Assembly: GCA_963675665.1 (NCBI GenBank)
Contig: OY776510.1
Coordinates: 5,078,019-5,142,018 of the forward strand
DNA: 64,000 nucleotides
Reading direction: 5' to 3'
Source: Spirochaetia bacterium
GTDB taxonomy: Bacteria; Spirochaetota; Spirochaetia; UBA9216
In this document: piece after piece, positions 1 through 64,000 of the stretch
Layout of the letters: each line of letters begins with the position of its first letter
Position numbering within the stretch: the stretch's first letter is position 1
Notes under the pieces: model-generated
Told to the model about the DNA's origin: nothing
What the model saw: only the letters and a program-made list of their open reading frames with translations
Databases searched by the model: none
Position numbers and translations under genes: made by a program

Positions 1-1358
1 TTTCTGATATACCATGGTTCTGAAATCGGCAGGGCTCACTATTTCACGCGTTATTGTACCCTCTTTCAGGCCCGGCACAAATTTTTCCGCTTCCGCGACA
101 AGCCGATCAGCCAGCGCTTCCTGCCGGTCTTCCCATTCGCCGTCCTGAAGAAAATTCGGGGCAACGGTATAGACTGTAACGGCATGACAGTTCTCCGGCG
201 CCATTCCGGGGGAATGCATGGACGGAACATAGACAAGAAACCCGGACCGGCCTTCATGGTATTTACCGTTTCTGATTTCATCCACTGCTTTGCCGATTTC
301 ATATGTTCCGTAATAATAACATAATGCGCTTTTCTGTTTCGGGGTATAATTTACTCCCAGATGAACCATAAATACCGATTCCATATGAACCTGGTCGCGG
401 ATTATTTCCCTGTAATCTGCCGTCAAACAATCAGGCCCAAGCAGATCAGACAGCAATTCCTGAGTTCCGCCGGTATAGATTACGATATCGGCTTTTTCCG
501 ATACACCGTTAACAACAACCCCTGCAACGCGGCCGCTTTCCACTTCAACGCGGCTAACCGGAGCAGAGGTGCGTATCCGACCGCCGGCGCTTCGTATACT
601 TTCAATAACCGCCGACACCAGGGTTTCACAGCCGTTACTGATATACCGATATATTGTGCCGCAATCCGAGCTGTTATCGGCATCCAGGCCGCGGGCATCA
701 AAAGCGCTTTCAATATTAAAAAAGGGTACACCGAGCGCCGGGAATTCATCCGGTTTCACCATCAAATCAGCAAGGATGCCGGTAAAAACAGCCCGCAACC
801 CGGGAGAATTAAAAAAATATTTCATCAGCCTGTCGGCGGACCATGATTCATATTTTTTTACGGAAAGATAATTCAAAAGCAATAGAACCCGAGCTATTGA
901 AGAACCGGCCTTTCTTCCGACATTTGAACGGCGATTGATTTTCATAATCCGGCACATTCTGCGGTAAAACCTGTAGTAACGCCTGATTCCGGCTGCCTCG
1001 GCGGGGAATTCATTTATCAGAAAATCTCTCCGCCACAGATCGCCGGTATATATATCCGGCTTCCACAGGCTGAAATCCGGAAACACTATACCGCGATCAG
1101 AAGGGGGCGTCGAAAAAACATCATTAATACCAATCTCGCTGAGAATCCGTGTTCCGCTATCTCCTTTCCCGAACCCGTCAAGAAGAAGAGGCCCCAGGTC
1201 CCAGGAAAAACCGTCTTTGTGCAGTGTTCGCGTAACGCCGCCGGGCTCCGAAAACTGTTCATAAACTACAACCTCATGACCCGCCCTTGCCATATATGCC
1301 GCAGCAGTCAGACCGCTCATTCCGGAACCGATTATTGCAATTTTTTTCTTATCCATTA
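1..1358 (-). CDS. NAD(P)/FAD-dependent oxidoreductase, phytoene-desaturase (CrtI/COG1233)-like; C-terminal end beyond window start
   Basis: Manual reverse-complement translation gives one uninterrupted frame from ATG at 1356-1358 down to base 1. N-terminus MDKKKIAIIGSGMSGLTAAAYMARAGHEVVVYEQ carries a GxGxxG dinucleotide-binding fold. It is absent from the ORF track only because no stop falls inside the window. Plus-strand track ORFs 361-871 lie antisense inside it. Confidence 0.7.
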
Positions 1359-1360
1359 CA

Positions 1361-2794
1361 TTAAATCCCGATTTCTTCAAGTTTTTTCCGGTTTTCTGCA
1401 GCCTTCTCCGGGGTCAGATTATATGAACGGATAAACAGCAAGGTGCTGCCCAGTACAAGTAGAGCAGGTACAAGGGCGGTATGAATCCTTATCCCGACCA
1501 GGACCGCCTGCCATCCTTCCGGATTGGCCGCCTGCTGGGCAGCCAATGTCGGCGCCCCTTCCACAAAACCGGTTGCAACATGGGCAAGAGCAATTACAAG
1601 TGCCTTAAACGCTTCCCCAAACCTTACTATAAAAGACTGGAACCCGTAATATATTGATTGCTCTCGTTTTCCGTTTCGGGCGGCTACATCGTCAAGAACA
1701 TCTCCCATTGTCGGGGGGTCCATAAACCATTGCCCCCCCAGGCTTATTCCAAATAATGCCAGGCATGCTATCCATTGCCACAATTCTGAGGCAAAAAGCA
1801 TCGGAACAAATGAAACTGCCATAACAAACCCGGCAGATACGCTCATTTTTTTATTATTATTTATTCTCTGGGCGACTGCAGACCAGACCGGGGTTGAAAC
1901 CAGGGCGCCGATTAACATTGCTCCCATAAGAAAAATCAGGGAATCATTTTCAGGATCATCGAGTATATAGGTGACAACATAAAGAGCTGAAGCATTAATC
2001 AGCGCAACAGCTGCCTGGTAACCGAAAAAGAAAAAATACTTGGACCTGACGATTCGATCTGACAAAACCTTCTTTGCTACCTGGGAAAACGACTGATGGA
2101 CCTCTTTGGAAACACGCTCGGCCTGAATATACTTTGCTCTCAGTCTTTTATTTTCATAAACTCCCGGCAGAATTAAAATGAAAAAGAGGAGCCCGCCGAA
2201 CATGGTAACAAATGCCGCCTGCCTGTAACTTTCAGGACGATTCTGACTAACAATCATTCCTGTTATAACGAAGGCAAGAACAATTCCCAGAATTCCCAAA
2301 ATTGTTCCCCAGGTCTGCACAGCCCTTCGTTCATTCGGTTTTGAAAATTTAACGGGAAACAGAGACGCGCAATTAATATCAAAAAGAGTAAAAAATGTAT
2401 CAAATATAACAAGCGATACAATATACCAGGCGAAAAGACTGCCTGTATTGCCGTCGGTTCCCCAGTTCAGGGGCACCAGGAAAATGCACAGATATGACAC
2501 CATCCACGGAATTCCGCCAATCAGGATCCAGGGAAATCTTCGAAAATGGCGTTTCTTCTGCCACGGCATTTTCAGCTTTTCCATAAGGTAGCCGATTATG
2601 GGATCGTTTGCGGCATTCCAGATTGCAAAGATCAGAAACGCGGTCAATGCAAGTTCCGAAGGCAATCCTATTACACTTTCATAGTAGAAAAAAGTATACA
2701 AACTGAATGCTGAAGTAAACCATTGAGAAAACATCTCTCGCGAACCAAAACTGGCATGAACCAACCGTGAATTATCATAGCCGTTATTTTTCAA
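1361..2794 (-). CDS. MFS transporter, glycoside-pentoside-hexuronide (GPH/MelB-like) cation symporter
   Basis: 477 aa, about 12 TM helices, GPH-family-like N-terminal region. TTG start preceded by AAGGAGG. Paralog of 16790-18169. Confidence 0.8.
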   Translation of the reverse strand: MKNNGYDNSRLVHASFGSREMFSQWFTSAFSLYTFFYYESVIGLPSELALTAFLIFAIWNAANDPIIGYLMEKLKMPWQKKRHFRRFPWILIGGIPWMVSYLCIFLVPLNWGTDGNTGSLFAWYIVSLVIFDTFFTLFDINCASLFPVKFSKPNERRAVQTWGTILGILGIVLAFVITGMIVSQNRPESYRQAAFVTMFGGLLFFILILPGVYENKRLRAKYIQAERVSKEVHQSFSQVAKKVLSDRIVRSKYFFFFGYQAAVALINASALYVVTYILDDPENDSLIFLMGAMLIGALVSTPVWSAVAQRINNNKKMSVSAGFVMAVSFVPMLFASELWQWIACLALFGISLGGQWFMDPPTMGDVLDDVAARNGKREQSIYYGFQSFIVRFGEAFKALVIALAHVATGFVEGAPTLAAQQAANPEGWQAVLVGIRIHTALVPALLVLGSTLLFIRSYNLTPEKAAENRKKLEEIGI

Positions 2795-2837
2795 TTTCTG
2801 CCTCCTTTTTCCAACCTAATTCCGCTGTCGATCATGC

Positions 2838-3749
2838 TTATAATATAATCGGCTGGGACCACGCTTTTTTACCTTCCGGCGAGACAATTTCCAGCCTTAT
2901 ATATTTTTCATGACCGTCAATTTCATAAACAGCTTCGGTAAGAAGCTGATTCTTCCCGGAATATATCTGCTTTCCAAAACAGGGACCGGTTATAAACGCT
3001 GCGGACACCGAAGGTGAAAACCCGGCAACGATCATTCCTCTTTTATTTTCCCCGTATGATTTTTCCGGATTACCTGGTTCTTCAATCCTGAAATCAAAAA
3101 TCTCGGGACCCTGGGTTGAATAAAACATACCCTGCTTCAAAGACTGCATAATACCTGCAATAGTCAGGTTACGGCTTTTCACCATAATCCATCCGGCATA
3201 CCTGTCGTCCATGTAATGAGAATCATCACATGCAATACCTAGTACCGGGCCGGCCCTGTCGAGAAGATCATCCCAATGCGATTCTGAAAAAGCCCTGCCC
3301 ATTTTATCGCAGGCTGTATTAAAGACTTCCATTGCAAAGTAACCTTTCAGCGGCAGTAAATCCGTAACGGTATGCCCAGACCAGTACGGATGCGCAAGAA
3401 CCGAAAGACCGCCCTGCCCGGCGACCTCTTTCATTATTTCATTAGGATGTCTTTCTTGTACAGGAATTTTTTTATGAATATTTATAGCAACAATATGATA
3501 AAGGGTTCCTCCGTACGGATTATCAGGATGCAGTTCACTGCCGGGAATTACCAGAAAGTCTTCATCTGAATATCCCGAAACAGTACTCACCTCATGGTGG
3601 TCCGTTATTACCACAAAATCATATTTATGCTGTTTATAAGCTTCAACACAGTCTGATATCGAAAAAGAGCCGTCTGATACGGTACTGTGAATGTGAGTAT
3701 TTCCGCGATACCATTTTCCGTCTTCTTTGAAAGGATTATTATATTTCAT
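2838..3749 (-). CDS. PHP-domain metal-dependent phosphoesterase
   Basis: N-terminal GNTHIHSTVSDG and later ITDHH / LAHPYW histidine clusters are typical of the PHP fold. Confidence 0.7.
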   Translation of the reverse strand: MKYNNPFKEDGKWYRGNTHIHSTVSDGSFSISDCVEAYKQHKYDFVVITDHHEVSTVSGYSDEDFLVIPGSELHPDNPYGGTLYHIVAINIHKKIPVQERHPNEIMKEVAGQGGLSVLAHPYWSGHTVTDLLPLKGYFAMEVFNTACDKMGRAFSESHWDDLLDRAGPVLGIACDDSHYMDDRYAGWIMVKSRNLTIAGIMQSLKQGMFYSTQGPEIFDFRIEEPGNPEKSYGENKRGMIVAGFSPSVSAAFITGPCFGKQIYSGKNQLLTEAVYEIDGHEKYIRLEIVSPEGKKAWSQPIIL

Positions 3750-3761
3750 TGTATTTTAAAA

Positions 3762-4586
3762 TTACTCCTTGATTGCGCCCATGGTTAAACCGCGCACCAG
3801 ATATTTCTGTGTAAATGCGATGAAAACTATAGGCGGTATAATCGAGAAAACGGCGATACTGGACAGTCTTCCCCAGTCCAGCTCAAAAACACCAAGCGAA
3901 TTATAGAGTTCTATAGGCAGTGTCCTGATTTTTTCACCTGTAATGAAAACTGCAAATAAAAACTCATTCCACAACCCGATAAAAGCAAGACTGGATGCAG
4001 CAAATATTCCGGGCAGCACCATCGGGATAACAACATATCGTAATATCTGAAGCCTTGTACAGCCGTCCAGTTGGGCCGACTCTTCAACCGAAACCGGAAC
4101 ATCCTGAAAAAAACTGATCATCATCCATGTTATCAGCGGTAAAGCAACAACGACATACATTACAATGAGCGACAGGTAGGTATCCAGCTTATCCAGTTTG
4201 TACCATATGATAAAATAAGGAATTACCAGCGATATCGGCGGTACTATTCTCAACCATAGCGTAGACTGGGACAGAACCTTCAGCCACCTGTTCTTAAACC
4301 TCGAGATTATATAACCGGTACAGACTCCCAGGCAGGTAGAAATTATTGTGGCGCTTACGCCAATTATCACACTGTTTTTTGTTGCTTTCAGAACTTCACG
4401 ATTAGTAAACTGAACGATATAATTCTTCAATGTCGGCGAAAATAACCACTTCGGCGGCATCGCAATAGCATCAACATGGGTTTTAAATGAAGTAAAAAAC
4501 ACCAAAACAAATGGGAACAATGCAATGCAGACCATTAAAAAAATAAAAACATATTTGGCAGCTTTAATTAAGTTATATTTATTCAT
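3762..4586 (-). CDS. carbohydrate ABC transporter permease (MalG-like)
   Basis: 274 aa, 6 TM, EAA-like loop (ESAQLDGCTRLQI). Paralog of 13356-14180. Confidence 0.85.
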   Translation of the reverse strand: MNKYNLIKAAKYVFIFLMVCIALFPFVLVFFTSFKTHVDAIAMPPKWLFSPTLKNYIVQFTNREVLKATKNSVIIGVSATIISTCLGVCTGYIISRFKNRWLKVLSQSTLWLRIVPPISLVIPYFIIWYKLDKLDTYLSLIVMYVVVALPLITWMMISFFQDVPVSVEESAQLDGCTRLQILRYVVIPMVLPGIFAASSLAFIGLWNEFLFAVFITGEKIRTLPIELYNSLGVFELDWGRLSSIAVFSIIPPIVFIAFTQKYLVRGLTMGAIKE

Positions 4587-4599
4587 TTTATATTTCCTT

Positions 4600-5496
4600 T
4601 TACTCCGCGCCGAATTTGCTGTATTTAAGCAATGTGTTTATTAATACCATCACTAAGACGAAGAACATAAATGTAGAAGCGGAACTGTATCCTGTATGAT
4701 AATAATTAAATGACTGCGCAGTTGCATACATTGAAATGTTTTCCGTGGTACTGCCCGGCCCTCCCTGCGTCAGGATATAAATTTCATCAAATATTTTAAT
4801 AACCGACATAAACCTGAAAATGCAGGCTACAACTATAACCGCCTTGATATTCGGTATTATCACCTGAAAAATTCTTTGTATAAAATTAACCCCGTCTATT
4901 TCTGCAGCCTCAAGGATGGAAACTGGAATAGCCGTTATTCCGGCATATAAAATAAGCATGATGAACGGCGTTCTTACTATAACTTCCAGTACCATAATCG
5001 CAATGATAGCGTTAAACCTGCCTTCAAACAGAATGAATGGAGGAAGTTTCAACAGTTCCAGAAAATAATTAAGATAACCGGCATAAGGGTGATAAATAAG
5101 ATTCTTGAAAGTAAAAGCTACAACAACCGGGGCAATAATAAACGGAATCATTAATAAGGTCCTGACTACCGATGAATATTTTGATGAAAAGTCCTTACCC
5201 GCAAGAATATATGCATAAATAAACCCCAGGATCAGTTCAAGCCCGACGGCAACAATACCAAAAATAATTGTAAACGCTATTGAATATAAAAATCTGGTAT
5301 CAGAAAACAGATGAAAATAATTTTTCAGCCCGATAAAATTTGTTTCTTTCTGGATCAGGCTGAAATCCGTCAGCGAAACAATGAATGAATATAAAACCGG
5401 AACAAATCCTATAACCAGGATAATTATTCCGATTGAGATCGTAAATGTGTTTGCAAATTTTTTATCGTCTTTTTTTACTTCATTCCAGGTAGACAT
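4600..5496 (-). CDS. carbohydrate ABC transporter permease (MalF-like)
   Basis: 6 TM permease with EAAEIDGV motif. Start moved to the internal ATG (MSTWNEV...), which is preceded by AGGAG. Paralog of 14194-15087. Confidence 0.8.
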   Translation of the reverse strand: MSTWNEVKKDDKKFANTFTISIGIIILVIGFVPVLYSFIVSLTDFSLIQKETNFIGLKNYFHLFSDTRFLYSIAFTIIFGIVAVGLELILGFIYAYILAGKDFSSKYSSVVRTLLMIPFIIAPVVVAFTFKNLIYHPYAGYLNYFLELLKLPPFILFEGRFNAIIAIMVLEVIVRTPFIMLILYAGITAIPVSILEAAEIDGVNFIQRIFQVIIPNIKAVIVVACIFRFMSVIKIFDEIYILTQGGPGSTTENISMYATAQSFNYYHTGYSSASTFMFFVLVMVLINTLLKYSKFGAE

Positions 5497-5593
5497 AAAA
5501 GAACTCCTACATTTGTACACTTCACCTCGGAAATAACAGGACAAAACAGCAGGTCAAAGCGTCCATAATACTTAATTCGCGCTTCATTTAAAT

Positions 5594-5615
5594 GGAGGGG
5601 AGTTATCTCCCCTCC
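5594..5615 (-). terminator. intra-operon stem-loop between the SBP and permease genes (possible attenuator)
   Basis: GGAGGGGAG-ttat-CTCCCCTCC perfect 9-bp stem. The downstream U-tract is weak (AUUUAAAU). Confidence 0.35.
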
Positions 5616-5641
5616 ATCAAACGGAATTTTAAAATCATTTT

Positions 5642-7033
5642 TTATTTCACTGCAGATTTGACACCCAGTGCGGCAAGATATTTATCCGCGTCGGCGCAGG
5701 CTTCTTTTACAGTTTTAATACCGGAAACAACATTGTTCATCTCTTTGGATATGATATCGGCAATTTCAGCATATTTTACATTTGCTATTTGAGGAGACGG
5801 ATTAATACCGTTATTCATCATCCAAAGCTGGCTGTCAATGAATTCCTGGCTGGGCATCGCAGCTAAATACTCCGGCGTTTTATATGAAGTCTCCCTTCCG
5901 GGGGCCCCAAAAATTGCGCCGAATGCTTCATCGACGTTGGGAGAAGTCAGATACTCAATCAATAACCATGCAGCTTCTTTCTTTTTTGAGTCCTTATTAA
6001 TACACCACCCCCATTCCCACAGGGGATCCTGTCCGCCGTCTTTCATTACGGTAGGAGTATAACCTACACGGCCGGCAACTGTTGACTTGGTTTCATCTTC
6101 CGCTGTTCTCCAGGATGTGTTTCCGGCGATTGCCATGGCAAGAAGTCCATGATTAAAAGCTTCCGATATATCAGGCCATGACCAGTTTGCTGATCCCGGA
6201 GGCGCATATTCTTTCAGCCAGCCGGTGTAGAACTCCATGAATTCAATCCCTTTTGGTGTCTGGAGGTTGCTGACCATATTATCGAAGTCTACCAAATCCA
6301 GCCCGTAACGGCTTGCAGAACAGAACATACTCCATCCGCCTTCGCTTGAACCGGGCAATGCCCTGTCTACATAAGCGTACGAATTTATTTTTCCGTCCAG
6401 TCTGGCCTGATTAACTGCTTCTGTGACCTTTTCATATTCTTCCCATGTTTTCGGAGGCGACAAATCAAGCAATTCAAAAACATCTTTCAAATAATAGATT
6501 AGATAATATTGTGCAGTCCACGGGATATATACCAGTTCTCCTGATTTCGCTCTGCCCGCATTCAGAACATCTTTGGAAAAGCCGTCAAGCTTATACCATT
6601 CCAGATCTGTTAATTCAGGATTATTCAGATACGGTTCAAGCGGTTCCAGGTACCCGGGCACTGCAAACTCTTCACGGTTGGAAATCCCGATAGCGGCGAC
6701 ATCATAATCCCCCCTGCCGGTTGCGAAATCAGCAAGCTGAAGCCTCTTTCTTTCCGAATCTACAATTTGAATAAAATGCACTTTTATTCCCGTCAGTTTT
6801 TCAAAATCTGCAAGCGGGGCCTTGAAATTATCTGTTGTGCTTGAAGCATAACTCAGTAAATTCAATTCCGTTCCGGCGCAACGGGTCCAGTCGATATTTC
6901 CCCAGTCGCCGGGCAACCCTTCTATTACTATTTCTTCCGCAGATTCACCCTGACCGCCTGCGAAGGATAAAACAGGAGTAAAAAGCAGAACAATAGTAAT
7001 TATAAGAAAACCTGTAAAACAGTTCCTTTTCAT
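5642..7033 (-). CDS. ABC transporter extracellular solute-binding protein (family 1, sugar)
   Basis: 463 aa with signal peptide. Shares blocks (GDWGxIDW, PPGSxNWSWP, WxWGW) with the SBP at 15136-16500. Confidence 0.85.
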   Translation of the reverse strand: MKRNCFTGFLIITIVLLFTPVLSFAGGQGESAEEIVIEGLPGDWGNIDWTRCAGTELNLLSYASSTTDNFKAPLADFEKLTGIKVHFIQIVDSERKRLQLADFATGRGDYDVAAIGISNREEFAVPGYLEPLEPYLNNPELTDLEWYKLDGFSKDVLNAGRAKSGELVYIPWTAQYYLIYYLKDVFELLDLSPPKTWEEYEKVTEAVNQARLDGKINSYAYVDRALPGSSEGGWSMFCSASRYGLDLVDFDNMVSNLQTPKGIEFMEFYTGWLKEYAPPGSANWSWPDISEAFNHGLLAMAIAGNTSWRTAEDETKSTVAGRVGYTPTVMKDGGQDPLWEWGWCINKDSKKKEAAWLLIEYLTSPNVDEAFGAIFGAPGRETSYKTPEYLAAMPSQEFIDSQLWMMNNGINPSPQIANVKYAEIADIISKEMNNVVSGIKTVKEACADADKYLAALGVKSAVK

Positions 7034-7154
7034 AAATAATCTCCTTATTTTTATTAAACGCTGATTAAAAAATTAACCTCCTTTTTCTATTGTTTATGCT
7101 TAAACATTAAATCTCATCAGTCATTCTGAATGTATTTTGATGTTTAACCTTATC

Positions 7155-7177
7155 TACACGTGTAGCTACTCGTGACC
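7155..7177. promoter_or_regulatory. candidate operator: 10-bp perfect palindrome TACACGTGTA with GCTACTCGTG extension, in the divergent promoter region
   Basis: TACACGTGTA is its own reverse complement. The same motif recurs at 16652-16685 and 18836-18858, each time just downstream of a -35/-10 pair. Confidence 0.6.
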
Positions 7178-7187
7178 ATAGAAGGAA

Positions 7188-7216
7188 GTATAAGCTCTTG
7201 ATATAAAATTTGTCAA
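7188..7216 (-). promoter_or_regulatory. sigma70-like promoter of the SBP-permease-PHP-MFS operon
   Basis: Minus strand reads TTGACA, 17 nt, TTATAC. The operator lies about 15 nt downstream of the -10. Confidence 0.45.
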
Positions 7217-7226
7217 GCTTTTTGTG

Positions 7227-7255
7227 TTGACAAATATTCATTTTTTTTATTATAT
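7227..7255 (+). promoter_or_regulatory. sigma70-like promoter of the DMT / XRE-cupin genes
   Basis: TTGACA, 17 nt, TTATAT about 20 nt before the RBS GAAGGGGG and ATG at 7278. Its -35 sits back-to-back with the opposing -35, forming the inverted repeat TTGTCAA-N10-TTGACAA. Confidence 0.45.
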
Positions 7256-7277
7256 ATAACTACCGAAGGGGGCCGCT

Positions 7278-8159
7278 ATGCTCGCAATCGCATTTGCTGT
7301 TATCAGTATGACCTGCGCGGCAATGAACGATTTCATTTTTAAAATATATTCAGGGAAAAAGAAATCAATCGGACTTTACATGATTGTAATCGGTATTGTG
7401 TGGACATTTTTTTTCTTTTTCAGGTGCGGGGCTTATAAAACATTTCCCGCCTTGCTTTCCAGGGAACTGGTAACCTGGGGCGTTGTTTCGGGAATATTCT
7501 CCGCGGCCGCCAATATTATGCTGATAGAGGGCATGTCAAGAAATGATGTGGGCATATGCTCCGTTATATACAGACTGAATCTTGCTCCTGCAGCTTTGAT
7601 GGCATTTATTATTCTAAGCGAAGAGATAACATTGGTTAAACTGGTCGGCATCACTCTTGCAATCGGGGCAACCCTGTTGTTTTTCAATCCGGCAAAAACC
7701 CGGGACGTCAATAAAAAATATCCGGATATCCCCGGCCTGTGGATTGTTGTTTCTGCAGCAATTCTCCGCGCAGGGATGGGGATAATATATAAATTCGCAT
7801 TAGTTCCGTCAGTGGATACCAACGCCTTTCTGGTAATGGGCGGACTGGTCTGGATTATTTCCGGAGTTATATATCATTATGCAAAACCCCAGGGGGCTTT
7901 TGATAAAAGAATGCTTTTTACAATAATTCCTTTCGGTTTGGTTTCAGGGCTCTTTATCTGTGGTATAGTATTATTCACAGCACTGGCCCTGAAAGCCGGT
8001 CAGGCAAGCACGGTCTTGCCGGTAGCCCAAATGAGTTTTATAGTTACAGCAGCGGCAGGAGTCATTTTTCTTGGCGAATCATTCGGGAAACGACAGGCAA
8101 TCGGATTAGCCATGGGAATTTTGTGTATTGTTTTTATGGGTTTGGAGCATACTGGATGA
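7278..8159 (+). CDS. DMT-superfamily (EamA-like) transporter
   Basis: 293 aa, 10 TM, two EamA-like halves. Confidence 0.75.
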   Translation: MLAIAFAVISMTCAAMNDFIFKIYSGKKKSIGLYMIVIGIVWTFFFFFRCGAYKTFPALLSRELVTWGVVSGIFSAAANIMLIEGMSRNDVGICSVIYRLNLAPAALMAFIILSEEITLVKLVGITLAIGATLLFFNPAKTRDVNKKYPDIPGLWIVVSAAILRAGMGIIYKFALVPSVDTNAFLVMGGLVWIISGVIYHYAKPQGAFDKRMLFTIIPFGLVSGLFICGIVLFTALALKAGQASTVLPVAQMSFIVTAAAGVIFLGESFGKRQAIGLAMGILCIVFMGLEHTG

Positions 8160-8749
8160 AGCGCACAGCTAATAATGAACTTATCGAAATCGGAATGAGG
8201 ATTAAAGAAATACGGACCAGGCGCAACCTTACGCTTGCGGAGACCTCAAAACGGGCCGGACTATCAGCCGGTTTGTTGTCAAAAATAGAAAATTTCAGGA
8301 CACTTCCGTCGTTACCGGTTCTGACTTCAATAGCAAGAGCGCTTGAGACGGATATGGCGGACATTGTCAGGGGAATCGGACATGAAACAAAGGAAACTTC
8401 CTATATCCTTACAAAAGCCGGAGAACGGGAACGTATAAACCGTGACAATGCTGTCGGTTTTTCTTATGAATCATTGGGCTCAAGATATGAGAGCGATAAT
8501 ATAATTGAAGCCTTTACTCTTACAATAACTCCCGAAAGCAAACGTCAGGCTGTTACCACAGACGGAGAACAATTTCTGTTTTTACTCAAAGGAGAAATTG
8601 ATTTTGAATATGGACGTGAGACAATACATATCGGCGAAGGAGACGCTTTGTTCTTCGACGGAAGAATTCCCCATCGGCCATTTTGCAGAAAGGGAAAAGA
8701 AGCGGTCCTCCTTGCACTGTATATTTTAAATAATAAAACTGATCAATAA
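8156..8749 (+). CDS. XRE-family HTH transcriptional regulator with C-terminal cupin domain
   Basis: HTH segment LTLAETSKRAGLSAGLLSKIE followed by a cupin-like C-terminal half. ATG overlaps the DMT stop (ATGA), which suggests translational coupling. Confidence 0.75.
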   Translation: MKRTANNELIEIGMRIKEIRTRRNLTLAETSKRAGLSAGLLSKIENFRTLPSLPVLTSIARALETDMADIVRGIGHETKETSYILTKAGERERINRDNAVGFSYESLGSRYESDNIIEAFTLTITPESKRQAVTTDGEQFLFLLKGEIDFEYGRETIHIGEGDALFFDGRIPHRPFCRKGKEAVLLALYILNNKTDQ

Positions 8750-8766
8750 TATACAGCTATAAATTA

Positions 8767-9792
8767 TTACAAACATTCATAGGTAATAATATCAGGTTCA
8801 ACATAATATTTTTCATTCACAGGTTTAATTTTTCTGAAAACAAATTTGAACAACAACTGAATTGCCATGGAACCCTGTCTCAAAGGGTTATGACATATGG
8901 AAAATTTCACAATTCCCTCTTCCATCAGTTTGATAACCGATGGAGACAATTCATGGCTTATTACCTGAACCTGAGAGTGCATTTCACTGCTCTTCAAGGC
9001 TTTGCCAAGGCCTTCGGCTCCGGTGCCTGTTATATATATCCCTTTTAAATCAGGGTATTTTTTACAAATTTCAGAAACAAGTTTAAAAGAAAGCAAATCC
9101 TGCCCCAGGTTCTCTGCTGATTCAACAACTGTAATTGATGAGCCGGAACTCCTTAACCTGCGAAAAAACCCCTCTTCCCTGTACTTTTGGCAGATAAATT
9201 CAGAAAAATCGGATATTATCGCAACCTTACTGTTCCGGGGAAGAATCAAATCAAACAAACCCGATGAAATTTCACCTGCCTTGCTGTCATCCTGTCCGAC
9301 ATGGCAGATCCGTCTGATGTTATCAAGGTCCTGGTAAAATGTTATAACCGGGATCCCGTTGGCCATTAATTCATTCAGTTTTTCTGCAACAGACTTTTCG
9401 AATACCTGAGCAATTGCAATGCCGTCGATACCCTGCTTTAACAAACAGTCAAGCTGTTTAAGTTGTTCAGAAGCATTAGAGGCAGTAGTAACTTCAATAT
9501 TGAGTTCAATACCCCATGCACGCAGTTCTTCCACCTGAATAAAAACTTCTCTGCGAACTTCCTCAATCGAAGTTTGAATATTCGGCGAGATCATAACACC
9601 GAAAAACAGATTCCTTTTCCGGCAGACAAGAGCCTGCCCTGCAACATTCGGCGTATAGTCCAGGGCCTTAATAATATTATTAACCCGTAAACGTACATCT
9701 TTGTTTACACCCGGCCTGTTATGAAGTACACGGTCAACAGTTCCGCGAGAGACTTCTGCTATTTCGGCAATTTCCTCCTGGGTAATCCTCAT
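8767..9792 (-). CDS. LacI-family transcriptional regulator
   Basis: N-terminal HTH (ITQEEIAEIAEVSRGTVDRVLHN) plus a periplasmic-binding-protein-like sugar-binding core. Confidence 0.85.
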   Translation of the reverse strand: MRITQEEIAEIAEVSRGTVDRVLHNRPGVNKDVRLRVNNIIKALDYTPNVAGQALVCRKRNLFFGVMISPNIQTSIEEVRREVFIQVEELRAWGIELNIEVTTASNASEQLKQLDCLLKQGIDGIAIAQVFEKSVAEKLNELMANGIPVITFYQDLDNIRRICHVGQDDSKAGEISSGLFDLILPRNSKVAIISDFSEFICQKYREEGFFRRLRSSGSSITVVESAENLGQDLLSFKLVSEICKKYPDLKGIYITGTGAEGLGKALKSSEMHSQVQVISHELSPSVIKLMEEGIVKFSICHNPLRQGSMAIQLLFKFVFRKIKPVNEKYYVEPDIITYECL

Positions 9793-9838
9793 AACCAATC
9801 CAAAACCATTTTATACGGCCTGTTGCTGAAGTTCATCG

Positions 9839-10699
9839 CTATGTGAGAAGATTCTTTACAAATTTCAGCGACTGTTTTATCTGCAAATCATAATCATCAA
9901 TCTGCATTATTTCGTGGTACAGGCTGACGGCGGATCCCACTTCTCCTCCCGGTTTAACAAACGGTTCCATTGAAATCGGGTTCTGATAATTTACCAGTTT
10001 CAGGGTCTCAAATATGGTTTTCCACGGCATACTGCCGAGCCCCGGGAAATTTCTGTTGTTTTCACCTATGTGAAAATATCTCAGCCTGTCCTTTGCCTTG
10101 AAAATCGGAGATACCATATTACTTTCCTCAATATTCATATGAAAAGTATCCAGATGAATACCAAGCTGCGGAGAGTCAACCTCGTCTAGATACTGCAGTG
10201 CTTCATCACAGGTGTTTATCAGAAAGTTCTCAAACCGGTTTACAACTTCAACATTAAAATATACTCCCTCGTCGGCAAACGCCTTTGACGCTTCTTTCAT
10301 CGCTTCAACGCTGTTTTTCCAGTAAACCTGCTTCTCGCTGTAATCGCTTATTTTACCGTTCCAGGAACCGTGAATTATTCCGCTGCAGTCGCTTGCACCG
10401 ACCTTTCTCATTGCTACGGCCAAATCCGTCAGTATTTTTTTCCCTGCATTTCTTATTCCGGTATCCGGTGAACCTATATCCTCATTGGGAGCAAGCCCCA
10501 GACTCATAACAAGGTCAATTTCATTTTCCACTGCGAGATCCTTAAACCTGAAAATATCATCATCGCTCATATTTAAAAGATAACCTGCCCCAAACTCAAG
10601 AACATCAAATCCCAGCTCTTTAACTTTAGGAATAAGTGAAAACTGCTCGTCATTCCAGTTTCTGACAAAACTTCCGTAGTGAATTCCAATTTTATTCAT
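9839..10699 (-). CDS. sugar phosphate isomerase/epimerase (xylose-isomerase-like TIM barrel; ketose 3-epimerase-like)
   Basis: TIM-barrel family signatures (EFGAGY, HLDTFHMNIEE, FHIGENNR). Confidence 0.7.
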   Translation of the reverse strand: MNKIGIHYGSFVRNWNDEQFSLIPKVKELGFDVLEFGAGYLLNMSDDDIFRFKDLAVENEIDLVMSLGLAPNEDIGSPDTGIRNAGKKILTDLAVAMRKVGASDCSGIIHGSWNGKISDYSEKQVYWKNSVEAMKEASKAFADEGVYFNVEVVNRFENFLINTCDEALQYLDEVDSPQLGIHLDTFHMNIEESNMVSPIFKAKDRLRYFHIGENNRNFPGLGSMPWKTIFETLKLVNYQNPISMEPFVKPGGEVGSAVSLYHEIMQIDDYDLQIKQSLKFVKNLLT

Positions 10700-10752
10700 T
10701 TTTATCATTCCTCCTTTTATCAAATATACCGAACTGTAAAAACCACATGATT

Positions 10753-12225
10753 TTATAAGCCTAAATTCTCTTTATATCTAAAATACTTATCCTGATAAAT
10801 TTTCGTATCCCTCCCGATATGCTCCAGCTTTTTAATTTCTGAAGAACATTTACCTGCCGCATCATCCGTATCTTTAAAAATACCGCTGCCGATACCGGCA
10901 AGCATGGCAGCGCCGACGGAGGACCCTGAAGACATACAGATATAGCCGTCTTTGCCCAGAACACTTAAGAGGATTTTAACCCAAAGACTGTTTTTCACTC
11001 CGCCGCCTGTCAATTTTACACTTTCCAGCTTTTCGAACTCCGGGCCTATAACGGTTGCGGCATCTTTAATAGAAAAAGAAACCCCTTCCATCACTGCCCG
11101 CGCAAGATGCCCCCTGCCGTGACTGCCCATCAACCCGGTAAAGGAACCCCGAAGACCGGGATCCCAGTACGGGGCGTCTTCACCCAGCAGATAAGGATAG
11201 AACAACAGGTCCTCAGCGCCTGCATTTACCTTGGAGGCTTCTTCAATCATTTTTATATAGGCATCAACCGGTTCCGGATATTCCGAATAACAGCATTTTC
11301 TCAACCATTCAATAGAATAGGCACATGAACGGGTGTTCAAATCGATCATCCATTTCCCTTTCTGGAAATATGCCCAGGTGTATGTTTTGGGATTAAGTAT
11401 ATTGTTATAATTGTTTGTTATTGATGAAACAGCAGCCGATGTTCCAAGCCTGATTTTACATTCACGCTCATCGAGAATTCCCAGCGCCAGCATTTCTGCC
11501 GTTCCGTCGCTACAGCCGGCAATTACGGGAAGGCCTTCAGGCAGGCCTGTTATTACTGCAGTTTCCCTGTTAAGGCGTCCCAAGACATTAAATGAATCAA
11601 GGATCTCCGGAAGAAGGTTTTCAGGAATACTGTATTCATCCAGGATTGCCTTTTCCCAGTTTCCGTTTTTAAGGTTGTAATATGAAGAACCGGAAGCATC
11701 GCTGTGATCTGTTTTTATTTCATCTGTAAGAATGTAATTAATATAATCTTTCGGATACAGGATTTTGTAAATCCTGTTCCATAGTTCGGACTGATGTTTT
11801 TTAAGCCACATCAATTTCGGCAGTGTGCACATCGTATTTATTGGATTACAGGTCAATTCCAGTATCTGCTGATGATAGTGTTTTTTTATCAATTCCACTT
11901 CAGCGGAACACCTGATATCATTCCAGAGAATCGCATCGCAAAGCGGCGTTAATTCTTTATTCAGAAGGACAACGCCGCGCATCTGCCCGGCTACGGCAAG
12001 CGCTGCAATTTCCGCGGGAGGGATGTTCCGTGTGCCCGTAATATCTTTAAGACAGGTAAAAACCGCGTTTACCCAGTCCGCCAGAGGCTGTTCCATATAT
12101 CCGGGTTTTCTGGACACCGGTGAATAGGCGCTGTATGTTTCATTTAAAACAACACCTTCCGTGTTAATCAAACTGCATTTACAGCCGCTGGTTCCCAGGT
12201 CCAGACCTATTAAATATTTTTCCAT
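10753..12225 (-). CDS. FGGY-family carbohydrate kinase
   Basis: N-terminal LIGLDLGTSGCK and C-terminal GGG...G actin-fold motifs. Confidence 0.8.
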   Translation of the reverse strand: MEKYLIGLDLGTSGCKCSLINTEGVVLNETYSAYSPVSRKPGYMEQPLADWVNAVFTCLKDITGTRNIPPAEIAALAVAGQMRGVVLLNKELTPLCDAILWNDIRCSAEVELIKKHYHQQILELTCNPINTMCTLPKLMWLKKHQSELWNRIYKILYPKDYINYILTDEIKTDHSDASGSSYYNLKNGNWEKAILDEYSIPENLLPEILDSFNVLGRLNRETAVITGLPEGLPVIAGCSDGTAEMLALGILDERECKIRLGTSAAVSSITNNYNNILNPKTYTWAYFQKGKWMIDLNTRSCAYSIEWLRKCCYSEYPEPVDAYIKMIEEASKVNAGAEDLLFYPYLLGEDAPYWDPGLRGSFTGLMGSHGRGHLARAVMEGVSFSIKDAATVIGPEFEKLESVKLTGGGVKNSLWVKILLSVLGKDGYICMSSGSSVGAAMLAGIGSGIFKDTDDAAGKCSSEIKKLEHIGRDTKIYQDKYFRYKENLGL

Positions 12226-12318
12226 ATCCTGTTCCGAGTATTTTTTCTGTGTCTTGAGCACTAAACTTCTAAACCTGATACTGCACTTTTCTCATTTATT
12301 TATGCAAAATAAATATTA

Positions 12319-13323
12319 TCAGACTGAATTTCTTTGTATCAGTTCGTCAGTCAGCTGCAGATGCGTAACTTCTGCAGGCTCATCAGAATTAATTGATTTC
12401 ATTAAAAGCTCAACAGCTCTTTGCCCCATTTCCTGGGTAGATTCCGAAACTACTGTCAGCGGAGGGTCACACAAACTGCTCCATACAGAATCATCAAACC
12501 CGATCATTCTAACCTGATCAGGGATCCTGATCCCGCGCTCTTTCAGGACCTGCAATGCTATTGCGGTTTTCCCCTGGCTGGCTGCAATCAGACCGTCAAA
12601 CTCTTTGCCGGAATCTATAAAATCGTTAAGAGCGATTACACAATGCTCCGTATCATGTTCATGAATTTTTATACAAAGATGTTCGTCAATTTCGGAATCA
12701 ACAAGAGCCTGATCATAACCTTTTTTCTTTTCGAGGTTTGTCAGCATGCGCTCATCGTAACCGAAATAGATAATCTTTCCGGAACCTTTATCCACTAACA
12801 TTTTGGTAGCTTCATATGCCGCTCCGTAACTGTCGGACACAACCGAACTTATGTCCAGTCCGTCAATTCGCCGGTTGACCTGCACAACGGGCAGGCCCTG
12901 TCCTTTCACTCTCAGCAGCATTTCGGCATTTTGCGAACTGCATGGCGCAATCAGCAGTCCGCTGAATCTTTTTGCCAGCAGCATATTAATAAGTTTCAGC
13001 TCAATTTCCGGGTTCTCTTCACTTGAAGAAATTATTAAATCGTAATCATTTTCCTGACAATATGAGTTTATAACCTTTATCAGGGGAGTAAAAAACTTGG
13101 ACATTACGGGTATTATCAGGCCTATTGCTTTTGAATCCTGGGTTTTAAGCGCCCTGGCGAGAGGGTCCGGAATGTAATTCAAGTCGTCAATTGCTTTCTG
13201 GATCTTTTCAGACAACTCAGGCGACACATACCTTGTTTTATTCAGGTAAGCAGAGACTGTCGCCCTGGAGACTCCTGCAAGCGTTGCAACATCTTTACTT
13301 GAAGCCTTTTTAAGATTTTCCAT
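12319..13323 (-). CDS. LacI-family transcriptional regulator
   Basis: HTH (VATLAGVSRATVSAYLN) plus PBP-like core. Only 8 nt separate it from the upstream permease gene, so it is probably co-transcribed. Confidence 0.85.
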   Translation of the reverse strand: MENLKKASSKDVATLAGVSRATVSAYLNKTRYVSPELSEKIQKAIDDLNYIPDPLARALKTQDSKAIGLIIPVMSKFFTPLIKVINSYCQENDYDLIISSSEENPEIELKLINMLLAKRFSGLLIAPCSSQNAEMLLRVKGQGLPVVQVNRRIDGLDISSVVSDSYGAAYEATKMLVDKGSGKIIYFGYDERMLTNLEKKKGYDQALVDSEIDEHLCIKIHEHDTEHCVIALNDFIDSGKEFDGLIAASQGKTAIALQVLKERGIRIPDQVRMIGFDDSVWSSLCDPPLTVVSESTQEMGQRAVELLMKSINSDEPAEVTHLQLTDELIQRNSV

Positions 13324-13355
13324 ATCCTTCCCCTTGTACCGATTCAAATTAAAAT

Positions 13356-14180
13356 TCAGCCCTTAATCGCTCCCATTGTCAAACCCCGAACTATATATTT
13401 CTGCGTAAGAGAAATAAACAGCACCGCAGGAATAATTGCTATTACCGACGAAGAACTTAATCTTGCCCAATCAAGTTGATAATATCCTAAAGAATTATAT
13501 ATTTCCACAGGTAAAGTGCGGGTCACCCTTCCTGTATTATAGAGCGCAAAAATGAATTCGTTCCATACCGAAATAAAGCCCAAAGTAGCCGATGCAAATA
13601 TTCCGGGTCTTATTGCGGGTATAATTATCAACAGGAAGGATTTCCACCGGCTGCATCCGTCGACCATCGCCGCTTCTTCCAGTTCTACAGGAACATCCTG
13701 AAAAAAGCTTCGCATCATCCAGACTATTAATGGTGTAGCAAGAACAGCGTACATCAGTATCATGGATATATACGAATCCTGTAAACCAATCTTTCTCCAC
13801 AGCAGAAAATACGGTATTACAAAAACAATCGGCGGAACCAATCTGAGATATAAAACAGAATAGGAAATCATCCGGTTTCCTTTAAAACGGAACCTTGCAA
13901 ATGCGTATCCTGCAAAAACTCCTATTATAGTGGACAGCAACGTGGATAACCCTGCTATAACGACGCTGTTAACAAGAGCTTTCAGAAACCTTGAGTCCAG
14001 AAGCAAATGAAGATAATTATCGAATGTGGGTTTGAATTTCCAAACCGGAGGAGAAACGACTGACAGGTTAGTCGGTTTAATTGAGGTCAGTAACAACAAT
14101 ATAAACGGAATAAGTTCTATTGCAATAATCAGTATTAAAACGGCTTTCTTTCCGGTAATAATCAGTTTTCTTTTGTTCAC
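13356..14180 (-). CDS. carbohydrate ABC transporter permease (MalG-like)
   Basis: Paralog of 3762-4586. Confidence 0.85.
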   Translation of the reverse strand: MNKRKLIITGKKAVLILIIAIELIPFILLLLTSIKPTNLSVVSPPVWKFKPTFDNYLHLLLDSRFLKALVNSVVIAGLSTLLSTIIGVFAGYAFARFRFKGNRMISYSVLYLRLVPPIVFVIPYFLLWRKIGLQDSYISMILMYAVLATPLIVWMMRSFFQDVPVELEEAAMVDGCSRWKSFLLIIIPAIRPGIFASATLGFISVWNEFIFALYNTGRVTRTLPVEIYNSLGYYQLDWARLSSSSVIAIIPAVLFISLTQKYIVRGLTMGAIKG

Positions 14181-14193
14181 TTTTCCTCAACTC

Positions 14194-15087
14194 CTAGTTA
14201 TCAAGTTTTTTCATAAATAGAGATACAAGAAAGATTATAAGGATTAAAAACAAAAACGTTGCAGCGCAGGCATACCCCATATGATAATAAACAAAAGCCT
14301 GTGTGGAAGCGAACAGAGAGATATTTTCCGTAACATGACCGGGACCGCCGTTGGTTACTACATAAATCTCGTCAAACATTTTCAAGGCATCCATAAATCT
14401 GAGAATAAACCCGATAACGGCAACAGGTTTGATAATTGGTATAATTATTGAAAAAACCTTTTGCCTCCAGTTTACACCGTCTATTGCTGAAGCATCAAAC
14501 ACGGAATTATCTATGCTGGATATTCCCGCATAAAAGATGATAACAATAAACGGTGTTCTAAGTATAACTTCCATTACCAGTAATGCAACAGGGGCGGCTA
14601 CTGCGCCTTTAAAAATCATAAATCCTTCCAACCCGAACAATTGAAGAAACCAGTTCAGATAACCGAATGTCTGGTCATAAATCAGGGTTTTAAACGCATA
14701 GGAAATTGCTACAGGCGGTACAACAAATGAAACAAGCAGCAAAGTTCTTATTACAGAAGAGAATCCATGTGAAATATCCTTATCGCTCAATAAAAACGCA
14801 ACAATAAATCCTACTATTATCTCAAGCGATGTTGCGACAAACGCAAACAGAAACGTAAAAATCAACGCATGTATAAATCTGCTGTCGTTCGTAAGCAGGT
14901 TAATATAATTCTGAAGACCGATATATTTTGCAGGGGGATCTATCAATTCATATTCCTGCAATGAAATAATAAAAGAATAGATAACCGGGACAATTCCAAG
15001 CAGAATAATCAGGGCAACCGCCGGGAGAATTAATAAATAAGGCAATCTGTAATCATTCTTGCTTTTAGCAACTAATGTAAGCTCCAT
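14194..15087 (-). CDS. carbohydrate ABC transporter permease (MalF-like)
   Basis: Paralog of 4600-5496. EAA-like motif DASAIDGVN. Confidence 0.85.
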   Translation of the reverse strand: MELTLVAKSKNDYRLPYLLILPAVALIILLGIVPVIYSFIISLQEYELIDPPAKYIGLQNYINLLTNDSRFIHALIFTFLFAFVATSLEIIVGFIVAFLLSDKDISHGFSSVIRTLLLVSFVVPPVAISYAFKTLIYDQTFGYLNWFLQLFGLEGFMIFKGAVAAPVALLVMEVILRTPFIVIIFYAGISSIDNSVFDASAIDGVNWRQKVFSIIIPIIKPVAVIGFILRFMDALKMFDEIYVVTNGGPGHVTENISLFASTQAFVYYHMGYACAATFLFLILIIFLVSLFMKKLDN

Positions 15088-15099
15088 ATTTCCCTCTTA

Positions 15100-15128
15100 A
15101 TAGAAAAGCAGGGAGGCTTACGCCTCCC
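15100..15128 (-). terminator. intra-operon rho-independent-like hairpin after the SBP gene
   Basis: GGGAGGC-gtaa-GCCTCCC followed by UGCUUUUCUAUU on the minus strand. Confidence 0.5.
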
Positions 15129-15135
15129 TTTTCAC

Positions 15136-16500
15136 TTATTTTGCAGGCGTAAAGCCGATTCCCATTAAGGATTTATCAGCATCAGCAGCCGCTTCATCTA
15201 CAGTTTTGATACCGGCAATGATATTACTCATTTCGGTAGAAACTATATCAGCTGTTTCTCCATATTTTGCATCTACAAGTATATGATCGGGTTCAATACC
15301 CATAATCATCATCTTTTGTTGTGCATCAATAAATTCAGCGCTCGGCATTGCTTTAACATAGTCTGCAGTCTTGTAAACGGAACTTCTTGCCGGGCAGCCG
15401 TACTGAGGCGCAATTTTATTCATCAGAGTCGGGGATGTAGCCCACTGTATGAACAGCCATGCAGCGCCTTTGTTCCTTGAATCTTCATTCATACCCCAGC
15501 CCCAAACCCAGAGCGGGTCCTTTCCGCCTTCAGCCATCGGAGGCATAGCATATCCGACCTTGCCGGCAACCTTGGATTCTGCTTCATCTTCAAGAAAGGC
15601 ATAGGATGCATTTCCGCCTGTTGTCATGGCGATCATTTCGGTTTTAAATGCCTGGGCAATTTCCGGCCAGGACCAGTTTCCTGACCCCGGAGGCGCATAA
15701 TCAAGAACCAGGGAAGTATAATAATCAAGAACATTCTTGGCAGCCGGAGTACTTACATTGCTTATCATATTCTCAAAATCAAAGAAAGGAACTCCAAACC
15801 TGTAACCCGTACAAAAAAGGTTCCATCCGCTTTCTCCGCCGCCGGGCATCTGGCGTTCGATCCATGCGTATTCCTTGATTTTACCGTCCAGCCTGGCTTT
15901 ATCCAGCTTCGCTGCGGTTTCCCTCAGCTCTACAAAATTGGTAGGAACTGATAACCCGAGTTTGTCAAAGATGTCTTTACGGTACCAGAGTAGAAAATAT
16001 TCCGCCGTATATGGTATAAAAACCAGTCCGGAATCTATTTCCCCGGAAGCAAGAACATCGGCAGGATAGTCGTCGATATTGTACCATTCGGCATCGGTAA
16101 GCTTCGAATCATTAATAAATTTTGATAGATCGGCAAGATATCCGCCCTGTACAAATTCACCTTTGTTTGAGAAACCTACATTGCTTACATCATATTCACC
16201 TGTTCCGGAGTTGAAATCCACAACCTGCTTCTTCTTTCTGTCTGTATCTGAAAGAAGTTCATAATTAACCTTGATTCCAGTGAGAGTCTCAAACTCTTTA
16301 AGCTGCTCAACATAAATTTCCGACACAGCCATGGAAGTCATAAGCACGCTGATGCTTTCTCCTTCAAACTGACGCCAGTCTATACTTCCCCAATCGCCTT
16401 CAACAGCCGGGGCTTCGACACTTTCCTGTGCTCCGCCTGCTGTCGCAACCATCGGCAATAACAGCAGCAGAAAACACGCCAAAATCAGACCTTTTTTCAT
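15136..16500 (-). CDS. ABC transporter extracellular solute-binding protein (family 1, sugar)
   Basis: 454 aa with signal peptide. Paralog of 5642-7033. Confidence 0.85.
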   Translation of the reverse strand: MKKGLILACFLLLLLPMVATAGGAQESVEAPAVEGDWGSIDWRQFEGESISVLMTSMAVSEIYVEQLKEFETLTGIKVNYELLSDTDRKKKQVVDFNSGTGEYDVSNVGFSNKGEFVQGGYLADLSKFINDSKLTDAEWYNIDDYPADVLASGEIDSGLVFIPYTAEYFLLWYRKDIFDKLGLSVPTNFVELRETAAKLDKARLDGKIKEYAWIERQMPGGGESGWNLFCTGYRFGVPFFDFENMISNVSTPAAKNVLDYYTSLVLDYAPPGSGNWSWPEIAQAFKTEMIAMTTGGNASYAFLEDEAESKVAGKVGYAMPPMAEGGKDPLWVWGWGMNEDSRNKGAAWLFIQWATSPTLMNKIAPQYGCPARSSVYKTADYVKAMPSAEFIDAQQKMMIMGIEPDHILVDAKYGETADIVSTEMSNIIAGIKTVDEAAADADKSLMGIGFTPAK

Positions 16501-16651
16501 TTTGTCCTCCTCAAATATTAAACCCTATCAACGATAGGGGGTTAAACACAACTTGTCAAACGTTTCTGTATTTAGAAGAAACATATACAGAATGACTTCT
16601 GTTCAATCAGGTTTATTTAATATCTTTATATTAAATGCCCGTTTTTGACTA

Positions 16652-16685
16652 GACACGTGTAGCTACTCGTGTAGCTACACGTGTA
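16652..16685. promoter_or_regulatory. composite palindromic operator: two TACACGTGTA cores forming a 32-bp inverted repeat with 14-bp arms
   Basis: gACACGTGTAGCTAC-tcgt-GTAGCTACACGTGTa. It abuts the -10 of the minus-strand promoter and covers the predicted +1. Confidence 0.6.
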
Positions 16686-16714
16686 TTATAAAACCATCAC
16701 TCATAATCTGTCAA
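16685..16714 (-). promoter_or_regulatory. near-consensus sigma70 promoter of the second ABC / LacI / kinase / epimerase operon
   Basis: Minus strand reads TTGACA, 18 nt, TATAAT. The operator starts at the last base of the -10. Confidence 0.55.
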
Positions 16715-16789
16715 GATATATCTTTTAGTATTTATTTCATTTCATCTTTTATATTTGATTTATTCCGGCTTTGCATAATTTCCAGCTTG

Positions 16790-18169
16790 TTATCGATTCC
16801 TCTCGCGCAACTTTCTCTCAATATCCGCATGCACTTTCGCATCTATCGGGAATTTTTGAACAACGACTATACCGGCTGCAATAAAACCAAAGGGTATCCA
16901 GGTCTGCAACAGCCGGATTGCATTTACAGCTTCAGGGATCTGGTTCATATTGGCAATGTAACCGGCTTTTGAGAGAACAGTCCCTACCAGAAATCCCGCA
17001 AATGCCGATCCAAGCTTAAAAACAAAGTAGAAAATGCCATAAAGCAGGCCTTCATTTCTTATCCCGGTATCAAGTTCCGAATATTCGACCGTGTCGGGAA
17101 GGATAGACCATGGTGAAAGCCAGTTGGTAGAGAGGCCCATCCCGCAGATAAAAAGAAACAGAAATATTGCCGGAATTTCGGTACCAAACAGGCTCAGTTC
17201 CTTTTCACCGAAAAAATAGATAAGGGCAAGCCCAGCGGCCACAATTCCCATTCCGATATTATATGTGAATTTCTTACTTGTCTTTTTTGAAATTCTTACG
17301 TACATCGGAATGAAGGCTGCAGCGGTAACAAAAACAAACAAGAATCCGACAGATGTCATAGCCTCATTTACAATAACATATTTAAAATAATAACTGATAA
17401 TGACTGCAAGTATACTCATTGCAACAATATGCAGGGCTGTTCCCGCAGTTATAATAATAAACGGTTTGTTCCTGAGAACAGCCAGCAACTTCGGTTTGAA
17501 GGCAGTTTTCTCTCTGTTTACAGAAACGGTCTTCTCTTTGACGGCAATAAAACTGACCAGTGTTACAACAGTTACAATGACACCGTAAATCAACCCTATA
17601 TATCTGAATGCCAGGATCTGGTTGCCGGAGACAAGACTGCCCAGAGATAAAGTAGCGCCCGCTGCAAGCAGTGTTCCAAGAATCCCGAATATAACCCGGT
17701 AGCCTGTTATAACAGCCCGTTCATGTGAATCTTTCGTCATTGCGGGAGTCAGCGCCAGGTATGGAACGTTAACCACTGTAATTGCCGTACAGAATAATAT
17801 AAATGTTACGATTCCGTAGATGAACTTTGTTTCGCCCGGAATATCAGGGCCGAAAAATAACAGAAAAATGGTAATTCCAAGCGGAACCGCCCCGAAAAGC
17901 AGATAAGGCCGTTTCTGTCCCCACCTTGTATCGGTCCTGTCAACCAGGAAACCCATAACCGGGTCAGATACGGCATCCCAGATTTTCGCACAAAGAATTA
18001 TCACTCCTGCAAGAGCAGGCAGTATTCCGAACACATCCGTAAAAAAGAACAGAAGATAGAAACTGGTCACCTGAAAAGCAAGGTTCGCCCCGAAATCGCC
18101 TATTGCATAACCGAATTTCGTCTTCAGATTTACTTTATCGGTTCCTGTTGGTTTTGATATGGAATTCAT
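16790..18169 (-). CDS. MFS transporter, GPH (MelB-like) cation symporter
   Basis: 459 aa. Paralog of 1361-2794. Confidence 0.8.
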   Translation of the reverse strand: MNSISKPTGTDKVNLKTKFGYAIGDFGANLAFQVTSFYLLFFFTDVFGILPALAGVIILCAKIWDAVSDPVMGFLVDRTDTRWGQKRPYLLFGAVPLGITIFLLFFGPDIPGETKFIYGIVTFILFCTAITVVNVPYLALTPAMTKDSHERAVITGYRVIFGILGTLLAAGATLSLGSLVSGNQILAFRYIGLIYGVIVTVVTLVSFIAVKEKTVSVNREKTAFKPKLLAVLRNKPFIIITAGTALHIVAMSILAVIISYYFKYVIVNEAMTSVGFLFVFVTAAAFIPMYVRISKKTSKKFTYNIGMGIVAAGLALIYFFGEKELSLFGTEIPAIFLFLFICGMGLSTNWLSPWSILPDTVEYSELDTGIRNEGLLYGIFYFVFKLGSAFAGFLVGTVLSKAGYIANMNQIPEAVNAIRLLQTWIPFGFIAAGIVVVQKFPIDAKVHADIERKLRERNR

Positions 18170-18172
18170 CTT

Positions 18173-18802
18173 TTATACCCACCCGAGAATTGAGGCAAAA
18201 ACGATATGACATACAACTGCGGCTGAAAGCCCTGCTGCAGCGTAGATTTTCTTCCTCCTGATGGAAAATCCGTCATGCATTCTTGCCAGCATAAAATACG
18301 GAACGGACCACCAGACAACCATGAAATAGATATTCGGCCAGCTCCAGAATTTATACTGCCACACAAGGATTCCCGAAAAGTTCAGCATTATTTCGATAAA
18401 AACAGCAAAAATACTCCACAAGAAAGGAATGACAATACGGTTTGATATTCCAAAGATCTTCAAGCTTCGGTCTTCAGGCAGACTTTTTACAACAATCAAT
18501 CCGCCCAGCGCTGCCAATACAAATATTTCAAAATTCCAACCGGCGTAAATGACGAATGCCGATCTGCCCGGAGTAGTCCACAGTGCTGAAAATTGCGTAA
18601 AATGCAGAACCAGGGCATTTACAATCTCGAGTATCCAGCCGCTTGCAAGCGAGTACAGGCCTATGAATACAGCGCTGAAGTTCTTTCTGCCTGTTTCCGA
18701 AACATAAATATAAATTATAAGAATCAGGAACGGAATAATATACCATTGCAAATTATCAAAATTTCTCAGATTCGACAGCATTTCAATACTTGCGTTTGAC
18801 AT
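18173..18802 (-). CDS. hypothetical polytopic membrane protein (about 6 TM, Trp-rich)
   Basis: Three nt separate it from the downstream MFS gene. No recognisable motif. Confidence 0.5.
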   Translation of the reverse strand: MSNASIEMLSNLRNFDNLQWYIIPFLILIIYIYVSETGRKNFSAVFIGLYSLASGWILEIVNALVLHFTQFSALWTTPGRSAFVIYAGWNFEIFVLAALGGLIVVKSLPEDRSLKIFGISNRIVIPFLWSIFAVFIEIMLNFSGILVWQYKFWSWPNIYFMVVWWSVPYFMLARMHDGFSIRRKKIYAAAGLSAAVVCHIVFASILGWV

Positions 18803-18835
18803 TACTCTACTCCCTTTTTTGTTATCTTATCCCGC

Positions 18836-18858
18836 TACACGTGTAGGTTACACGTGTT
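18836..18858. promoter_or_regulatory. candidate operator: tandem TACACGTGTA / TACACGTGTt
   Basis: Two copies 3 bp apart. They lie 5 nt downstream of the -10 and about 35 nt upstream of the RBS. Confidence 0.6.
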
Positions 18859-18862
18859 ACCC

Positions 18863-18891
18863 ATAATAACACCGGTGTTTTTTTTTGTCAA
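18863..18891 (-). promoter_or_regulatory. sigma70 promoter of the membrane-protein / MFS operon
   Basis: Minus strand reads TTGACA, 17 nt, TATTAT. Confidence 0.5.
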
Positions 18892-18959
18892 TTTATTATT
18901 TAATGCGTACGGATTGTAAGATATCAGGAATATCCGACAATATGGTTTTTAAAAAAGGA

Positions 18960-18992
18960 AAACCCGGACAAACAAAAAAATTGCCCGGGTTT
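18960..18992. terminator. rho-independent terminator downstream of the M24 peptidase gene
   Basis: AAACCCGG-N17-CCGGGTTT stem followed by UCCUUUUUU on the minus strand. Confidence 0.5.
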
Positions 18993-18998
18993 CATTTA

Positions 18999-20228
18999 CT
19001 ATTTTATTATTTCAATTCCCAAAGGATATTTGGAAAGGACTTCACAATCATTTTTCCTTATAACTATGGGATTCTCATATCTGAAGCCGATATCCTCATC
19101 AGAACAGGCATACTGCATTGCGCAAATAAGCATTTCACCTTCCCTGTATGAATGATCAGGATCAGTCCAGTATGGAATCGGGCCGTCGTCTCTGCCTATG
19201 CGCCATTCATCACCCAGCATTCCGATGCCGTGTTCAAAACCCGGCAGCATATACTCGCCGAAACCTTTGTCTTCCGCTATTCCCAGCAGTTCCTCCGAAA
19301 GGATATCGGGAGTTACTCCGGCCTTATACCTTTTAAGCGTTTCCTGTACTATCAGAATGAAATTCCCGGCGTGCCACATCTGCCGGTCGGTGGCTTTTCC
19401 GATAAAGTAGTTATGTGAATGGTCACCAAGACCCAGCCTGAATGTCGCATGCAGATCCACCATCAGCGGGTCACCTTCAGACAGCTCTTTTCTTGACGGC
19501 GGGGTACATGCACATCCGGGAAGCCCGGTCCGGTACCCGCAGGCAATTTCGTTACCGCCGGTAAACGACCATTCCCATTCGCTGCCCTGCTTCCGCATTG
19601 CAAGCGCCGCAATACCCGCAATTTCCGTTTCGGTAACGCCCTTCCATCCGCCGCCGGAAAGCGCGGAAAAAACCGCTTCATGTCCTGCGTCAACCATACG
19701 TGAGGCTTCCCTGAAACGATTGACTGTTCCCTCGTCTTTAATGACGGCAATACGGTCAACAATATACTGGGCGTTTACCAGCTCGGAGCCTTCAAGCGCA
19801 TCCCTGAACCCCTGGTATTCGCGGCGGGTAAGATTTCCTTCGGGCGTGTAATTGCTCATACCGTCTTCAAAGCCAACCCGGCCTTTTCCTCCGGGCAGCG
19901 CATCTTTGATATAAGCAGAAACAAGAGAAATCTGATCCATTCCGCCCATCGAAACATAACCCAACACATGGTCTTCATCCAGCCAGGATTCATCAGCAAT
20001 CCGGCCCGCATCGATCAGAAATGTAAAAACCCACGGAAGGCCTTCGGCCGGAATCACAACAAAGCTGCGCCAGGGGCAGAAAGCGTCTGTAGTCCATGAT
20101 AATGTTCGGAGTCTCGACCCCAGATATACATCAATTCTTTCTTCAGCCATGGCTGCCTGTATTTTTCTGATTCGTTCGGGAAAATCAACATAGTACGGGC
20201 TGTTTTTATCTGTTATAGAAGGCATCAC
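18999..20228 (-). CDS. M24-family metallopeptidase (creatinase/prolidase fold, Xaa-Pro peptidase-like)
   Basis: 409 aa with an N-terminal creatinase-like domain and a C-terminal pita-bread fold containing His/Glu/Asp metal ligands. Confidence 0.7.
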   Translation of the reverse strand: MMPSITDKNSPYYVDFPERIRKIQAAMAEERIDVYLGSRLRTLSWTTDAFCPWRSFVVIPAEGLPWVFTFLIDAGRIADESWLDEDHVLGYVSMGGMDQISLVSAYIKDALPGGKGRVGFEDGMSNYTPEGNLTRREYQGFRDALEGSELVNAQYIVDRIAVIKDEGTVNRFREASRMVDAGHEAVFSALSGGGWKGVTETEIAGIAALAMRKQGSEWEWSFTGGNEIACGYRTGLPGCACTPPSRKELSEGDPLMVDLHATFRLGLGDHSHNYFIGKATDRQMWHAGNFILIVQETLKRYKAGVTPDILSEELLGIAEDKGFGEYMLPGFEHGIGMLGDEWRIGRDDGPIPYWTDPDHSYREGEMLICAMQYACSDEDIGFRYENPIVIRKNDCEVLSKYPLGIEIIK

Positions 20229-20641
20229 TCGCCTCCTTCAAATAAAGTCGGAACCTGGGAAATAACATTGTTCATCCGATCACTTATGGTGACCAGTTTT
20301 AAAGCCTTGATCATATTTCCTTTCAGTTTCATTTTTCCGCTCATCAGGGCTTTTTGCGAACGCAGCTCACCTCTTGATACTTTCGCAAACATTTCATAAT
20401 CAGCTGTAATAACAAATTCAGCATCAGGCCAGTTATCTCCTTCTCCCACAGAGACTTCGGCAAACAACCCTTCCTCCATTCTGGTATAGAAATAGTGTTT
20501 CTTGCCATCAGGACATTTTTCATATACATTTACCATTGAGGTAGATGTATGTTTGTTTGTTTCTGCACTCAGTGTTGATGTAAGTCTTTCCCGGACCGCA
20601 TCGCACCACTGTTTGCTCAGATACAACAGTTTTTCAGACAT
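20225..20641 (-). CDS. SCP2 sterol-carrier-like domain protein
   Basis: MSGKMKLKGNMIKALKL is typical of the SCP2 C-terminal region. Start set to ATG (MSEKLLYL) preceded by AGAGGAGG. Confidence 0.6.
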   Translation of the reverse strand: MSEKLLYLSKQWCDAVRERLTSTLSAETNKHTSTSMVNVYEKCPDGKKHYFYTRMEEGLFAEVSVGEGDNWPDAEFVITADYEMFAKVSRGELRSQKALMSGKMKLKGNMIKALKLVTISDRMNNVISQVPTLFEGGE

Positions 20642-20687
20642 ACTGAAATCCTCCTCTTTGGCCGGCAGCTGCAACTGTCGGCTTTAT

Positions 20688-21272
20688 TTAAACAAGCACT
20701 CCCTTAAGAATTAAATCGATTGCTTCGCTGTAGTAATCCTCAAACAAATGCTTATTCGGCAGAATATAGGTTTTAACAATAAACATTACGTATATTGAAT
20801 AAAACAGGTGACTGATATGGTCCGTATCAAAATCATTCCTGAACACTCCCCGTGCTTTTCCCTCTTCAAGAATTGAAGCTATCATTTGAATTGATCTTCC
20901 GTGTATGTCGGAAAAAAGACCGCTGTTAATGGGATCTATCGGAAAAAGGGTTTTATCTTTTATAAAAATCTCTCTTAAAACTGAATCCTCAGCCAGATAT
21001 CTGTATGACAGTTCGCACATGATACGAAATTTCCTGACAGGATCTGTTTCGGAGACAAGTTCCGAAAAAACCCGGCCCTGCCATTTCTTCAATCCCCAGG
21101 CAACCGCGTCCAAATACAGCTGCTTTTTGGATTTAATAAAGAAGTATAGATTGCCTTTTGTCATTCCCAGTCTCCGGGCGATGGATGAAATGTTTGCCCT
21201 GCTGTACCCGAAACCGGAAAATTCTTCCAGAGCTGCCTGATATATATCTTCAATCCGTTTTTGTTTATCCAT
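20688..21272 (-). CDS. TetR/AcrR-family transcriptional regulator
   Basis: N-terminal HTH (GYSRANISSIARRLGMTKGNLYFFIKSK). Confidence 0.8.
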   Translation of the reverse strand: MDKQKRIEDIYQAALEEFSGFGYSRANISSIARRLGMTKGNLYFFIKSKKQLYLDAVAWGLKKWQGRVFSELVSETDPVRKFRIMCELSYRYLAEDSVLREIFIKDKTLFPIDPINSGLFSDIHGRSIQMIASILEEGKARGVFRNDFDTDHISHLFYSIYVMFIVKTYILPNKHLFEDYYSEAIDLILKGVLV

Positions 21273-21287
21273 AATTGACCATTTTAC

Positions 21288-21303
21288 CTAATTGTTCAAT
21301 TAG
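21288..21303 (-). promoter_or_regulatory. candidate TetR operator (CTAATTG-tt-CAATTAG inverted repeat) in the tetR 5' region
   Basis: 16-bp palindrome lying 16-31 nt upstream of the TetR start codon. Confidence 0.4.
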
Positions 21304-21423
21304 TCAATTATAATGCATATTTTTATATTTACAAGATCTTTTTTACATAATCAGATCAACTCATTCAGGATGTATAAGAATATGCTTAATTACTTTATTA
21401 CTATACCGTCAAAATATCTGCAA

Positions 21424-22164
21424 CTAATTCCCAAGCAGATATCTGACGGCTTCTTTAACCGCCATATGGATATTTTCGTTCTTTTTTACAGCTTCTGTAA
21501 TCCTGTTAACTATATATGATCCGACAATTGCCGCATCACAATGAGGCTGCAGAGTTTTGACCTGTTCGGGCGTTCTTATACCGAAGCCGGCCATTATCCT
21601 TGAATTATATTTTTTCAGCCTGTCGAGAAATCCGAGATTAGTGACGTCCAGATCGGTATAGCTCCCGGTTATTCCGCTTCGAAGGGCCAGGTACACCCAT
21701 TCGGGCTTTTCAGTCATTATCTCCGACAACCTTTCATCATCTACATCCGGAACGATAACTGGCACTATATCAATTCCGGCAAGTCTCCCGGCTTCATACA
21801 GCCCTTCATCACTGCCGGGCGTAAGGTCGGGAATAATCAGCCCTTTCACTCCGGAGCTTTTCGCACGCTCAACAAACAGTTTCACACCCATATTAAAAAC
21901 AATTGCCGAATAGCTCATTATATAAACCGGAACGTCGGCGTATTCCCTTATTCGTTCAACAAGCCTGAACCCGTCGGCTACCCGAAAACCCGCTTCAAGA
22001 GCTTTGCGGCAGGCTGATTCAATAACCGGTCCGTCGGCGGAAGGGTCAGAAAAAGGAATCTGCATTTCAAGAGCGTAGGCGCCGCCGTCGATTAAACCTT
22101 TTGCCGTTTCAAATGATGATTCAAGGTCCGGATACCCTGCTATAAAATGTGTTACAAGTTTCAT
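21424..22164 (-). CDS. trpA: tryptophan synthase alpha chain
   Basis: 246 aa. Characteristic MSYSAIV and GFGI motifs. Confidence 0.9.
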   Translation of the reverse strand: MKLVTHFIAGYPDLESSFETAKGLIDGGAYALEMQIPFSDPSADGPVIESACRKALEAGFRVADGFRLVERIREYADVPVYIMSYSAIVFNMGVKLFVERAKSSGVKGLIIPDLTPGSDEGLYEAGRLAGIDIVPVIVPDVDDERLSEIMTEKPEWVYLALRSGITGSYTDLDVTNLGFLDRLKKYNSRIMAGFGIRTPEQVKTLQPHCDAAIVGSYIVNRITEAVKKNENIHMAVKEAVRYLLGN

Positions 22165-23396
22165 TCAATTCTCCCGGCTTCTTCCAAAAGATAAGCCTTC
22201 CAGTTTTCGCCGTCGAGTGCGGCAGCCGAAATAAAAATATCCTTGTCTCCGCGTCCCGACATATTAACGACAAGCGTTTTACCCTTGCCCAGTTCCTTTG
22301 CAAGCTCTATAGCAGCCGCCCCGGCATGGGCCGACTCCATTGCAAAGATTACGCCCTCGGTCCGGGCAAAAAACTTCAACGCCTCAAGGGCCTGCTCATC
22401 CGTGGCCGCCTGGAACTCGAGCCTGCCGGTTCTTCCAAGCTCCGCAAGCTGCGGGCCGATTCCCGGGTAATCAAGTCCCGCCGATATTGAATGGGTCGGC
22501 ATTACCTGTCCGTCTTCATCAAGCAAAAACCGGCTTTTATATCCCTGAACAATCCCCGGCCGGCCTGCATCATCCATTCGAACGGCATTGTTGCCCGGTC
22601 CGGTTCCGCGGCCGCCTGCTTCAACACCGATCAGCCGGGGTTTATTCTCATTTATAAACTGGCTGAAAAAACCTATTGCGTTCGAACCGCCGCCCACACA
22701 GGCAACCATTGCATCGATTCCGGCCCCGCCGGCATCTCCGGCATCTGCCAGCTGCTGTTTTACTTCCCTGCCTATAACCGACTGAAACTCGCGGACCATA
22801 TCAGGGTACGGCGACGGCCCGAGGGCCGACCCGAGAAGATAGTGGGTGTCTTTATAGCTTGCAGTCCAGTCGCGGAATGCTTCATTGACGGCATCCTTGA
22901 GAGTACGGCTGCCGGATTCAACTCCACGAACCTCGGCTCCGAAGAGTTCCATCCAGTAAACATTCGGCCGCTGTCGGCGGATATCCTCGGTACCCATATA
23001 GATAACACATTCCAGCCCGAGCTTTGCGCAGGCGGAGGCAGTTGCAACACCGTGCTGGCCGGCGCCTGTCTCGGCTATAATTCGGGTTTTTCCCATTCTT
23101 TTTGCAAGCAGGGCCTGGCCAAGCGCGTTGTTTATCTTGTGTGCGCCGGTATTCGCCAGCCCTTCAAGCTTGATATATATATCGGCCCCGCCCAATTCGG
23201 CAGTTGCATTGGCTGCATGCAACAACGGCGTAGGACGCCCTATGAATGTTTTCTGAAAATCAGCAAAGGCCGCAATAAAATCAGGATCTTCAATTGCTTC
23301 ACAGTATGCTTTTTCAAGTTCAATCAACGGAGCCCGCAAAACTTCAGGAACATATCTTCCGCCGAACTCACCGAAATAGTTATTGTATTTCTGCAT
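22161..23396 (-). CDS. trpB: tryptophan synthase beta chain
   Basis: N-terminus GEFGGRYVPE. PLP lysine region HLNHTGAHKINN-like (LANTGAHKINNA). Confidence 0.9.
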   Translation of the reverse strand: MQKYNNYFGEFGGRYVPEVLRAPLIELEKAYCEAIEDPDFIAAFADFQKTFIGRPTPLLHAANATAELGGADIYIKLEGLANTGAHKINNALGQALLAKRMGKTRIIAETGAGQHGVATASACAKLGLECVIYMGTEDIRRQRPNVYWMELFGAEVRGVESGSRTLKDAVNEAFRDWTASYKDTHYLLGSALGPSPYPDMVREFQSVIGREVKQQLADAGDAGGAGIDAMVACVGGGSNAIGFFSQFINENKPRLIGVEAGGRGTGPGNNAVRMDDAGRPGIVQGYKSRFLLDEDGQVMPTHSISAGLDYPGIGPQLAELGRTGRLEFQAATDEQALEALKFFARTEGVIFAMESAHAGAAAIELAKELGKGKTLVVNMSGRGDKDIFISAAALDGENWKAYLLEEAGRIE

Positions 23397-23432
23397 TTTA
23401 TTCCCCCGTACCGACAATACCGGCAGCACGTT

Positions 23433-24851
23433 TTATTTCATCAAAAGCCTGATCATTTTAAAATGGTCTTTTATCCCCGGAGCGGATTCAACTCCGCTTG
23501 AGATATCTATCAGTTCCGGAGAAAACCCGTTTATTATATCGTAAATATTACCGGGATTTAATCCGCCGGCAAGCCAGAGCGACTGCTGTTTAGCAACCTT
23601 CCGAACCAATTCAGTTTCAATACGTTTGCCGGTACCGCCGTGAGCGTCCCGGCTGAATGCGTCAATTAATACAGCGGGACCGGGCAGACTGCCGGCTTCA
23701 TCAACTGAATCTGCATCCTTAATTCGGACGGCTTTATAGCCGGGCCATTTCAAATATTCCGACGGCAGCTCATTTCCGTGGAACTGAACTGCATCCAGAG
23801 CGCCCGACTTAAGCAGCGCGACGATCTCACCCGGCAAAAGCTCTTCCCGGTCAAGAACAACAACTCCCACCTTCAGGATATCGTAACTGCGGCAACTTTC
23901 GATAAACTCAGGCTCAACTTTTCTCGGCGATTCGGCAAGAATGAATCCTGCGACATCGCCGCCGAGACTGATTACAGCCTCAAGGTCGTCATGGTTTGTT
24001 ATACCGCATATCTTTACCAGCGGCGCCCCTGTACGGACCCGGCTGTAAAGCTTTCGCCAGAATTTGAAACGGAAATCATCAGAACTGCGTCCTGATGTAA
24101 ATGCCGCGGCAAGCTTTTCGGCAAAAGAGGCGTCCCTTACGACGGCCTCGCCGACAAGGACCGCGTTAAAACCGGAACCCTCAACAAAATCAATGTCGTA
24201 TTCGGTTTTTATACCTGATTCATAGATTATCCGGCAATCCCAGTTTATCATGGTTCTGATTTTCAGAGGCTGCAACGGCTTAATTGTAAAAGATTTGAGA
24301 TCACGGCTGTTAATTCCTACCAAATCGGGGCGGAACCCGGCCGCTTTTTTAATATCATCTGAACTGTGCAGTTCGACAACCGGCGTCATTCCCAGCTTCA
24401 GTCCGAGTTCATACATCGATCGCAGTTTTTCCGAATCAAGAAGCGACGCAATAAGAAGAAAGGCATCTGCACCGGCTTTGTAACTGATCTCGACATCTTC
24501 TTCCGAAATCAAAAAATCTTTTCGCAGAATCGCGGTCTGAGGCAAGGCGGTTTTTATTTTAATCAGATCGTCAAGCGACCCGCTGAAATAATTCTGTTCG
24601 GTTAGAACGCTGATACTTTTAATACCTGCCGAGACATAATTCCGTGCCTGGGCAACCGGATCAAGCCCCGTATTGATATTATCAACCGACGGAGAGCGTC
24701 TCTTTACCTCGCAGATAACACCGGGCTGCTGTAAAAACGGGACAAGGGGAAGTATGCGCTCTGAAGGGATCTTTATTCCCTGTGCCGCCCCTTTCTGTTT
24801 TATATCCTCAGCACGCCTGGCTGCGATCTCCGCCCTGATATCCGGTTTCAT
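23433..24851 (-). CDS. trpCF: bifunctional indole-3-glycerol-phosphate synthase / phosphoribosylanthranilate isomerase
   Basis: N-terminal IGPS half (ILRKDF...DAFLLIA) and C-terminal PRAI half (VKICGIT...VQFHGNE). Confidence 0.85.
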   Translation of the reverse strand: MKPDIRAEIAARRAEDIKQKGAAQGIKIPSERILPLVPFLQQPGVICEVKRRSPSVDNINTGLDPVAQARNYVSAGIKSISVLTEQNYFSGSLDDLIKIKTALPQTAILRKDFLISEEDVEISYKAGADAFLLIASLLDSEKLRSMYELGLKLGMTPVVELHSSDDIKKAAGFRPDLVGINSRDLKSFTIKPLQPLKIRTMINWDCRIIYESGIKTEYDIDFVEGSGFNAVLVGEAVVRDASFAEKLAAAFTSGRSSDDFRFKFWRKLYSRVRTGAPLVKICGITNHDDLEAVISLGGDVAGFILAESPRKVEPEFIESCRSYDILKVGVVVLDREELLPGEIVALLKSGALDAVQFHGNELPSEYLKWPGYKAVRIKDADSVDEAGSLPGPAVLIDAFSRDAHGGTGKRIETELVRKVAKQQSLWLAGGLNPGNIYDIINGFSPELIDISSGVESAPGIKDHFKMIRLLMK

Positions 24852-26470
24852 TTTCCTGCCTCTGCCCGTCTTCCCGGCGATTGCGATTTGCGTATAACGG
24901 CATTCAGTTTTTCCTTTACCAATCCTGAGTCCAGAGCCTGCCCGGCTATTTTGCAGCCGGCTTCAATAGTCCCGGTTTTCCCTGCTACCATGAGTGCGGC
25001 ACCGGCATTAAGAATGCATGCGGCCCTGACGGCCTCAGGACCTTTACCTTCAATCAGGCGCAGCGCGGTTGCGGCATTTTCAGCTGCATTCCCGCCGGAA
25101 AGGTCTTCGGTACTGTAACCTTCAAACCCGGCTTCAGACGGATCAAAAGTAAAGTCTGTTTCATTATCATTTTCATCAATCATGTATACACGCGCAGGAG
25201 CTGCGGGCGACAATTCATCAAGCCCGTCGTCGCTGTGAACTACCATTACCCTTTTTACCCCGGTCATTTTCGCCGCCTTTGCCATGACAGCACAAAGATC
25301 TTTTGAGTAGACCCCGATCACCTGGTACTCCGCCTCAGCAGGATTTACAAGCGGTCCCAAAAGGTTCATTATTGTTTTAACTCCGAGCTCGGCCCTTACC
25401 GGTCCCGCGTGTTTCATGGCACCGTGAAATATTGGTGCAAACATAAACGTAAACCCCTCAGCCTCAAGAAGCTGTTCCGATTCGGAAGGGGTAAGATTAT
25501 AGTTAATACCAAGTTCCGAATAAAAATCGGCGCTCCCGCTTTTCGAACTTACCGCCCTGTTGCCGTGCTTTGCAACCTTCACCCCGCAGGCGGAAGCTAT
25601 CAATGCGGCCAGCGATGATATATTGAAGGTATGCTTTCCGTCTCCGCCGGTTCCGCAGGTGTCCAGTACCGGACTGCCCGTCTTTACCTGCAGTTTTTTT
25701 CGTTTGAGAACCGAGGCGCAACCGGCTATCTCTTCGGAAGTGATTCCCTTGCAGTTAAGCGCCGTCAGTATTGCAGATATAAATACGGGGCTGAGCGCAC
25801 CTTCCGTAAGCTCATCCATAAAATCAGCAGCTTCTTCAAAACTCAACGAACCTTTTTCCTGAAGCCGTGAAAGCATTCCTTTTCTGTCCAGCGGCTCCCG
25901 CTTATAACGGATAAAATTCTTCAAAATTGTCCTGCCGGCTTCTATACAGCCGATTGATTCCGGGTGAAACTGCACTCCCTCTACAATCATTTCCTTATGA
26001 CGCAGACCCATAATCTCGCCGTCATCGCTTTCAGCCGTTATCTCAAGGCATTCGGGAAGGCTTGCACGCTCAGCCGCCAGCGAATGATATCGCGTAAACC
26101 CGGCTTCAGACGGCAGATTACGGAACAGTCCCTTTCCGTCCAGGCTGATCTTTTCCACCTTGCCGTGAACAATATTCGCAGCCTGTACTATTCTTCCGCC
26201 GAAACATTCGGCAATTGCCTGATGTCCCAGACATATCCCTAAAATCGGGACCGAACCGCTGAAAAACCTGATAACCTCTATGGAAATACCAGCCTCGGAA
26301 GGAGCTCCCGGTCCCGGTGAAATAATAATCCTCGACGGATCTGTTTTTTTCAGTTCATCAACGGTAATTTTATCATTACGGTAGACTTTTATTTCCTCAT
26401 CCGTGATGCAGGAAATCTCCTGAACTATGTTATATGTAAATGAATCATAATTATCTATAACTGCAATCAT
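24848..26470 (-). CDS. trpGD: bifunctional anthranilate synthase glutamine-amidotransferase component / anthranilate phosphoribosyltransferase
   Basis: N-terminal class-I GATase (IDNYDSFTYN, GICLGHQ) fused to a TrpD half (GTGGDGKHTFNIS, KHGNRAVSSKSGSAD). Confidence 0.85.
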   Translation of the reverse strand: MIAVIDNYDSFTYNIVQEISCITDEEIKVYRNDKITVDELKKTDPSRIIISPGPGAPSEAGISIEVIRFFSGSVPILGICLGHQAIAECFGGRIVQAANIVHGKVEKISLDGKGLFRNLPSEAGFTRYHSLAAERASLPECLEITAESDDGEIMGLRHKEMIVEGVQFHPESIGCIEAGRTILKNFIRYKREPLDRKGMLSRLQEKGSLSFEEAADFMDELTEGALSPVFISAILTALNCKGITSEEIAGCASVLKRKKLQVKTGSPVLDTCGTGGDGKHTFNISSLAALIASACGVKVAKHGNRAVSSKSGSADFYSELGINYNLTPSESEQLLEAEGFTFMFAPIFHGAMKHAGPVRAELGVKTIMNLLGPLVNPAEAEYQVIGVYSKDLCAVMAKAAKMTGVKRVMVVHSDDGLDELSPAAPARVYMIDENDNETDFTFDPSEAGFEGYSTEDLSGGNAAENAATALRLIEGKGPEAVRAACILNAGAALMVAGKTGTIEAGCKIAGQALDSGLVKEKLNAVIRKSQSPGRRAEAGK

Positions 26471-26483
26471 GTCCGCCCTCGTG

Positions 26484-27884
26484 TCAGATTTCTATTCCGG
26501 CGGCCAGCGCCGCCGCCCTGAGTTTTTCATTGGTTTCTTCAAGTTCGCGCTCAGGCGTCGAATCGTAAACAACACCGCCGCCGGCCTGCAGGTACAACCT
26601 GTCCTGCTTTTTTAACCCGCTGCGTATTGTAATGCATGTATCAAGATCTCCGGATGCATCCATATATCCTACCAGTCCGGCGTAAAATCCCCGGTTACAG
26701 TCCTCTATCTTTGATATCGTCTCGATAGCCTGGATTTTTGGCGCCCCGCTTACGGTGCCGGCCGGGAAACTTGCTCTTACCGCGTCGGTGCTGTCGCAGT
26801 CGTCACGAAGCTCGCCTTCAACCTGCGAAACAATATGCATGACCTTCGAGTATTTTTCGATCATCATGTATTCCGTCACCTTTACAGTTCCGGTTTTACA
26901 TACCCGGCCGAGATCGTTCCGGGCCAGATCAATCAGCATAAGATGTTCAGCCCGTTCTTTCGGATCTGCCAGAAGCTCCTCTGAAAGAGCAAGATCTTCA
27001 GCTTCATTTCTCCCACGTCTCCGCGTACCGGCTATGGGCCTGAGTATAACTTTTCCGTTTTTAACCTTCACCTGGACCTCAGGCGAAGCCCCGTACAGCT
27101 GGTAATTTCCAAAATCTATATAAAACAGGTATGGCGACGGATTCGCGGTACGCAGATTACGATATGCATCAAGCGCACTGATATCGGTTTTTATCTCCAG
27201 TCTTCTTGACGGCACTCCCTGCAGAAGGTTGCCTTTTATAACCTCTTCACGGATTACAGCAACATTCTTTCTGTAGGTTTCCGCAGCTTCCTCATTATTC
27301 AGCAATTGAGCAGGGGCGATCTCGGGGCGATCAGCCATGTAGTTGAAATTCAGATCAAAGATTTTTTTCTCAATTCTTGCCAGTTCGTATTCAAGATCAA
27401 TTTCATAACCCGGATAGTTGAGAACAAGAATGTATATTTCATCAGTGTAGTGATCAAAAATCAGGAACGAGTTCCCGAAAATAAACGCCGCATCCGGCAG
27501 ACCAAGCTCATCATGCCTTTCTTCAAAGACAATATCATCGCAAAAACGGGCGAATTCAAATGATAAAAAACCGAACCCTCCGGCGGGGAACGGAAAATCG
27601 TGTTCGGCATTACTGTGAAACATTGCAAAACGTTTTACAGCATCAAGAATATCGCGACCGCAATTAACAATCTTTTTTCGGCGCCCGTCTGTTGTTATCA
27701 GAAAAGACATTTCTCCGTTTTGAATAATCCGGAATGCTTCGTTAAGCAGAAGCAGCGAATACCTTTCGCGTCCCTTGCTCAGCGATGACGATTCCAGTAT
27801 TGCTGCAGCATTCAGCTTGCATGCCAGCGCAAAGGGGGTAAATTTTTCCCCGGGAATTTTTTTTACAAGATGATTTCGACTCAT
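26484..27884 (-). CDS. trpE: anthranilate synthase component I
   Basis: Chorismate-binding C-terminal domain (GAPK, LQAGGGVV). Start moved from the track's 27962 to ATG 27884 (RBS GGGGAGAA), because the promoter lies inside the longer ORF. Confidence 0.85.
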   Translation of the reverse strand: MSRNHLVKKIPGEKFTPFALACKLNAAAILESSSLSKGRERYSLLLLNEAFRIIQNGEMSFLITTDGRRKKIVNCGRDILDAVKRFAMFHSNAEHDFPFPAGGFGFLSFEFARFCDDIVFEERHDELGLPDAAFIFGNSFLIFDHYTDEIYILVLNYPGYEIDLEYELARIEKKIFDLNFNYMADRPEIAPAQLLNNEEAAETYRKNVAVIREEVIKGNLLQGVPSRRLEIKTDISALDAYRNLRTANPSPYLFYIDFGNYQLYGASPEVQVKVKNGKVILRPIAGTRRRGRNEAEDLALSEELLADPKERAEHLMLIDLARNDLGRVCKTGTVKVTEYMMIEKYSKVMHIVSQVEGELRDDCDSTDAVRASFPAGTVSGAPKIQAIETISKIEDCNRGFYAGLVGYMDASGDLDTCITIRSGLKKQDRLYLQAGGGVVYDSTPERELEETNEKLRAAALAAGIEI

Positions 27885-27895
27885 CCGATTCTCCC

Positions 27896-27913
27896 CGGAC
27901 GGCATCCCGTCCG
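27896..27913 (-). promoter_or_regulatory. 5'-UTR hairpin immediately upstream of the trpE Shine-Dalgarno
   Basis: CGGACGG-gatg-CCGTCCG followed by GGGGAGAAUCGGAUG on the transcript. Confidence 0.4.
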
Positions 27914-27922
27914 TTTCTGCAT

Positions 27923-27938
27923 ATAGTAACGTTACTAT
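27923..27938 (-). promoter_or_regulatory. perfect 16-bp palindromic operator ATAGTAACGTTACTAT overlapping the trp -10 and +1
   Basis: Its own reverse complement. Position is typical of a TrpR-like repressor site. Confidence 0.5.
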
Positions 27939-27962
27939 AAAAAGAAACGTGAAAACTGTCAA
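27934..27962 (-). promoter_or_regulatory. trp operon sigma70 promoter
   Basis: Minus strand reads TTGACA, 17 nt, TATAGT. Confidence 0.55.
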
Positions 27963-28178
27963 GAGGAACGGTGGTGTTTCTTCACAAAGAAACGTATATT
28001 AATAAAAAACGAAATCTTTATATGCTGTTTCGCCGTAAAAGCACATAGGTCCGATTAAACACTTCTGCTTCGGCACTGTCGTACACTACTACCGTATATG
28101 AATCGGCTGTCGCAATCGCCCCGGAGCTATCTGCTGTCCGGGAATCGCCGGCGGCTGCATTCTGAAGCCAGGGAGAAA

Positions 28179-28235
28179 AGCGGGGGATTGCAAGCCTCAG
28201 GCCGGACTCAGGTCTTCATGCTTTTCATCCCCGCT
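28179..28235 (-). terminator. terminator of the lipoprotein gene
   Basis: AGCGGGGGAT...ATCCCCGCT long-range stem followed by UUUUCUCCC on the minus strand. Confidence 0.45.
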
Positions 28236-28267
28236 TAATAAACTGTAATTTCCAGGGTTCCGTTGCC

Positions 28268-30841
28268 TTAAGGGGCCTCCGTATCGGCGGTTAGCGGGTA
28301 GCTTTCGCTCTGCAGGTTAATCTCCGACAGGGCCGTTTGAAAATCGGCATTGCTCTGATAGATGCTGAAATCACTCGTGGTAGAAGCACCAGTAACCGGC
28401 TCGGTCCAGACAAATTTTGCATAGCTGTTTTCCTGACTCGGATCAGGATGATCATACAGGTACAAAACCGCTGTATTTAAGTCGCCGTCGATATAGGCCA
28501 TTGAGGCGTGTCCTTCATATTCAGGAGTACTGAGGTTTGGTCGTCCCCAATGGAGTAGGGCCTGCGAGCCGTCGCTGTAAAATTCATATTCCTGGGTTCC
28601 ATAGCCGTCATCAGGAAGATACCAGGTGCCGCCAAGTTCGATCAGGCTGGAATAATCCGGATGTATTGAAAAATTATAGACGCCGGTGCTGCTGTTTATC
28701 GAGACGGTAGACGCGCCGTAATATCCGGAATAATCTCCGGACAGGGGCTGCCCGAAGGTACCCGATGTATTCACGGCGCCGTAGAGGTAGTAGCTTCCTG
28801 ACGGAACATTAGTAATCAGAAAACACATTGAGTTGCTGGTACTGCAATAGCCGCCGCCTGTTGCGACCTGGCCGTTGCCTCCGTCCTGATCAGTATCCAG
28901 GGCCGCCCAGTATGCAGCACCGCTCCAGTCAACACCTTCTGGCAGCGACATGGTCCCCCTGACAATATAACCGCTGGAGTTCTTCTCTCCACTCAGGACG
29001 AATGTTTCATCAATCGAGGAATCCGAGCCGTAGTCATAAGTCCCCAACCCTTCAACCGTTCCGTCTGAATCAACAACCCCGCAAATATCCGCCGTCACTA
29101 CCTGCGGAGCAGTAAAATCATGATTAAGAGAAAAGTCTCCGGTAGAGGAGTTTAATGTACCGGTTGCAGTGTATTCTCCTGTAACAGTAAGAAAGGTCAC
29201 TGTTGCGGTACTGCCGTTTACTTCCAGGGTCCATACTCCGGCATTTGAGTCTTCCGGATTGCCTGTGGTGGATGACAATATCTCAGTACTCCCCCCGTAA
29301 AGGCCGTTGTAATCAAGCGAAGCAACAACTTCAACCGTTCTTGTTACCCAAACCGCGCTGTTTCCGTCGGTATCGGTTTCCGAATACGTAAATACATATG
29401 TGTCAGGCGTATCAATGTCGAATTCATCATCATCTGAAGCCGTGATTGTATAGTCGTCATTTATTCCCCAGTCACGGACGGTTGCCTCCGGATCGGTGAA
29501 ATCTCCGCCGACCTCCACGCTCATTGAAGCATCGCCGTTCAGATAAATGACGGGGGGCACAAGATCAGCCGAAATATAGGCAGTTGCAGTACGCTCATCA
29601 GCCGCGGCGGTACGGGCGGCATTAACTGTAAAATAACCTGCAGTCCAGCTCTGCTCAAAAACCCCGTCGACGGGCTCAGTCCATTCAACTTTGAAGTACT
29701 CTTCACCGCTCAGAGCTATCCCGTAATTGGCATCATTGTCATATTCAACCATTGTTCCGCTGTCTACTGTAGAACCGGAATTGGTAACCACTGAATATGA
29801 ATCATCACCCGGATTTGACTGGTAAAGATAACCGGTGCTGTTATCCCAGAAATAATATGCTTCTGGAATTTCAATCGGGGGCGGATCAATTACCGTTACC
29901 GTTCTTGTTATCGACTCGGCCGCATTCCCGTCCAGATCAGTTGCGTTATAAGTCAGCGTATAATCGTCAGGCGTTGAAGTATCAACTTCATCTTCACTGT
30001 AAACCGTCCAGGTCCCGTCGACATTATCCGTGGCTGTTGCGCCCGGGTCGGTAAAGTCGCTTCCGTATGACACCGTCATCGGATCATCGCCGAGCAGGCT
30101 TAAAACCGGGGCCACGGCATCGGCTGCAGCGCGTCTTTCAACATCAATTGTGTATGTTTTTAAAGTTTCGCCGTCTTCCGCAGTTACTTTCACTGAAACA
30201 ATATTGCTGCCGGTTACAAGCGCTACCGGACCTGATTCTGCGCCTGAAACAGCAGCAGCGCCGTTTACAGTCATTGAAGCCGCCGAATCGCTGAGCACAG
30301 CTGTTACGGTTATTGATTCCGTATCATCCGGAACGCTTGATTCGTACGAGATAACCGATGAGGCAAATTGAGGATCAAGATAGCCGACGCTTAATTCAAG
30401 AGCGGTTAAATCCGCATTATCCGAATATACCGGTTCCGGTCTTGTTATTTTCAATGTATACGAAACAGCATCGCCATCATCCGGAGTGACAACAACCGCA
30501 ACTGTTGTTGTTCCGTAGGATAAATCAATGCTAATACTGCTGCCGCTTGTCAGCGCCTGCCCGCCTACCGAAAGGCTTGCTCCGCTTAATTCGGCCGCGA
30601 GTTCGATGAAAATGGAAGAAAGGGCTGAATTCACGGTTACTTCAACAGTCGCGGTTTCGGCTGAAAACGAGACCTGTTTCACATAGGGTTCTCCGCCGGC
30701 ATTTCCGCTTAAAGAAAGCGATACGGAGACTGATCCCGCAACCGGAGGGAGCGTTTCAGGACAGCCTGAAAAGAACATAACACTCATCGTAACCATCAAT
30801 AATAGAACAATGTACTTGATTGACTTTCTTATTCCAAACAT
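28268..30841 (-). CDS. surface lipoprotein with cadherin-like beta-sandwich and two DUF5011/Ig-like repeats
   Basis: Lipobox FFSGC after the signal peptide. Cadherin-like block (ADLTALELSVGYLDPQFASSVISY...ITVTAV). Two repeats of the form LxGDxxMxVxxGxxFTDPxATxxD...DTYxxTYxxTDxxGN...TRTVxVx. Confidence 0.6.
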   Translation of the reverse strand: MFGIRKSIKYIVLLLMVTMSVMFFSGCPETLPPVAGSVSVSLSLSGNAGGEPYVKQVSFSAETATVEVTVNSALSSIFIELAAELSGASLSVGGQALTSGSSISIDLSYGTTTVAVVVTPDDGDAVSYTLKITRPEPVYSDNADLTALELSVGYLDPQFASSVISYESSVPDDTESITVTAVLSDSAASMTVNGAAAVSGAESGPVALVTGSNIVSVKVTAEDGETLKTYTIDVERRAAADAVAPVLSLLGDDPMTVSYGSDFTDPGATATDNVDGTWTVYSEDEVDTSTPDDYTLTYNATDLDGNAAESITRTVTVIDPPPIEIPEAYYFWDNSTGYLYQSNPGDDSYSVVTNSGSTVDSGTMVEYDNDANYGIALSGEEYFKVEWTEPVDGVFEQSWTAGYFTVNAARTAAADERTATAYISADLVPPVIYLNGDASMSVEVGGDFTDPEATVRDWGINDDYTITASDDDEFDIDTPDTYVFTYSETDTDGNSAVWVTRTVEVVASLDYNGLYGGSTEILSSTTGNPEDSNAGVWTLEVNGSTATVTFLTVTGEYTATGTLNSSTGDFSLNHDFTAPQVVTADICGVVDSDGTVEGLGTYDYGSDSSIDETFVLSGEKNSSGYIVRGTMSLPEGVDWSGAAYWAALDTDQDGGNGQVATGGGYCSTSNSMCFLITNVPSGSYYLYGAVNTSGTFGQPLSGDYSGYYGASTVSINSSTGVYNFSIHPDYSSLIELGGTWYLPDDGYGTQEYEFYSDGSQALLHWGRPNLSTPEYEGHASMAYIDGDLNTAVLYLYDHPDPSQENSYAKFVWTEPVTGASTTSDFSIYQSNADFQTALSEINLQSESYPLTADTEAP

Positions 30842-30941
30842 ACTCTTTTCCTTGATATATTTTTCAAATGGGACTTATTTCTGTTTGAAGTATATCATTT
30901 ACAGGATGATTAACCCGGATTATTGGAGCACGTGCGCCAAA

Positions 30942-31886
30942 TCATGAACGGTAGCGAACATCGTCAAACAGCCGGAGCCGCCATCCGCGCGTCTTTATAT
31001 CTCTGGGGTTTTCGGAAACAGGCACAATTGTGCCAATCTGGATCAGTTCAAGATACTTTTTTATATCATTTACCCGGTTTTTATAGTTGCGGTAATTAGC
31101 GCATGAGGTAGCCTTCCAGTTCCCGGCAGTACACTCCCTGCAGTGCGGATCTTCCGTCCCGTCCGCTTTCAGCCGGCTGAAAAGCTCACTGCAGTTCTGA
31201 GAATTGTTTTCCGCTGAAAGAAACGCATGTATAAAATCACATTCCTGGGGACTGAGCATTGACGATATGTTCCTGTCGTCGAAATAAAGACTGTCGTCGA
31301 AATAAAGACTGTCGCCTGAATAGTGAAGCCTGTGGTTGGCCCTCTCCCAGAGGTTCGCTGCCGCAAAAATCATAAGCAGACCGATTACCCCGTTGACCAG
31401 GTTATAGGCTGTAGACTCAATCCACCGGGGCTCGGCTCTTGTTACTATCGCATACGACATCATCATAAGCCAGGAAACCCACAGGATAACTATTACAATT
31501 GTGCCGATAGTAAGAGTCCTGTATACCGGAGTTCTTTTTTTAACCAGCCTGAGAGAATCTATTTTTATAATTAAGAGAATGTAATAAAGCAATACTGCCT
31601 GTGTTCCATATGTATGAAAATCACGATGGTATAATCTTCCTCCTGCACTTGCTGTTATTATAAGTACTGCAAGACTGAAAAAGAACACGGGAATGAAGAC
31701 TCTTGCTTTTTTAAAACGTGAAGTAAAAAAAGGAAGAAAAAAAGCAGCAATTGCCGATATCAGCATGTAGAGGAATTCCGGAACACCCGCGGCAGCAACA
31801 CTTATAGTGCCTGACGGATTTAAAAACACCATGAGTTCAATCACAATCCATGCCACTGCCGAGATAATCGGTACAGAAATCGCCAT
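30942..31886 (-). CDS. hypothetical membrane protein with cytoplasmic Cys-rich (zinc-ribbon-like) C-terminal tail
   Basis: About 6 N-terminal TM helices. PHCRECTAGNWKATSC cluster. Contains an in-frame 18-bp tandem duplication. Confidence 0.5.
   Translation of the reverse strand: MAISVPIISAVAWIVIELMVFLNPSGTISVAAAGVPEFLYMLISAIAAFFLPFFTSRFKKARVFIPVFFFSLAVLIITASAGGRLYHRDFHTYGTQAVLLYYILLIIKIDSLRLVKKRTPVYRTLTIGTIVIVILWVSWLMMMSYAIVTRAEPRWIESTAYNLVNGVIGLLMIFAAANLWERANHRLHYSGDSLYFDDSLYFDDRNISSMLSPQECDFIHAFLSAENNSQNCSELFSRLKADGTEDPHCRECTAGNWKATSCANYRNYKNRVNDIKKYLELIQIGTIVPVSENPRDIKTRGWRLRLFDDVRYRS
31275..31310 (-). repeat. perfect 18-bp tandem duplication (2 copies) inside the coding sequence
   Basis: GTCGTCGAAATAAAGACT x2 (plus strand) encodes the duplicated peptide DSLYFD-DSLYFD. 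Confidence 0.8.
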
Positions 31887-31989
31887 ATTGTTCTACATAA
31901 TAAGGCATAATCCGGAACATGACCAATATTTTTTTGATTCCGATTTATTAATCATCCGTAAGAATGTAGAATATACAAAAGGAGAAGCT

Positions 31990-32862
31990 ATGCAGGAATT
32001 GTCAGCCGAGACGCTAAACGAAGTAATTGCAGATCAGAAAAACGAACTTGACGCATCAATAATTTACGGCAAGATCGCGAAAAAAATGAAAGATGATAAC
32101 AACCGGAAAATTCTTTCAAAAATTGCCGAGGATGAAAAAAAGCATTACCTGATTCTAAAAAACTATTCGGGAAGAGATGTTAAGCCGCGCCGCTTCAAAA
32201 TACTGATGTTCCTGTTCTTCGCAAGGGTGTTCGGTATAACATTCGCATTCAAACTTCTTGAAAACGCCGAAGGAGAGGCCCATACCGGCTACCGGAAAAT
32301 TTCATCGGCACTCCCTGAACTGAAAAAAATTATTGATGATGAGGAACGGCATGAGCGGGAACTTATCGATATGCTTAATGAAAAAAAACTCGATTACATA
32401 GGCTCAATTGTCCTGGGCCTAAACGACGCGCTTGTCGAATTGACCGGAGCGCTTGCGGGGTACACCTTTGCCATTCAGGACAGCAGAAACATTGCATTGC
32501 TGGGTCTTATCACAGGGATATCAGCTTCTCTTTCAATGGGAGCAAGCGAATATCTGTCCAAAAAACAGGAAAAAGAAGACAAGGCGTTCAGTTCAAGCCT
32601 GTATACCGGCATAGCATACATTATAACTGTTATGCTCCTGGTTCTCCCGTTTCTGCTGTTGTCGAATCCCTTTATAAACCTCGGAATAACAGTCGGAATA
32701 GCTGTCCTGATCATCTTCTTCTTCAATTACTACATTTCGGTTGCAAAAGACCTTTCATTCAGACACAGATTCCTGGAGATGGCCGCAATCAGCGTGGGTG
32801 TTGCAATTATCTCATTCCTTATAGGATGGGCCGTAAGAACGTTTTTGGGATTTGAGCTTTAG
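31990..32862 (+). CDS. MbfA-like membrane-bound ferritin: N-terminal ferritin-like (erythrin) domain fused to a VIT1/CCC1 iron/manganese transporter domain
   Basis: The N-terminal half has ExxH-type diiron ligand pairs (EDEKKHY, DDEERHERE). The C-terminal half has VIT1 GLNDALVELTGALAG and 3-4 TM helices. Start set at ATG 31990 after AAAGGAGAAG. Confidence 0.7.
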   Translation: MQELSAETLNEVIADQKNELDASIIYGKIAKKMKDDNNRKILSKIAEDEKKHYLILKNYSGRDVKPRRFKILMFLFFARVFGITFAFKLLENAEGEAHTGYRKISSALPELKKIIDDEERHERELIDMLNEKKLDYIGSIVLGLNDALVELTGALAGYTFAIQDSRNIALLGLITGISASLSMGASEYLSKKQEKEDKAFSSSLYTGIAYIITVMLLVLPFLLLSNPFINLGITVGIAVLIIFFFNYYISVAKDLSFRHRFLEMAAISVGVAIISFLIGWAVRTFLGFEL

Positions 32863-32882
32863 CTGGATTAGGATATAACGGC

Positions 32883-32950
32883 CGTCTGTTGTTATCAGCA
32901 AAAGCGGTGAGTTACCTTCGCGGCTCCTGCTCAGCGATGATGATTTCGAC
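32883..32950 (-). pseudogene. relic fragment of a trpE-like (anthranilate synthase component I N-terminus) gene
   Basis: About 85% nucleotide identity to 27696-27797 within trpE, with an internal deletion of about 40 nt. Minus-strand reading SKSSSLSRSREGNSPLLLITTDGR matches TrpE LESSSLSKGRERYSLLLL...LITTDGRR. Confidence 0.55.
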
Positions 32951-32964
32951 AAAAAGTAACGCTG

Positions 32965-34467
32965 TTAAATTGAAGTTTCTTCTTTATTCTTTCTTTTTTC
33001 CCTGTACATTTCAAAATCTGCGGTCTGTATCATCTTCTCAATATCTTTATCAGCGCTGCAGGATACACAGAACCCTGCCGACAGACTGAGGTTGTGAGTG
33101 GTTTTAATATTAATTTTTGCAATATTCTCCCGGAGTCGTTTTACCAGTTTTGCTGCAAGTTCATGTTCGCATTCAGTTATCAGAACAACAAACTCATCGC
33201 CGCCTATCCGAAAAATGTAGTCGGTTTCCCTGAAAGTATTTTTCAGAGTCTCTGCAGCCTGCTGTATGAGCACATCACCTTCAGCATGGCCCAGGGTATC
33301 ATTCACAGTCTTCAACCCGTCGATATCTACAGAAAAAACGCCGCCCGGACGAAAATCCGTTTCACCCATGATAATCTTGTTAAAATATGCCCTGTTATAA
33401 ACACCGGTAAGCGCGTCATGATAACTGGTATATTCATATTGATTTCTGGAAATAACCAATTCTTCATAACGCTGAGCATTTGAAATAGCCAGCGATGCAA
33501 TTTTTATGATTGAATTAAAAAGATCAGTGTATTTATCAACATGTTTCGGGAAAAGAAAATCTCCAACCTCAATAATTCCGAATTTCTCGTCTCCGGATTT
33601 GAGCAATGCATAAAAGGTTTTATTTTCAGAGTCCATTATATACACTTGCTCTTCTTTAAATTCCAGAGTTTTTATTTTCCGGGGCGCATCAGCCCAATCT
33701 TCGCTGTAATTCCAGAAACAGCTTTTTGAGGCACCGAAGAGGATCGTCCAGATATGATCAAGCATTGATATAACATCCCGTTTGTATTCAGCGCCGGCTA
33801 TTCTGGACATGATATGCAAAACAGCTGAGTTTCTTGCATTCATATCCATCAACGCACGCATGTCATCCTGCTTTTCAGTCTTCAGATTTCGGACCCTCCA
33901 ATCGGTGACAATGCTTTTAAGAAGTGTTCTTATCGGCTCAAGACTAACCGGAATTGATCTGACCGGAAGGTCCAGATAAGCCGAAAGAGCTTTCAGCTTC
34001 TTGTCGGCCTCATCATAGATCCCGGTGTCGAGAAAAACAATTTTACTGCAGCAGCTTTTGTAAAATTCCCGGGCTGTCCCGATAGTAAATCCCTGCCTCT
34101 TTATATGTTCTTCCCAGTTGACAAGCCAGCCTGTTGTTACGACATAATATCCTTCCGCGGAAAAAAAACGGGCAAACTGGTCGCTGATCATGTGGGAATA
34201 GCAAAAAGCCGATTCGTAAACCGATAAAAACTTTTTATCATACTCATCTTTTCTGGGGGCCCTGCAGAGGTGACTGCATACAAGTACGGCAGCTTCATCG
34301 GGATTCGGTTTTTCCGCAATGCCGTTCTGAGAATTAAAAACAGGAATACCGCCGTCGCAAAAACTGTGAAAAGGAACAATATCCAGGTTTTCAGGCCCCT
34401 CATTTTCTACGAGATACCGGAATTCGGGGAGATAGTTCTCACATACATATACTGATAATCGGTTCAT
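32965..34467 (-). CDS. diguanylate cyclase (GGDEF) with N-terminal Cys-rich DUF1638-like domain
   Basis: C-terminal intact GGDEF (RIGGDEFVVL). The N-terminal 200 aa share conserved blocks with the N-terminus of the 949-aa protein at 47942-50791: a Cys early in the first strand, a VLVCSHLC / IVIGYGLCGRG block, TTGW / TEGW, and VFLDTG / VYIDTG. Confidence 0.8.
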   Translation of the reverse strand: MNRLSVYVCENYLPEFRYLVENEGPENLDIVPFHSFCDGGIPVFNSQNGIAEKPNPDEAAVLVCSHLCRAPRKDEYDKKFLSVYESAFCYSHMISDQFARFFSAEGYYVVTTGWLVNWEEHIKRQGFTIGTAREFYKSCCSKIVFLDTGIYDEADKKLKALSAYLDLPVRSIPVSLEPIRTLLKSIVTDWRVRNLKTEKQDDMRALMDMNARNSAVLHIMSRIAGAEYKRDVISMLDHIWTILFGASKSCFWNYSEDWADAPRKIKTLEFKEEQVYIMDSENKTFYALLKSGDEKFGIIEVGDFLFPKHVDKYTDLFNSIIKIASLAISNAQRYEELVISRNQYEYTSYHDALTGVYNRAYFNKIIMGETDFRPGGVFSVDIDGLKTVNDTLGHAEGDVLIQQAAETLKNTFRETDYIFRIGGDEFVVLITECEHELAAKLVKRLRENIAKINIKTTHNLSLSAGFCVSCSADKDIEKMIQTADFEMYREKRKNKEETSI

Positions 34468-35507
34468 TTCCTTTTTCCGTAGCCACCAGGCGGGTAGCGT
34501 CCGTATTCCTCTGCAGCCATGGATACAGCAAGAAGAGTTTTTTCCGGTACCTGCAAAGGTATTTCTCCATGAGAGTCCGACAGGATGAAACCGCCTCCCG
34601 GAGCTGCAGTTTTAACCAAAGCCCTGACTTTTTCAACGGCTGTTTCTTTATCCCATTCAGCCATTTCTATTCCGTTTAGGTTTCCCAATAACGTTATTCT
34701 TCCGGTCGAGACGTCTTTTATATGCTTCAACTCTTCGCCTGTCCCTATCCCGACAATCGGGCTGCCGAGGTTAATTATATCTTCCATTACCTGCAAAACC
34801 CTTCCGGAAGCAAGATGCACAGCAACCGGACCTTCTATTCCGGTAATTGTCCGACTGTCTACAGGGTAACCTGCAGACAGATACAATGACCTGTCGATCA
34901 TATCCGGAGACATCAGCGGATTAAAATAGCCGATGGCTGTTGCACCTGCCTTGAATTGTGCATTTGCGTAATTTATACAAAACTGTCGGTTAACCTGCAT
35001 CAAACGGTCAAACCTCGGCCTGTCAAAATATAATAGTTTCAGATATTTCTCAAATCCCATCTGCATTACGGGCAAAGAAAAAGGAGACATTACAATTCCG
35101 ATAACAGGCACTTTTCCGTTTGAATGAATCGCAAGTTCTCTGGTTACCTCAAGCACCTGTCTGAGGACAGGTACATCATCGATATCAGGTACTTCCATTG
35201 AATCAATATCGCTGCTTTTCCCGATGATACCTTCTCCGGCATTCGGAGGGGTTTCCGGTTGAAAGAGTACTTCTCCGCCCCACGCCTGTACTTCAACAGC
35301 AGCATAATGAAATGTATAATAACAGTCGGTCTGATACTTTTTCTGCATATGAATCTGTGTTTTAATAACATTTTCAGCCACTGAAAAGTAATTTTTAACC
35401 GAACAGCCCATTTCCTTGGCACCGTAGTGTGAAAACAGGAAGAAGACTGGTACTCTGTCGGGCTCCTTGTGGCCAAGCGTTTTCAGAACCCTTTCCATCG
35501 ACGTCAT
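34464..35507 (-). CDS. uroporphyrinogen-decarboxylase-family methyltransferase (MtaA/CmuA-like methylcorrinoid methyltransferase)
   Basis: N-terminal KEPDRVPVF block and an overall URO-D (TIM barrel) family length of about 345 aa. Overlaps the upstream corrinoid-protein gene by a few nt. Confidence 0.7.
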   Translation of the reverse strand: MTSMERVLKTLGHKEPDRVPVFFLFSHYGAKEMGCSVKNYFSVAENVIKTQIHMQKKYQTDCYYTFHYAAVEVQAWGGEVLFQPETPPNAGEGIIGKSSDIDSMEVPDIDDVPVLRQVLEVTRELAIHSNGKVPVIGIVMSPFSLPVMQMGFEKYLKLLYFDRPRFDRLMQVNRQFCINYANAQFKAGATAIGYFNPLMSPDMIDRSLYLSAGYPVDSRTITGIEGPVAVHLASGRVLQVMEDIINLGSPIVGIGTGEELKHIKDVSTGRITLLGNLNGIEMAEWDKETAVEKVRALVKTAAPGGGFILSDSHGEIPLQVPEKTLLAVSMAAEEYGRYPPGGYGKRK

Positions 35508-35511
35508 ATCA

Positions 35512-36165
35512 CTATTCACAGCCGCCCCTCCATGAATCCAGGTTTCCTGATAAATTCTCCAGAATCCCGAATATTTCTCCGGCATTCCCGGCACCCCGGC
35601 AGGCGCCTACTTTCTTATACAGATTCCGATCAAGCCGGAACGGCGCTCCGCCGACGACAATCGGTACTTCAGGACATTCCCGGGACATCCGGGAGGACAA
35701 CTCCTGTACAGCCAGGGCAGAAGGAAACATAAGCACTGATACAAGAAGAATCTGTATCTTGTACTCACGGATTTTAGAAATGATCTTTTCCGCATCAACT
35801 CCTGTACCAAGATCAAAAACAGGATACCTGTAATTTCTTACCAGGCTGGAGACAATCTTCATTCCAAGGCTGTGATGATCAAGATAGACTGCAGCCCCGA
35901 TAACGGGAAGAGACTCATCAGTCCTGTCTGATTCAGATAAAAGCGTCTTCAAAATCTCCTCACATATAACACCGCTCATATACACCTGAGCAAGAGATAC
36001 TTCACCGGATTCCCAGTTTGCCCCGACCTTTTCAAGCGCATACATCAGAGTCTCTCCCATACCGGTAATACCCTTCTCTTCTACCGCCTCTCTTAAAATT
36101 TTATCTACGCCGGTTCGGTCAACCGAAACAAGCCCTTCATATAAAGCCTGAACTGAATTATCCAA
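35512..36165 (-). CDS. corrinoid (cobalamin-binding) protein, MtaC/MtbC-like
   Basis: DxHxxG B12-binding motif (YLDHHSLGMKIV) in a Rossmann-like C-terminal half with an N-terminal helical cap. TTG start 9 nt after AAAGGAG. Confidence 0.75.
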   Translation of the reverse strand: MDNSVQALYEGLVSVDRTGVDKILREAVEEKGITGMGETLMYALEKVGANWESGEVSLAQVYMSGVICEEILKTLLSESDRTDESLPVIGAAVYLDHHSLGMKIVSSLVRNYRYPVFDLGTGVDAEKIISKIREYKIQILLVSVLMFPSALAVQELSSRMSRECPEVPIVVGGAPFRLDRNLYKKVGACRGAGNAGEIFGILENLSGNLDSWRGGCE

Positions 36166-36378
36166 ATCCGATACTCCTTTGCCAGTTATTTAAAGAAAAG
36201 ATCATCAGAGATCATTTAATGATAATTCATTCAGAATTGTAATGCAAGAAAGATCATAAACCGTTATGAACAGAGAAAAATCATCCGTAAGAATGCAGAG
36301 TACGGGCACCTCTGATAACCCTCGGAATAACGGCCGTCGGCCCTTCACAGAATCTTCATGCTCGGATAAAATACTGCG

Positions 36379-37422
36379 ATGAAACATAGACTTACAGCAC
36401 TGATGCTTTTATCAGTAATAACTATAACCGGCCTTTCTGCACTGGGAACAAAAGAACAAAAGCTTGAATCGCATACGTTTTTCGCGCTTGGAACAACCTG
36501 TACCGTCAGCATTTACGGCGGAACAGAGCAGAACTTTTCCGAAATTGAAACGATTATAACAGGCATCGAGAACCGCATGAGCGTCAACATTGACGACAGC
36601 GAGATCAGCATGATCAATAAAGCCTCGGGCAGCAATGCCGTTACTGTATCTTCCGACGTTTACAGCGTTATAGCAGCCGGTCAGCACTTTTCCGAACTCA
36701 GTAAAGGCAGATTCGATATCAGCATCGGGCCGCTTGTTCAGCTCTGGGATATCGGAGGCGGCGGGAACACAGTTCCTTCCGAAGAAGCAATAAAAGAGGC
36801 TCTTGCGCTGGTTGATTATTCCGGGGTTGAAATTGTTCCGGCAGCCGATAACAACGAGGGCGGAAGCATTTACCTGCCGAGAGCGGGAATGGCTCTTGAA
36901 CCCGGCGGCATAGCAAAAGGGTATGCCGCGGATGCGGCGGCGGCTTATCTTCGGGACAACGGAACAAGTTCAGCCTTAATAAATTTCGGAGGGAATGTCC
37001 TTGCAGTCGGTTCCAAAAGTGACGGCTCAAAATGGCGTATCGGGATTCAAAATCCCGACTCCAGCCGCGGCGATTATATCGGTATTGTTCCGGTAGAAGA
37101 AAAAGCCGTTGTTACATCGGGCAAATATGAACGGTTCTTTATAGGAGCCGACGGGCTGCGTTATCACCATATTTTGAGCACTGAAACCGGCTATCCGGTA
37201 GAAAACGGAATTGCGCAGGTCAGTATTATAGCTACCGAATCAATGACGGCAGACGCCTTGTCGACAGCCGTATTCTCACTCGGCCTTGAAGACGGCATGG
37301 CTCTTGTTGACAGTATTTCCGGTGTTGAAACAGTTATAGTCATGGAAAACGGAAATATTTACATAACAGAAAATCTGAAAGCTGTTTTCCAGCTGACGGA
37401 CAATAATTTTTCAGTACAATAA
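36379..37422 (+). CDS. FAD:protein FMN transferase (ApbE family), secreted/lipoprotein
   Basis: Signal peptide, then ApbE blocks (FDISIGPLVQLWD, GGIAKGYAAD, SGKYERFF). Confidence 0.8.
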   Translation: MKHRLTALMLLSVITITGLSALGTKEQKLESHTFFALGTTCTVSIYGGTEQNFSEIETIITGIENRMSVNIDDSEISMINKASGSNAVTVSSDVYSVIAAGQHFSELSKGRFDISIGPLVQLWDIGGGGNTVPSEEAIKEALALVDYSGVEIVPAADNNEGGSIYLPRAGMALEPGGIAKGYAADAAAAYLRDNGTSSALINFGGNVLAVGSKSDGSKWRIGIQNPDSSRGDYIGIVPVEEKAVVTSGKYERFFIGADGLRYHHILSTETGYPVENGIAQVSIIATESMTADALSTAVFSLGLEDGMALVDSISGVETVIVMENGNIYITENLKAVFQLTDNNFSVQ

Positions 37423-37660
37423 CCGGAAACTTCAACAATACCGACTACGGTTTCAATTCAAAACCTTGATCTCATGGTATTTATCGGGTATATTTGGAAG
37501 AAAGAACAGGAGTGTCCTTGTAAGATGAAGAGATAGAAATAGAGTTTACAGATTATTCGGGTTTACCGACTGTTTTACTCTTTTTCGATCACAGATTCAT
37601 ACAGAGGGCATTTTTTTGTTTGCATAATTTTCATGCTTATTATTCCGTATTAATTACAAT

Positions 37661-37697
37661 TGATGCCCTGACATATCCCAAAATACCGGAGGCATCA
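37661..37697 (+). promoter_or_regulatory. leader hairpin sequestering the ABC-F Shine-Dalgarno
   Basis: TGATGCC-N23-GGCATCA. The 3' arm contains GGAGG and ends 1 nt before the ATG. A 20-codon uORF (MVFIGYIWKKEQECPCKMKR) lies at 37474-37536. Confidence 0.35.
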
Positions 37698-37698
37698 A

Positions 37699-39174
37699 AT
37701 GAGTATACATTTTAACAATCTTACGTTCGGTTATTCCGAACTATTAATTAAAAACCTTTCCTGCTGTTTCGAACCGGGATGGACGGCTGTTACCGGCACA
37801 AACGGAGCAGGTAAAACAACCCCGCTTGATATTATTTCAGGGGTTCTGTCTCCGGATTACGGGTCGGTTTCGATATCAGGCGGCCATATCTACTGCCGGC
37901 AGGTACCTCATCATATACCAGATGAGGCAGAACTGTTGTTCAGCGACGATTCGTCCGAGGCTTACCGGACAAGGCTGAGTTTCGGACTTCAGGACGACTG
38001 GCTGCCCAGATGGGATACCCTGAGTTTCGGAGAACAGAAACGGATTCAGATTGCTTCAGCATTTCACCTTCAGCCCGAAATACTGCTCCTGGACGAACCT
38101 ACAAATCATCTTGATTCGGAAAGCAGGGATATTCTGCTTAATGCGCTGCAGACTTTCCGCGGAACAGGCGTTATTGTAAGCCATGATCGCAGCCTGCTTG
38201 ATCAGCTGCCTTACCAGGTACTGTTTCTCGATCCCCCTGAACACGATCTTCGCTCCGGAACATATACACAAGCAAACCTGGAAAGACAGCAGGAAGCCTC
38301 TTTCCGAAAGGACCAGCGCGAAAAAATAACCAGAGATATCAGAAAACTTGAAAACAGGGCATCGGGATACAGGAACCTTGCAAAATCGGCAGACTCAAGA
38401 CGCTCGAAAAAAAATATCGGAAGAAAAGATCATGATGCAAAATTCAAAATGGACACGGCACGCATACTCGGCAAGGATGCTATTCACGGCAAGCTGATGA
38501 ACCAGCTTCAGGGACGTATAAAACAGGATAGGGCGAAACTGGACTGTATTAAAACCGACAGGAAAAAAACATTTAATTTCGCCCTCAGCTTTGAACCGGG
38601 CCGAAGAAAGACCGTTTTTTCAATACCGGAAGACAGACTTTCGATGGGAGAAAAGGTATTAAGCTTTGATACTTTTGAGCTGCGAACCGAAGATAAAGCA
38701 GGGATTACAGGTGTAAACGGAAGCGGTAAATCCACACTTCTGAACCATATATATCAGTCCTGCAGGAAGGAGCGGACGCTTTATATTCCGCAGGAACTGG
38801 AGAAACAGCAAATCCGCAGTTTTTTCAACATGATTAACGAGCTCAACTCATCAGAGAAAGGCGAAATTTATTCAATTATGGCAGCGTTAGGTTCGGAACC
38901 GGAAAGGGTTCTGCTGGGCGAAACCCCCAGTCCGGGAGAAATACGAAAACTTCTGATTGCCGACGCAATCAGAAAAAAGATTGAGCTATTAATTCTGGAC
39001 GAGCCTACAAATCATCTGGATTTGTATTCTATTGAGGCGCTTGAGTCCGCGTTACATGATTACCGGGCCGCCATGGTTCTGGTCAGCCATGATCACTATT
39101 TTCTAAAAAACACGACAACAATACAATGGAGTATTACTGAAAATAAAAATAATAAATTTCATCTGAATAATTAG
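37699..39174 (+). CDS. ABC-F family ATPase (two ABC cassettes, no TMD)
   Basis: Two Walker A/B + signature sets (GTNGAGKTT / LLLDEPTNHLD twice) joined by a charged linker. Confidence 0.8.
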   Translation: MSIHFNNLTFGYSELLIKNLSCCFEPGWTAVTGTNGAGKTTPLDIISGVLSPDYGSVSISGGHIYCRQVPHHIPDEAELLFSDDSSEAYRTRLSFGLQDDWLPRWDTLSFGEQKRIQIASAFHLQPEILLLDEPTNHLDSESRDILLNALQTFRGTGVIVSHDRSLLDQLPYQVLFLDPPEHDLRSGTYTQANLERQQEASFRKDQREKITRDIRKLENRASGYRNLAKSADSRRSKKNIGRKDHDAKFKMDTARILGKDAIHGKLMNQLQGRIKQDRAKLDCIKTDRKKTFNFALSFEPGRRKTVFSIPEDRLSMGEKVLSFDTFELRTEDKAGITGVNGSGKSTLLNHIYQSCRKERTLYIPQELEKQQIRSFFNMINELNSSEKGEIYSIMAALGSEPERVLLGETPSPGEIRKLLIADAIRKKIELLILDEPTNHLDLYSIEALESALHDYRAAMVLVSHDHYFLKNTTTIQWSITENKNNKFHLNN

Positions 39175-39186
39175 AATAACAATCTG

Positions 39187-39939
39187 TTATACCGGAACAA
39201 CAAAGGGAAAACCACCGGCGTCCAGAACCATGACATCCAGACCATAAACCTCTTTCATGTTTTCAGGTGTTATAATGCTTCTGTCTCCCGCGGCATATAT
39301 CAGACCGTCTTTCAGAAGAACAAATTTGTCTGAATACCTTAAAGCCAGATTGATGTCGTGCATGGTCATTACCGCGGCCCTGAAGCCGGCATGAATAAGA
39401 TCCCGGATCTTTACCATAAGGCGATGCTGGTTACTTATATCAAGGCTGCTGGTTGGTTCGTCAAAAAGGATTACACGGGGGTCCTGAGCCAAAGTGCGGA
39501 CTATCTGTACCAGCTGAAACTCTCCGCCGCTTATTTCATCCGCATACCGAAGAGAGAGGTCTTCAATACCCAGAAGCTTTATTGCTTCTTCTATCTTGTC
39601 ATAGTCTTCCCTGGCCGGCTCCCACCTGAAATAGGGTTTCCGGCCAAGAAGGATAAGGTCGTATACTTTCATCCTGGAAATCTCACCCTGTTGAGGTACC
39701 CAGCCTATCTTTCGTGCAACTTCCAATGATCGCATATCCTCAACATCTGTACCGTCAATCCGTACAGAACCTCTCAGGGGAGAAAGGACCCGGTTCAGGC
39801 ATTTAAGAAGGGTTGTTTTGCCGCTGCCGTTAGGCCCCAGAATGGACAGGATCTCTCCCGCCGCCACTCCGAAGGATACATCCCTGATTACGGGCACGCT
39901 GTTATACCGGAATTTAAGGCCGTGAACATTGAGGATCAT
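39187..39939 (-). CDS. ABC transporter ATP-binding protein (FecE/BtuD-like)
   Basis: GPNGSGKTT, LSGGEFQL, ILFDEPTSSLD. Confidence 0.85.
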   Translation of the reverse strand: MILNVHGLKFRYNSVPVIRDVSFGVAAGEILSILGPNGSGKTTLLKCLNRVLSPLRGSVRIDGTDVEDMRSLEVARKIGWVPQQGEISRMKVYDLILLGRKPYFRWEPAREDYDKIEEAIKLLGIEDLSLRYADEISGGEFQLVQIVRTLAQDPRVILFDEPTSSLDISNQHRLMVKIRDLIHAGFRAAVMTMHDINLALRYSDKFVLLKDGLIYAAGDRSIITPENMKEVYGLDVMVLDAGGFPFVVPV

Positions 39940-40994
39940 CTTTTTCGTCCTGCTATAAGCAGATAAATAAACAGAGGCCCGCCCGACAGGGATGTCAAGA
40001 TTCCTACAGGAAGAACCATAGGAGAAAGAACTGTTCTTGCCGCTGTATCCGCCGCTAAAAGGATTATTGCTCCGACCAGCGGAGAAGCAACCAGTAAAAA
40101 GCGGTGGTCTCCGCCAAGGATTTTCCTGGCGATATGCGGCCCCAGAAGGCCTACAAATGCTATTGTTCCAAAAAAGGACACTATTATTGCCGAAAGAATG
40201 GAGGCTGACAACATCCCGATTATTCTGACGACCCCGGTTTTTACACCGAGTCCCCTGGCCGTATCTTCTCCCGTATCCAAGGCATTAAAATTCCATCGAA
40301 AGTAAAAGAACAAAATATATACGGGAACCAGCACCAGAGCAATAATCAACAGAAAGTGCCGGTTTGCCCGGCCGAGATCTCCAAAGGTCCAGGATATTAT
40401 GCCGGCCAGCTGAATACTGTCGGCAAGATACTGCATGAGGGTAAGACCGGCCGAGAAAATTGAGCCGATCGCAATGCCCGCCAGCACCATACTTTCAGCC
40501 GAGATTTTGGTTAAAACGGTAAGCAGGAGAATCGCTGCTGTTGACAGGGAAGAGAAAACAAAAGCTGAAAAAGCGACTGTAAAGGAATCGCTTATAATAA
40601 TAGTTGATGTAGTGCCGGTTCCTGCTCCAAAAAAAACGATGGCAAACGACGCTCCAAAAGCTGCAGCGCTGGAAAGGCCCAGCGTATATGGAGATGCCAG
40701 CGGATTTCGAAGCACCGACTGCATGACCGTCCCGGAAAGGGCCAACCCTGCCCCTACAAGAAGTGCGGCAATTATCCTGGGCATCCGGACATCCCGGATA
40801 ATCCTTCCGGCACCGGTCATATCGAACCCGAAGATACCTGAAACCACCTCTTTCAGAGGTATTCTGATAGTCCCCGTCGAGACGGATATAATTACAAGCA
40901 AAGCAAGGAGCAGTCCTGTAACGATAAGAAAAACAATCTTTCTTCTTATATATCCCCTGTAATGGTAATATATCGAAGAGCCGTTATGAAGCAT
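39936..40994 (-). CDS. FecCD-family ABC permease (iron-chelate/cobalamin type)
   Basis: 352 aa, 9-10 TM, FecCD-like Gly-rich helices. Confidence 0.85.
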   Translation of the reverse strand: MLHNGSSIYYHYRGYIRRKIVFLIVTGLLLALLVIISVSTGTIRIPLKEVVSGIFGFDMTGAGRIIRDVRMPRIIAALLVGAGLALSGTVMQSVLRNPLASPYTLGLSSAAAFGASFAIVFFGAGTGTTSTIIISDSFTVAFSAFVFSSLSTAAILLLTVLTKISAESMVLAGIAIGSIFSAGLTLMQYLADSIQLAGIISWTFGDLGRANRHFLLIIALVLVPVYILFFYFRWNFNALDTGEDTARGLGVKTGVVRIIGMLSASILSAIIVSFFGTIAFVGLLGPHIARKILGGDHRFLLVASPLVGAIILLAADTAARTVLSPMVLPVGILTSLSGGPLFIYLLIAGRKR

Positions 40995-40996
40995 AT

Positions 40997-42145
40997 TTAA
41001 TTAAACCAGTCCACTCTTTCAGGGCCGGCTTTCTGCCGGGCAACAACAGTATCGTAATCCAGCGGCACTCCGAAGAAAAGGTTCCAAATCTCCTCAGCCT
41101 TATCTTTTATTGATACATCACCGTACAGCTCCGGATAACATACCTTACCGGTATAATAGACATTAATAAGCTGATTTTCCCAGTTGGTTCCGTAATATTT
41201 ATATACAAAGGTTGTATGAACTTCACGGTTTATAAATGCCGGAACCTGCTCTTCAAGGACCGTCCGGTTTGTCATAAACCCGGCTTTTGAAAGATTTACA
41301 TTTGCCGCGTCGATAAATATATAATCCGGGGAAGCCGCTATCAAATCTTCAAGCGACGTCATATATGGTTGAAGGTTTCCCGCGGGATTTGTGGGCATTA
41401 CATTTTCCGTACCCGTCAGTTCAAACGGAAGGTAGTCTCCTGTTGTACGGAGCAGATCGGCAGGCCCGTAGTACATCATACCGCCGGCATAAGCCTTTTG
41501 GGGAGCCTGTGATTTCACAGCCCGGGCTTCAAGATCCTTTATAACAGCATCAATACCCGCTACCAGCTCTTCAGCTCTTTCTTCCCTGTCCAGCACCAGG
41601 CCCAATGTTTTAAGTTGATTATAAAACAGTTCCAGGTCAAAAAACTCCACATCAATATTGACGCCGAATACAGGTATTCCCAAAACCTCCTGAAGATGAT
41701 CCAGCTGGCCGGTATCTACGGCAGAGGATATAATGACATCCGGAGCCGCCGCAATTATTCCTTCATGGTTTTCCCCGCTTCCTATGCCCGGCAACTGCCG
41801 AAGTTCCGGAAAAGCCAAACGGTAAGTTGCCAGATAAAAAAAGTCATGAACTGTTTTTTCCCTGCCGTGTCCCGAATCTTCAACAGCAATCACCTTGTCC
41901 GCAGCATTCAGATAACTTACAAGTCTTAAAGAGCCGGCATCAAGAGCAATAATGCTGTTGACTTCTCCCGGTACCGGGACATCACGACCCCTCATATCGG
42001 TAACAGTAAAAGTGTTACCGGGTTCTGATATTTCCTGCTGCGGCATGGCAAAAAGACCCGAAAATATGCAGAAGACGAAAAGACCGATAAACAAAACCTT
42101 TATAATCGACTGTCGATATACCCTGTAATTGCGAGCGTTCAACAT
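40997..42145 (-). CDS. ABC periplasmic binding protein (class III; BtuF/FhuD-like)
   Basis: 382 aa with a signal/anchor. Two-lobe PBP pattern for chelated metals/corrinoids. Confidence 0.7.
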   Translation of the reverse strand: MLNARNYRVYRQSIIKVLFIGLFVFCIFSGLFAMPQQEISEPGNTFTVTDMRGRDVPVPGEVNSIIALDAGSLRLVSYLNAADKVIAVEDSGHGREKTVHDFFYLATYRLAFPELRQLPGIGSGENHEGIIAAAPDVIISSAVDTGQLDHLQEVLGIPVFGVNIDVEFFDLELFYNQLKTLGLVLDREERAEELVAGIDAVIKDLEARAVKSQAPQKAYAGGMMYYGPADLLRTTGDYLPFELTGTENVMPTNPAGNLQPYMTSLEDLIAASPDYIFIDAANVNLSKAGFMTNRTVLEEQVPAFINREVHTTFVYKYYGTNWENQLINVYYTGKVCYPELYGDVSIKDKAEEIWNLFFGVPLDYDTVVARQKAGPERVDWFN

Positions 42146-42320
42146 AAAAACCTCCGGTGTTTAATCATCATTGCCCTTTAGATGTGTTTTGATTAAAGCA
42201 ACAAGTGAATTTAACAGTGTTACGTTATTTTATTTTCGTGTTACTGGTATAGAAAATACTATTTTTTTGTTTTCAGGTCAATAGCCGTAAACAGTTCAAA
42301 AGGCTTTAAAGGTGCGAAAT

Positions 42321-42743
42321 TTATTTTTTTATCAATTCTCTGTATAATTCATCCGTAGCAGAAATAGTAAGTTGGCCGATCAGATTTTTATTTGATAAAA
42401 GTTTTCGGGCCCAGGCATGGACCTCTTTACCCTTGCCCTTGATAACCATAACCTTTACACAGATTTCCTTTTCCGCATGAAGCTGTAAATTGGCTGTGAT
42501 TCGCACCGATGGAAAAGAACTTACCGATACGCGGGGAAGACGGGTTTCGTAATTATACAACAGGGTTACGGTTCCGATAACTTCCCGATCAGCATCATGG
42601 GAACCGACTTCGATCAGCTCCTGCCTGACCAGTTCCCGTATTGTTTCGGACCTGCTCTCATGTCCTCCCTGAGAGGTCAGCCTGTCCAAAAGCTCGACGA
42701 GCTCACTGTCCATAGATACACCGAAGCGTATTGTATCACCCAT
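42321..42743 (-). CDS. NikR-family (ribbon-helix-helix + ACT-like) nickel-responsive regulator
   Basis: N-terminal RFGVSMDSELVELLD...RSETIRELVR RHH. C-terminal HAEKEICVKV...H block resembles the NikR metal-binding domain. Confidence 0.6.
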   Translation of the reverse strand: MGDTIRFGVSMDSELVELLDRLTSQGGHESRSETIRELVRQELIEVGSHDADREVIGTVTLLYNYETRLPRVSVSSFPSVRITANLQLHAEKEICVKVMVIKGKGKEVHAWARKLLSNKNLIGQLTISATDELYRELIKK

Positions 42744-42849
42744 ACATCCTCCAAAATTTAAAGTAGCATTAATAAAATAAATATATGCGGCTGAAACAAG
42801 GTGATCAGCAGATTTCGGCGGCCGCCAATCTTAAAACATGGAAACTCTT

Positions 42850-43254
42850 CTATATCTTCTCCAGAAAAGCATACAACTCGGGCGCCCTGTTCTTCAGATT
42901 AATAACCTTCAGTTTGGCGTCGGTCCAGGCATGGGACGTTCGGCCCGTACAGAGAACTTCTTCCTCACCTTTTCGTCTTACCTCGTAACCCAGCACAAGC
43001 CGTGCAATTGACAGCTTCTCTACAAAACAATGAACAGTCACTGTTTCGCCGTAGCGTACTCCGCCTTTATAATCACATTCAAGGTGGGCGGCAGGCAGCA
43101 TAATTCCTTCTTTCTCAATCCGGGCATACGGATAACCAGCCTGATCCATCATGTCGGTTCTTGCCGCTTCGAACCAGACCGGATATACACAATGATGAAC
43201 CACACCCATCTGATCTGTTTCTGCATAACGGACGACAATATCTGTATAACTCAT
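42850..43254 (-). CDS. hotdog-fold acyl-CoA thioesterase (4HBT/YbgC-like)
   Basis: VRYAETDQMGVVHHCVY is the family N-terminal motif. Confidence 0.75.
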   Translation of the reverse strand: MSYTDIVVRYAETDQMGVVHHCVYPVWFEAARTDMMDQAGYPYARIEKEGIMLPAAHLECDYKGGVRYGETVTVHCFVEKLSIARLVLGYEVRRKGEEEVLCTGRTSHAWTDAKLKVINLKNRAPELYAFLEKI

Positions 43255-43303
43255 ACTTCAGGTTAGCATAAAGCCGTACTGGTCTTCAAGCAATGTTTAA
43301 TGT

Positions 43304-43693
43304 ATGATTGACCTGATGGCAAGAACTGTTTTCAGACTGCTGGACTTTATAATTATTGCCGCAGCAGTCGCTGTTGTAATATTATTATCTGTTTATATAT
43401 ACTCTTCCGACTCCGGAGAGGCTGTAGTAAAAATCACAGCCGCCGACACCGAATATATTTACCCTCTTTCTCAAAACACTGAAGTATTTATTGACGGGCC
43501 CATCGGTCAGACCCTGGTAATAATCAGCGACAGTAAAGCATGGATCTCCGAATCTCCATGTGAAAATAAACTGTGCATTTTAATGGGTCAGATTTCAAAA
43601 CCCGGTCAATGGGCGGCCTGCATGCCGAACAGGGTATTCATCTCAATTGAAGGAGGCAGCGATGATCAGGAAATCGACGTTCTCTCTTACTGA
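43304..43693 (+). CDS. NusG-domain-II-like (DUF1312-like) membrane-anchored protein
   Basis: N-terminal TM followed by a small beta-domain. Commonly precedes Gx transporter genes. Confidence 0.45.
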   Translation: MIDLMARTVFRLLDFIIIAAAVAVVILLSVYIYSSDSGEAVVKITAADTEYIYPLSQNTEVFIDGPIGQTLVIISDSKAWISESPCENKLCILMGQISKPGQWAACMPNRVFISIEGGSDDQEIDVLSY

Positions 43694-44837
43694 TACGGCG
43701 GTACTCGCAGCCTTCTGCATGTTTCTGTCCATTATTGAATATATGATACCCAAACCTATGCCGTTCATGCGCCTTGGTCTGGCACATCTGCCGGTTCTGC
43801 TCTCGCTGCTCATTTTCCCGGCGAGAGGTACATTGCTGCTGACTCTGCTTAAGATTCTCGGCCAGGGGCTGGTAAACGGAACCCTTTTCTCATATGTGTT
43901 TCTGTTCTCGGCAGCAGGATCGGTTTCAAGCACTCTGGCAATGCTTATCGTATACAGGCTTTTCCGAAAAAGAATCTCTCTGATAGGCGTAAGCGTATGC
44001 GGCGCAATGGTTTCAAACATTGTTCAGATTCTGCTTGCCAGGGTTTTTATTTTCGGCAGGGCGGCTGTTCTGATAGCGCCCCCGTTCCTTGCCGTCGGCA
44101 TTATAAGTTCGGTTCTGCTCGGACTTTTTGCCGCAGGTTTTGCTTCCCGTTCGGAGTGGATAAGCAATCGTACCGACAGTGATTTTTCAAATTCCAACAT
44201 TGCTGCCGACACCATGAATACCGGCAAAGTTTTTTACCGAAAATCGTTTTCCGGTTTATCTTTGCCCGGGATTACGTTTCTCTTCGGGCTTCTGTGCATA
44301 CCAGCTTTTGTATTTCAGCATAATACAATTTTTATAATATCTGAAACTGTGTTCTTTATTATTTTTTCTGTTTTGCGAGGAAAACATTTCAGGCTGCTGC
44401 CCAATCTGCTGATGGCCGCGGGCATAATCACGGCAAGCCTGCTGGTTCCTTACGGAAGGGTTATCGCTGAAATAGGGACTTTGAAAATAACACTGGGGGC
44501 TATTGAAGCCGGAGCCCGGAGAGCTGCTGTCATTATCGGGTTAATCTACATTTCGAGGGCTTCGGTTATCAGGGGTCTTGTTCTGCCGGGAAAACTGGGG
44601 AATATGCTGTCGCTGGTATTTTATTACTTTGAAAAATTAACAGAGGGCGAACGGATAAGCCGCACAAATATTTTCAGCCAGCTTGATAAAAAGCTGCTGA
44701 GACTGTCAGGCCCTTTCGAAACTGAAAAGGGAAAACCGGTTCAGGACGAATCAGCTGCAACATTACTGCAGTATATTGTTGCTGCGCTTCCCATGCTCTT
44801 TGCATGGGTTCTTTTTGCTCTTGAAACACTGTGTTAA
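43647..44837 (+). CDS. Gx-transporter / heptaprenyl-diphosphate-synthase-component-I-like membrane protein with extra C-terminal TM domain
   Basis: N-terminal about 170 aa resemble the Hpre_diP_synt_I family. About 9 TM in total. Confidence 0.55.
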   Translation: MKEAAMIRKSTFSLTDTAVLAAFCMFLSIIEYMIPKPMPFMRLGLAHLPVLLSLLIFPARGTLLLTLLKILGQGLVNGTLFSYVFLFSAAGSVSSTLAMLIVYRLFRKRISLIGVSVCGAMVSNIVQILLARVFIFGRAAVLIAPPFLAVGIISSVLLGLFAAGFASRSEWISNRTDSDFSNSNIAADTMNTGKVFYRKSFSGLSLPGITFLFGLLCIPAFVFQHNTIFIISETVFFIIFSVLRGKHFRLLPNLLMAAGIITASLLVPYGRVIAEIGTLKITLGAIEAGARRAAVIIGLIYISRASVIRGLVLPGKLGNMLSLVFYYFEKLTEGERISRTNIFSQLDKKLLRLSGPFETEKGKPVQDESAATLLQYIVAALPMLFAWVLFALETLC

Positions 44838-44844
44838 GCCGATT

Positions 44845-45495
44845 CTAAAAACGGTAGCGGATACCTGCCTGAGGATTAAGACCGGCATCTACCGGCATAA
44901 TTGAGCCGAACTCCCATGTACCGCCTATGCCAATTTCAAAGGGCACAGAGAAATGATCAAAAAATACCAGCTCAAACCCGAACCCCAAACCTCCAGCCAG
45001 TCCCGGCACATATACCGGCTCTGAAACACTGGTGTTACGGTACTCCTTGTACGGGCTGCCGTCTTCCGGATTAACCGTTACTTCTTCATAGTAATAGGTC
45101 GTTCTCATTACCCCTATATGCATACCGCCCAGAAACAGGTACAGGCAACCGTCGAACCAGTCGCCGTATGAATCTTCATAAAGCATATACTGGACTTCAA
45201 CTCCGATGTTATAAGTAAACTCATCTACATTTACCGGATCAGCTGTATAATAGGGTGATATGGCATATAACTCCTGTTCCTCCGGATAATAGAACAGACC
45301 GGCAGCATACTGGAAGCCCACCTTGCCGAACCAATGCTGATGACTCAGCCCGCTTCCGGCGATTGGGCCGAAAAAACCGCCGAGTGCGTTATCATAGGTA
45401 TTAAAAATGTTCTCATCATCGGCCGTTGCCGAAATCACGATAAAAAGCGAAAATAAAAGAAAAAGAAACAGTATTTTTGATAATTTATTTTTCAA
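44845..45495 (-). CDS. putative outer-membrane beta-barrel protein
   Basis: Signal peptide, alternating aromatic/Gly strands, C-terminal RYRF. Confidence 0.45.
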   Translation of the reverse strand: MKNKLSKILFLFLLFSLFIVISATADDENIFNTYDNALGGFFGPIAGSGLSHQHWFGKVGFQYAAGLFYYPEEQELYAISPYYTADPVNVDEFTYNIGVEVQYMLYEDSYGDWFDGCLYLFLGGMHIGVMRTTYYYEEVTVNPEDGSPYKEYRNTSVSEPVYVPGLAGGLGFGFELVFFDHFSVPFEIGIGGTWEFGSIMPVDAGLNPQAGIRYRF

Positions 45496-45512
45496 TATAA
45501 CCCCCTCGAAGA

Positions 45513-45860
45513 TTATTCCGGGGCAAGCCCGGAAGCCCTCCTTTCCGGAATACTCGCAGGTTCCTCACCTGAGCCGGCAAATGATTCCGACATATAAAGA
45601 CCGCAGTAACAGTGGCCGAATTCACGTACATCCTCGGCACAGTATTTACACGGACAGATTACGTCCCGGTCTTTCTCACGTTCGCCCCATGCTTCCCTGC
45701 ACGGGCACTGAAAATATCCGAATTGCTGATAGTTATTATAAAGCCCTTCTATGACAGAATCGCGAAAATCAGCATCAGGATTCAGAACCCATCCGTTTTT
45801 GTCCGCCGCATTTTCAGCAAATTCGGCGACATTTTCTATTGCAAGTTTTTTTTCTCCCAT
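45513..45860 (-). CDS. ferredoxin-thioredoxin reductase catalytic subunit-like protein
   Basis: CPC-x16-CPC-x13-HCYC spacing matches the FTR catalytic Fe-S/disulfide motif. Confidence 0.65.
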   Translation of the reverse strand: MGEKKLAIENVAEFAENAADKNGWVLNPDADFRDSVIEGLYNNYQQFGYFQCPCREAWGEREKDRDVICPCKYCAEDVREFGHCYCGLYMSESFAGSGEEPASIPERRASGLAPE

Positions 45861-45862
45861 AA

Positions 45863-46159
45863 TCAGCCCAGCTTTTCAAGCCACTGGTCTTTTTTGAAAC
45901 CCTTGATAAAATCAGAGTCGTCAATTATCAGAAAAGGATAGAGGATATCCGGTGAAAAGCGGCTTTTCACATCATCCTTCAGCGTAATTCTTTCGTCGCG
46001 ATCAAGCTTGTCGACATCAACAAAACTGTATGACCAGCCTTCTTCATCAAGAAAAGCTTTAGCGCGTTTGCAGAATCCGCAGGTCGACAGCCCAAGAAAA
46101 ACAAGTTCTTTGCCTGCTCTTGAACCTTCAATTTTTGTAAAATTCGTTAAATCAATCAT
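45863..46159 (-). CDS. glutaredoxin/thioredoxin-like small redox protein
   Basis: CGFC active site in a 98-aa thioredoxin fold. Three nt upstream of the FTR-like gene. Confidence 0.6.
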   Translation of the reverse strand: MIDLTNFTKIEGSRAGKELVFLGLSTCGFCKRAKAFLDEEGWSYSFVDVDKLDRDERITLKDDVKSRFSPDILYPFLIIDDSDFIKGFKKDQWLEKLG

Positions 46160-46296
46160 TTGATAAATATACTATAAAATCACGGGTTTTCCAAATAAAA
46201 GCAGACCGGAAGAAAGAACAGTATAAACCATTCTTCCTCCCGGTCAATTTGATAAAGGAGAATTGAGCCAGCAAAAGCTCTCATGAAAAACTATAG

Positions 46297-46340
46297 AGCC
46301 GTTCCGTTAAATGTTGTTTTCGGAGGGGTTGGAACGGCTC
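46297..46340 (-). terminator. htrA terminator
   Basis: GAGCCGTTCC-N24-GGAACGGCTC followed by UAUAGUUUUUCAU on the minus strand. Confidence 0.45.
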
Positions 46341-46386
46341 CGAAAAATCAGGGATAACGCACTTGTCCTTACGTCCCCCCTGAAAC

Positions 46387-47853
46387 CTATTCCTTTACTA
46401 TACCGATAATAGCCTCGCGGTTACCGCGATAGATTCTCAGCATAACTTCATTATCATCAGCCGCATTAAGGTCCGTATAGAAATCATTCATACTCTTTAT
46501 TCTTTTATTATCCACTCTGAGAATGATATCGCCGGGCCTTAAACCGGCAGCTTCTGCGGGGCTGCCTTTGGTTACATTGGCTACGATTACATTGCCTTTA
46601 TTCGTCTCAAGATTTAAAGACTCACGAACATCTTCTGTTGCTTCGACTACAGTAAGTCCCGGCCAGACGTTTATGCTTCCGTCCTGCGCAATATTCTTTT
46701 CGTCGTCACGGCGGCCGAGCCTGAGGCTCAGGGTTGTTTTCTTGCCGTCGCGGTAAAGCTCAAAAGAAGTCCATCGGTCGGGAGGCAGATTTCCAATTGC
46801 CTTTACAAGATCATTTCTGTTGGAAATTGTTTTATCACCTACCCTGGTAATGAAATCACCGGCAAGCAGTCCGCCTTCTTCAGCAGGCGAATCAATAAAA
46901 ACATCATTTACAAAAGCGCCGTCCAGGTTCTCCAGTCCCATTCCGGCTTTGCTTTCGTCGGATATGTCGCGAACATTAACGCCGAGCCATCCGTATACAA
47001 CACTTCCGGATTCAATAAAATCTTCTATGGCTTTTTTTGCATTATTAATAGGTATTGCAAAACCCAGCCCGTTGCTTCCTCCCGACTGGGTGGCAATCCA
47101 TGAATTGATTCCGATTACTTCACCCTGCAGGTTGACCAGAGCGCCCCCTGAATTGCCGGGGTTTATAGCAGCATCGGTCTGAATATAGTCGGTGAAACTG
47201 ACATTCGGTGAAAAACCGTCCGTTTCGCGGCCTACTGCGCTGACTATACCTCCGGTAAAGGTAGCTTTAAATCCCATCGGGTTACCTACTGCAAAAACCC
47301 AGTCGCCGACAAAAAGGTCATCCGAATTGCCAAGGACTGCAACCGGAACAGCTTCCGATGTTTCGATCTTGATTAATGCCAAATCACGTCTCTCATCGCT
47401 GCCTACAAGAGAAGCCTCAAATTCCCTTCCGTCATAGAAGGTTACTTCTATCTCTTCTGCGCCGTTTACAACATGATGATTGGTTAATATATATACATTT
47501 TTTCCGGAATCTCTTACTATTACGCCTGAGCCTAATCCCTGCTGCCTTAATTCCCTCGGTTCTTCTTTTTCCTGTCCGTTTGAATCAGGGTTTCTTCCAA
47601 AAAAGAAGTTGAAAGCATCCGGAAATGCCTGTGTTTCAATAATATTTACGGTATTTACTTCAACTACAACCGGTAATGTTTTTTCAGCTACTTCCCGGAA
47701 TGTCATTTGATAGGCTTCAGCCAAACCCGCGGCTGAACTTCCTGTGCCGACACTGCCTGTTCTTTGCGCAAAAACGCTTCCTGTCGCAGAAACAGCCAGC
47801 AATACAGTAAGAACAACTGTCAATACTTTCCTGTTTGATAATTTTGCATTCAT
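46387..47853 (-). CDS. htrA: Do/DegP-family serine endoprotease with two PDZ domains
   Basis: Signal peptide, trypsin-like GNSGG, two PDZ segments. Confidence 0.85.
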   Translation of the reverse strand: MNAKLSNRKVLTVVLTVLLAVSATGSVFAQRTGSVGTGSSAAGLAEAYQMTFREVAEKTLPVVVEVNTVNIIETQAFPDAFNFFFGRNPDSNGQEKEEPRELRQQGLGSGVIVRDSGKNVYILTNHHVVNGAEEIEVTFYDGREFEASLVGSDERRDLALIKIETSEAVPVAVLGNSDDLFVGDWVFAVGNPMGFKATFTGGIVSAVGRETDGFSPNVSFTDYIQTDAAINPGNSGGALVNLQGEVIGINSWIATQSGGSNGLGFAIPINNAKKAIEDFIESGSVVYGWLGVNVRDISDESKAGMGLENLDGAFVNDVFIDSPAEEGGLLAGDFITRVGDKTISNRNDLVKAIGNLPPDRWTSFELYRDGKKTTLSLRLGRRDDEKNIAQDGSINVWPGLTVVEATEDVRESLNLETNKGNVIVANVTKGSPAEAAGLRPGDIILRVDNKRIKSMNDFYTDLNAADDNEVMLRIYRGNREAIIGIVKE

Positions 47854-47941
47854 AACATACTCCTTCTGCGTGTTATTATGAATAGAATATATAACAGGAT
47901 TATTACATCAGACTTGCCGGAGCATTACATTTTTGTAATGT

Positions 47942-50791
47942 TTATACAACAGGCAGACCGGTAATTTCAGCGCGGTAATCACGGCCCAGAAACACATAGT
48001 TACCATCGCTTGTCGGGCTTACCCGGTTCTCTGCAGTCCATACAATACGGTTTTCATCAGTTCCGGCTTTCACAGCGTCTTTTCGCACTTCTATTGCGAT
48101 ATTCCGTTCCAGAAAATCACAGGCATCCTCATAGCTTTCAAACCGGACAGTATTGTCAAAACCGTTAACGATAAAACTGCCGTCGGCGCCGGGAATAACA
48201 GAGGCCTCACGCTGTACCGTAACCATACTGCAGACTGCGCCTACAGCATTCGCCACATCGCCGTCTTCCGGTATGATTAATTCGGTATCGAGGTGCTTTG
48301 CCAGTTTCGACAGAAGCCACGGCGCGGCAGCTCCAACACCCACCAGCCGGCTGTTCAGCGTCGGGGTAAGCCTCAGAGAGTGCGACTTGCCTTTAAGATT
48401 GCCCAGCAGGGCTTTAAAAGTCGAATTGTCAAAGACAGAATCAGCCAGATCTCCCGGAACTTCAAGCTCCTGCAGAACAAGGGTCTGCAACAGATTATCC
48501 GCGATCATATCCAGTACGGCCTCGCCCATATCACCTGAATCATCTCCCCATATGGTTCTGTACAGATTAACTATACGCCTGGACAGCTCCGGCGGCCACA
48601 TACTGATGTCTCCCGAGGCAGTAAGCAAATCCGTAGGAGTAAGCCCGAACCTCTGAATTACTGCCGTGTTCTCAAGTCTTGCAGTGGCAAGAATTTTCCA
48701 GAGACCATGCTTCAGTTTTATCGCCAGTTCCTTGACCGAATGCGGGCGCTGTTTGAGTATATTAATAATGCTATCTTCATCATAACTCAGTTCCCAATCA
48801 GGGGGTCTGCCCGTCAGAGCAAGAATCTCCATTGCAGCTGTAGAGCCGCAATAATCCGAATGAATATCTTCAATAAAGGAAACAGCCTGTTCACAGCCTT
48901 CTGTTTCATTCAGCCGTCCGAAAGGCGCCACGCGACGGGGGCCCACCTTCAGTTCACGATTTTCAATCAGGATACGGCTGTCCCCCCCGGCGCCCAAAGT
49001 ATACATATCTACAGCCTTGATGTGGGTTCGCCATCGACCCACCCTGGCGCCTTCCGCGTCGAGGCGGATTCTGCCGTTTCTGATAAGTCCTATATCCGAG
49101 GTTGTTCCGCCTACATCGATTATTACGGCGTCTGAACCTTCAGGCCGGGTGCCCCCGGTTTTATCATGAGAGCTGATTAAAAACCTGGCGCCGGCAATAC
49201 TCGCTGCCGGCCCGGAAAGGGTTGTTTCAACCGGATGAAGAACCGCCTTTTCACGGCTCATCAGCGCGCCGTCGCCGCGGACAATCATTATTCCGCCGCC
49301 GATGTGCATTACATGCAGGGCCTGCTCAAGTTCCCCGATAAACTGCTCAAGAAGCGGTATAATTCCGGCGTTCAGCACAGCAGTATTGGCGCGTACGAAG
49401 AAATTCAAGGTAGTGGAGAGTTCATGTCCGCAGCATACGCCAAGCCCGGTTTCAGCTTCAATTATGCGTTTAATCTGGAGCTCATGTACCGCGTTTACGG
49501 TACTGCCGTACCCCGATACGGCAAAAGCCTCAACATGCTCACGTTCAATCAATTCGGAAGCTACCCGTTTAATTTCTTTTTCATCTACATGCTCAAGTTC
49601 ATCACCCATAATACTGAGCCGTCCGCTGACAATCCTCCATGGATCATGTTCAATTTTACCTGTCGGAATTTCTCCGAGGGGCATTACAATAAGCCCTACT
49701 TTTCGGCCGCGGTCTTCAACGATGGCGTTGGTTGCAAGTGTGGTTGAAACAACTGTAATACCGATTTTCGACAACTTTCCGGGATCAAGCTTCTCAAGCG
49801 CTCCGGTGATGCCTACTGTGAAATCCCATTTTGTTGTAGGAGACTTTGCCTTTTCAACAACACAGTCGTTGTCGAAATCATAAATTACAGCATCGGTATA
49901 AGTCCCTCCGGCATCTATGCCGAGACCAAATCCTTTTCGAATTCTGTTTTCAGCATGTTCGCTCTCTGTTTCATCCTGGACAGGCAGCGCGCGCTCCCAG
50001 AGAGAAGTTGCGCCTATGTTCGGGTCGAATGCATAAAGCCCGTGCTTCAGCGGATCATATGCGGTACAGTATCGCGGTGGTACTACAAGGATCTCATCGT
50101 CAGTATAGATGCTGTTCAGCATCGCAGTAAAAAGATCCCTGCTTCCGTCCAGTTTCTCGTATTTCCAGCCCAGTTCTTCAGCAAGATCGCGGGCGTAGTT
50201 TTCATAAATATGGCCTTTTTCCGATCCCGTATCAATATAAACCGAACGGTTATAATTCCGTTTCCAGGTATTCAGAAAATCGTAAATGTCTGCGGCATTT
50301 TCATCGCCGTATTTATTCTTTATATTCTCATAACCTACATTGATATCCCAGTTTCCCTTAAACTGTTTATCCTTCTTCCTTTTGACTGAAAGAGGCTGGG
50401 TTTTATGCTCGTACCAGCCTTCGGTCATATAAAGCGTGCCGGGATTCCCTGCAAATTGTTCCTTATACCGTTTATGCGAACCGAGAAACATTGCGATGCA
50501 GTCATGAACTCTGGGAATGATCAGCGGAAGACTACCGGCTTGTAACCCGACCGTGCCGCGTCCGCAGAGTCCGTATCCGATAACAATTGCGTCATAATCA
50601 GCAAGTCCCGCATCAACTTCTTCCGAAGCCCGGGTGACAGCCTCCTGCAATTCCTTTCGCAGTCTTTCCGGTTCTTCATGCAGCCCTGCTGCAAGGTATT
50701 CTTCATGTATTATTAAATTATCTTTTACGGCTGCGGCTTTAATTTCATTTTCGAGTACACCGCAGGCGATAATCTTCAGGGATCGTCTCAT
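47942..50791 (-). CDS. fusion protein: N-terminal Cys-rich DUF1638-like domain + tandem hydantoinase/oxoprolinase-type ASKHA ATPase domains
   Basis: N-terminal 200 aa are homologous to the GGDEF protein N-terminus (IACGV, YGLCGRG, HDCIAMFLGS, TEGW, YIDTG). Then GLGIDAGGTYTDAV (hydantoinase A N-terminal domain) and IIDVGGTTSDIGLI (second ASKHA half). Confidence 0.7.
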   Translation of the reverse strand: MRRSLKIIACGVLENEIKAAAVKDNLIIHEEYLAAGLHEEPERLRKELQEAVTRASEEVDAGLADYDAIVIGYGLCGRGTVGLQAGSLPLIIPRVHDCIAMFLGSHKRYKEQFAGNPGTLYMTEGWYEHKTQPLSVKRKKDKQFKGNWDINVGYENIKNKYGDENAADIYDFLNTWKRNYNRSVYIDTGSEKGHIYENYARDLAEELGWKYEKLDGSRDLFTAMLNSIYTDDEILVVPPRYCTAYDPLKHGLYAFDPNIGATSLWERALPVQDETESEHAENRIRKGFGLGIDAGGTYTDAVIYDFDNDCVVEKAKSPTTKWDFTVGITGALEKLDPGKLSKIGITVVSTTLATNAIVEDRGRKVGLIVMPLGEIPTGKIEHDPWRIVSGRLSIMGDELEHVDEKEIKRVASELIEREHVEAFAVSGYGSTVNAVHELQIKRIIEAETGLGVCCGHELSTTLNFFVRANTAVLNAGIIPLLEQFIGELEQALHVMHIGGGIMIVRGDGALMSREKAVLHPVETTLSGPAASIAGARFLISSHDKTGGTRPEGSDAVIIDVGGTTSDIGLIRNGRIRLDAEGARVGRWRTHIKAVDMYTLGAGGDSRILIENRELKVGPRRVAPFGRLNETEGCEQAVSFIEDIHSDYCGSTAAMEILALTGRPPDWELSYDEDSIINILKQRPHSVKELAIKLKHGLWKILATARLENTAVIQRFGLTPTDLLTASGDISMWPPELSRRIVNLYRTIWGDDSGDMGEAVLDMIADNLLQTLVLQELEVPGDLADSVFDNSTFKALLGNLKGKSHSLRLTPTLNSRLVGVGAAAPWLLSKLAKHLDTELIIPEDGDVANAVGAVCSMVTVQREASVIPGADGSFIVNGFDNTVRFESYEDACDFLERNIAIEVRKDAVKAGTDENRIVWTAENRVSPTSDGNYVFLGRDYRAEITGLPVV

Positions 50792-50872
50792 GATATTTAT
50801 TATATAACAGATCTTATGCTGAAAAATTGAAAAATCCGGCTGTTTTTGGTAATTTCGAGCACAGAATCACAG

Positions 50873-51130
50873 TCAGAGCTTTTCAACCAGAACCCTGTAG
50901 CTTAAATCATCAGCAGAATCAATACAGAAAAAAAACAGATCGCCTGTATCCGAATCCAGCGTAAATTCCAGTGTATCAAAACTGATAACAGGACTGACAG
51001 GCGGTTCATAAAAATAATAATACTTGTTACGCAGAACTTCAGCGCCGTTACGATCTATCAGCTCAAGGCGAATACTGTAACTCAAACCTTCGGCCGCGCC
51101 GGCCACATACCAGGCATTGTCAAGTTCCAT
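50873..51130 (-). CDS. hypothetical protein (possibly the 3' part of a frameshifted gene)
   Basis: 85-aa ORF starting 13 nt after the stop of 51144-51536, in a different frame. Confidence 0.3.
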   Translation of the reverse strand: MELDNAWYVAGAAEGLSYSIRLELIDRNGAEVLRNKYYYFYEPPVSPVISFDTLEFTLDSDTGDLFFFCIDSADDLSYRVLVEKL

Positions 51131-51143
51131 TGAAAACCTGTAA

Positions 51144-51536
51144 TCACCCGAGCCCCAGGCCTGTTATATAATCAATATTGCTCGTTATGGGAAGATATCT
51201 TGTATAGTCCCCAAAAGCAGAGAATATAAAAGATCTCATTGTCCCGGGTTCCAGTTCGGCGGTATTAACCCGAAAAGAATTGCTCTCAAAATATTTCAGC
51301 CTGAAATCAAACCGGTGCAGGTTATTCCCTCCTGCAAAGGAATCATATCGACAACTCAAACTGTAGCCCGGCATAACAGTTCTGTACCAGAGTGAAGAAT
51401 TAGTCAATTCGGCAATAGTGAAAAAATCAACCGAGACATCCGCATTGAACAGCAGACCGTTCTTGCTGACGGGAAGAGAAAAGAGGTTGCAGGCAAGCAG
51501 TAGAAAAAAAAGACAGACGGTAAATTTTTTTTTCAT
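51144..51536 (-). CDS. hypothetical secreted protein
   Basis: Signal peptide MKKKFTVCLFFLLLACNLFS. Confidence 0.4.
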   Translation of the reverse strand: MKKKFTVCLFFLLLACNLFSLPVSKNGLLFNADVSVDFFTIAELTNSSLWYRTVMPGYSLSCRYDSFAGGNNLHRFDFRLKYFESNSFRVNTAELEPGTMRSFIFSAFGDYTRYLPITSNIDYITGLGLG

Positions 51537-51645
51537 AATCTATTTTAAAATTAAACCTGTATTGATAGGTTATTATATTATATATCTTTTTTTTTGACAT
51601 CATCTTTTTTAATGTCTTCTACACATTATTTCATGTTGCACGATT

Positions 51646-53067
51646 TTATTCTCCCGGAAACCTTATCGTAAAGACCGAACCATGCCCGGCAACACTCTTC
51701 ACTTCCGCCGTTCCTCCATGCGCCTTTATAATCGCGTTTACAAGGCTGAGCCCAAGTCCAAGCCCGTCTCTGGAAGACTTTCCCCTGTACAGTCGTTTCC
51801 ATATTTCAGGAAGATCCGCTTCGGCAATTCCTTCGCCGTCGTCACTAACCGTAACACATATAAAATCATCGGCTGTGGTTAATTCGACATCCACACGCCC
51901 GCCGTCGCGACCGTATTTTACCGCATTATCAATAAGGTTCCCCACAGCCTGCCGAAACCTGTCTTCATCGGCAACAAGCGCCCCGTTCCATACAGGCTGT
52001 TTCAGATTGATGCTGATATTCCTGTCTTCCGCAGCATATTCGTATACATCGATAATTTCCCGAATCCTGTCCGCAGGGTTGAATTCAGTTTTACTCAGCC
52101 GTAATGTTCCGGTTTCAGCTTCCGAGATATCCATCAGAAGGTTCATCATTCTAAGAACGGTATCCGACTCCTCAACAGCCTGGCCTAACGCCGATCGGAA
52201 TTCAGAGATTGCCTCGGTATCCGTTTTAAAATCGTCACGGGTAAGTGCCTTTTCGGATACCATCCGAAACCTGGTAAGGGGTGTACGCAGATCGTGCGCT
52301 ACAGTATCAAGAGCGCCTTTCATTCCGCGAACAAGCTCTTCAATCTTCTGCAGCATGTTGTTAAATGAAACAACAAGCAAATCAAGCTCTCCGGCTCCCT
52401 TGCGCTCAATTATCCGGCTTTCAATCCTGCCGGTTTCAATTACATCCTTAACTGCCTTTTCAAGATCACGAACAGGAAGCAGAAAACGATAAGATACAAA
52501 AAAACCGGCAATCGAACTTACAGCAACAAGGACAAGAAGGGCAACTGTAAAACTGCTGTACAAGAGTTCCATTATCCTTCTCCGGTTTTCATCCGAAATA
52601 CCGACCTGCAGATAATGACCGTCCGATAGCGCAATACATCCTGTTTCAAGAATATACTTCATTGACTGGGATCTGAGAACGGTGAAACTGCCCGGCTTCG
52701 GGTGCTCATTTTCAAGCTTTTTAAAATTGAAACTGTTCCAGTTTGCAGGAATTTCAAGCAGAACCGTATTATTGAATTCATCTGCTATTCTTACAAAAAA
52801 AGGCTGTTCTCCCGAGAGAATCATATTCACATCCACGTTCTGTTTAAGCGATTCCAGCCCGTCGGACTGCACTATGGCCCAATAGCCCAGCATTCTGACC
52901 TGAATACCGCTGCGGGCGTCATCCCTGAGCGAAGAATAAATATAAATAAAGACAAAAGCATACAGAATAATGGCCGTGATCCAGAATACTACCCCGAAAA
53001 TCAGTGAAAACTTCAGATCCGCCTTGAATTTTCGCTGGCCTTGCCTTTTACCTGTCCCTGAAAACAT
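51646..53067 (-). CDS. sensor histidine kinase
   Basis: Two TM helices, HisKA (VAHDLRTPLT) and HATPase_c (DDGEGI, GLGLSL). Confidence 0.8.
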   Translation of the reverse strand: MFSGTGKRQGQRKFKADLKFSLIFGVVFWITAIILYAFVFIYIYSSLRDDARSGIQVRMLGYWAIVQSDGLESLKQNVDVNMILSGEQPFFVRIADEFNNTVLLEIPANWNSFNFKKLENEHPKPGSFTVLRSQSMKYILETGCIALSDGHYLQVGISDENRRRIMELLYSSFTVALLVLVAVSSIAGFFVSYRFLLPVRDLEKAVKDVIETGRIESRIIERKGAGELDLLVVSFNNMLQKIEELVRGMKGALDTVAHDLRTPLTRFRMVSEKALTRDDFKTDTEAISEFRSALGQAVEESDTVLRMMNLLMDISEAETGTLRLSKTEFNPADRIREIIDVYEYAAEDRNISINLKQPVWNGALVADEDRFRQAVGNLIDNAVKYGRDGGRVDVELTTADDFICVTVSDDGEGIAEADLPEIWKRLYRGKSSRDGLGLGLSLVNAIIKAHGGTAEVKSVAGHGSVFTIRFPGE

Positions 53068-53725
53068 AACCTACACCGCGAATTGTATGAATAAGCTTGC
53101 GTTCGGAATCCTTATCAATTTTACTTCTTAATCTTGAAACAAGAACATCAACGACATTTGTCTGAGGGTCAAAATCATACCCCCAGACATGTTCCATTAT
53201 CATTGTTTTTGATAATACCATTCCCTGGTTCCTCATCAGGTATTCAAGCAGGGTAAACTCCTTCGGATTCAGCTCAACCGGGATACCGTCCCGGCGGACT
53301 TCCCTGCTTACAATATCAATACTGATTCCGTAGGCAGCCATCTCGGTGGATTCGCTTTTAAAAGATGAACGTCTGAGCAGGGCCTGAAGCCTGGCCAGCA
53401 GCTCGGAAAAAGAGAACGGTTTTACAAGATAATCGTCGCCGCCCTTCTGAAGCCCCGCAACCCTGTCGTCAACTGAGCGTTTGGCGCTTAAAACAAGGAT
53501 CGGGAGTTTGTGCCCGGAGCCGCGAAGCTGTTCAATTACCGACAACCCGTCGATCCCGGGCAGCATTATATCAATGACGGCCGCGTCAAAATCGCCGTTT
53601 GCAATCAGCTGAAGACCTTCTTCTCCGGTTTCGCTGCATTCAACCAGGTATCCTGCTTCTTTCAGCCCCTTCGAAAGAAAACCCGAAATGGCCTCATCAT
53701 CTTCAATTATCATGATCTTCATCAT
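53048..53725 (-). CDS. OmpR/PhoB-type response regulator
   Basis: Receiver domain (IIEDDE...D...K) plus winged-helix C-terminus. Start set to MMKIMIIEDDE. Confidence 0.8.
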   Translation of the reverse strand: MMKIMIIEDDEAISGFLSKGLKEAGYLVECSETGEEGLQLIANGDFDAAVIDIMLPGIDGLSVIEQLRGSGHKLPILVLSAKRSVDDRVAGLQKGGDDYLVKPFSFSELLARLQALLRRSSFKSESTEMAAYGISIDIVSREVRRDGIPVELNPKEFTLLEYLMRNQGMVLSKTMIMEHVWGYDFDPQTNVVDVLVSRLRSKIDKDSERKLIHTIRGVGYVFRDR

Positions 53726-53792
53726 CTCAAAGAATAACATAGGCTTGAACATTTGTCTTGGACAGGATAAAAAAACGTTATATAGTGTAAAT

Positions 53793-54881
53793 ATGCAGAT
53801 ACTGGATTTTATTCTTGATATTGTTTTGATTGTTGTTCCTATCATAATATGGTATTACAAGGGCAACAGCAACGAAGTTTTCCCGTCAACCGAGACGACC
53901 CCGCCTGATGAAATTCTTCCTTCCGAAGCCGGTTATATTCTTACCGGACGAGTAGAGAATTCGGCGCTTGGAGTAATGATAATAAACTGGGCCGAACGCG
54001 GTTACATTCGAATTAATACAAAAGAAAATTTCCAACTGGAAAAAATTCATGATATTCCATACAGCTCCAGGAAGTACGAAATTTACCTTTTTGACAGACT
54101 TTTTTCAAAATACGGACATAACGGAATATTCGAATGGAAAAAGCTTTCGCCGGTGGCTAAAAACAGGCTGAAAGCGACAAAACGAAAAATTATAAAATAT
54201 TTCACAACAAAACCTGAAAACAGGATATTTTCCGCCGACGGAAGACCTTTTGTTTTACTGGTCGGACTGATTGCCACACTGCCTGTAGCAAAGCTGATCT
54301 TCATAGAATTATATGTACTGCGCGCCACCTACAGGTTTGGACCGGTAATCACAATAATAATAAATGCTCTCATCCTTATAGCGCTTTATTTTATAAGCGC
54401 AACTCTTGCCAAACCGAACCGGCTCAGATCAAGGGACTCGTGGAAGTTTATTCTTACAATATTCATCCTTATAACCGCCCTGGCCGTGGGGCTTACGGCA
54501 TTCTGGATAATCGGCGGAGGAAACGGCGGGTTCAGGTACGTTCTGTCCATGATTTCTTCATTTATCATAATTATAGTATTAAACCTGATGACCCAGCGTA
54601 CAAGCCACGGGGATCACCTTTTTGAGCATTGCACCGGTTTTAAAAACTTTATTCTGAACGCGGAACCGTCACTGGTCAGAAAAGGCGCCGAAGAAAAGCC
54701 GGATCTTTTCACTGCCGTATTCTCTTATACCGCAGCAATGGGCGTATCGGGAAAATGGGCGGAATGCTTTGCCGACAGTCCGGTAATGATTCCCGACTGG
54801 CTGATATGCTACGGCGGACCCGAAATAAATTCCGTAGACTATAACAGGCTTATGCTTGGTCTTATGCGTCAAATTGATTAG
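53793..54881 (+). CDS. DUF2207-like membrane protein
   Basis: Several TM helices and a GGGNGG block. Start assumed at the MQILDF ATG. My manual frame reading near 53760 disagreed with the ORF track by 1 nt, so the exact start is uncertain. Confidence 0.5.
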   Translation: MQILDFILDIVLIVVPIIIWYYKGNSNEVFPSTETTPPDEILPSEAGYILTGRVENSALGVMIINWAERGYIRINTKENFQLEKIHDIPYSSRKYEIYLFDRLFSKYGHNGIFEWKKLSPVAKNRLKATKRKIIKYFTTKPENRIFSADGRPFVLLVGLIATLPVAKLIFIELYVLRATYRFGPVITIIINALILIALYFISATLAKPNRLRSRDSWKFILTIFILITALAVGLTAFWIIGGGNGGFRYVLSMISSFIIIIVLNLMTQRTSHGDHLFEHCTGFKNFILNAEPSLVRKGAEEKPDLFTAVFSYTAAMGVSGKWAECFADSPVMIPDWLICYGGPEINSVDYNRLMLGLMRQID

Positions 54882-54890
54882 TATTAGCAT

Positions 54891-57689
54891 GTGAAGATTA
54901 AAATATTTTCACCGTTGATCATATTTCTCTTCAGTACCGTATTCGGGCTTTTCTCCCAGTCTATTAATAATATTCAGTTTCCTCCTTTCCTCGGATGGAA
55001 ACAGATTGAAACAGAACGTTGTATTTTAATTTTTCCCGAAAGCCTTGAGGCAAAGGCATCGGAAATTGCCGGCATGATCGATTCATTCTACACTGCCGAC
55101 GAAGCAAGCCTGGAGACTGAAACATCAAAATGGCCGATCATCATTAACAATACGCTTTTTTATTCAAATGCTTATGTTCTAGGAGCACCGAGGCATTCGC
55201 AGCTGTACACAACCCCCATACAGGATAATTCTTTCGGAACAGGCAACTGGCTTTCACTTATCTGGAGCCATGAACTTCGCCACATCGTGCAAAACGAAAA
55301 AATGATTCGCGGGTTCACTGCTCTGTCCGACTGGATTGCCGGAGAATACGGATCAAGCGGGATGACCCATTTTGCGCTGCCGAAATGGGTAATGGAGGGC
55401 GATGCCGTTCTGACCGAAACGCTCGTATCTCCCGGAGGAAGGGGAAGGCTTGCTGATTTTGAACGGGAACTTCGGGCAAACAGCCTGAACCGGATCAGGT
55501 ACAGTTATTTTAAATCCAGCCAGGGTTCATATGCATCATATTCACCCCGTACCCCAAGCTGGTATGTGTCCGGCTATCATCTGTGCACATACATCCGCAG
55601 GGAATTCGGAATTGACGCATTCAACAGAATTATGGAGATTGCCGCCGATTTCTCTTTTACTCCGTTAATCCTGAATATTGCCGTCCAAAAAGTAACCGGG
55701 GAAAAAATTGAAACCCTTTATAATAACTGCCTGGATGAACTGACTGAATTATGGGAAGCCCAGCTTGAACAAAGGGAATTTACCCGGGTTGATATAATAA
55801 CATCCGGCAGAGAGGACAACGCTGATTATTATCCCCTGGGGAAATTTGAAAACGGAAATATTGCGGCGTTAAGAACTTCCCTGTCGGCGCTTTATACTCT
55901 CGTCGAAATAAATGAAAACGGAACTGTAACGGAACTGAGAAAGATCAATCCCTTCGACAAAAATATATCATTCAACGGAACAACCTTTTGCTGGGCCGAA
56001 ACAAAAAAAGATATAAGATGGGGAAACAGATCATGGTCGAATATCAGAATCTACACCCCGTCATCCGGCGATTACAGGGTAATTACGGACAAAACAAGAT
56101 ATCTTTCGCCTTCAATAAGCCCCGATGGAAAAAGAATCGCTGCAGTGGAGATTACCGAAGAGCTGAACAGCTATATTTCAGTAATTGATGCAGAAAACGG
56201 AAAACTCATATCAAGATTTGCCGAACCTTCAGGGGCCTCGCCGATGCAAACATGCTGGACGGACGACGGGACCGGTATTGTCTATATACGTCAGCAGAAC
56301 TGGATGAAGTCTCTGCGACTGCTTGAGCCCGAAACAAAAATAAACCGGCCTTTGACCTCCCCGGATATCTGGAGCATTTCTTCTCCTGATGTAAAGGACA
56401 ATGTTGTTTATTTCGTTTCGGAAGAAACAGGGCTTGAGAATATACATGCTTTGCAGCTTCAGGATGGAAACAGGCTTCCCGAAAACCGGCTGATTGTATC
56501 CCGGCCGTACGGCACAGCCTCTCCGGCGGCCGAAGACGGAACGCTTTATTTTGCTGATTATACAGTCTCGGGGTTTAAGATCTCCGCTGTGCCTTTACCG
56601 GCAACCGCGACAAGTCCCGTTATACCTGCCGAAAGCGGGCATGTCGATTATTTCGGAGCTCTTGCAGACCAGGAGCCGTTCTTTGGGTTCGCCGGGGCGG
56701 AAACTCACTCAAAAACTGCAGAATATACGATTTCCGATTACTATCCTTTTACCGGTCTTTTCAATTTCCACAGCAGGAGTATTGTTACTTCGCTGAGCGG
56801 CACGGGAATAGCCGCAAGCCTTCAGGCCGACAGTATAATGAACGACTCAAGCGGCCGGATATACTTCGGCTATGATCCGGACGAAACTGAACTCATGGCA
56901 GGTATGACCGGGGCTTACGCAGGGTTCTTTCCCGTGCTGCTTTACGGAGCAGAACTGCAGTCCCCGGCTATCTCGCCGGGTTCGGCGTTCGAATCTTTCA
57001 TCTACGGCGGCTTATGGCTTCCGCTGGATTTCTCAGGCGGCATTCTGAACCATACGCTCAGTCTGCAGGGATTATTTCTTATGGAGAACCAGCTCTACCC
57101 TGCAGAGTCGGCTGCAACAGCGCTAAAAGCGGATATTAACTGGAAATTAACACAGGTCCGGGCCAGACGGGACCTTGTGCCGCCGCTGGGTATTACCCTG
57201 AAAGGAAGCTGGTATTACAGTCTTGAACCGTCGTATTATAATTTTGTATTCGGAGAATGCAGATTTTATATTCCGGGCCTTCTGGATAATCAAGGCTTCA
57301 GCTTTAAACTGCAAGGTAATTATAATATCGGATCAGGATTGCTTAATAAAAGCCCTGAAACAGTCCCGAGAGGTCTTAATGAAGACAATTATGCCGTCCC
57401 GCTGTTATTCAACAGCAGTTTCGAGTACATACTGCCGCTGGCATACCCGGATTTTGCTGTCGGCAGTATAATTTATATTCCGCGATTGTATATGAACTGT
57501 TTTCTTGATACGGCCCTCATTCCAGACTCGCAAATCCTGCAAACCGCCGGCGTTGAACTTTTTACCGACTTTCACCTTTTCAACCATTATTATCCGTTCA
57601 GCGCAGGAATAAGACTTATCTATAACACCGTGGAAAAGAAAATGAGGCTGGAAGATACCGCCTTCAGCATCGGAATAGATCTTTTTTAA
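54891..57689 (+). CDS. large secreted protein: HExxH zinc-metallopeptidase-like N-terminal domain + TolB-like beta-propeller repeats + C-terminal beta-rich region ending in Phe
   Basis: Signal peptide. WSHELRHIVQ HExxH motif. TolB-like repeats (YLSPSISPDGKRIAAV...). C-terminal ...IGIDLF. Confidence 0.55.
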   Translation: MKIKIFSPLIIFLFSTVFGLFSQSINNIQFPPFLGWKQIETERCILIFPESLEAKASEIAGMIDSFYTADEASLETETSKWPIIINNTLFYSNAYVLGAPRHSQLYTTPIQDNSFGTGNWLSLIWSHELRHIVQNEKMIRGFTALSDWIAGEYGSSGMTHFALPKWVMEGDAVLTETLVSPGGRGRLADFERELRANSLNRIRYSYFKSSQGSYASYSPRTPSWYVSGYHLCTYIRREFGIDAFNRIMEIAADFSFTPLILNIAVQKVTGEKIETLYNNCLDELTELWEAQLEQREFTRVDIITSGREDNADYYPLGKFENGNIAALRTSLSALYTLVEINENGTVTELRKINPFDKNISFNGTTFCWAETKKDIRWGNRSWSNIRIYTPSSGDYRVITDKTRYLSPSISPDGKRIAAVEITEELNSYISVIDAENGKLISRFAEPSGASPMQTCWTDDGTGIVYIRQQNWMKSLRLLEPETKINRPLTSPDIWSISSPDVKDNVVYFVSEETGLENIHALQLQDGNRLPENRLIVSRPYGTASPAAEDGTLYFADYTVSGFKISAVPLPATATSPVIPAESGHVDYFGALADQEPFFGFAGAETHSKTAEYTISDYYPFTGLFNFHSRSIVTSLSGTGIAASLQADSIMNDSSGRIYFGYDPDETELMAGMTGAYAGFFPVLLYGAELQSPAISPGSAFESFIYGGLWLPLDFSGGILNHTLSLQGLFLMENQLYPAESAATALKADINWKLTQVRARRDLVPPLGITLKGSWYYSLEPSYYNFVFGECRFYIPGLLDNQGFSFKLQGNYNIGSGLLNKSPETVPRGLNEDNYAVPLLFNSSFEYILPLAYPDFAVGSIIYIPRLYMNCFLDTALIPDSQILQTAGVELFTDFHLFNHYYPFSAGIRLIYNTVEKKMRLEDTAFSIGIDLF

Positions 57690-57698
57690 CGGCGAAAA

Positions 57699-60665
57699 TT
57701 ACACCGGCAAAACAATCGTATTGTCGCTTATTTCTTTCCCGTATTTTACGGACAATTCTTCTATTACTTCCGATGAGCCCATTACCACCGCGACCGAGTT
57801 TGAATAAACATTTCTCAACGCTTCTGCCGCCGCCCGGATATCATCCACAGTAGCTCCAAGCATGGCTTCTCTTTTATGCTGCCTTATCTCGTCGGTAATC
57901 CGGTATAAATCGCGTCTGAACCCGATAAGGCTTTTTTCGGCCGGGCTGAGCGGTTTTAAATCACGCCCTACAACTGTAATTATGGCCTTTTTAAGATCAT
58001 TCTCACTGTACCGACCTTCTGCGGCGGCATCAAGGGCGGCTGCAAAGGCGTCAAGATTTTCACCGGGATTGGGATCCCTGTAAGTCGAGACTGTCATTAA
58101 CCCTTCAGTTCCGTTAACCGAGGCGTAAACACCGTAAGCGCCGTTTTTCATACGGACAAATTCCCACAGGTCGTTTGTCTTCATCATATGCGCCAGAAGG
58201 CTCTGATGCGCATGCAGTTCCGAGCCGATAAACGCTGCAGGCAGCGTTCTGGCGGTAAAACAGACTGAAGACGGAACAGAAAGCGCACCGATTTTAAAAG
58301 ACGGTGTTTTCTTGATATCTGTCCCCGCGGTTTCCACTGCAGCAGTACCTTCCGGAATCCTGCTTATAAATAATTCAAGTTTTTTCTGAACGTCATCAAA
58401 CAGCTCCCTGCGGCAGGTAACGTTTAACACCAGCCTTTTTCTGACCAGCAGCTTTTCCCGCAAAACATCAAGAGAACTGCAGATTTCAGGAATCGTCCTG
58501 TCGGAATTATTAGTCATTTCATTGAGATACAGCAACTGTCTGCTGCCGCGCCACTCGTCTTCCCTTTCAAGGACCCTGTCGAATTCTGCCGCCGCCCTGA
58601 CAGCACAGAAAGAGTGTCCCGCAGGAACTATACTTGATTTAAAATCGTTACGCATTTCAAAAAGCAGATCACGCACCCGTACAGGATCGGAGATCTCTGT
58701 TTCAAGCAGCATATCCGAAACAAGATTGAAAGCTTCATCAAGATCATCTTCAAGCGTTTTGAGCCTGAAGAAAAGATAATCCTTGCGTTCCTCTTTTCCG
58801 TCGGCAGTTCGGCTGGACTCCAGAAAGGTGTATAATCCGCCGGTTTTATGCGCAAGCTCAAGCGCAACCTGGTCGTACGGTTTTCCTGGAAGTCCGGAAG
58901 AACATATCATTCGGCTCAAAAATGGTAGCAGCAGGCCGTCTTTATCAGATACATCCCTGATATCAACTGCAAAATCGATATAAATTATTCCGTTGGTAAA
59001 CAGATCATGCTCGTAACAGGGGATGTCTTTCAGTATCTTTCGCTCGGTGTTTATTGTACGAATACTGGCCGGTACATCTTCAATATCAAGCGACGGAATT
59101 CTTGCCGTCAATTCCGCCGGGTCCGGGGTGTCCTGGTATTTTCTGTAAGCTTCCAGCTTTATTCTTTCCGCCTCAAAATCATCTGCAGAAAAGTCTTTTC
59201 TTGCTTCAGCCACCGAATCCGAAATATTTCCTTCAATCTTTTTATTATGATCCTTTGCGGGTTCAATTGAAAGCGAAAGTCTGTGCATGTTATTAATAAG
59301 CTGTTTCTCAATAAGCTGTTCAAAATGCCTGCTGTTCTCCGACACCCTGTCTCTGAGAGTTTCCATCGGGTCCCTGAAAAATATTGTATCTTCAGGCGTA
59401 CCTCCATGAAGCCAGCCCTTAAGCGATCGGTTCATAAGCCGCAACCCGAACGGCGCGCCGCCCCTGATTTCCCGGTTTCGGAACTCAACCCTGTGCATCG
59501 CTCCCTCAAGCGAAAGTTCCGGAATACCGTCTGCAGCCAGTTTTTCAAGTTCATTGAATATCAGCTGCTCAAAATCTTCACGCTTGTCGGCAACGCTGCC
59601 CCTTACCCCTATTGAAAAAACTATCTCCCGAAGATCGGTATCAAGCCCGCTTACAGGGCTTAAATCCTCGCCCACTCCCGACTCTACAACAGCCTTGTAC
59701 AGGGGCGAACCCATATTGCCCATAAGAGCTTCGGTAAGAACTTCAAATTCAAGAATATTCAGCGAATCTTCGGTAGAACCGCATTTCCAGTTCAGGGTAT
59801 GAGTAACCCCGCTTTCGTCTTCCCCGTCGTCTGCAGCCAGCGGGCTCGTTACCCATTTGATGCAGGGAGAGTCCCAGTTTTCCTGATAACGGATCTCCTC
59901 AGCAGGTTCGGCCTGACCGTCAAAACGTGAAAGGGCCTCATTCTGCAGAAACAACAGCTGCTCTTCAGTATTGATATCGCCGTAGAGGAATATCCTGCAA
60001 TTGGAGGGGTGATAAAACCGTGAATGATATTCCCTGAAAGCTTCATACGTTAACCCGGGAATAGCGGAAGGCTCTCCACCGGAATCAAACCGGTATGGTG
60101 TATCGGGAAACATAAAACGATATGAATACTCGGAGGCGATCGAGTCATGATTGGAATAAGCGCCTTTCATCTCGTTAAAAACAACCCCGGAGGGAACAGC
60201 GGTTCCGTCAGCCTTAGGTTCAAATCTTATTCCTTCCTGCATAAACATTTCTTCACGCAGCAGCGGAAAAAAAACGGCATCTGCATAAACGCTCATCAGA
60301 TTGAAATAATCCTTCGGTACCGTGGATGCCGCGGGAAATACCGTTTTATCAGGATAGGTCATTGCATTCAGAAATGTATTCATGCTTCCGTTCATCATTG
60401 AAAGAAACGGATCCTTAATCGGGTATTTCTCCGATCCTGCCAGAACACAATGCTCAAGAATATGGGCCGCTCCGGTATTATCCGTGGCCGGCGTTTTAAA
60501 CGCAAATGAAAAGAAATTTTCCTTGTCGTCGTTATAAAGATGATAGATATCAGCCCCGGTCCGGTCATGGCTCAGCCTGATACCAATCCCCCTGTATTCA
60601 GGTATATCGTTTACCGAGATTACGGTGAACCCGTGGAGCCTGTCTCCAGGTTTGAGTTTATTCAT
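57699..60665 (-). CDS. M16-family (insulinase/PreP-like, M16C) metallopeptidase
   Basis: 988 aa. Inverted zinc motif HILEH...E in the N-terminal domain. Confidence 0.8.
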   Translation of the reverse strand: MNKLKPGDRLHGFTVISVNDIPEYRGIGIRLSHDRTGADIYHLYNDDKENFFSFAFKTPATDNTGAAHILEHCVLAGSEKYPIKDPFLSMMNGSMNTFLNAMTYPDKTVFPAASTVPKDYFNLMSVYADAVFFPLLREEMFMQEGIRFEPKADGTAVPSGVVFNEMKGAYSNHDSIASEYSYRFMFPDTPYRFDSGGEPSAIPGLTYEAFREYHSRFYHPSNCRIFLYGDINTEEQLLFLQNEALSRFDGQAEPAEEIRYQENWDSPCIKWVTSPLAADDGEDESGVTHTLNWKCGSTEDSLNILEFEVLTEALMGNMGSPLYKAVVESGVGEDLSPVSGLDTDLREIVFSIGVRGSVADKREDFEQLIFNELEKLAADGIPELSLEGAMHRVEFRNREIRGGAPFGLRLMNRSLKGWLHGGTPEDTIFFRDPMETLRDRVSENSRHFEQLIEKQLINNMHRLSLSIEPAKDHNKKIEGNISDSVAEARKDFSADDFEAERIKLEAYRKYQDTPDPAELTARIPSLDIEDVPASIRTINTERKILKDIPCYEHDLFTNGIIYIDFAVDIRDVSDKDGLLLPFLSRMICSSGLPGKPYDQVALELAHKTGGLYTFLESSRTADGKEERKDYLFFRLKTLEDDLDEAFNLVSDMLLETEISDPVRVRDLLFEMRNDFKSSIVPAGHSFCAVRAAAEFDRVLEREDEWRGSRQLLYLNEMTNNSDRTIPEICSSLDVLREKLLVRKRLVLNVTCRRELFDDVQKKLELFISRIPEGTAAVETAGTDIKKTPSFKIGALSVPSSVCFTARTLPAAFIGSELHAHQSLLAHMMKTNDLWEFVRMKNGAYGVYASVNGTEGLMTVSTYRDPNPGENLDAFAAALDAAAEGRYSENDLKKAIITVVGRDLKPLSPAEKSLIGFRRDLYRITDEIRQHKREAMLGATVDDIRAAAEALRNVYSNSVAVVMGSSEVIEELSVKYGKEISDNTIVLPV

Positions 60666-60701
60666 TGTTATTCCTTGTAACGCCCCTTAAAAGTGTTCTA
60701 A

Positions 60702-61643
60702 TCAACAGGGGGTATTCTCTTTTATTCTTTTTATTAGTTTCAGAAACCTTTCACGGTCGCATTTCATAATAACTTCAGCCGTTCCGTCGGCTTCATCGGT
60801 ATCCGATACCCGTATTGAAGCCCCGCGTTTATTATCTTCACGGGTCAGATTCATTCTCAAATGCATTGTTTCGGATTCTGCCGCTACCTCCGGATCAATT
60901 ACGCAGGCCATGGCAAGCGGATCAGGGAAATTAATCACCCTTTCCCCCGAAACCTTTTCCCTGAAATCAAAGTAAAACCTCTGAACATCGGTAAACAGGT
61001 CTGCAGACGGAGTTCCGCTCATACCCAGGCCCTTATATTCCTCCTCGGTAAGCGTAACAGACAGTGTAGCATCCCAGGTCAGGATCCTGATCGGCAGATT
61101 TATACCAAAACAGTAAGCTATAGATTCCGGATCAAAAAAGAAGTTGAATTCCGCAAACGGGGTAACGTTGCCGTCGCCTATTGCCCCGCCCATAATTATT
61201 ATTTCCGAAACAAGGCTGTTCAGCCCGGGATGCAGATTAAATGCAACTGCAATATTTGTCAAAGGGCCGAGAGTAACAAGCTTAAGCCCCGGATTGGCCT
61301 TTGCCGATTCAAGCAAACCGGAAACAGCATCAAGCTTGTCTGCCGATTTCGTGCCCTGATTAAGCTCAACCCCGCCCAGACCGTTGCTGCCGTGAATGTG
61401 GTCCGCCCTGTGAGGATTTCTGAGAAACGATGTAGAACAGCCTTTGTAAACAGGAATATCGGTGCGATCAAAAAATGACAGCAGGCCGCAGACATTTTTA
61501 ACAACATTATCCAGGCTTGTATTTCCCGCTACACAACTTATTCCGGCTATTTCAACTTCTTCGGGGCTTGAAAGAGCAAGCATGATTGCAACAGCATCAT
61601 CGATTCCGCAGTCCGTATCAATAAAAATTTTCTGCGCCATCAT
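60702..61643 (-). CDS. nucleoside hydrolase (inosine-uridine-preferring type)
   Basis: N-terminal DTDCGIDDAVAI (DxDxxxDD) calcium/ribose motif. Confidence 0.8.
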   Translation of the reverse strand: MMAQKIFIDTDCGIDDAVAIMLALSSPEEVEIAGISCVAGNTSLDNVVKNVCGLLSFFDRTDIPVYKGCSTSFLRNPHRADHIHGSNGLGGVELNQGTKSADKLDAVSGLLESAKANPGLKLVTLGPLTNIAVAFNLHPGLNSLVSEIIIMGGAIGDGNVTPFAEFNFFFDPESIAYCFGINLPIRILTWDATLSVTLTEEEYKGLGMSGTPSADLFTDVQRFYFDFREKVSGERVINFPDPLAMACVIDPEVAAESETMHLRMNLTREDNKRGASIRVSDTDEADGTAEVIMKCDRERFLKLIKRIKENTPC

Positions 61644-61655
61644 ATACTCCTTAAC

Positions 61656-63827
61656 TCAACCCTGTTTTATATCTTTCATGGAAAGCGAGATCCTTTTCCG
61701 CTGCAAATCAACCGACAGGACCTTGACCCGCACTTTTTGATTAACCTTAAGTTCATCAGCCGGATCCTTCACAAAATGATCCGCAATTTCGCTGATGTGT
61801 ACCAGCCCGTCCTGATGAACACCGATATCAACAAAAGCCCCGAAGGCTGTCACGTTTGTGACTATCCCGTTAAGGAGCATATTTTCTTTCAGGTCACCCA
61901 TGCTGCTGACACTTTCGTCAAAACTGAACGACTGAAACACGGAGCGCGGATCCCGTCCGGGTTTCTTTAGCTCTTCTATTATATCATTGATTGTGGGCAG
62001 TCCGGCAGTATCCGTTACATAATCCTGAGCGTTTAAACGCCCTGCAAGCTCACTGTTTCCCGCCAGCTCCGCTACAGTTACCCCCGCATTCTTTGCCATT
62101 TTCTCAACAATTCCGTAGCTCTCCGGATGAACAGCGCCTGCATCAAGAGGGTTGTCTCCGCCGGTGATGCGCAGAAACCCGGCCGCCTGCTGAAAGACCT
62201 TCTCGCCGACTCCGGAAACCCCGAGCATCTGCTGAATATCTGTAAAAGGTTTTTTCTCCCGCTGTTTCAGCAGCTTGTCAGCTATTGAAGCGCTTAATCC
62301 TGAAACATACGACATAAGCTCGCGGCTTGCCGTATTCAGTTCGACACCGACTGAATTTACACATGAAATAACCGCATCGTCCAGGCTTTTCTTCAGAAGT
62401 TTCTGATCAACATCATGCTGGTACTGTCCTACCCCTATCGACTTTGGATCTATCTTTACCAGCTCTGCGAGCGGGTCCATCAGCCTGCGGCCGATCGATA
62501 CCGCTCCGCGCACGGTAACGTCCCTGTCGGGAAACTCGCGCCTTGCGGTTTCAGACGCAGAGTATACTGACGCGCCGCTTTCATTCACCGGCTCAACTAT
62601 AATACCGGATGGAAATACCTGCTTAACAAAAGCTTCAGCCTCGCGGCCTCCGGTTCCGTTTCCTACCGCTACAGCCTCTATGTCGTATTTTACAGCAAGT
62701 TTCTTTAAAAGTTCTGCAGCTTCAGTCTCTTTATTATGAGGCGGCAACGGATATATTACGCCGTCCTCAAGCAAATCTCCCTCGGCGCTTAAAACGACAA
62801 TTTTGCAGCCGGTACGCAGTCCCGGGTCAACAGCCAGAAGGCGCTTTCGGCCCAGCGGCGGTTCAAGCAGCAGGTTGCGAACGTTTTGTGCAAAAACTTC
62901 GATTGCAGTCAGATCAGCCTGTTTTTTCGCCGCATTTTTAAACTCGGTCTCAAGCGACGGACTCAGCAGCCGCTCCCAGGCATCATCGACGGCGGCCTCT
63001 ATAAACTCTCCGCCGGCCCGCGAACAGTTCCTGCCGGAATCCCCCTCCGGACTGCAGGCGCCGTCAAATACAATTCGGTCTATCAACCTGAGAGCGTCAT
63101 CCTTTTCAGGCAGGATATGCCATTTCAGAAAGCCCTCTTCGGCGCCGCGCATTACAGCCAGAAACCGGTGGGAAGGCACGCGGGAAAGCGGTTCGAAATA
63201 ATCAAAATAATCTTTATATTTTTCTGCCTCGTCAGCCTTCTTCTTTATAACGGCAGAACTCAGCCCGGCACGTTTTTCAAACAGCAGCCTCAACTCTCCC
63301 CGTATCTCCGCGTTTTCGCTGACACTCTCGGCAATAATGTCCGATGCCCCGGCAAGGGCCGATTCAACGCTGTCTACGCCTTTTTCAGGATCTATATACT
63401 TTTCAGCTTCAAGCCCAGGGTCCGGGCAGTTGAAACCCATTATTGAATCGGCAAGCGGCTGGAGCCCCTTCTCTTTTGCGACCGAGGCGCGTGTCTTGCG
63501 TTTCGGTCGGTACGGCAGGTAAATATCCTCAAGAACATTCAGAATTTTAGCCCCGTTCACCGCCTTTTCAAGCTCCGGCGTAAGCAGATCACGCTCTTTC
63601 AGAGACTCGAGTATCGAAGCACGGCGTTTCTCAAGCGCTTCAATCTCTTCCATACGGTCACGAATAGCAATTATCTGAACCTCATCGAGGTTGCCGGTCA
63701 TCTCTTTACGGTACCGGGAAATAAACGGGACGGTTGCACTGTCGGCCAACAGGTCTGCAACGGCCTGAACCTGGCGTTCCCGAAGCCCAAGTTCGGTCGC
63801 AGTTTCTTTAATATATGCGTCTTTCAT
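61656..63827 (-). CDS. tex: Tex-like RNA-binding transcription accessory protein (HhH, YqgF, S1 domains)
   Basis: 723 aa. N-terminal RQVQAVADLLADSATVPFISRYRKE and a C-terminal S1 domain. Confidence 0.85.
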   Translation of the reverse strand: MKDAYIKETATELGLRERQVQAVADLLADSATVPFISRYRKEMTGNLDEVQIIAIRDRMEEIEALEKRRASILESLKERDLLTPELEKAVNGAKILNVLEDIYLPYRPKRKTRASVAKEKGLQPLADSIMGFNCPDPGLEAEKYIDPEKGVDSVESALAGASDIIAESVSENAEIRGELRLLFEKRAGLSSAVIKKKADEAEKYKDYFDYFEPLSRVPSHRFLAVMRGAEEGFLKWHILPEKDDALRLIDRIVFDGACSPEGDSGRNCSRAGGEFIEAAVDDAWERLLSPSLETEFKNAAKKQADLTAIEVFAQNVRNLLLEPPLGRKRLLAVDPGLRTGCKIVVLSAEGDLLEDGVIYPLPPHNKETEAAELLKKLAVKYDIEAVAVGNGTGGREAEAFVKQVFPSGIIVEPVNESGASVYSASETARREFPDRDVTVRGAVSIGRRLMDPLAELVKIDPKSIGVGQYQHDVDQKLLKKSLDDAVISCVNSVGVELNTASRELMSYVSGLSASIADKLLKQREKKPFTDIQQMLGVSGVGEKVFQQAAGFLRITGGDNPLDAGAVHPESYGIVEKMAKNAGVTVAELAGNSELAGRLNAQDYVTDTAGLPTINDIIEELKKPGRDPRSVFQSFSFDESVSSMGDLKENMLLNGIVTNVTAFGAFVDIGVHQDGLVHISEIADHFVKDPADELKVNQKVRVKVLSVDLQRKRISLSMKDIKQG

Positions 63828-64000
63828 CAGATGACATTAAACAGCAGATATACGGAATTTGCAAGATCGTTAAAACGGGTCCTTAGAGGTAAATTTCATA
63901 AGAGCGTTTGATAGTTACGCTATGACATCCTTTCTCATTTTTATATTTTCAAATTTTATTAAATATGATAATGTTTTTCAGAGGTAGATATATGAAAAAA

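Follow-up and report, generated by a model that had tools for sequence, protein, structure and literature searches.

Phased Palindromes at Three Carbohydrate Promoters as Predicted Operators of a LacI-Family Repressor

Introduction

The window considered here is a 64,000-nucleotide stretch of the genome of a Spirochaetia bacterium, with a GC content of 45%, which holds a trp operon and corrinoid methyltransferase genes, features that suggest a low-GC anaerobe. It carries three minus-strand units for carbohydrate uptake and catabolism, each preceded by a cluster of short palindromes. The question raised by this locus is which protein reads the palindromes, and in what arrangement. To judge from sequence comparison, they are very probably the operators of LacI-1, a local regulator that would control the three units and its own gene.

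Transcription Units and Promoters

Operon A (7..7033, minus strand) encodes an SBP, two permeases, a CehA/McbA-type metallohydrolase, a GPH transporter and an amino-oxidase-like (CrtI-like) flavoprotein, the gene of which (1344..7, minus strand) continues past the window edge. Operon B (8767..16500, minus strand), with intergenic gaps of 8-57 bp, encodes an SBP, two permeases, LacI-1, a XylB-like FGGY kinase, a ketose 3-epimerase-like TIM barrel and a second LacI-family protein, LacI-2 (8767-9798, minus strand). The gene of an XRE-cupin protein (8156-8749) adjoins the regulated cluster. Operon C (16790..18802, minus strand) encodes a GPH (MFS_2) transporter together with a membrane protein of 209 aa, which has a 61%-identical ortholog within a motif-headed operon of another locus, L031. 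The kinase scored 361 against XylB (cut-off 380) and the TIM barrel 290 against D-psicose 3-epimerase (cut-off 300). The carbohydrate served by the three units is probably a ketose or a polyol.

The palindromes had been predicted to lie just 3′ of minus-strand promoters. Three near-consensus promoters are indeed present, and each palindrome cluster begins no more than about 12 nt past the -10. Promoter A (7187..7216, minus strand) reads TTGACA-18-TATACT, with 11 of 12 consensus matches. Promoter B (16685..16714, minus strand) matches all 12 as TTGACA-18-TATAAT, and promoter C (18863..18891, minus strand), TTGACA-17-TATTAT with an upstream TG, matches 11 of 12.

Predicted Operator Sites

With up to one mismatch, TACACGTGTA has seven matches in the 64-kb window against 0.61 expected, and none of 100 shuffles reached seven. 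The five palindrome copies listed in the original prediction were all found where it had placed them, and two degenerate units add to them, a sixth at 16664-16673 (TACTCGTGTA) and a seventh at 7167-7176 (TACTCGTGAC). Confinement to the three intergenic regions holds for the 8-mer ACACGTGT, all five copies of which lie there, but not for a one-mismatch copy of TACACGTGTA at 38706 (TACAGGTGTA), within an ABC-ATPase ORF. Considered as an operator, this copy fails the extended matrix and is attributed to chance. The GCTAC extension described for the 10-mer is present in the sequence, but it is the AGCT junction between phased units. The copies are not independent of one another, as they form phased arrays with a period of 12 bp at sites A and B and 13 bp at site C. 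The motif, its phasing and its position at the promoters are direct observations.

Operator A (7153..7178) contains two phased units, ACACGTGT (7156-7163) and ACTCGTGA (7168-7175), joined by AGCT. Counted from promoter A it covers about +6 to +25, and it scores 32.6 bits with the position-weight matrix, which was derived from the orthologous sites of other genomes. Operator B (16650..16687) has three phased units (16653-16660, 16665-16672 and 16677-16684) with AGCT joins, which together make up two 20-bp palindromes that overlap with a 12-bp offset. It extends from about -6 to +26, adjoining the -10, and scores 37.8 and 32.2 bits. The two units of operator C (18834..18860), at 18837-18844 and 18850-18857, are 13 bp apart across the junction GTAG-G-TTAC, and the site covers about -1 to +20; when a central gap of 1 bp is allowed for, it scores 28.8 bits. 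At a threshold of 8 bits or more the matrix has exactly four matches in the window, at 16653, 7156, 16665 and 18837.

About a third of all unique sites (20 of 62) occupy a promoter spacer exactly, in the form TTGACA|16 nt|TATAAT. Spacer-filling copies are untranscribed and must therefore act at the DNA level. Both the promoter position and the filling of spacers would fit repression by promoter occlusion, with autoregulation.

The Candidate Repressor

The gene lacI-1 (12319..13323, minus strand) encodes a LacI-type HTH (GVSRATVSAY), a hinge (PLARALK) and a PBP-type sugar-binding core. The product has the LacI/GalR architecture, matching PF00356 (1.4e-16) together with Peripla_BP_1/3/4, and its best PDB relatives (3ctp, CcpA, RbsR and PurR) are all LacI-family proteins. 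It matched no named NCBIfam equivalog. The HTH, with the recognition helix GVSRATVSA, and the hinge are invariant across 40 homologs. Orthologs with 39-56% identity are found in at least seven phyla, at syntenic sugar loci where an FGGY kinase, two permeases and an SBP are among the encoded proteins.

Co-occurrence of the motif with these orthologs was observed directly, and it was found in both directions. From regulator to motif, the composite ACACGNGTAGCTACNCGTGT (up to two mismatches) is present at ten distinct genome loci, intergenic and ahead of regulon genes, in Anaerolineae, Spirochaetota, delta-proteobacteria, Actinomycetota, Atribacter and Vecturithrix. Two further loci, from Christensenellaceae, have lone units TTACACGTGTAA beside the FGGY and SBP promoters and a LacI helix identical to that of LacI-1. 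Over 21 kb, one of them has 4 ACACGNGT units and the other 8, where about 0.3 would be expected. These two loci (L019 and L021) had been read as site-less, a reading rejected in view of their lone CG-centred units; in L021, some six of the eight lie in regulatory DNA. The site of L004 was located at a contig head (L031), and at three LacI-1-ortholog loci (L008, L010 and L013) no site was found within 10 kb on either side. From motif to regulon, a blind metagenome scan with the exact motif gave 35 contigs, 29 of which have genes homologous to lacI-1 or to regulon members. The GVSRATVSA helix is shared exactly by a second LacI clade (32-37% identity), which is encoded directly beside the same motif. 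In other taxa the regulon genes include GlcD/GlpC-like dehydrogenases, GFO and Zn-ADH oxidoreductases, PfkB, DeoC and GatZ.

The proposal of LacI/GalR-family operators, with the repressor gene inside the regulated operon, is thus backed by the co-occurrence across phyla and by the blind search, binding itself being predicted. In the absence of inducer, LacI-1 would sit on arrays that cover each promoter from -6 to about +26, and this occupancy would block RNA polymerase binding or promoter escape. A sugar bound at the PBP-like core would then release the repressor. Since lacI-1 lies inside operon B, autoregulation would follow. Binding by LacI-1, its stoichiometry, the repression, the autoregulation and the inducer are all predicted here from sequence.

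Unit Structure and the Position of the Dyad

The unit is longer than the original 10-mer. It extends over about 14 bp, K-Y-TACWC|GWGTA-R-M, and is nearly always repeated in a 12-bp phase through an invariant AGCT. Sites contain one to four units. Neighbouring unit centres are separated by 12 bp in 51 sites and, through one extra central base pair, by 13 bp in two, the spacing of the known class of tandem LacI-family sites about 13 bp apart. Outside site C, the +1 variant was seen in Atribacter only (L015:439). The three-unit architecture of operator B recurs in L029, L031, L037, L045 and L057, and arrays of three or four units occur in at least six other contigs.

These arrays can be read in two frames. 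The AGCT-centred 20-mer was first taken as the sole operator, a reading set aside when the lone CG-centred units of Christensenellaceae reopened the dyad. The preferred sub-model is one dimer per CG-centred unit, with K-Y-T-A-C-W-C|G-W-G-T-A-R-M as the recognition element, which is given about an even chance. Somewhat more tentatively, LacI-1-type dimers, one per 14-bp unit, may tile at a fixed 12-bp register, with one to four dimers over the promoter. Neighbouring dimers would then share two junction base pairs, forcing the junction to AG|CT and so explaining its invariance. K-Y-T-A-C on the outer flank can be reconciled with the inner G-C-T-A-C only by a shared junction of GC. This compatibility, the lone units, the three- to four-unit arrays, the symmetric conservation out to +/-13 (a 26-bp span, with K, G or T, there in about 90%) and the CpG norm of the family all favour the CG-centred unit. 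A CpG centre has been reported in 1173 of 1251 even-palindrome LacI-family motifs (PMC4052901).

Alternatively, LacI-1 may bind with its dyad at the AGCT junction, one dimer per 20-bp ACACGWGTAG|CTACWCGTGT (21 bp at site C), a reading that is possible but rather doubtful. The junction A-G|C-T is invariant in 32 of 32 half-sites of the genome loci, and the composite is the prevailing architecture (51 even sites and two with a +1 centre). Its 20-bp core falls within the family norm, typically 16-22 nt (PMC4052901), whereas the unit palindrome measures 12-14 bp. The inner half of a unit differs from the outer half, which counts against the CG-centred unit and is natural in the composite frame: at position 2, 29 of 32 outer halves have A, and A and T are about equally common in the inner ones, while positions 5-6 are invariant in the inner half and degenerate in the outer. 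In the AGCT frame, G-T-G at positions 4-6 and the tolerance of one extra central base pair parallel lac Osym and O1 of E. coli, a further point in favour of this dyad. The central CG pair, present in the unit frame (CAC|GTG), is absent from the AGCT-centred frame, which would require a non-CG centre, as reported for just 49 of the 1251 even-palindrome LacI regulators (PMC4052901). The perfect lone units of Christensenellaceae would become orphan half-sites, the symmetry to +/-13 would be left unexplained, and three-unit arrays would amount to two mutually exclusive registers, with no clear advantage to account for their recurrence. The CG-centred unit remains preferred, although Ravcheev et al. 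judged dimers about 13 bp apart difficult to square with known structures (PMC4052901), a point against it.

Other Candidate Binders

Two LacI-family candidates and an XRE-cupin regulator had originally been proposed, and of these LacI-1 is the most likely on comparative grounds. Binding by LacI-2 or the XRE-cupin protein, alone or with LacI-1, is very unlikely. Both genes lie inside or beside the regulated cluster, and a 40%-identity homolog of the XRE-cupin protein is encoded 2.5 kb from the sites in L009. This is the one other motif-bearing locus, among genome and metagenome loci, at which the XRE-cupin protein was seen, and no LacI-2 homolog was found at 19 genome loci or 35 metagenome loci with the motif. 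The recognition helix of LacI-2 is also different: it reads VSRGTVDRV, while the helix that accompanies the motif is an invariant VSRATVSA.

It is scarcely credible that the sites are CopY/BlaI-type cop boxes (TACANNTGTA) or RNA hairpins of 5′ leaders: the window units fit TACANNTGTA and the extended consensus RNYKACANNTGTMRNY (PMC7253601), and the palindromes would fold at the mRNA 5′ terminus, but no CopY/BlaI-type gene was found among the Pfam-scanned window ORFs (1361-50791), ACACGAGT in about half of the inner half-units at orthologous sites breaks the box and keeps the LacI-linked motif, a third of sites lie in non-transcribed promoter spacer, no Rfam family matched (6900-19100) and no U-tract follows the palindromes. 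The 10-mer fits the cop box consensus, while regulator family, gene context and conservation pattern differ, and the resemblance is coincidental. The motif was not found in the searchable literature, full-text matches to the 14-mer or 8-mer (the CopY cop box and the operator of the TetR-family EilR) being coincidental.

Relation to Known Systems

The E. coli lac operator overlaps +1, as does the operator here. In the AGCT frame the composite also resembles lac Osym (20 bp) and O1 (21 bp), being a 20-bp even palindrome with a rare 21-bp variant, but its central step would be GpC and not CpG. LacI-1 is a distant relative of E. coli LacI (E=1e-18) and, at 334 aa, is without a C-terminal extension matching the LacI tetramerisation helix.

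The system resembles the LacI/GalR local sugar repressors (PMC4052901) in the LacI-type HTH, hinge and PBP-like core, in a palindromic operator with a CpG centre in the unit, in sites about 35-185 bp from the start codon, in a regulator gene within its own regulon, and in targets comprising sugar ABC and GPH transporters and catabolic genes. It differs in that phased multi-unit arrays, an exception there, are the rule here. It is an ordinary kind of sugar switch, of note mainly for head-to-tail units at 12-base intervals in many phyla.

Ravcheev et al. (2014) described overlapping LacI-family sites about 13 bp apart in 110 operons, for example those of E. coli GntR at gntKU (PMC4052901), a spacing that has never been explained. 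Those sites are similar in having centres 12-13 bp apart, shared edge base pairs and an arrangement kept within an orthologous group. In the present case the phase hardly ever departs from 12 bp, the AGCT junction is invariant, and arrays reach three to four units and are conserved over several phyla. If dimers do tile as proposed, a concrete and conserved natural system would explain this long-noted class, and the phased arrays of one to four units offer a clean test case for LacI-family dimers at 12-13 bp spacing.

A predicted cognate operator is assigned to an uncharacterised LacI clade found in many phyla. The regulon defined for the clade comprises two ABC systems, two GPH transporters, the FGGY kinase, the ketose-epimerase-like TIM barrel, the CrtI-like flavoprotein and the 209-aa membrane protein, and this gene content provides a handle for finding the substrate.

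Palindrome arrays and their promoters

The sequence TACACGTGTA, with at most one mismatch, has seven matches in the window against 0.61 expected, a count reached in 0 of 100 dinucleotide-preserving shuffles. Its 8-mer ACACGTGT is present in five copies, all within the intergenic regions 7034-7277, 16501-16789 and 18803-18998 (sites A, B and C). All five coordinates of the original prediction were correct on re-scan of the window, but two copies had been overlooked, TACTCGTGTA at 16664 and the degenerate TACTCGTGAC at 7167. The confinement to three intergenic regions also claimed there holds for the 8-mer but not for a one-mismatch copy at 38706, which is within an ABC-ATPase gene and is a chance match. 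Read in context, the copies are phased, with a period of 12 bp at site A (ACACGTGT-AGCT-ACTCGTGA) and site B (ACACGTGT-AGCT-ACTCGTGT-AGCT-ACACGTGT) and of 13 bp at site C (ACACGTGT-AGGTT-ACACGTGT).

Every array starts no more than about 12 nt past a -10 element. The promoters, near consensus and on the minus strand, are TTGACA-18-TATACT at A, TTGACA-18-TATAAT at B and TTGACA-17-TATTAT, preceded by TG, at C. The predicted placement just 3' of TTGACA/TATAAT-like promoters is thus seen at all three sites. The arrays cover approximately +6 to +25 at A, -6 to +26 at B and -1 to +20 at C. Among 62 unique sites, 20 fit exactly between the promoter hexamers as TTGACA|CGNGTAGCTACNCGTG|TATAAT. Both placements, in the promoter spacer and around or after the -10 and +1, are textbook positions for repressors that occlude a promoter or block escape from it. 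Action of the palindromes at the RNA level was rejected: the spacer-filling copies are untranscribed and therefore cannot act as RNA, a search of the site region matched no Rfam family and no U-tracts were found 3' of the palindromes.

Gene content of the three operons

Three minus-strand transcription units lie downstream of the promoters. Operon A encodes an ABC-importer SBP, two permeases, a CehA/McbA-type metallohydrolase, a GPH-family transporter and an amino-oxidase-like flavoprotein. The gene for the latter, also CrtI-like (7-1344, minus strand), is the last one seen and runs off the window start, a truncation that keeps it out of the ORF list; its product is 41% identical to the ortholog following the operator in locus L031. 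Operon C has two genes, for a membrane protein of 209 aa and for a GPH transporter. Operons A and B are separated by plus-strand genes for an EamA transporter and an XRE-cupin regulator (8156-8749).

Operon B encodes an SBP, two permeases, the regulator LacI-1 (12319-13323, minus strand), an FGGY kinase, a TIM barrel and LacI-2. The kinase is XylB-like (361 bits, cut-off 380) and the TIM barrel D-psicose-3-epimerase-like (290, cut-off 300). In LacI-2 (8767-9798, minus strand) a weak LacI HTH is joined to a core of the Peripla_BP_4 type (RbsB/RhaS-like). The lacI-1 gene lies inside operon B and is therefore predicted to be autoregulated, in that LacI-1 would control its own gene. Of local LacI regulators, about three quarters are autoregulated (PMC4052901).

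The operon B leader of about 180 nt (16501-16680, minus strand) has unusually strong folding (z = -5.3). A terminator-like hairpin, CCCTATCGTTGATAGGG, with a T-rich tail (16523-16539) lies directly 5' of the RBS and is overlapped by a second promoter-like TTGACA-17-TATCGT (16559-16531). Together these elements may add another level of control, for example by attenuation or as an operator for LacI-2.

Candidate cognate regulator

No protein is closely related to LacI-1: identity is 56% with the next best homolog and 43-56% across several hundred homologs from many phyla. An alignment of 40 of these shows no variation in the HTH (VSRATVS..N) or the hinge (AR.LK). The homolog neighbourhoods are syntenic, with SBP, permease, permease, FGGY kinase, further genes, LacI and TIM barrel. 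A genome-collection scan seeded with this alignment gave 19 loci, and ACACGNGTAGCTACNCGTGT with at most two mismatches was found in ten distinct loci among them, from Vecturithrix, Anaerolineae, Spirochaetota, delta-proteobacteria, Atribacter and Actinomycetota. Such a pattern has a chance expectation below 1e-3 in about 0.4 Mb. The sites are intergenic, ahead of genes for SBP, FGGY, GlcD-like FAD oxidase, GFO/MocA oxidoreductase and CrtI-like flavoprotein. No site was found within 10 kb in three of the LacI-1 ortholog loci (L008, L010, L013).

The converse test started from the motif, with an exact-match scan of a metagenome collection that gave 35 contigs; the pattern itself picked these sites, and independent evidence comes only from the gene content and flanking sequence. 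Genes homologous to lacI-1 or to those of the regulon are present on 29 of the 35, including an ortholog of the operon C 209-aa membrane protein (61% identical). On six contigs a second LacI clade, 32-37% identical overall to LacI-1 and with an identical GVSRATVSA helix, lies directly beside the motif. In these loci (L026, L030, L036, L047, L048, L050) the gene of this high-GC clade adjoins perfect palindromes of the motif, 26-28 bp in length, an arrangement suggestive of autoregulation.

From the co-occurrence with the motif, it is concluded that LacI-1 is the probable cognate regulator of the palindromes. Both LacI proteins and the XRE-cupin regulator had been proposed as binders. LacI-2 homologs were absent from the 19 genome and 35 metagenome loci, and the LacI-2 helix reads VSRGTVDRV, against GVSRATVSA beside the motif; an XRE-cupin homolog was found in one locus only among those examined.

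The fullest view of the conserved pathway is given by L031 (1-4870) and L004, parts of the same contig (JABAOG010002334.1), where a single three-unit operator precedes a very long operon. It encodes TIM barrel, flavoprotein, 209-aa membrane protein, SBP, two permeases, FGGY and GFO, and later GlcD-like, CCG Fe-S, Zn-ADH, LacI, PfkB, DeoC, GatZ and two GPH transporters.

Binding unit

The arrays can be read as CG-centred palindromic units of about 14 bp, each predicted to be bound by one dimer, with dimers tiling at 12 bp; this is the favoured reading, at about even odds. It is supported by two Christensenellaceae loci, L019 and L021, in which a LacI with the same helix is accompanied by lone units only (TTACACGTGTAA), at 6003, 11469, 11539 and 16702 in L019 and at 6034, 6122, 11515, 11615 and 16808 in L021. 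Per 21 kb, ACACGNGT units number four in L019 and eight in L021 against about 0.3 expected; about six of the eight are in regulatory DNA. The promoters that these lone units flank are those of the same FGGY and SBP orthologs. The units have a conserved asymmetric flank, AAATGYK-ACACGTGT-AAAATA, and occur in pairs 70-100 bp apart that bracket the promoter; the 12-bp phased composites, two units joined by AGCT, are found elsewhere.

One dimer per AGCT-centred 20-bp composite, lengthened to 21 bp at site C and in Atribacter locus L015, is somewhat less likely. Composites dominate by a wide margin (51 of 53 sites), their length fits the LacI family, and the inner and outer halves of the unit are non-equivalent. 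The junction A-G|C-T is found in 32 of 32 half-sites at loci picked by protein homology. An invariant junction is also accounted for by one dimer per unit: with a 2-bp overlap between 14-bp sites, R and K and then M and Y have to be satisfied at the shared positions, and GC is forced. Conservation around composites is symmetric to +/-13 (K about 90% at +/-13, Y about 70% at +/-12, T about 65% at +/-11), and this 26-bp span is long for a single dimer, which counts for tiling units. The outer-flank consensus K-Y-T-A-C is the same degenerate word as the inner G-C-T-A-C. Also in favour of tiling units are the CpG centre, the LacI-family norm (1173 of 1251 even motifs; PMC4052901), and the further three- and four-unit arrays directly past a -10 in L029, L031, L035, L037, L045 and L057. 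Some other arrangement is unlikely.

Relation to known systems

The palindromes and LacI-1 would form a LacI/GalR-family local regulon, a known kind of system. LacI-family sites overlapping about 13 bp apart were described by Ravcheev et al. (PMC4052901) upstream of 110 operons, kept in some orthologous groups and left without a structural explanation; the window arrays are of exactly the same class. The motif was not found in the searchable literature. It is new, as are its putative link to an unnamed, phylogenetically widespread LacI clade and the phased multi-unit array as the dominant architecture. The resemblance to the CopY cop box TACANNTGTA (PMC7253601) is a coincidence: ACACGAGT is a frequent reading at orthologous sites, and the window ORFs scanned (1361-50791) included no CopY/BlaI-type gene.

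Neighbouring gene clusters

Two neighbouring clusters are unrelated to the palindrome regulon: a trp operon with fused trpG-trpD and trpC-trpF (21424-27962), and a NikR-like regulator adjoining a FecCD/Peripla_BP_2 ABC importer (39187-42743). A corrinoid-methyltransferase-type cluster (32965-36165 and 47942-50791) includes a URO-D/MtaA-like protein, a B12-binding protein and DUF1638-GGDEF and DUF1638-hydantoinase fusions, which suggests an anaerobic methylotrophic or acetogen-like host.

Follow-up and report, generated by a model that had tools for sequence, protein, structure and literature searches.

A widespread triad of corrinoid protein, URO-D-superfamily enzyme and DUF1638-like sensor genes and its proposed role in signal transduction

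Three minus-strand genes of a Spirochaetia bacterium (GenBank assembly GCA_963675665.1, contig OY776510.1) raise the question of why a diguanylate cyclase should be encoded together with a corrinoid protein and a methyltransferase-like enzyme. The genes were originally predicted from a 64-kb stretch of this contig (the window, numbered here from its first nucleotide), and a link between corrinoid state and c-di-GMP synthesis was suggested for them, with the alternative that the DUF1638 domain might be a missing substrate-activating component.

The locus and its gene products

The ORF map includes the three genes where they were predicted on the minus strand, in the order corrinoid protein (35512..36165), URO-D/MtaA-superfamily enzyme (34464..35507) and a sensor protein with DUF1638-like, GAF-like and GGDEF domains (32965-34467). 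A Pfam scan of the products returned all the families named for them, i.e. B12-binding_2 and B12-binding, URO-D, and GGDEF and DUF1638, respectively. The URO-D stop and the cyclase start overlap as ATGA, and the likely URO-D start, the ATG at 35507, is 4 nt past the corrinoid stop; this spacing suggests that the genes may be translationally coupled. The overlap reported originally stands for the URO-D and cyclase genes; that of 83 nt between the corrinoid and URO-D genes is a longest-ORF artefact, as orthologues begin at MTSMERV. The intergenic region at 36166..36378 (no strand assigned; from the ORF map and the sequence) is common to the triad and a divergent ApbE gene. It is presumed, from its position only, to hold the triad promoter, and a promoter scan of it gave nothing better than shuffled sequence. 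At 3 kb from the triad there is an ABC importer of FecCD/BtuC type with a NikR-like regulator.

The corrinoid protein (217 aa, with a TTG start and an AAAGGAG ribosome-binding site) comprises a B12-binding_2 cap (PF02607, 1.5e-08) and a B12-binding Rossmann domain (PF02310, 8.6e-18). The DxHxxG motif claimed for it is present as DHHSLG (residues 96-101, bases 35863-35880), accompanied by SxL and GGAPF, and an alignment revealed DxHxxG and GGAPF to be conserved in 9 orthologues. The score of 68.4 bits against TIGR02370 (MtaC/MttC type) is under the cut-off of 215.3, and that against the CarH model NF052513 is 32.2 bits with a cut-off of 400. No DNA-binding domain was found on the protein by the Pfam scan.

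The URO-D-superfamily enzyme, identified by PF01208 and orthologue alignments, has 347 aa when counted from the ATG at 35507 (the public gene call starts at GTG 35519, and the longest ORF extends to 35594). It matches PF01208 over its full length (7e-50; URO-D or TIM-barrel fold) and carries the signature motifs HLASG (34803-34817) and SDSHGEIP (34557-34580). Scores of 73.5, 74.7 and 94.9 were obtained against TIGR01463, NF040654 and NF004889, as compared with cut-offs of 235.4, 400 and 244, respectively. The closest solved structure is MtaA (PDB 4AY7), and in an alignment to it the His of the His-x-Cys...Cys zinc site, which activates the thiol acceptor in MtaA, is retained, with Ser and His standing in for the two Cys; H235, S238 and H317 of the enzyme are conserved at 97% or more in 127 clade members. 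An MtaA equivalog is ruled out by the missed cut-offs and the replaced Cys. Hence the original assignment as an MtaA-type methylcorrinoid methyltransferase is retained at the superfamily level but goes no further, the enzyme being far under the NCBIfam MtaA/CmuA cut-offs, and its chemistry is not predictable from MtaA because the zinc-thiolate ligands are absent. Bacteria are not expected to make coenzyme M, the methyl acceptor of the MtaA group, and most triad carriers are bacteria. The clade is unusually conserved, with 50–60% identity between bacteria and archaea, which argues for one common substrate or partner.

The first input domain of the sensor (aa 1-195, 33883..34467, minus strand) is a divergent DUF1638-like domain of alpha/beta, flavodoxin-like fold. 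Its match to PF07796 is weak (32.6 bits, E 8.8e-08), with only residues 89-183 aligned to profile positions 60-161, though it lies above Pfam's own gathering score of 27, which supports the DUF1638 assignment of the original prediction. PF07796 was also detected in 54 of 65 sampled relatives (best E 3e-16). Comparison by hhalign with a canonical DUF1638 of the same window (47942-50791, 136 bits) was statistically poor (E 0.027, low probability), with C68, C89, GW and DTG in register; C9 aligns in an HMM match, and a manual alignment placed Cys in the sensor branch where the canonical copy has His. The Cys-rich character noted originally is borne out by a conserved pattern. C9 (34441-34443), C37 (34357-34359), C68 (34264-34266) and C89 (34201-34203), all on the minus strand, are at least 90% conserved in 150 diverse relatives and directly follow strands 1-4 of the domain, which also has a GWLxxW motif. 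The archaeal kinase-type sensors P0017 and P0018 have no Cys at the positions matching C9, C37 and C89.

The second input domain (aa 197-306, 33550..33879, minus strand) was defined from an AF2 model and Foldseek as a long helix followed by a GAF/PHY-like alpha/beta domain; no Pfam family matched over these residues. The full-length model has a pLDDT of 92.7, and its top Foldseek matches are phytochrome-regulated diguanylate cyclases (5LLW) with ~370 aligned columns. The GAF-like domain is a constant companion of the DUF1638-like domain in the sensor family and could be the true ligand site. The long signalling helix that follows (aa 307-349, 33421..33549, minus strand; AF2 helix H307-349) connects the input module with the GGDEF domain and presumably forms a dimeric coiled coil, and the helix and domain layout resemble those of 5LLW and PleD. 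The output domain (aa 350-500 and stop, 32965..33420, minus strand) matches PF00990 at 1.9e-33 (residues 349-496) and TIGR00254 at 120 bits with a cut-off of 37.4. Its GGDEF motif (residues 422-426, bases 33190-33204) and the I-site RxxD, present as RETD (residues 413-416) 5 residues upstream, are intact and are invariant in 15 orthologues. The third protein is thus predicted to be a diguanylate cyclase.

Distribution of the triad and its missing partners

A family search with a profile of the N-terminal 340 aa of the sensor, counted as 50%-identity representatives, gave 1486 representatives of the ~340-aa module, 774 at E<=1e-30. The relatives listed range from about 200 aa (fragments) to 1462 aa, and the profile of residues 1-340 aligned end to end in most of 150 listed relatives. 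The module is joined to histidine kinases, GGDEF, HD-GYP or SpoIIE, or stands alone; outputs in 65 sampled relatives included HATPase_c (33), GGDEF (22), REC (12), HD_5 (2) and SpoIIE (1). Such a combination of one input module with varied outputs is expected if the module is a sensor domain that takes its input from the corrinoid pair.

An intact URO-D gene lies directly upstream of the sensor gene in 28 of the 29 informative sensor-anchored loci (window included), with a URO-D remnant in the 29th, and the corrinoid gene precedes it, two genes upstream of the sensor, in every locus where the contig extends. In a distant sensor clade studied by a metagenome scan, URO-D is directly upstream in 16/17 informative loci, and the 17th has a remnant. 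Sampling anchored on URO-D recovered the same triad in all three cases (Psychrilyobacter, a Bacteroidetes MAG and Riflebacteria). The gene order of the window recurs in Desulfogranum marinum, Desulfobacterium, Clostridia, Eubacteriales and Spirochaetales MAGs, two archaeal contigs and several metagenome contigs. The triad therefore spans Spirochaetota, Desulfobacterota, Clostridia, Fusobacteriota, Bacteroidota, Riflebacteria and archaea, and the possibility raised originally that the three genes never co-occur in related genomes is refuted; the triad is far more general than was first thought. Genes flanking it are unrelated from locus to locus. It is known in cultured strains, e.g. Desulfogranum marinum DSM 2058 and Psychrilyobacter, and the named carriers and sources all point to anoxic habitats. 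None of the 269 sensor-family proteins retrieved is a natural fusion with the corrinoid or URO-D protein, and no prior description of the triad was found in the searchable literature.

No MT-I or RACE/RamA gene had been noticed close to the unit, and a Pfam scan of the 64 kb, covering essentially all ORFs of at least 120 aa apart from the TrpE and TrpG-D ORFs (24848-27962), extended this to the whole scanned window: no MttB/MtaB-type, pterin-binding or RamA/DUF4445 genes were detected, whether beside the region or just beyond it. Likewise, no pterin-type methyltransferase, MttB/MtaB-type enzyme or RamA appeared in the scanned or annotated neighbourhoods of other triads (precomputed Pfam tables). 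A caveat is that the canonical DUF1638 at 47942-50791, 11.8 kb off, is fused to a hydantoinase-type (ASKHA-type) ATPase. The description of the pair as an orphan because MT-I is missing is not supported, as the URO-D superfamily itself includes substrate:corrinoid methyltransferases, OdmB and VdmB (PMC10418091). Given the absence of MT-I, MT-II and RamA genes from the scanned 64 kb and the conservation of the URO-D clade, the triad does not appear to be a metabolic pathway.

DUF1638 was originally taken to have no assigned function. However, genetic evidence links it to B12 reactivation with a RamA-like protein (PMC5764234; PMC12478193): one study found cofitness with a split B12 methionine synthase and a distribution shared with a RamA-like activase (PMC5764234), and another found induction together with MtgC (PMC12478193). 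This evidence and the ASKHA-type ATPase fusion in the window tie DUF1638 to corrinoid proteins independently of the triad.

A proposed sensory module and other explanations

We propose, with a probability of about 0.5, that the triad is a self-contained sensory module in which the sensor reads a corrinoid state set by the URO-D enzyme. The observations behind this reading are which domains the proteins contain, that their motifs for catalysis and cofactor binding are intact, that the three genes stay together almost without exception in different phyla and domains, that one output can replace another, and that the partners of a metabolic methyl-transfer pathway are missing from the scanned window. 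The state read is most likely the cobalt/methylation state of the dedicated corrinoid protein. In the mechanism that we infer, the small corrinoid protein would carry cobalamin in the base-off/His-on mode, and the URO-D-superfamily enzyme would dock on it and set the cobalt state by adding or removing a methyl group via a small-molecule donor or acceptor, probably a universal one. The N-terminal module of the sensor (DUF1638-like Cys4 and GAF-like domains) would bind the corrinoid protein and tell apart its methyl-Co(III), Co(II)/Co(I) and apo forms. A conformational change would then be transmitted by the long helix to the GGDEF domains, paired in a dimer, and would switch c-di-GMP synthesis; in other organisms a histidine kinase, HD-GYP phosphodiesterase or SpoIIE phosphatase would be switched by the same input module. 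Genomic linkage does not fix the direction in which information is assumed to flow here. Methylation of a corrinoid protein requires Co(I), and the lack of a recognisable ATP-dependent activase in the triad counts against the proposal, as do the absence of natural fusions among the 269 proteins, the replaced zinc ligands of the URO-D enzyme, the weak DUF1638 match of the sensor and the chance that the GAF-like domain is the true ligand site. The fuller statement that the cobalt/methylation state is a signalling intermediate, written by the enzyme, read by DUF1638-Cys4 and passed to two-component, c-di-GMP and partner-switching outputs, falls somewhat short of even odds.

The best of the alternatives, to which perhaps one chance in five may be given, is a redox or oxygen sensor whose signal is the cobalt oxidation state and not a methyl donor. 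The Co(I)/Co(II) couple, of very low potential, or loss of methyl-Co(III) would report oxidant exposure or reducing power, Cys4 would be an Fe-S or metal centre sensing the corrinoid or exchanging electrons with it, and URO-D would only re-methylate. The anoxic habitats of the carriers are consistent with such a sensor, as are the four well-conserved Cys after successive strands of a flavodoxin-like fold and the genetic link of canonical DUF1638 to reductive B12 reactivation (PMC5764234), with its ASKHA ATPase fusion in the window. However, Cys4 as a cluster or metal site is putative, the Cys spacing (9, 37, 68, 89) fits no classical Fe-S motif, and a strictly conserved methyltransferase-like enzyme has no obvious need in a pure redox sensor.

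Sensing of light and of B12 is an established role of B12-binding domains (CarH, AerR), and the corrinoid protein might accordingly report cobalamin availability (holo versus apo) or be a methylcobalamin photoreceptor re-methylated by URO-D after photolysis. The weak CarH-family match (32 bits) and the importer and regulator 3 kb away point in this direction; yet that score is far under its cut-off of 400, the importer is not kept beside other triads, no cobalamin riboswitch was found in the window, availability sensing requires no methyltransferase, and the sources are mostly dark and anoxic. This explanation is thus unlikely.

Still more doubtful is a relay in which URO-D takes methyl from the methyl-corrinoid protein and passes it to one Cys of a (Zn-)Cys4 site in the DUF1638-like domain, so that S-methylation switches the output in an Ada-like manner. 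The replacement of the MtaA zinc Cys by Ser/His in all members examined, with a conserved Cys4 on the adjoining gene product, would suit such a relay, as would the suggested translational coupling of enzyme and sensor. The idea is purely speculative, however, and no such relay is known in the methionine synthase-type systems with which canonical DUF1638 works (PMC5764234). Moreover, Cys S-methylation is essentially irreversible and hence awkward in a sensor, and P0017 and P0018 lack three of the four Cys.

Catalysis of methyl transfer is a classical role of URO-D-family enzymes with corrinoid proteins, in some cases with no need for a separate MT-I (MtsA/MtsB), and RamA-like partners could sit outside the 64-kb window; nevertheless, an ordinary metabolic pair that shares an operon with its regulator or activator, the DUF1638 protein, and passes methyl groups to enzymes encoded elsewhere is the least probable explanation, given the tie to the sensor (28/29 sensor-anchored and 3/3 URO-D-anchored loci), the lack of pterin-type, MttB/MtaB-type and RamA genes in scanned or annotated neighbourhoods, outputs that change while the pair stays constant, and an enzyme >50% identical between archaea and bacteria.

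If the triad is a sensory module as proposed, it would represent a hitherto unrecognised input principle for signal transduction, common to anaerobic bacteria and archaea. Cobalamin chemistry would then be a common, as yet unexplored input of thousands of sensor kinases and c-di-GMP enzymes of anaerobes that at present carry no label beyond 'DUF1638 domain-containing', 'ATP-binding protein' or 'diguanylate cyclase'. DUF1638, which genetic work has connected with B12 reactivation since 2018 but which lacks a mechanism, would gain a function and its first molecular role, as a corrinoid-protein recognition domain. The URO-D enzymes would constitute a highly conserved new clade whose active site is not of the MtaA kind, and corrinoid proteins would acquire a signalling role beyond catalysis and light sensing. 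It could also become clear which cue (methyl-group, redox or B12) decides on biofilm formation and motility in sediments, digesters and guts. As it consists of only three genes and is present in cultured strains, the triad is directly testable.

Comparison with known systems

The methylcobamide:CoM methyltransferase systems MtaA/MtaC, MtbA/MtbC and MtsA/MtsB of methanogens resemble the triad in that a URO-D-fold enzyme adjoins a small capped corrinoid protein with DxHxxG. The triad differs in the low scores of its enzyme against the MtaA/CmuA models and the Ser/His in place of zinc Cys, in the absence of MT-I and RamA, in the signalling protein that always follows the pair, and in its occurrence mostly in non-methanogenic bacteria. 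Type 1 mlp clusters, described by Kountz and Balskus (PMC10418091), are likewise widespread in anaerobes and combine MtaA-like UroD-superfamily proteins with a corrinoid protein; both they and the triad lack a tetrahydrofolate methyltransferase, and the physiological substrates of both are unassigned. However, mlp clusters have two or three Mlp paralogues and a Ram/RACE activase, with no sensor mentioned (PMC10418091), whereas in the triad a single enzyme is joined by an obligatory DUF1638 sensor and an activase is absent.

Stand-alone DUF1638 proteins, PGA1_c13340 of Phaeobacter inhibens and SPO2162 of Ruegeria pomeroyi, belong to the same Pfam family and also adjoin a gene for a B12-binding protein, and their function is tied genetically to corrinoid state and reactivation with a RamA-like protein (PMC5764234; PMC12478193). 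No signalling output is reported for them, whereas DUF1638 of the triad is N-terminal in a signalling protein, with the GAF-like domain always behind it, and belongs to a branch highly divergent from the canonical one (32.6 versus 136 bits).

As proposed for the triad, CarH/LitR and AerR/PpaA employ a cobalamin-binding domain for signalling and not for catalysis. These proteins bind directly to DNA or to an antirepressor, and their upper Co ligand makes them light-responsive; unlike the triad, they have neither a methyltransferase partner nor a DUF1638 reader. IsPadC (PDB 5LLW) shares with the predicted sensor the succession of a GAF/PHY-like domain, a long helix and GGDEF, but in place of its bilin-binding photosensory core the triad would provide a DUF1638-like Cys4 domain and two accessory proteins as the input.

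Organisation of the operon and its surroundings

The three genes of the triad lie on the minus strand, as originally predicted, and encode a corrinoid protein of 217 aa (35512-36165), a full-length protein of the URO-D superfamily (longest ORF 34464-35594) and a sensor of 500 aa (32965-34467). The corrinoid protein matches PF02607 (cap; 1.5e-08) and PF02310 (Rossmann; 8.6e-18), and includes the His-on motif DHHSLG at residues 96-101 as well as SxL and GGAPF motifs. The URO-D protein matches PF01208 (7e-50). The sensor has a GGDEF domain at residues 349-496 (1.9e-33), in which the GGDEF motif (residues 422-426) and the RxxD I-site (residues 413-416) are both intact. Residues 89-183 match DUF1638 (PF07796) at 32.6 bits against a gathering score of 27, in agreement with the family to which its N-terminus had been assigned.

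Every URO-D orthologue begins MTSMERV. Hence, the gene likely starts at the ATG at 35507, 4 nt past the TAG of the corrinoid gene; the public gene call places the start at GTG 35519. An overlap of 83 nt between the corrinoid and URO-D genes was rejected as a product of choosing the longest ORF, and of the overlaps described originally only that between the URO-D and cyclase genes stands, the stop of the former and the start of the latter having an ATGA in common. The gene spacing suggests translational coupling. The operon is flanked by a divergent ApbE gene on one side and a convergent rubrerythrin-VIT1 gene on the other. A scan of the operon for promoters and terminators gave a result no better than shuffled sequence, and an Rfam scan of the whole window gave zero matches, with neither a cobalamin nor a c-di-GMP riboswitch.

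The rubrerythrin-VIT1 fusion directly downstream (31807-32862, plus strand) belongs to iron or manganese handling. Beside it is a multi-pass membrane protein of 314 aa (30942-31886, minus strand) with a tandem SLYFDD duplication and no family match. An 857-aa surface protein with cadherin-like and Ig-like domains (28268-30841, minus strand) adjoins a complete trp operon with fused genes (21424-27962, minus strand), and both look ordinary; TrpE and TrpG-D were assigned by reading the translations, and TrpC-F, TrpB and TrpA by Pfam. Elsewhere in the window, a 932-aa ORF (54891-57689, plus strand) that has no Pfam match at E<=0.01 adjoins a DUF2207-like membrane protein and an OmpR-type two-component pair at 51646-53845.

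The URO-D enzyme and possible methyl-transfer partners

The URO-D enzyme had been described as MtaA-type. It scores 73.5, 74.7 and 94.9 against curated MtaA/CmuA-family cut-offs of 235.4, 400 and 244, respectively. When aligned to the MtaA structure 4AY7, it retains the zinc-binding His, and the two Cys ligands are replaced by Ser and His in the motifs HLASG and SDSHGEIP. By these scores and replacements, the enzyme is not an MtaA. Among 127 clade members, H235, S238, D315 and H317 (numbered as in the public call of 351 aa) are each conserved to at least 97%, and a His/His/carboxylate metal site is possible. Some O-demethylase enzymes of the MT-I (substrate:corrinoid methyltransferase) type have zinc ligands other than Cys. 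The clade is large and its conservation unusual, with 3604 clusters at E<=1e-20, of which the best 120 are each >51% identical to the query, and 50-60% identity between archaeal and bacterial members. In the sources its members are named solely 'uroporphyrinogen decarboxylase family protein' or 'MtbA'.

When nearly all ORFs of 120 aa or more in the 64 kb were scanned against Pfam (two ORFs at 24848-27962, read as TrpE and TrpG-D, excepted), no MttB, MtaB, MtgB, pterin-binding or DUF4445/RamA gene was found. The absence of a conventional MT-I or activator nearby thus holds to this extent. However, 'orphan' describes the pair only in part: an MT-I as a separate protein is not strictly needed, and a candidate reactivase lies 11.8 kb from the triad. 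The latter is a 949-aa fusion (47942-50791, minus strand) of a canonical full-length DUF1638 (PF07796 1.1e-39, residues 33-225) and an ASKHA ATPase (Hydant_A_N and Hydantoinase_A), followed by ~330 unassigned C-terminal residues. The protein, for which NCBIfam gives a faint match to GlmL, an accessory protein of glutamate mutase, may be a cobalamin-enzyme (re)activase. It is the sole other corrinoid-linked gene found in the window, and no homologues of the fusion were found adjoining other triads.

A FecCD/BtuC-type ABC importer (ATPase, permease and periplasmic binding protein; 39187-42743, minus strand), with a NikR-like ribbon-helix-helix regulator upstream, lies 3 kb from the triad and could take up a corrinoid or a metal. 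It is not conserved beside other triads and, the Rfam scan being empty, is not accompanied by a cobalamin riboswitch.

The sensor family and conservation of the triad

Only 18 relatives, two of them histidine kinases from archaeal contigs, came from a word-based search with the first 340 aa of the sensor, and an exhaustive profile search gave 1486 representatives at 50% identity, of which 774 have E<=1e-30. Most of the 150 relatives listed cover the profile (residues 1-340) nearly end to end; the shortest of the 150 are fragments of about 200 aa, and the longest has 1462 aa. DUF1638 was recognised in 54 of 65 sampled relatives. The same 65 contain HATPase_c (33), HisKA (30), GGDEF (22) and REC (12) domains, PAS or GAF domains in many, HD_5/HD-GYP in two and SpoIIE in one; some family members lack an output domain altogether. 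In none of 269 retrieved sensor-family proteins is the sensor naturally fused to the corrinoid protein or the URO-D enzyme.

The sensor N-terminus includes C9, C37, C68 and C89, each at least 90% conserved in 150 sequences, and a GWLxxW motif. In confident AlphaFold models (pLDDT 92.7 for the full-length sensor and 92.5 for residues 1-200), residues 1-195 form a doubly wound alpha/beta domain, each conserved Cys lying just past one of strands 1-4. After it come a long helix, a GAF/PHY-like domain at residues 229-306, a helix of 43 residues and the GGDEF domain. Foldseek matches of the full-length model were dominated by the GGDEF domain, and a PDB sequence search with the N-terminal profile gave chance matches only (E about 0.9). 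C68 and C89 align with Cys of the canonical DUF1638 at 47942-50791, and C9 aligns in a separate HMM match, the statistics being weak; in a manual alignment, C37 appears to correspond to His (GLH) in the canonical domain.

The gene order corrinoid protein, URO-D, sensor is the same in every relative with a readable neighbourhood. The triad was found in genomes or MAGs of Desulfogranum marinum DSM 2058, Desulfobacterium, Clostridia, Eubacteriales and Spirochaetales, on a partial Sediminispirochaeta contig and at one further GGDEF-type metagenome locus. It also occurs with a 1138-aa PAS kinase or a 921-aa hybrid kinase as the sensor, and with kinase outputs on two archaeal contigs, where archaeal genes for RNA polymerase, L7Ae and aEF lie next to it. 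When metagenomes were scanned from a distant sensor clade rich in kinases, 19 loci were obtained, 17 of them informative. The URO-D gene is directly upstream of the sensor in 16 of the 17, and the corrinoid gene precedes it whenever the contig extends that far. Overall, an intact URO-D gene is directly upstream in 28 of 29 informative sensor-anchored loci (the window counted), and the 29th has a remnant; all three sampled URO-D-anchored contexts (Psychrilyobacter, a Bacteroidetes MAG and Riflebacteria) include the triad. The co-occurrence on which the original prediction depended is thus confirmed. The genes flanking the triads have nothing in common from locus to locus.

The remnant is at metagenome locus L029 (2111-3736), where a URO-D C-terminus (ISDNHGEIPWQ) precedes a kinase-type DUF1638 sensor in one continuous reading frame, and the 2.2 kb upstream lack a corrinoid gene. 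Given this fusion, the locus was rejected as a genuine exception; it is either a triad that has decayed or been rearranged or an artefact of assembly. Locus L019, cut by a contig end, was left out of the informative loci. L032, a stand-alone 227-aa DUF1638-like ORF (1842-2525), was rejected as a sensor. It has a PGWLKHWQ motif and a partial Cys pattern and adjoins an MFS-like membrane protein, and corrinoid and URO-D neighbours are absent from its 2.8-kb contig. In Riflebacteria (L036 and L037, 1663-7279), the DUF1638 protein of the triad is 413 aa long with no recognised output domain, and two SpoIIE phosphatase genes just upstream flank a second B12-binding protein (364 aa), which may represent a partner-switching version of the system.

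Proposed role and relation to known systems

The accessory genes are constant while the signalling outputs interchange, their adjacency is near-obligatory across bacterial phyla and archaea, the spacing suggests translational coupling, and there is no sign of other components of methyl-transfer metabolism. Hence, the pattern is in keeping with a dedicated sensory module and not with a catabolic pathway. DUF1638 had been taken to have no assigned function; however, genetic data connect it with corrinoid-protein state. In Phaeobacter inhibens, the stand-alone DUF1638 protein is cofit with a split B12-dependent methionine synthase and co-distributed with a RamA-like activase, though no specific function was proposed by the authors (PMC5764234), and its Ruegeria homologue is induced along with MtgC and RamA (PMC12478193).

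From this pattern and the independent genetics, a three-step mechanism is proposed. Within the sensor, the DUF1638-like domain would recognise the cognate corrinoid protein, whose cobalt or methylation state would be written by the URO-D enzyme, and the GAF-like domain and long helix would pass the change to the output, in the window c-di-GMP synthesis. A functional role for the corrinoid pair as part of the sensor is considered probable (about 0.8), and the write-and-read mechanism as worded here has roughly even odds. Candidate signals are a methyl donor or acceptor, redox state or oxygen, the availability of B12, and light. In a bolder variant, by analogy with Ada, a methyl group could be relayed onto the Cys4 site.

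The central idea of the original prediction, a link between corrinoid state and c-di-GMP synthesis, finds strong comparative support, and the case is one instance of a large, unnamed family; its details need the corrections noted here. A description of the triad was not found in the full-text literature, subscription-only literature being outside the scope. The triad is assembled from known parts, and there is a substantial chance, somewhat below even, that it represents a new signalling principle.

The corrinoid/URO-D pair works like the methanogen-type pair, although its enzyme falls outside MtaA by both the family cut-offs and the zinc ligands. CarH-type B12 regulators differ from the triad, with a CarH score of 32 against a cut-off of 400. 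The mec cassette and mlp clusters were rejected as the identity of the triad, being different systems: the kinase of the former has a PocR input, and the latter include several Mlp paralogues and Ram/RACE, with no sensor mentioned.

What the first reader, a model, noticed from the sequence alone, without database searches (positions are those of the whole stretch)
47942..50791. 949-aa fusion of the same DUF1638-like domain to a tandem hydantoinase/ASKHA ATPase: candidate ATP-dependent partner of the corrinoid module
The N-terminal 200 residues share the conserved Cys/His/TxGW/DTG blocks of the GGDEF protein's N-terminus, which makes two paralogous copies of this rare domain about 12 kb apart. 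The remainder is a hydantoinase-A-type double ASKHA ATPase (GIDAGGTYTD, DVGGTTSD). Known reductive activators of corrinoid enzymes (RACE/RamA) are also ASKHA ATPases, but with ferredoxin-like modules. From memory, I do not recall a DUF1638-ASKHA architecture being described. Hypothesis: an alternative ATP-dependent activator or chaperone for the corrinoid protein, or an ATP-dependent carboxylase/hydrolase whose substrate specificity comes from the DUF1638 domain.
Basis: partly seen in the sequence, partly recalled or inferred. Interest (0 to 1): 0.8.

Follow-up and report, generated by a model that had tools for sequence, protein, structure and literature searches.

The report
DUF1638 fused to HyuA-type ATPase
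This gene encodes a real, widespread but unstudied protein that joins a domain of unknown function (DUF1638, needed for a split B12-dependent methionine synthase in another bacterium) to a hydantoinase-type ATPase; its relatives sit inside vitamin-B12 (corrinoid) methyltransferase gene clusters, so it is probably an ATP-driven helper of such enzymes that works with, not instead of, the known activator.

Summary
The ORF is real: 47942-50791, minus strand, 949 aa. Pfam finds DUF1638 (aa 33-225), Hydant_A_N and Hydantoinase_A. The AlphaFold2 model is confident, and about 500 residues superpose on the HyuA-type subunits of acetone and acetophenone carboxylase and caprolactamase. No HyuB partner was found near it.

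The architecture is not rare. More than 100 protein clusters carry it, across Spirochaetes, Desulfobacterota, Planctomycetota, Armatimonadota and others. They are named only "DUF1638 domain-containing protein" or "N-methylhydantoinase A".

The second DUF1638 copy, in the GGDEF protein, passes Pfam's threshold only weakly. It shows no direct similarity to the first copy.

The corrinoid link is supported at family level. Unfused homologues of the ATPase lie in MttB / corrinoid protein / pterin-methyltransferase / RACE clusters in 26 of 42 loci, and 8 of these also carry a separate DUF1638 gene, four of them directly beside the ATPase gene. Fused genes show such a link in 11 of 42 loci. The link is not supported locally: spirochaete relatives keep a synteny of two-component system, fusion gene and HtrA, with no corrinoid genes.

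RACE co-occurs with the family, so this is not a RACE substitute. The most likely role is an ATP-dependent accessory (activation, repair or cofactor handling) of corrinoid methyltransferases. The mechanism is inferred, not shown.

The parts
47942..50791 (-). Whole gene: 949-aa DUF1638 / HyuA-type ASKHA ATPase fusion (stop codon included).
   Evidence: ORF list and translation. Pfam domains. Homologues at 40-72% identity over 100% of the length. AF2 model with pLDDT 88.9 and pTM 0.76.
49982..50791 (-). N-terminal DUF1638 domain (aa 1-270; Pfam match aa 33-225 = nt 50117-50695). It is a two-lobe alpha/beta fold. Invariant C10, H38, C76, D97 and C98 lie at or just after the C-terminal ends of strands 1-4. 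GTxYxxxGW and NYxR/IDTG blocks are also present.
49451..49924 (-). Hydant_A_N region (aa 290-447), the first ASKHA subdomain. It carries the phosphate-1 motif GIDAGGTYTD (nt 49892-49921).
   Evidence: Pfam E 6e-26. Motif position. Invariance of the motif core (D293, G295-D300) in 114 sequences.
48932..49393 (-). Hydantoinase_A region (aa 467-620), the second ASKHA subdomain. It carries the phosphate-2 motif DVGGTTSD (nt 49094-49117) and GGDS (nt 48977-48988).
   Evidence: Pfam E 1.5e-27. PDB profile hits cover positions 282-607 only: 6yra caprolactamase alpha (deposited as 5-oxoprolinase), 7hk5 N-methylhydantoinase, and acetone and acetophenone carboxylase.
47945..48931 (-). Family-specific C-terminal third (aa 621-949). 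It has a helical insertion, then returns to the ASKHA core (GVGAAAP at nt 48320-48340; DVANAVGA adenosine-type motif at nt 48236-48259), and ends in an alpha/beta domain. It is shared by fused and unfused relatives.
32965..34467 (-). Context only: a 500-aa protein with a divergent DUF1638-like N-terminus and a GGDEF domain. It is the last gene of a small operon together with the two genes listed next.
   Evidence: Pfam: GGDEF E 2e-33; DUF1638 E 9e-8, partial. No direct similarity to the fusion's domain.
34464..36165 (-). Context only: a corrinoid protein (35512-36165) and a MtaA/URO-D-family methyltransferase (34464-35594), upstream of the GGDEF gene. No tested link to the fusion gene.
   Evidence: Pfam B12-binding, B12-binding_2 and URO-D. 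NCBIfam scores are far below the equivalog cut-offs. The proximity is not conserved in relatives L084 and L085.
46204..47853 (-). Context only: an HtrA/DegP-type protease gene (46387-47853) directly downstream, followed by a strong terminator-like hairpin (46204-46245). It may be co-transcribed with the fusion gene.
   Evidence: Pfam Trypsin_2 plus two PDZ domains. 19-bp stem terminator. Synteny kept in L084 and L085.

Best explanation
The gene encodes a self-contained two-module protein.

The C-terminal 660 residues are a HyuA-type ASKHA ATPase with intact nucleotide-binding motifs. This is the ATP-binding subunit type of hydantoinase, oxoprolinase, caprolactamase and acetone carboxylase. Here it lacks the HyuB catalytic partner those enzymes need.

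The N-terminal DUF1638 domain takes the partner's place. It is a two-lobe alpha/beta cleft with invariant Cys10, His38, Cys76, Asp97 and Cys98.

The family most likely serves corrinoid (B12)-dependent methyltransferase systems as an ATP-dependent accessory factor. In this view, DUF1638 engages the corrinoid, the corrinoid protein or the RACE activase. The ATPase supplies the work for activation, repair or cofactor loading or exchange. It acts alongside the RACE/RamA reductive activase, not instead of it.

What is shown: the architecture, its conservation, the neighbourhood statistics and the alternative fusions.

What is inferred: the physical target (a corrinoid protein), the role of the Cys/His site, and what ATP hydrolysis achieves.

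In this spirochaete the gene is an orphan. It may serve a housekeeping corrinoid enzyme, for example a methionine synthase lacking its reactivation domain. That last point is speculation.
For: 1. Architecture and intact ATPase motifs.

2. Gene neighbourhoods of unfused homologues. These are 31-41% identical to aa 288-947, including the family-specific C-terminal third.
- 26 of 42 loci have a corrinoid-methyltransferase component within 10 kb.
- 11 loci have an MttB-family gene directly upstream on the same strand, at -22 to -235 nt.
- Among their 145 nearest ORFs, Pfam finds MTTB 13, Pterin_bind 10, B12-binding 10, RACo 6 and DUF1638 6, and no Hydantoinase_B among the 25 commonest families.

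3. Rosetta-stone argument. A separate DUF1638 gene lies near the unfused ATPase gene in 8 of 42 loci. It lies directly downstream in L056, L062 and L070, and adjacent in L069. Those adjacent copies are the closest stand-alone relatives of the fused domain among the fetched loci (E 2e-31 to 2e-39).

4. Some fused genes sit in complete clusters.
- L016: BCCT, fusion, sigma54 activator, MttB, corrinoid protein, pterin methyltransferase (MTII), RACE, BCCT.
- L035 (Desulfofustis glycolicus): MTII, corrinoid protein, URO-D methyltransferase, TRAP transporter, RACE, fusion.
- RACE lies within 10 kb in 5 of 42 fused loci.

5. The only members of the fused clade with neither the DUF1638 domain nor a truncated contig end, and with any corrinoid context (L030, L034, L036), lie in corrinoid / MTII / URO-D / RACE clusters.

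6. DUF1638 is also fused to the homocysteine-binding module of methionine synthase, with a B12-binding gene directly upstream (P0325/L088).

7. Literature.
- A stand-alone DUF1638 gene is required, with a RamA-like protein, for split methionine synthase in Phaeobacter inhibens, and co-occurs with it (PMC5764234).
- It is induced on methylated amines in Ruegeria (PMC12478193).
- An unfused 668-aa 'HydA/unknown' protein inside the mtgB/mtgC/mtgA cluster of 'Ca. Formimonas warabiya' is strongly more abundant on glycine betaine (PMC9768040).
Against: - Most fused genes (31 of 42 loci) have no corrinoid gene within 10 kb. Their 73 immediate neighbours share no family in more than two loci.
- In this window's lineage the conserved neighbours are a two-component system and HtrA. 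No RACE, MttB or pterin methyltransferase exists in the 64 kb.
- No chance control with random loci was run, so enrichment for the fused group is only roughly estimated.
- No binding, cofactor or activity data exist.
- Phaeobacter needs DUF1638 and a RamA-like protein, but no HyuA-like ATPase was reported there. The ATPase is therefore not universally required.
Confidence: 0.48

Rival explanations
1. It is a small-molecule ATP-dependent enzyme of the hydantoinase / oxoprolinase / lactamase / carboxylase kind. DUF1638 would replace HyuB as the catalytic partner. The enzyme would act on a metabolite of methylated-amine catabolism (for example a lactam, hydantoin or creatinine-type compound), or on some unrelated substrate.
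For: - The closest solved relatives are all such enzymes.
- M24/creatinase-like and DAO-type FAD oxidoreductase genes recur nearby in some loci.
- Most fused genes are orphans.
Against: - DUF1638 alone is needed for methionine synthase function in Phaeobacter, where no exotic substrate is involved.
- DUF1638 is fused to the Hcy-binding MetH module next to a B12-binding gene.
- The unfused gene sits between the MTI and MTII genes rather than with catabolic enzymes.
- NCBIfam equivalog scores are far below cut-off, for example caprolactamase alpha at 114 bits against 1000.
Confidence: 0.2
2. It is a stand-alone alternative reductive activator that replaces RACE/RamA. The Cys/His site of DUF1638 would act as the redox centre, and the ASKHA ATPase would drive Co(II)-to-Co(I) reduction.
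For: - The layout is analogous to RACE: a redox module plus an ASKHA ATPase.
- Three invariant Cys plus His and Asp could bind an Fe-S cluster or a metal.
- No RACE gene is present in the window.
Against: - RACE genes are present in the same clusters as both fused and unfused members, often adjacent.
- No ferredoxin-type motif or Pfam Fe-S domain is found.
Confidence: 0.1
3. DUF1638 is a ligand-sensing domain, and the protein is a sensor or regulatory ATPase. In this spirochaete it would be tied to the adjacent two-component system and HtrA envelope-stress unit rather than to corrinoid enzymes.
For: - DUF1638 is found fused to GGDEF (in the window) and to GGDEF plus HD-GYP (P0339).
- It has a PBP/LacI-like two-lobe fold.
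- The synteny response regulator / histidine kinase / fusion / HtrA is conserved in three spirochaetes, and the genes may be co-transcribed.
Against: - The synteny is limited to close relatives. Other phyla show unrelated neighbours.
- It does not explain the corrinoid-cluster embedding of the family.
Confidence: 0.1

Closest known systems
HyuA-type subunits of ATP-dependent hydantoinase / 5-oxoprolinase / caprolactamase / acetone and acetophenone carboxylases (Pfam PF05378 + PF01968)
   Different: No HyuB/Hydantoinase_B partner near it or near any of 84 homologous loci. It has an N-terminal DUF1638 domain. Its C-terminal third has no sequence match to those enzymes. NCBIfam equivalog scores are about 10-fold below cut-off. 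Its genomic company is corrinoid methyltransferases.
RACE / RamA / RACo reductive activators of corrinoid enzymes (Fer2 + RACo_middle + RACo_C_ter)
   Same: An ASKHA-superfamily ATPase encoded in corrinoid methyltransferase clusters. ATP-dependent service of a corrinoid protein is the proposed role.
   Different: No ferredoxin domain and no RACo domains. It belongs to a different ASKHA subfamily. It co-occurs with RACE instead of substituting for it.
Stand-alone DUF1638 proteins (PGA1_c13340 of Phaeobacter inhibens; SPO2162 of Ruegeria pomeroyi)
   Same: Same Pfam domain. Genetically tied to B12-dependent methyl transfer and to a RamA-like protein (PMC5764234, PMC12478193).
   Different: Those are proteins of about 220-260 aa without an ATPase. 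Here the domain is covalently joined to a HyuA-type ATPase.
ASKHA-type reactivases and chaperones of adenosylcobalamin enzymes (DdrA/PduG, EutA, GlmL/MutL)
   Different: All scores are below family cut-offs. The client enzymes are different (radical AdoCbl enzymes rather than methyltransferases). No DUF1638 domain.
Ga0180325_114738 of 'Candidatus Formimonas warabiya' DCMF ('HydA' / unknown, 668 aa)
   Same: By size, 'hydantoinase' label and position between mtgB and mtgA it appears to be an unfused member of the same ATPase family (its sequence was not compared here). It is highly abundant on glycine betaine (PMC9768040).
   Different: It is not fused to DUF1638. It has not been characterised either.

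Membership tests
Pfam DUF1638 (PF07796) | Score above the Pfam gathering threshold over the whole profile. | tested here: met
   136.4 bits against a cut-off of 27, profile positions 2-161 of 161.
Pfam DUF1638 (PF07796), for the GGDEF protein at 32965-34467 | Score above the Pfam gathering threshold. | tested here: met
   32.6 bits against 27, but only profile positions 60-161. No direct similarity to the fusion's domain.
Hydantoinase/oxoprolinase HyuA-type ATPase | Hydant_A_N plus Hydantoinase_A domains and ASKHA phosphate motifs. | tested here: met
Functional ATP-dependent hydantoinase / oxoprolinase / acetone carboxylase enzymes | A HyuB (Hydantoinase_B) catalytic partner encoded with HyuA, or fused to it. 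| tested here: not met
   No Hydantoinase_B match in the protein. None in the annotated window ORFs. None among the 25 commonest Pfam families of the 73 + 145 nearest neighbours of homologues. The rest of the genome could not be checked.
Caprolactamase alpha / acetophenone carboxylase subunits (NCBIfam equivalogs) | Score above the equivalog cut-off. | tested here: not met
   113.8 bits against 1000; 53.4 against 1500; 36.8 against 1250.
RACE / RamA / RACo corrinoid activases | N-terminal ferredoxin-type Fe-S domain plus RACo_middle and RACo_C_ter ASKHA domains. | tested here: not met
   None of PF00111, PF17651 or PF14574 is found in the protein. They are found in neighbouring genes of homologues.
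RACE / RamA / RACo corrinoid activases | ATP-dependent Co(II)-to-Co(I) reduction of a corrinoid protein. | not testable with these tools
   This needs biochemistry.
GlmL/MutL methylaspartate mutase accessory protein | Score above the NCBIfam / Pfam cut-off. | tested here: not met
   NF040745 gives 22.8 bits against 475. PF13941 gives 21 bits against 27, on aa 291-337 only.
Accessory component of corrinoid-dependent methyltransferase systems (operational definition) | Conserved co-location with corrinoid protein, MTI (MttB or URO-D), MTII and RACE genes. | tested here: inconclusive
   Met for unfused relatives (26 of 42 loci, with immediate adjacency). Met for a minority of fused genes (11 of 42). 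Not met for this window or its closest relatives.

The most novel reading that the evidence does not exclude
The HyuA-like ATPase plus DUF1638, whether fused or encoded side by side, would be a second, so far unrecognised ATP-dependent maintenance machine for corrinoid methyltransferases. It would be widespread in anaerobic bacteria and in methyl-reducing methanogens.

Possible roles are a cofactor loading or exchange chaperone, or a co-activator working with RACE, analogous to the reactivases of adenosylcobalamin enzymes.

One extension rests on my memory only. The pair might correspond to the never-cloned, ATP-autophosphorylating 'methyltransferase activation protein' (MAP) purified from Methanosarcina barkeri in 1996. 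I could not read those papers. I also could not show that Methanosarcina has members of this family. The only hints are predicted hydantoinases MA4395/MA4396 next to mtaCB2, and a MA4396 frameshift selected during methanol-to-trimethylamine switching.
Probability: 0.3. Interest if true: 0.8.

Novelty: new variant of a known kind. Interest (0 to 1): 0.6.

Why it matters
Corrinoid methyltransferases drive methylotrophic methanogenesis, acetogenic and sulfate-reducer demethylation of glycine betaine, carnitine and methoxylated aromatics, and methionine synthesis in many anaerobes. Their only known maintenance factor is the RACE/RamA reductive activase.

DUF1638 has been a genetically required but unexplained component since 2018. 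A highly expressed 'HydA/unknown' protein has been seen in a glycine-betaine cluster.

Here the two are shown to be one unit: fused in a large clade and adjacent in another. They travel with RACE, MttB, corrinoid proteins and pterin methyltransferases. That turns two loose ends into one testable hypothesis: an ATP-dependent accessory step in corrinoid enzyme upkeep.

It also corrects the routine 'N-methylhydantoinase A' annotation of many proteins.

Tried and rejected
- **Direct paralogy of the two DUF1638 regions.** BLASTP, a subfamily HMM and hhalign all gave non-significant results. Only the broad Pfam model joins the two regions.
- **A cobalamin riboswitch or any Rfam RNA in the window.** None reached gathering score.
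- **The small upstream ORFs (50873-51130 and 51144-51536) as remnants of the 290-aa gene found at that position in L085.** No similarity.
- **The MAP papers.** Daas 1996, Wassenaar 1996 (PMC178596) and Ferguson 2009 (PMC2629093) are not held. One broad literature search was wasted on 'RamA' matching 'Raman' and 'Ramadan'.
- **Looking for Methanosarcina members** with a Methanomassiliicoccus query. The top 120 hits were all Methanomassiliicoccales, so the search was uninformative.
- **The afdb50 fold library** was unavailable.
- **My first ORF filter** lost true genes in high-GC loci to longer antisense ORFs. I redid the analysis with unfiltered ORFs and homology clustering.
- **Local linkage to the corrinoid operon in the window.** Rejected, because it is absent in L084 and L085.
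Full report
**1. Observation**

The interval 47942-50791 holds a 949-aa ATG ORF on the minus strand.

Pfam finds three domains:
- DUF1638 (PF07796) at aa 33-225, E 1e-39.
- Hydant_A_N at aa 290-447, E 6e-26.
- The first half of Hydantoinase_A at aa 467-620, E 1.5e-27.
- A sub-threshold MutL match also falls on the phosphate-1 loop.

Their core residues are invariant in 114 full-length homologues, as are GGDS, GxGA and the VxxA-GA core of the DVANAxGA motif. The ATPase therefore looks functional.

The window protein differs at two residues from a database entry that sits on a 5.38-Mb NCBI contig. The closest named relatives are Spirochaeta and Spirochaetales MAGs.

**2. The second DUF1638 copy**

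The 500-aa GGDEF protein (32965-34467, minus strand) is the last gene of an operon with a corrinoid protein and a MtaA/URO-D-family methyltransferase. It passes Pfam's DUF1638 threshold only narrowly: 32.6 bits against 27, covering profile positions 60-161.

Direct comparisons of the two N-termini fail:
- BLASTP gives E 6.5.
- An HMM of the fused-type domain gives E 0.02, and hhalign gives 2% probability.

In a joint alignment the GGDEF N-terminus keeps three Cys, TGW and DTG but lacks His38 and Asp97. The two regions are distant members of one family, not close paralogues. The genes are 13.5 kb apart.

**3. How common the architecture is**

A search of 5.8 billion proteins returned 3,886 hits at E up to 1e-5. 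Nearly all of the top 120 clusters carry the same three-domain architecture at about 930-990 aa and 40-72% identity. They come from Spirochaetes, Planctomycetota, Desulfobacterota, Sumerlaeota and others. They are named only 'DUF1638 domain-containing protein' or 'N-methylhydantoinase A/oxoprolinase/acetone carboxylase beta subunit'.

Against 1.84 billion 50%-identity representatives, the DUF1638 domain finds 1,540 clusters at E up to 1e-3. Of the best 150:
- 43 are full fusions.
- About 13 are truncated fusions.
- About 80 are stand-alone proteins of 225-270 aa.

The architecture is catalogued and common, but only four papers in the searchable library mention DUF1638. None describes the fusion.

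**4. Structure**

The AlphaFold2 model of the whole protein is confident: pLDDT 88.9, pTM 0.76.

Sequence profiles match solved structures only over positions 282-607.

The invariant C10, H38, C76, D97 and C98 lie at or just after the C-terminal ends of strands 1-4 of the first lobe. That is the usual active-site or ligand edge of such folds. Whether they bind a metal, a cluster or a corrinoid is inference.

**5. Genomic context of relatives**

A scan of one genome per species gave 80 loci. With six loci fetched by exact protein look-up they make 84 homologous loci. I called ORFs and clustered them by homology. I then annotated the cluster representatives and nearest neighbours with Pfam.

Two groups emerge, which also separate in a neighbour-joining tree of the ATPase part.

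(a) Unfused ATPase homologues:
- They are 660-700 aa and 31-41% identical to aa 288-947, including the family-specific C-terminal third.
- They occur in Methanomassiliicoccales, Methanomethylophilaceae, Anaerolineae, Halanaerobiaceae, Syntrophomonadaceae and others.
- 26 of 42 loci have a corrinoid-methyltransferase component within 10 kb.
- 11 loci have an MttB-family gene directly upstream on the same strand.
- 8 loci have a separate DUF1638 gene. It is immediately downstream in L056, L062 and L070, and adjacent in L069.
- RACE-type genes are present in 7 loci.
- Among the 145 nearest ORFs, Pfam counts MTTB 13, Pterin_bind 10, B12-binding 10, RACo 6 and DUF1638 6.

(b) The fused clade:
- 11 of 42 loci have such a component.
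- L016 is a complete cluster: BCCT, fusion, sigma54 regulator, MttB, corrinoid protein, pterin methyltransferase (MTII), RACE, BCCT.
- L035 (Desulfofustis glycolicus) and L046 read: MTII, corrinoid protein, URO-D, transporter, RACE, fusion.
- Otherwise the gene is an orphan. The 73 immediate neighbours fall into 115 Pfam families, none present in more than two loci.

Hydantoinase_B is not among the commonest neighbour families in either group.

L030, L034 and L036 nest inside the fused clade but lack the DUF1638 domain. They lie in corrinoid / MTII / URO-D / RACE clusters.

**6. Local context**

In the window the gene lies downstream of an OmpR-type response regulator, a histidine kinase and two small unannotated ORFs. 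It lies upstream of an HtrA protease, a strong terminator, a glutaredoxin and a ferredoxin-thioredoxin-reductase-like gene.

This synteny is kept in two spirochaete relatives at 62-71% identity. Neither has corrinoid genes within 10 kb.

The window has no RACE, MttB or pterin methyltransferase and no riboswitch. The proximity to the corrinoid / MtaA / GGDEF operon is therefore probably incidental.

**7. Other DUF1638 fusions and literature**

Two further architectures appeared:
- P0325 joins the homocysteine-binding module of methionine synthase (S-methyl_trans) to DUF1638. A B12-binding gene lies directly upstream.
- P0339 is GGDEF + HD-GYP + DUF1638.

Published work adds three points:
- Price et al. 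showed that a stand-alone DUF1638 gene is required, together with a RamA-like protein, for the three-part methionine synthase of Phaeobacter inhibens, and that the two co-occur. They made no functional proposal (PMC5764234).
- In Ruegeria the DUF1638 and RamA proteins rise on methylated osmolytes (PMC12478193).
- In 'Ca. Formimonas warabiya' a 668-aa 'unknown/HydA' protein between mtgB and mtgA is strongly more abundant on glycine betaine (PMC9768040).

**8. Interpretation**

The evidence ties three things together: the HyuA-like ATPase family, DUF1638, and corrinoid-dependent methyl transfer. The support comes from adjacency, from one ancient fusion, from an independent DUF1638-MetH-module fusion, and from genetics on DUF1638.

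RACE genes sit in the same clusters, so the protein is an additional factor and not an alternative activator.

The ATPase lacks HyuB, and DUF1638 occupies the partner position. I therefore favour an ATP-driven accessory role on the corrinoid protein or cofactor (activation support, repair, loading or exchange), with confidence about 0.5.

The rivals are:
- A small-molecule lactamase- or carboxylase-type enzyme (0.2).
- A RACE-independent reductive activator (0.1).
- A sensor or regulatory role tied to the local two-component system and HtrA unit (0.1).

**9. Verdict**

- The protein is a member of a catalogued but uncharacterised family.
- The new element is the comparative argument that joins two published loose ends into one testable hypothesis.
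- Interest: 0.6.

Noticed in passing
window 32965-36165 (minus strand); also L089 1197-3503: An operon of corrinoid protein, MtaA/URO-D-like methyltransferase and DUF1638-like/GGDEF diguanylate cyclase. A second architecture, GGDEF + HD-GYP + DUF1638 (P0339), exists elsewhere. DUF1638 may therefore also serve as a sensory input to c-di-GMP signalling, possibly reporting corrinoid or methyl-donor status.
   Followed up: partly
L088 1-2053 (protein P0325): A fusion of the homocysteine S-methyltransferase module (PF02574) with DUF1638, directly preceded by a B12-binding domain gene. This is an independent Rosetta-stone link between DUF1638 and split methionine synthase. The contig is only 2.3 kb, so no further context is available.
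   Followed up: partly
L030, L034, L036 (ATPase genes at about 10000-12000): Members nested inside the fused clade in the NJ tree that lack the DUF1638 domain, an apparent secondary loss. All three sit in corrinoid / MTII / URO-D / RACE clusters, and no separate DUF1638 gene was detected within 10 kb.
   Followed up: partly
L045 and L051 (about 9965-14084); L086 12004-12731: Methanomassiliicoccus carries two tandem paralogues of the unfused ATPase. In another Methanomassiliicoccales genome the gene is followed by two small DGC-domain (PF08859) genes, whose starts overlap the stop of the gene before each.
   Followed up: no
L046 9986-12794: In a Desulfocapsaceae MAG the fusion gene is split into at least three ORF fragments (frameshifts, or a pseudogene or assembly error). 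It still lies downstream of MTII, corrinoid protein, URO-D and RACE.
   Followed up: no
window 45513-46159 (minus strand): A glutaredoxin plus a ferredoxin-thioredoxin-reductase catalytic-subunit-like gene pair, just downstream of the HtrA terminator. The pair is conserved at the same position in spirochaete relatives L084 and L085.
   Followed up: no
window 36379-42145: An ApbE flavin transferase gene, an ABC-F type ATPase, and a Peripla_BP_2 (BtuF/FhuD-like) binding-protein gene at 40997-42145, followed by two unscanned ORFs (39187-40994) that may complete an ABC transporter. These lie right next to the corrinoid operon and could be a corrinoid or metal uptake system. No cobalamin riboswitch was found.
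   Followed up: no
window 54891-57689 (plus strand): A 932-aa ORF with no Pfam family (only a faint TolB-propeller hit). Large ORFs of 942 and 977 aa, with no Pfam match or only a faint Tricorn_N hit, occupy the same position in L084 and L085. In the window and L084 it lies next to a DUF2207_C membrane protein gene.
   Followed up: no
window 50873-51536 (minus strand): Two small ORFs (85 and 130 aa, the latter with a signal-peptide-like N-terminus) between the histidine kinase and the fusion gene. They have no Pfam or NCBIfam match and are unrelated to the 290-aa gene at that position in L085.
   Followed up: yes
literature: Methanosarcina acetivorans MA4395/MA4396: Predicted hydantoinases lie next to mtaCB2 (PMC11619418). 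A MA4396 frameshift arose in a population evolved for faster methanol-to-trimethylamine switching (bioRxiv 10.1101/2025.05.05.652248). Whether these genes belong to the family described here was not testable.
   Followed up: partly
window 22161-27962 (minus strand): An ordinary tryptophan biosynthesis operon: anthranilate synthase, fused TrpG-TrpD, fused TrpC-TrpF and TrpB-like genes.
   Followed up: no
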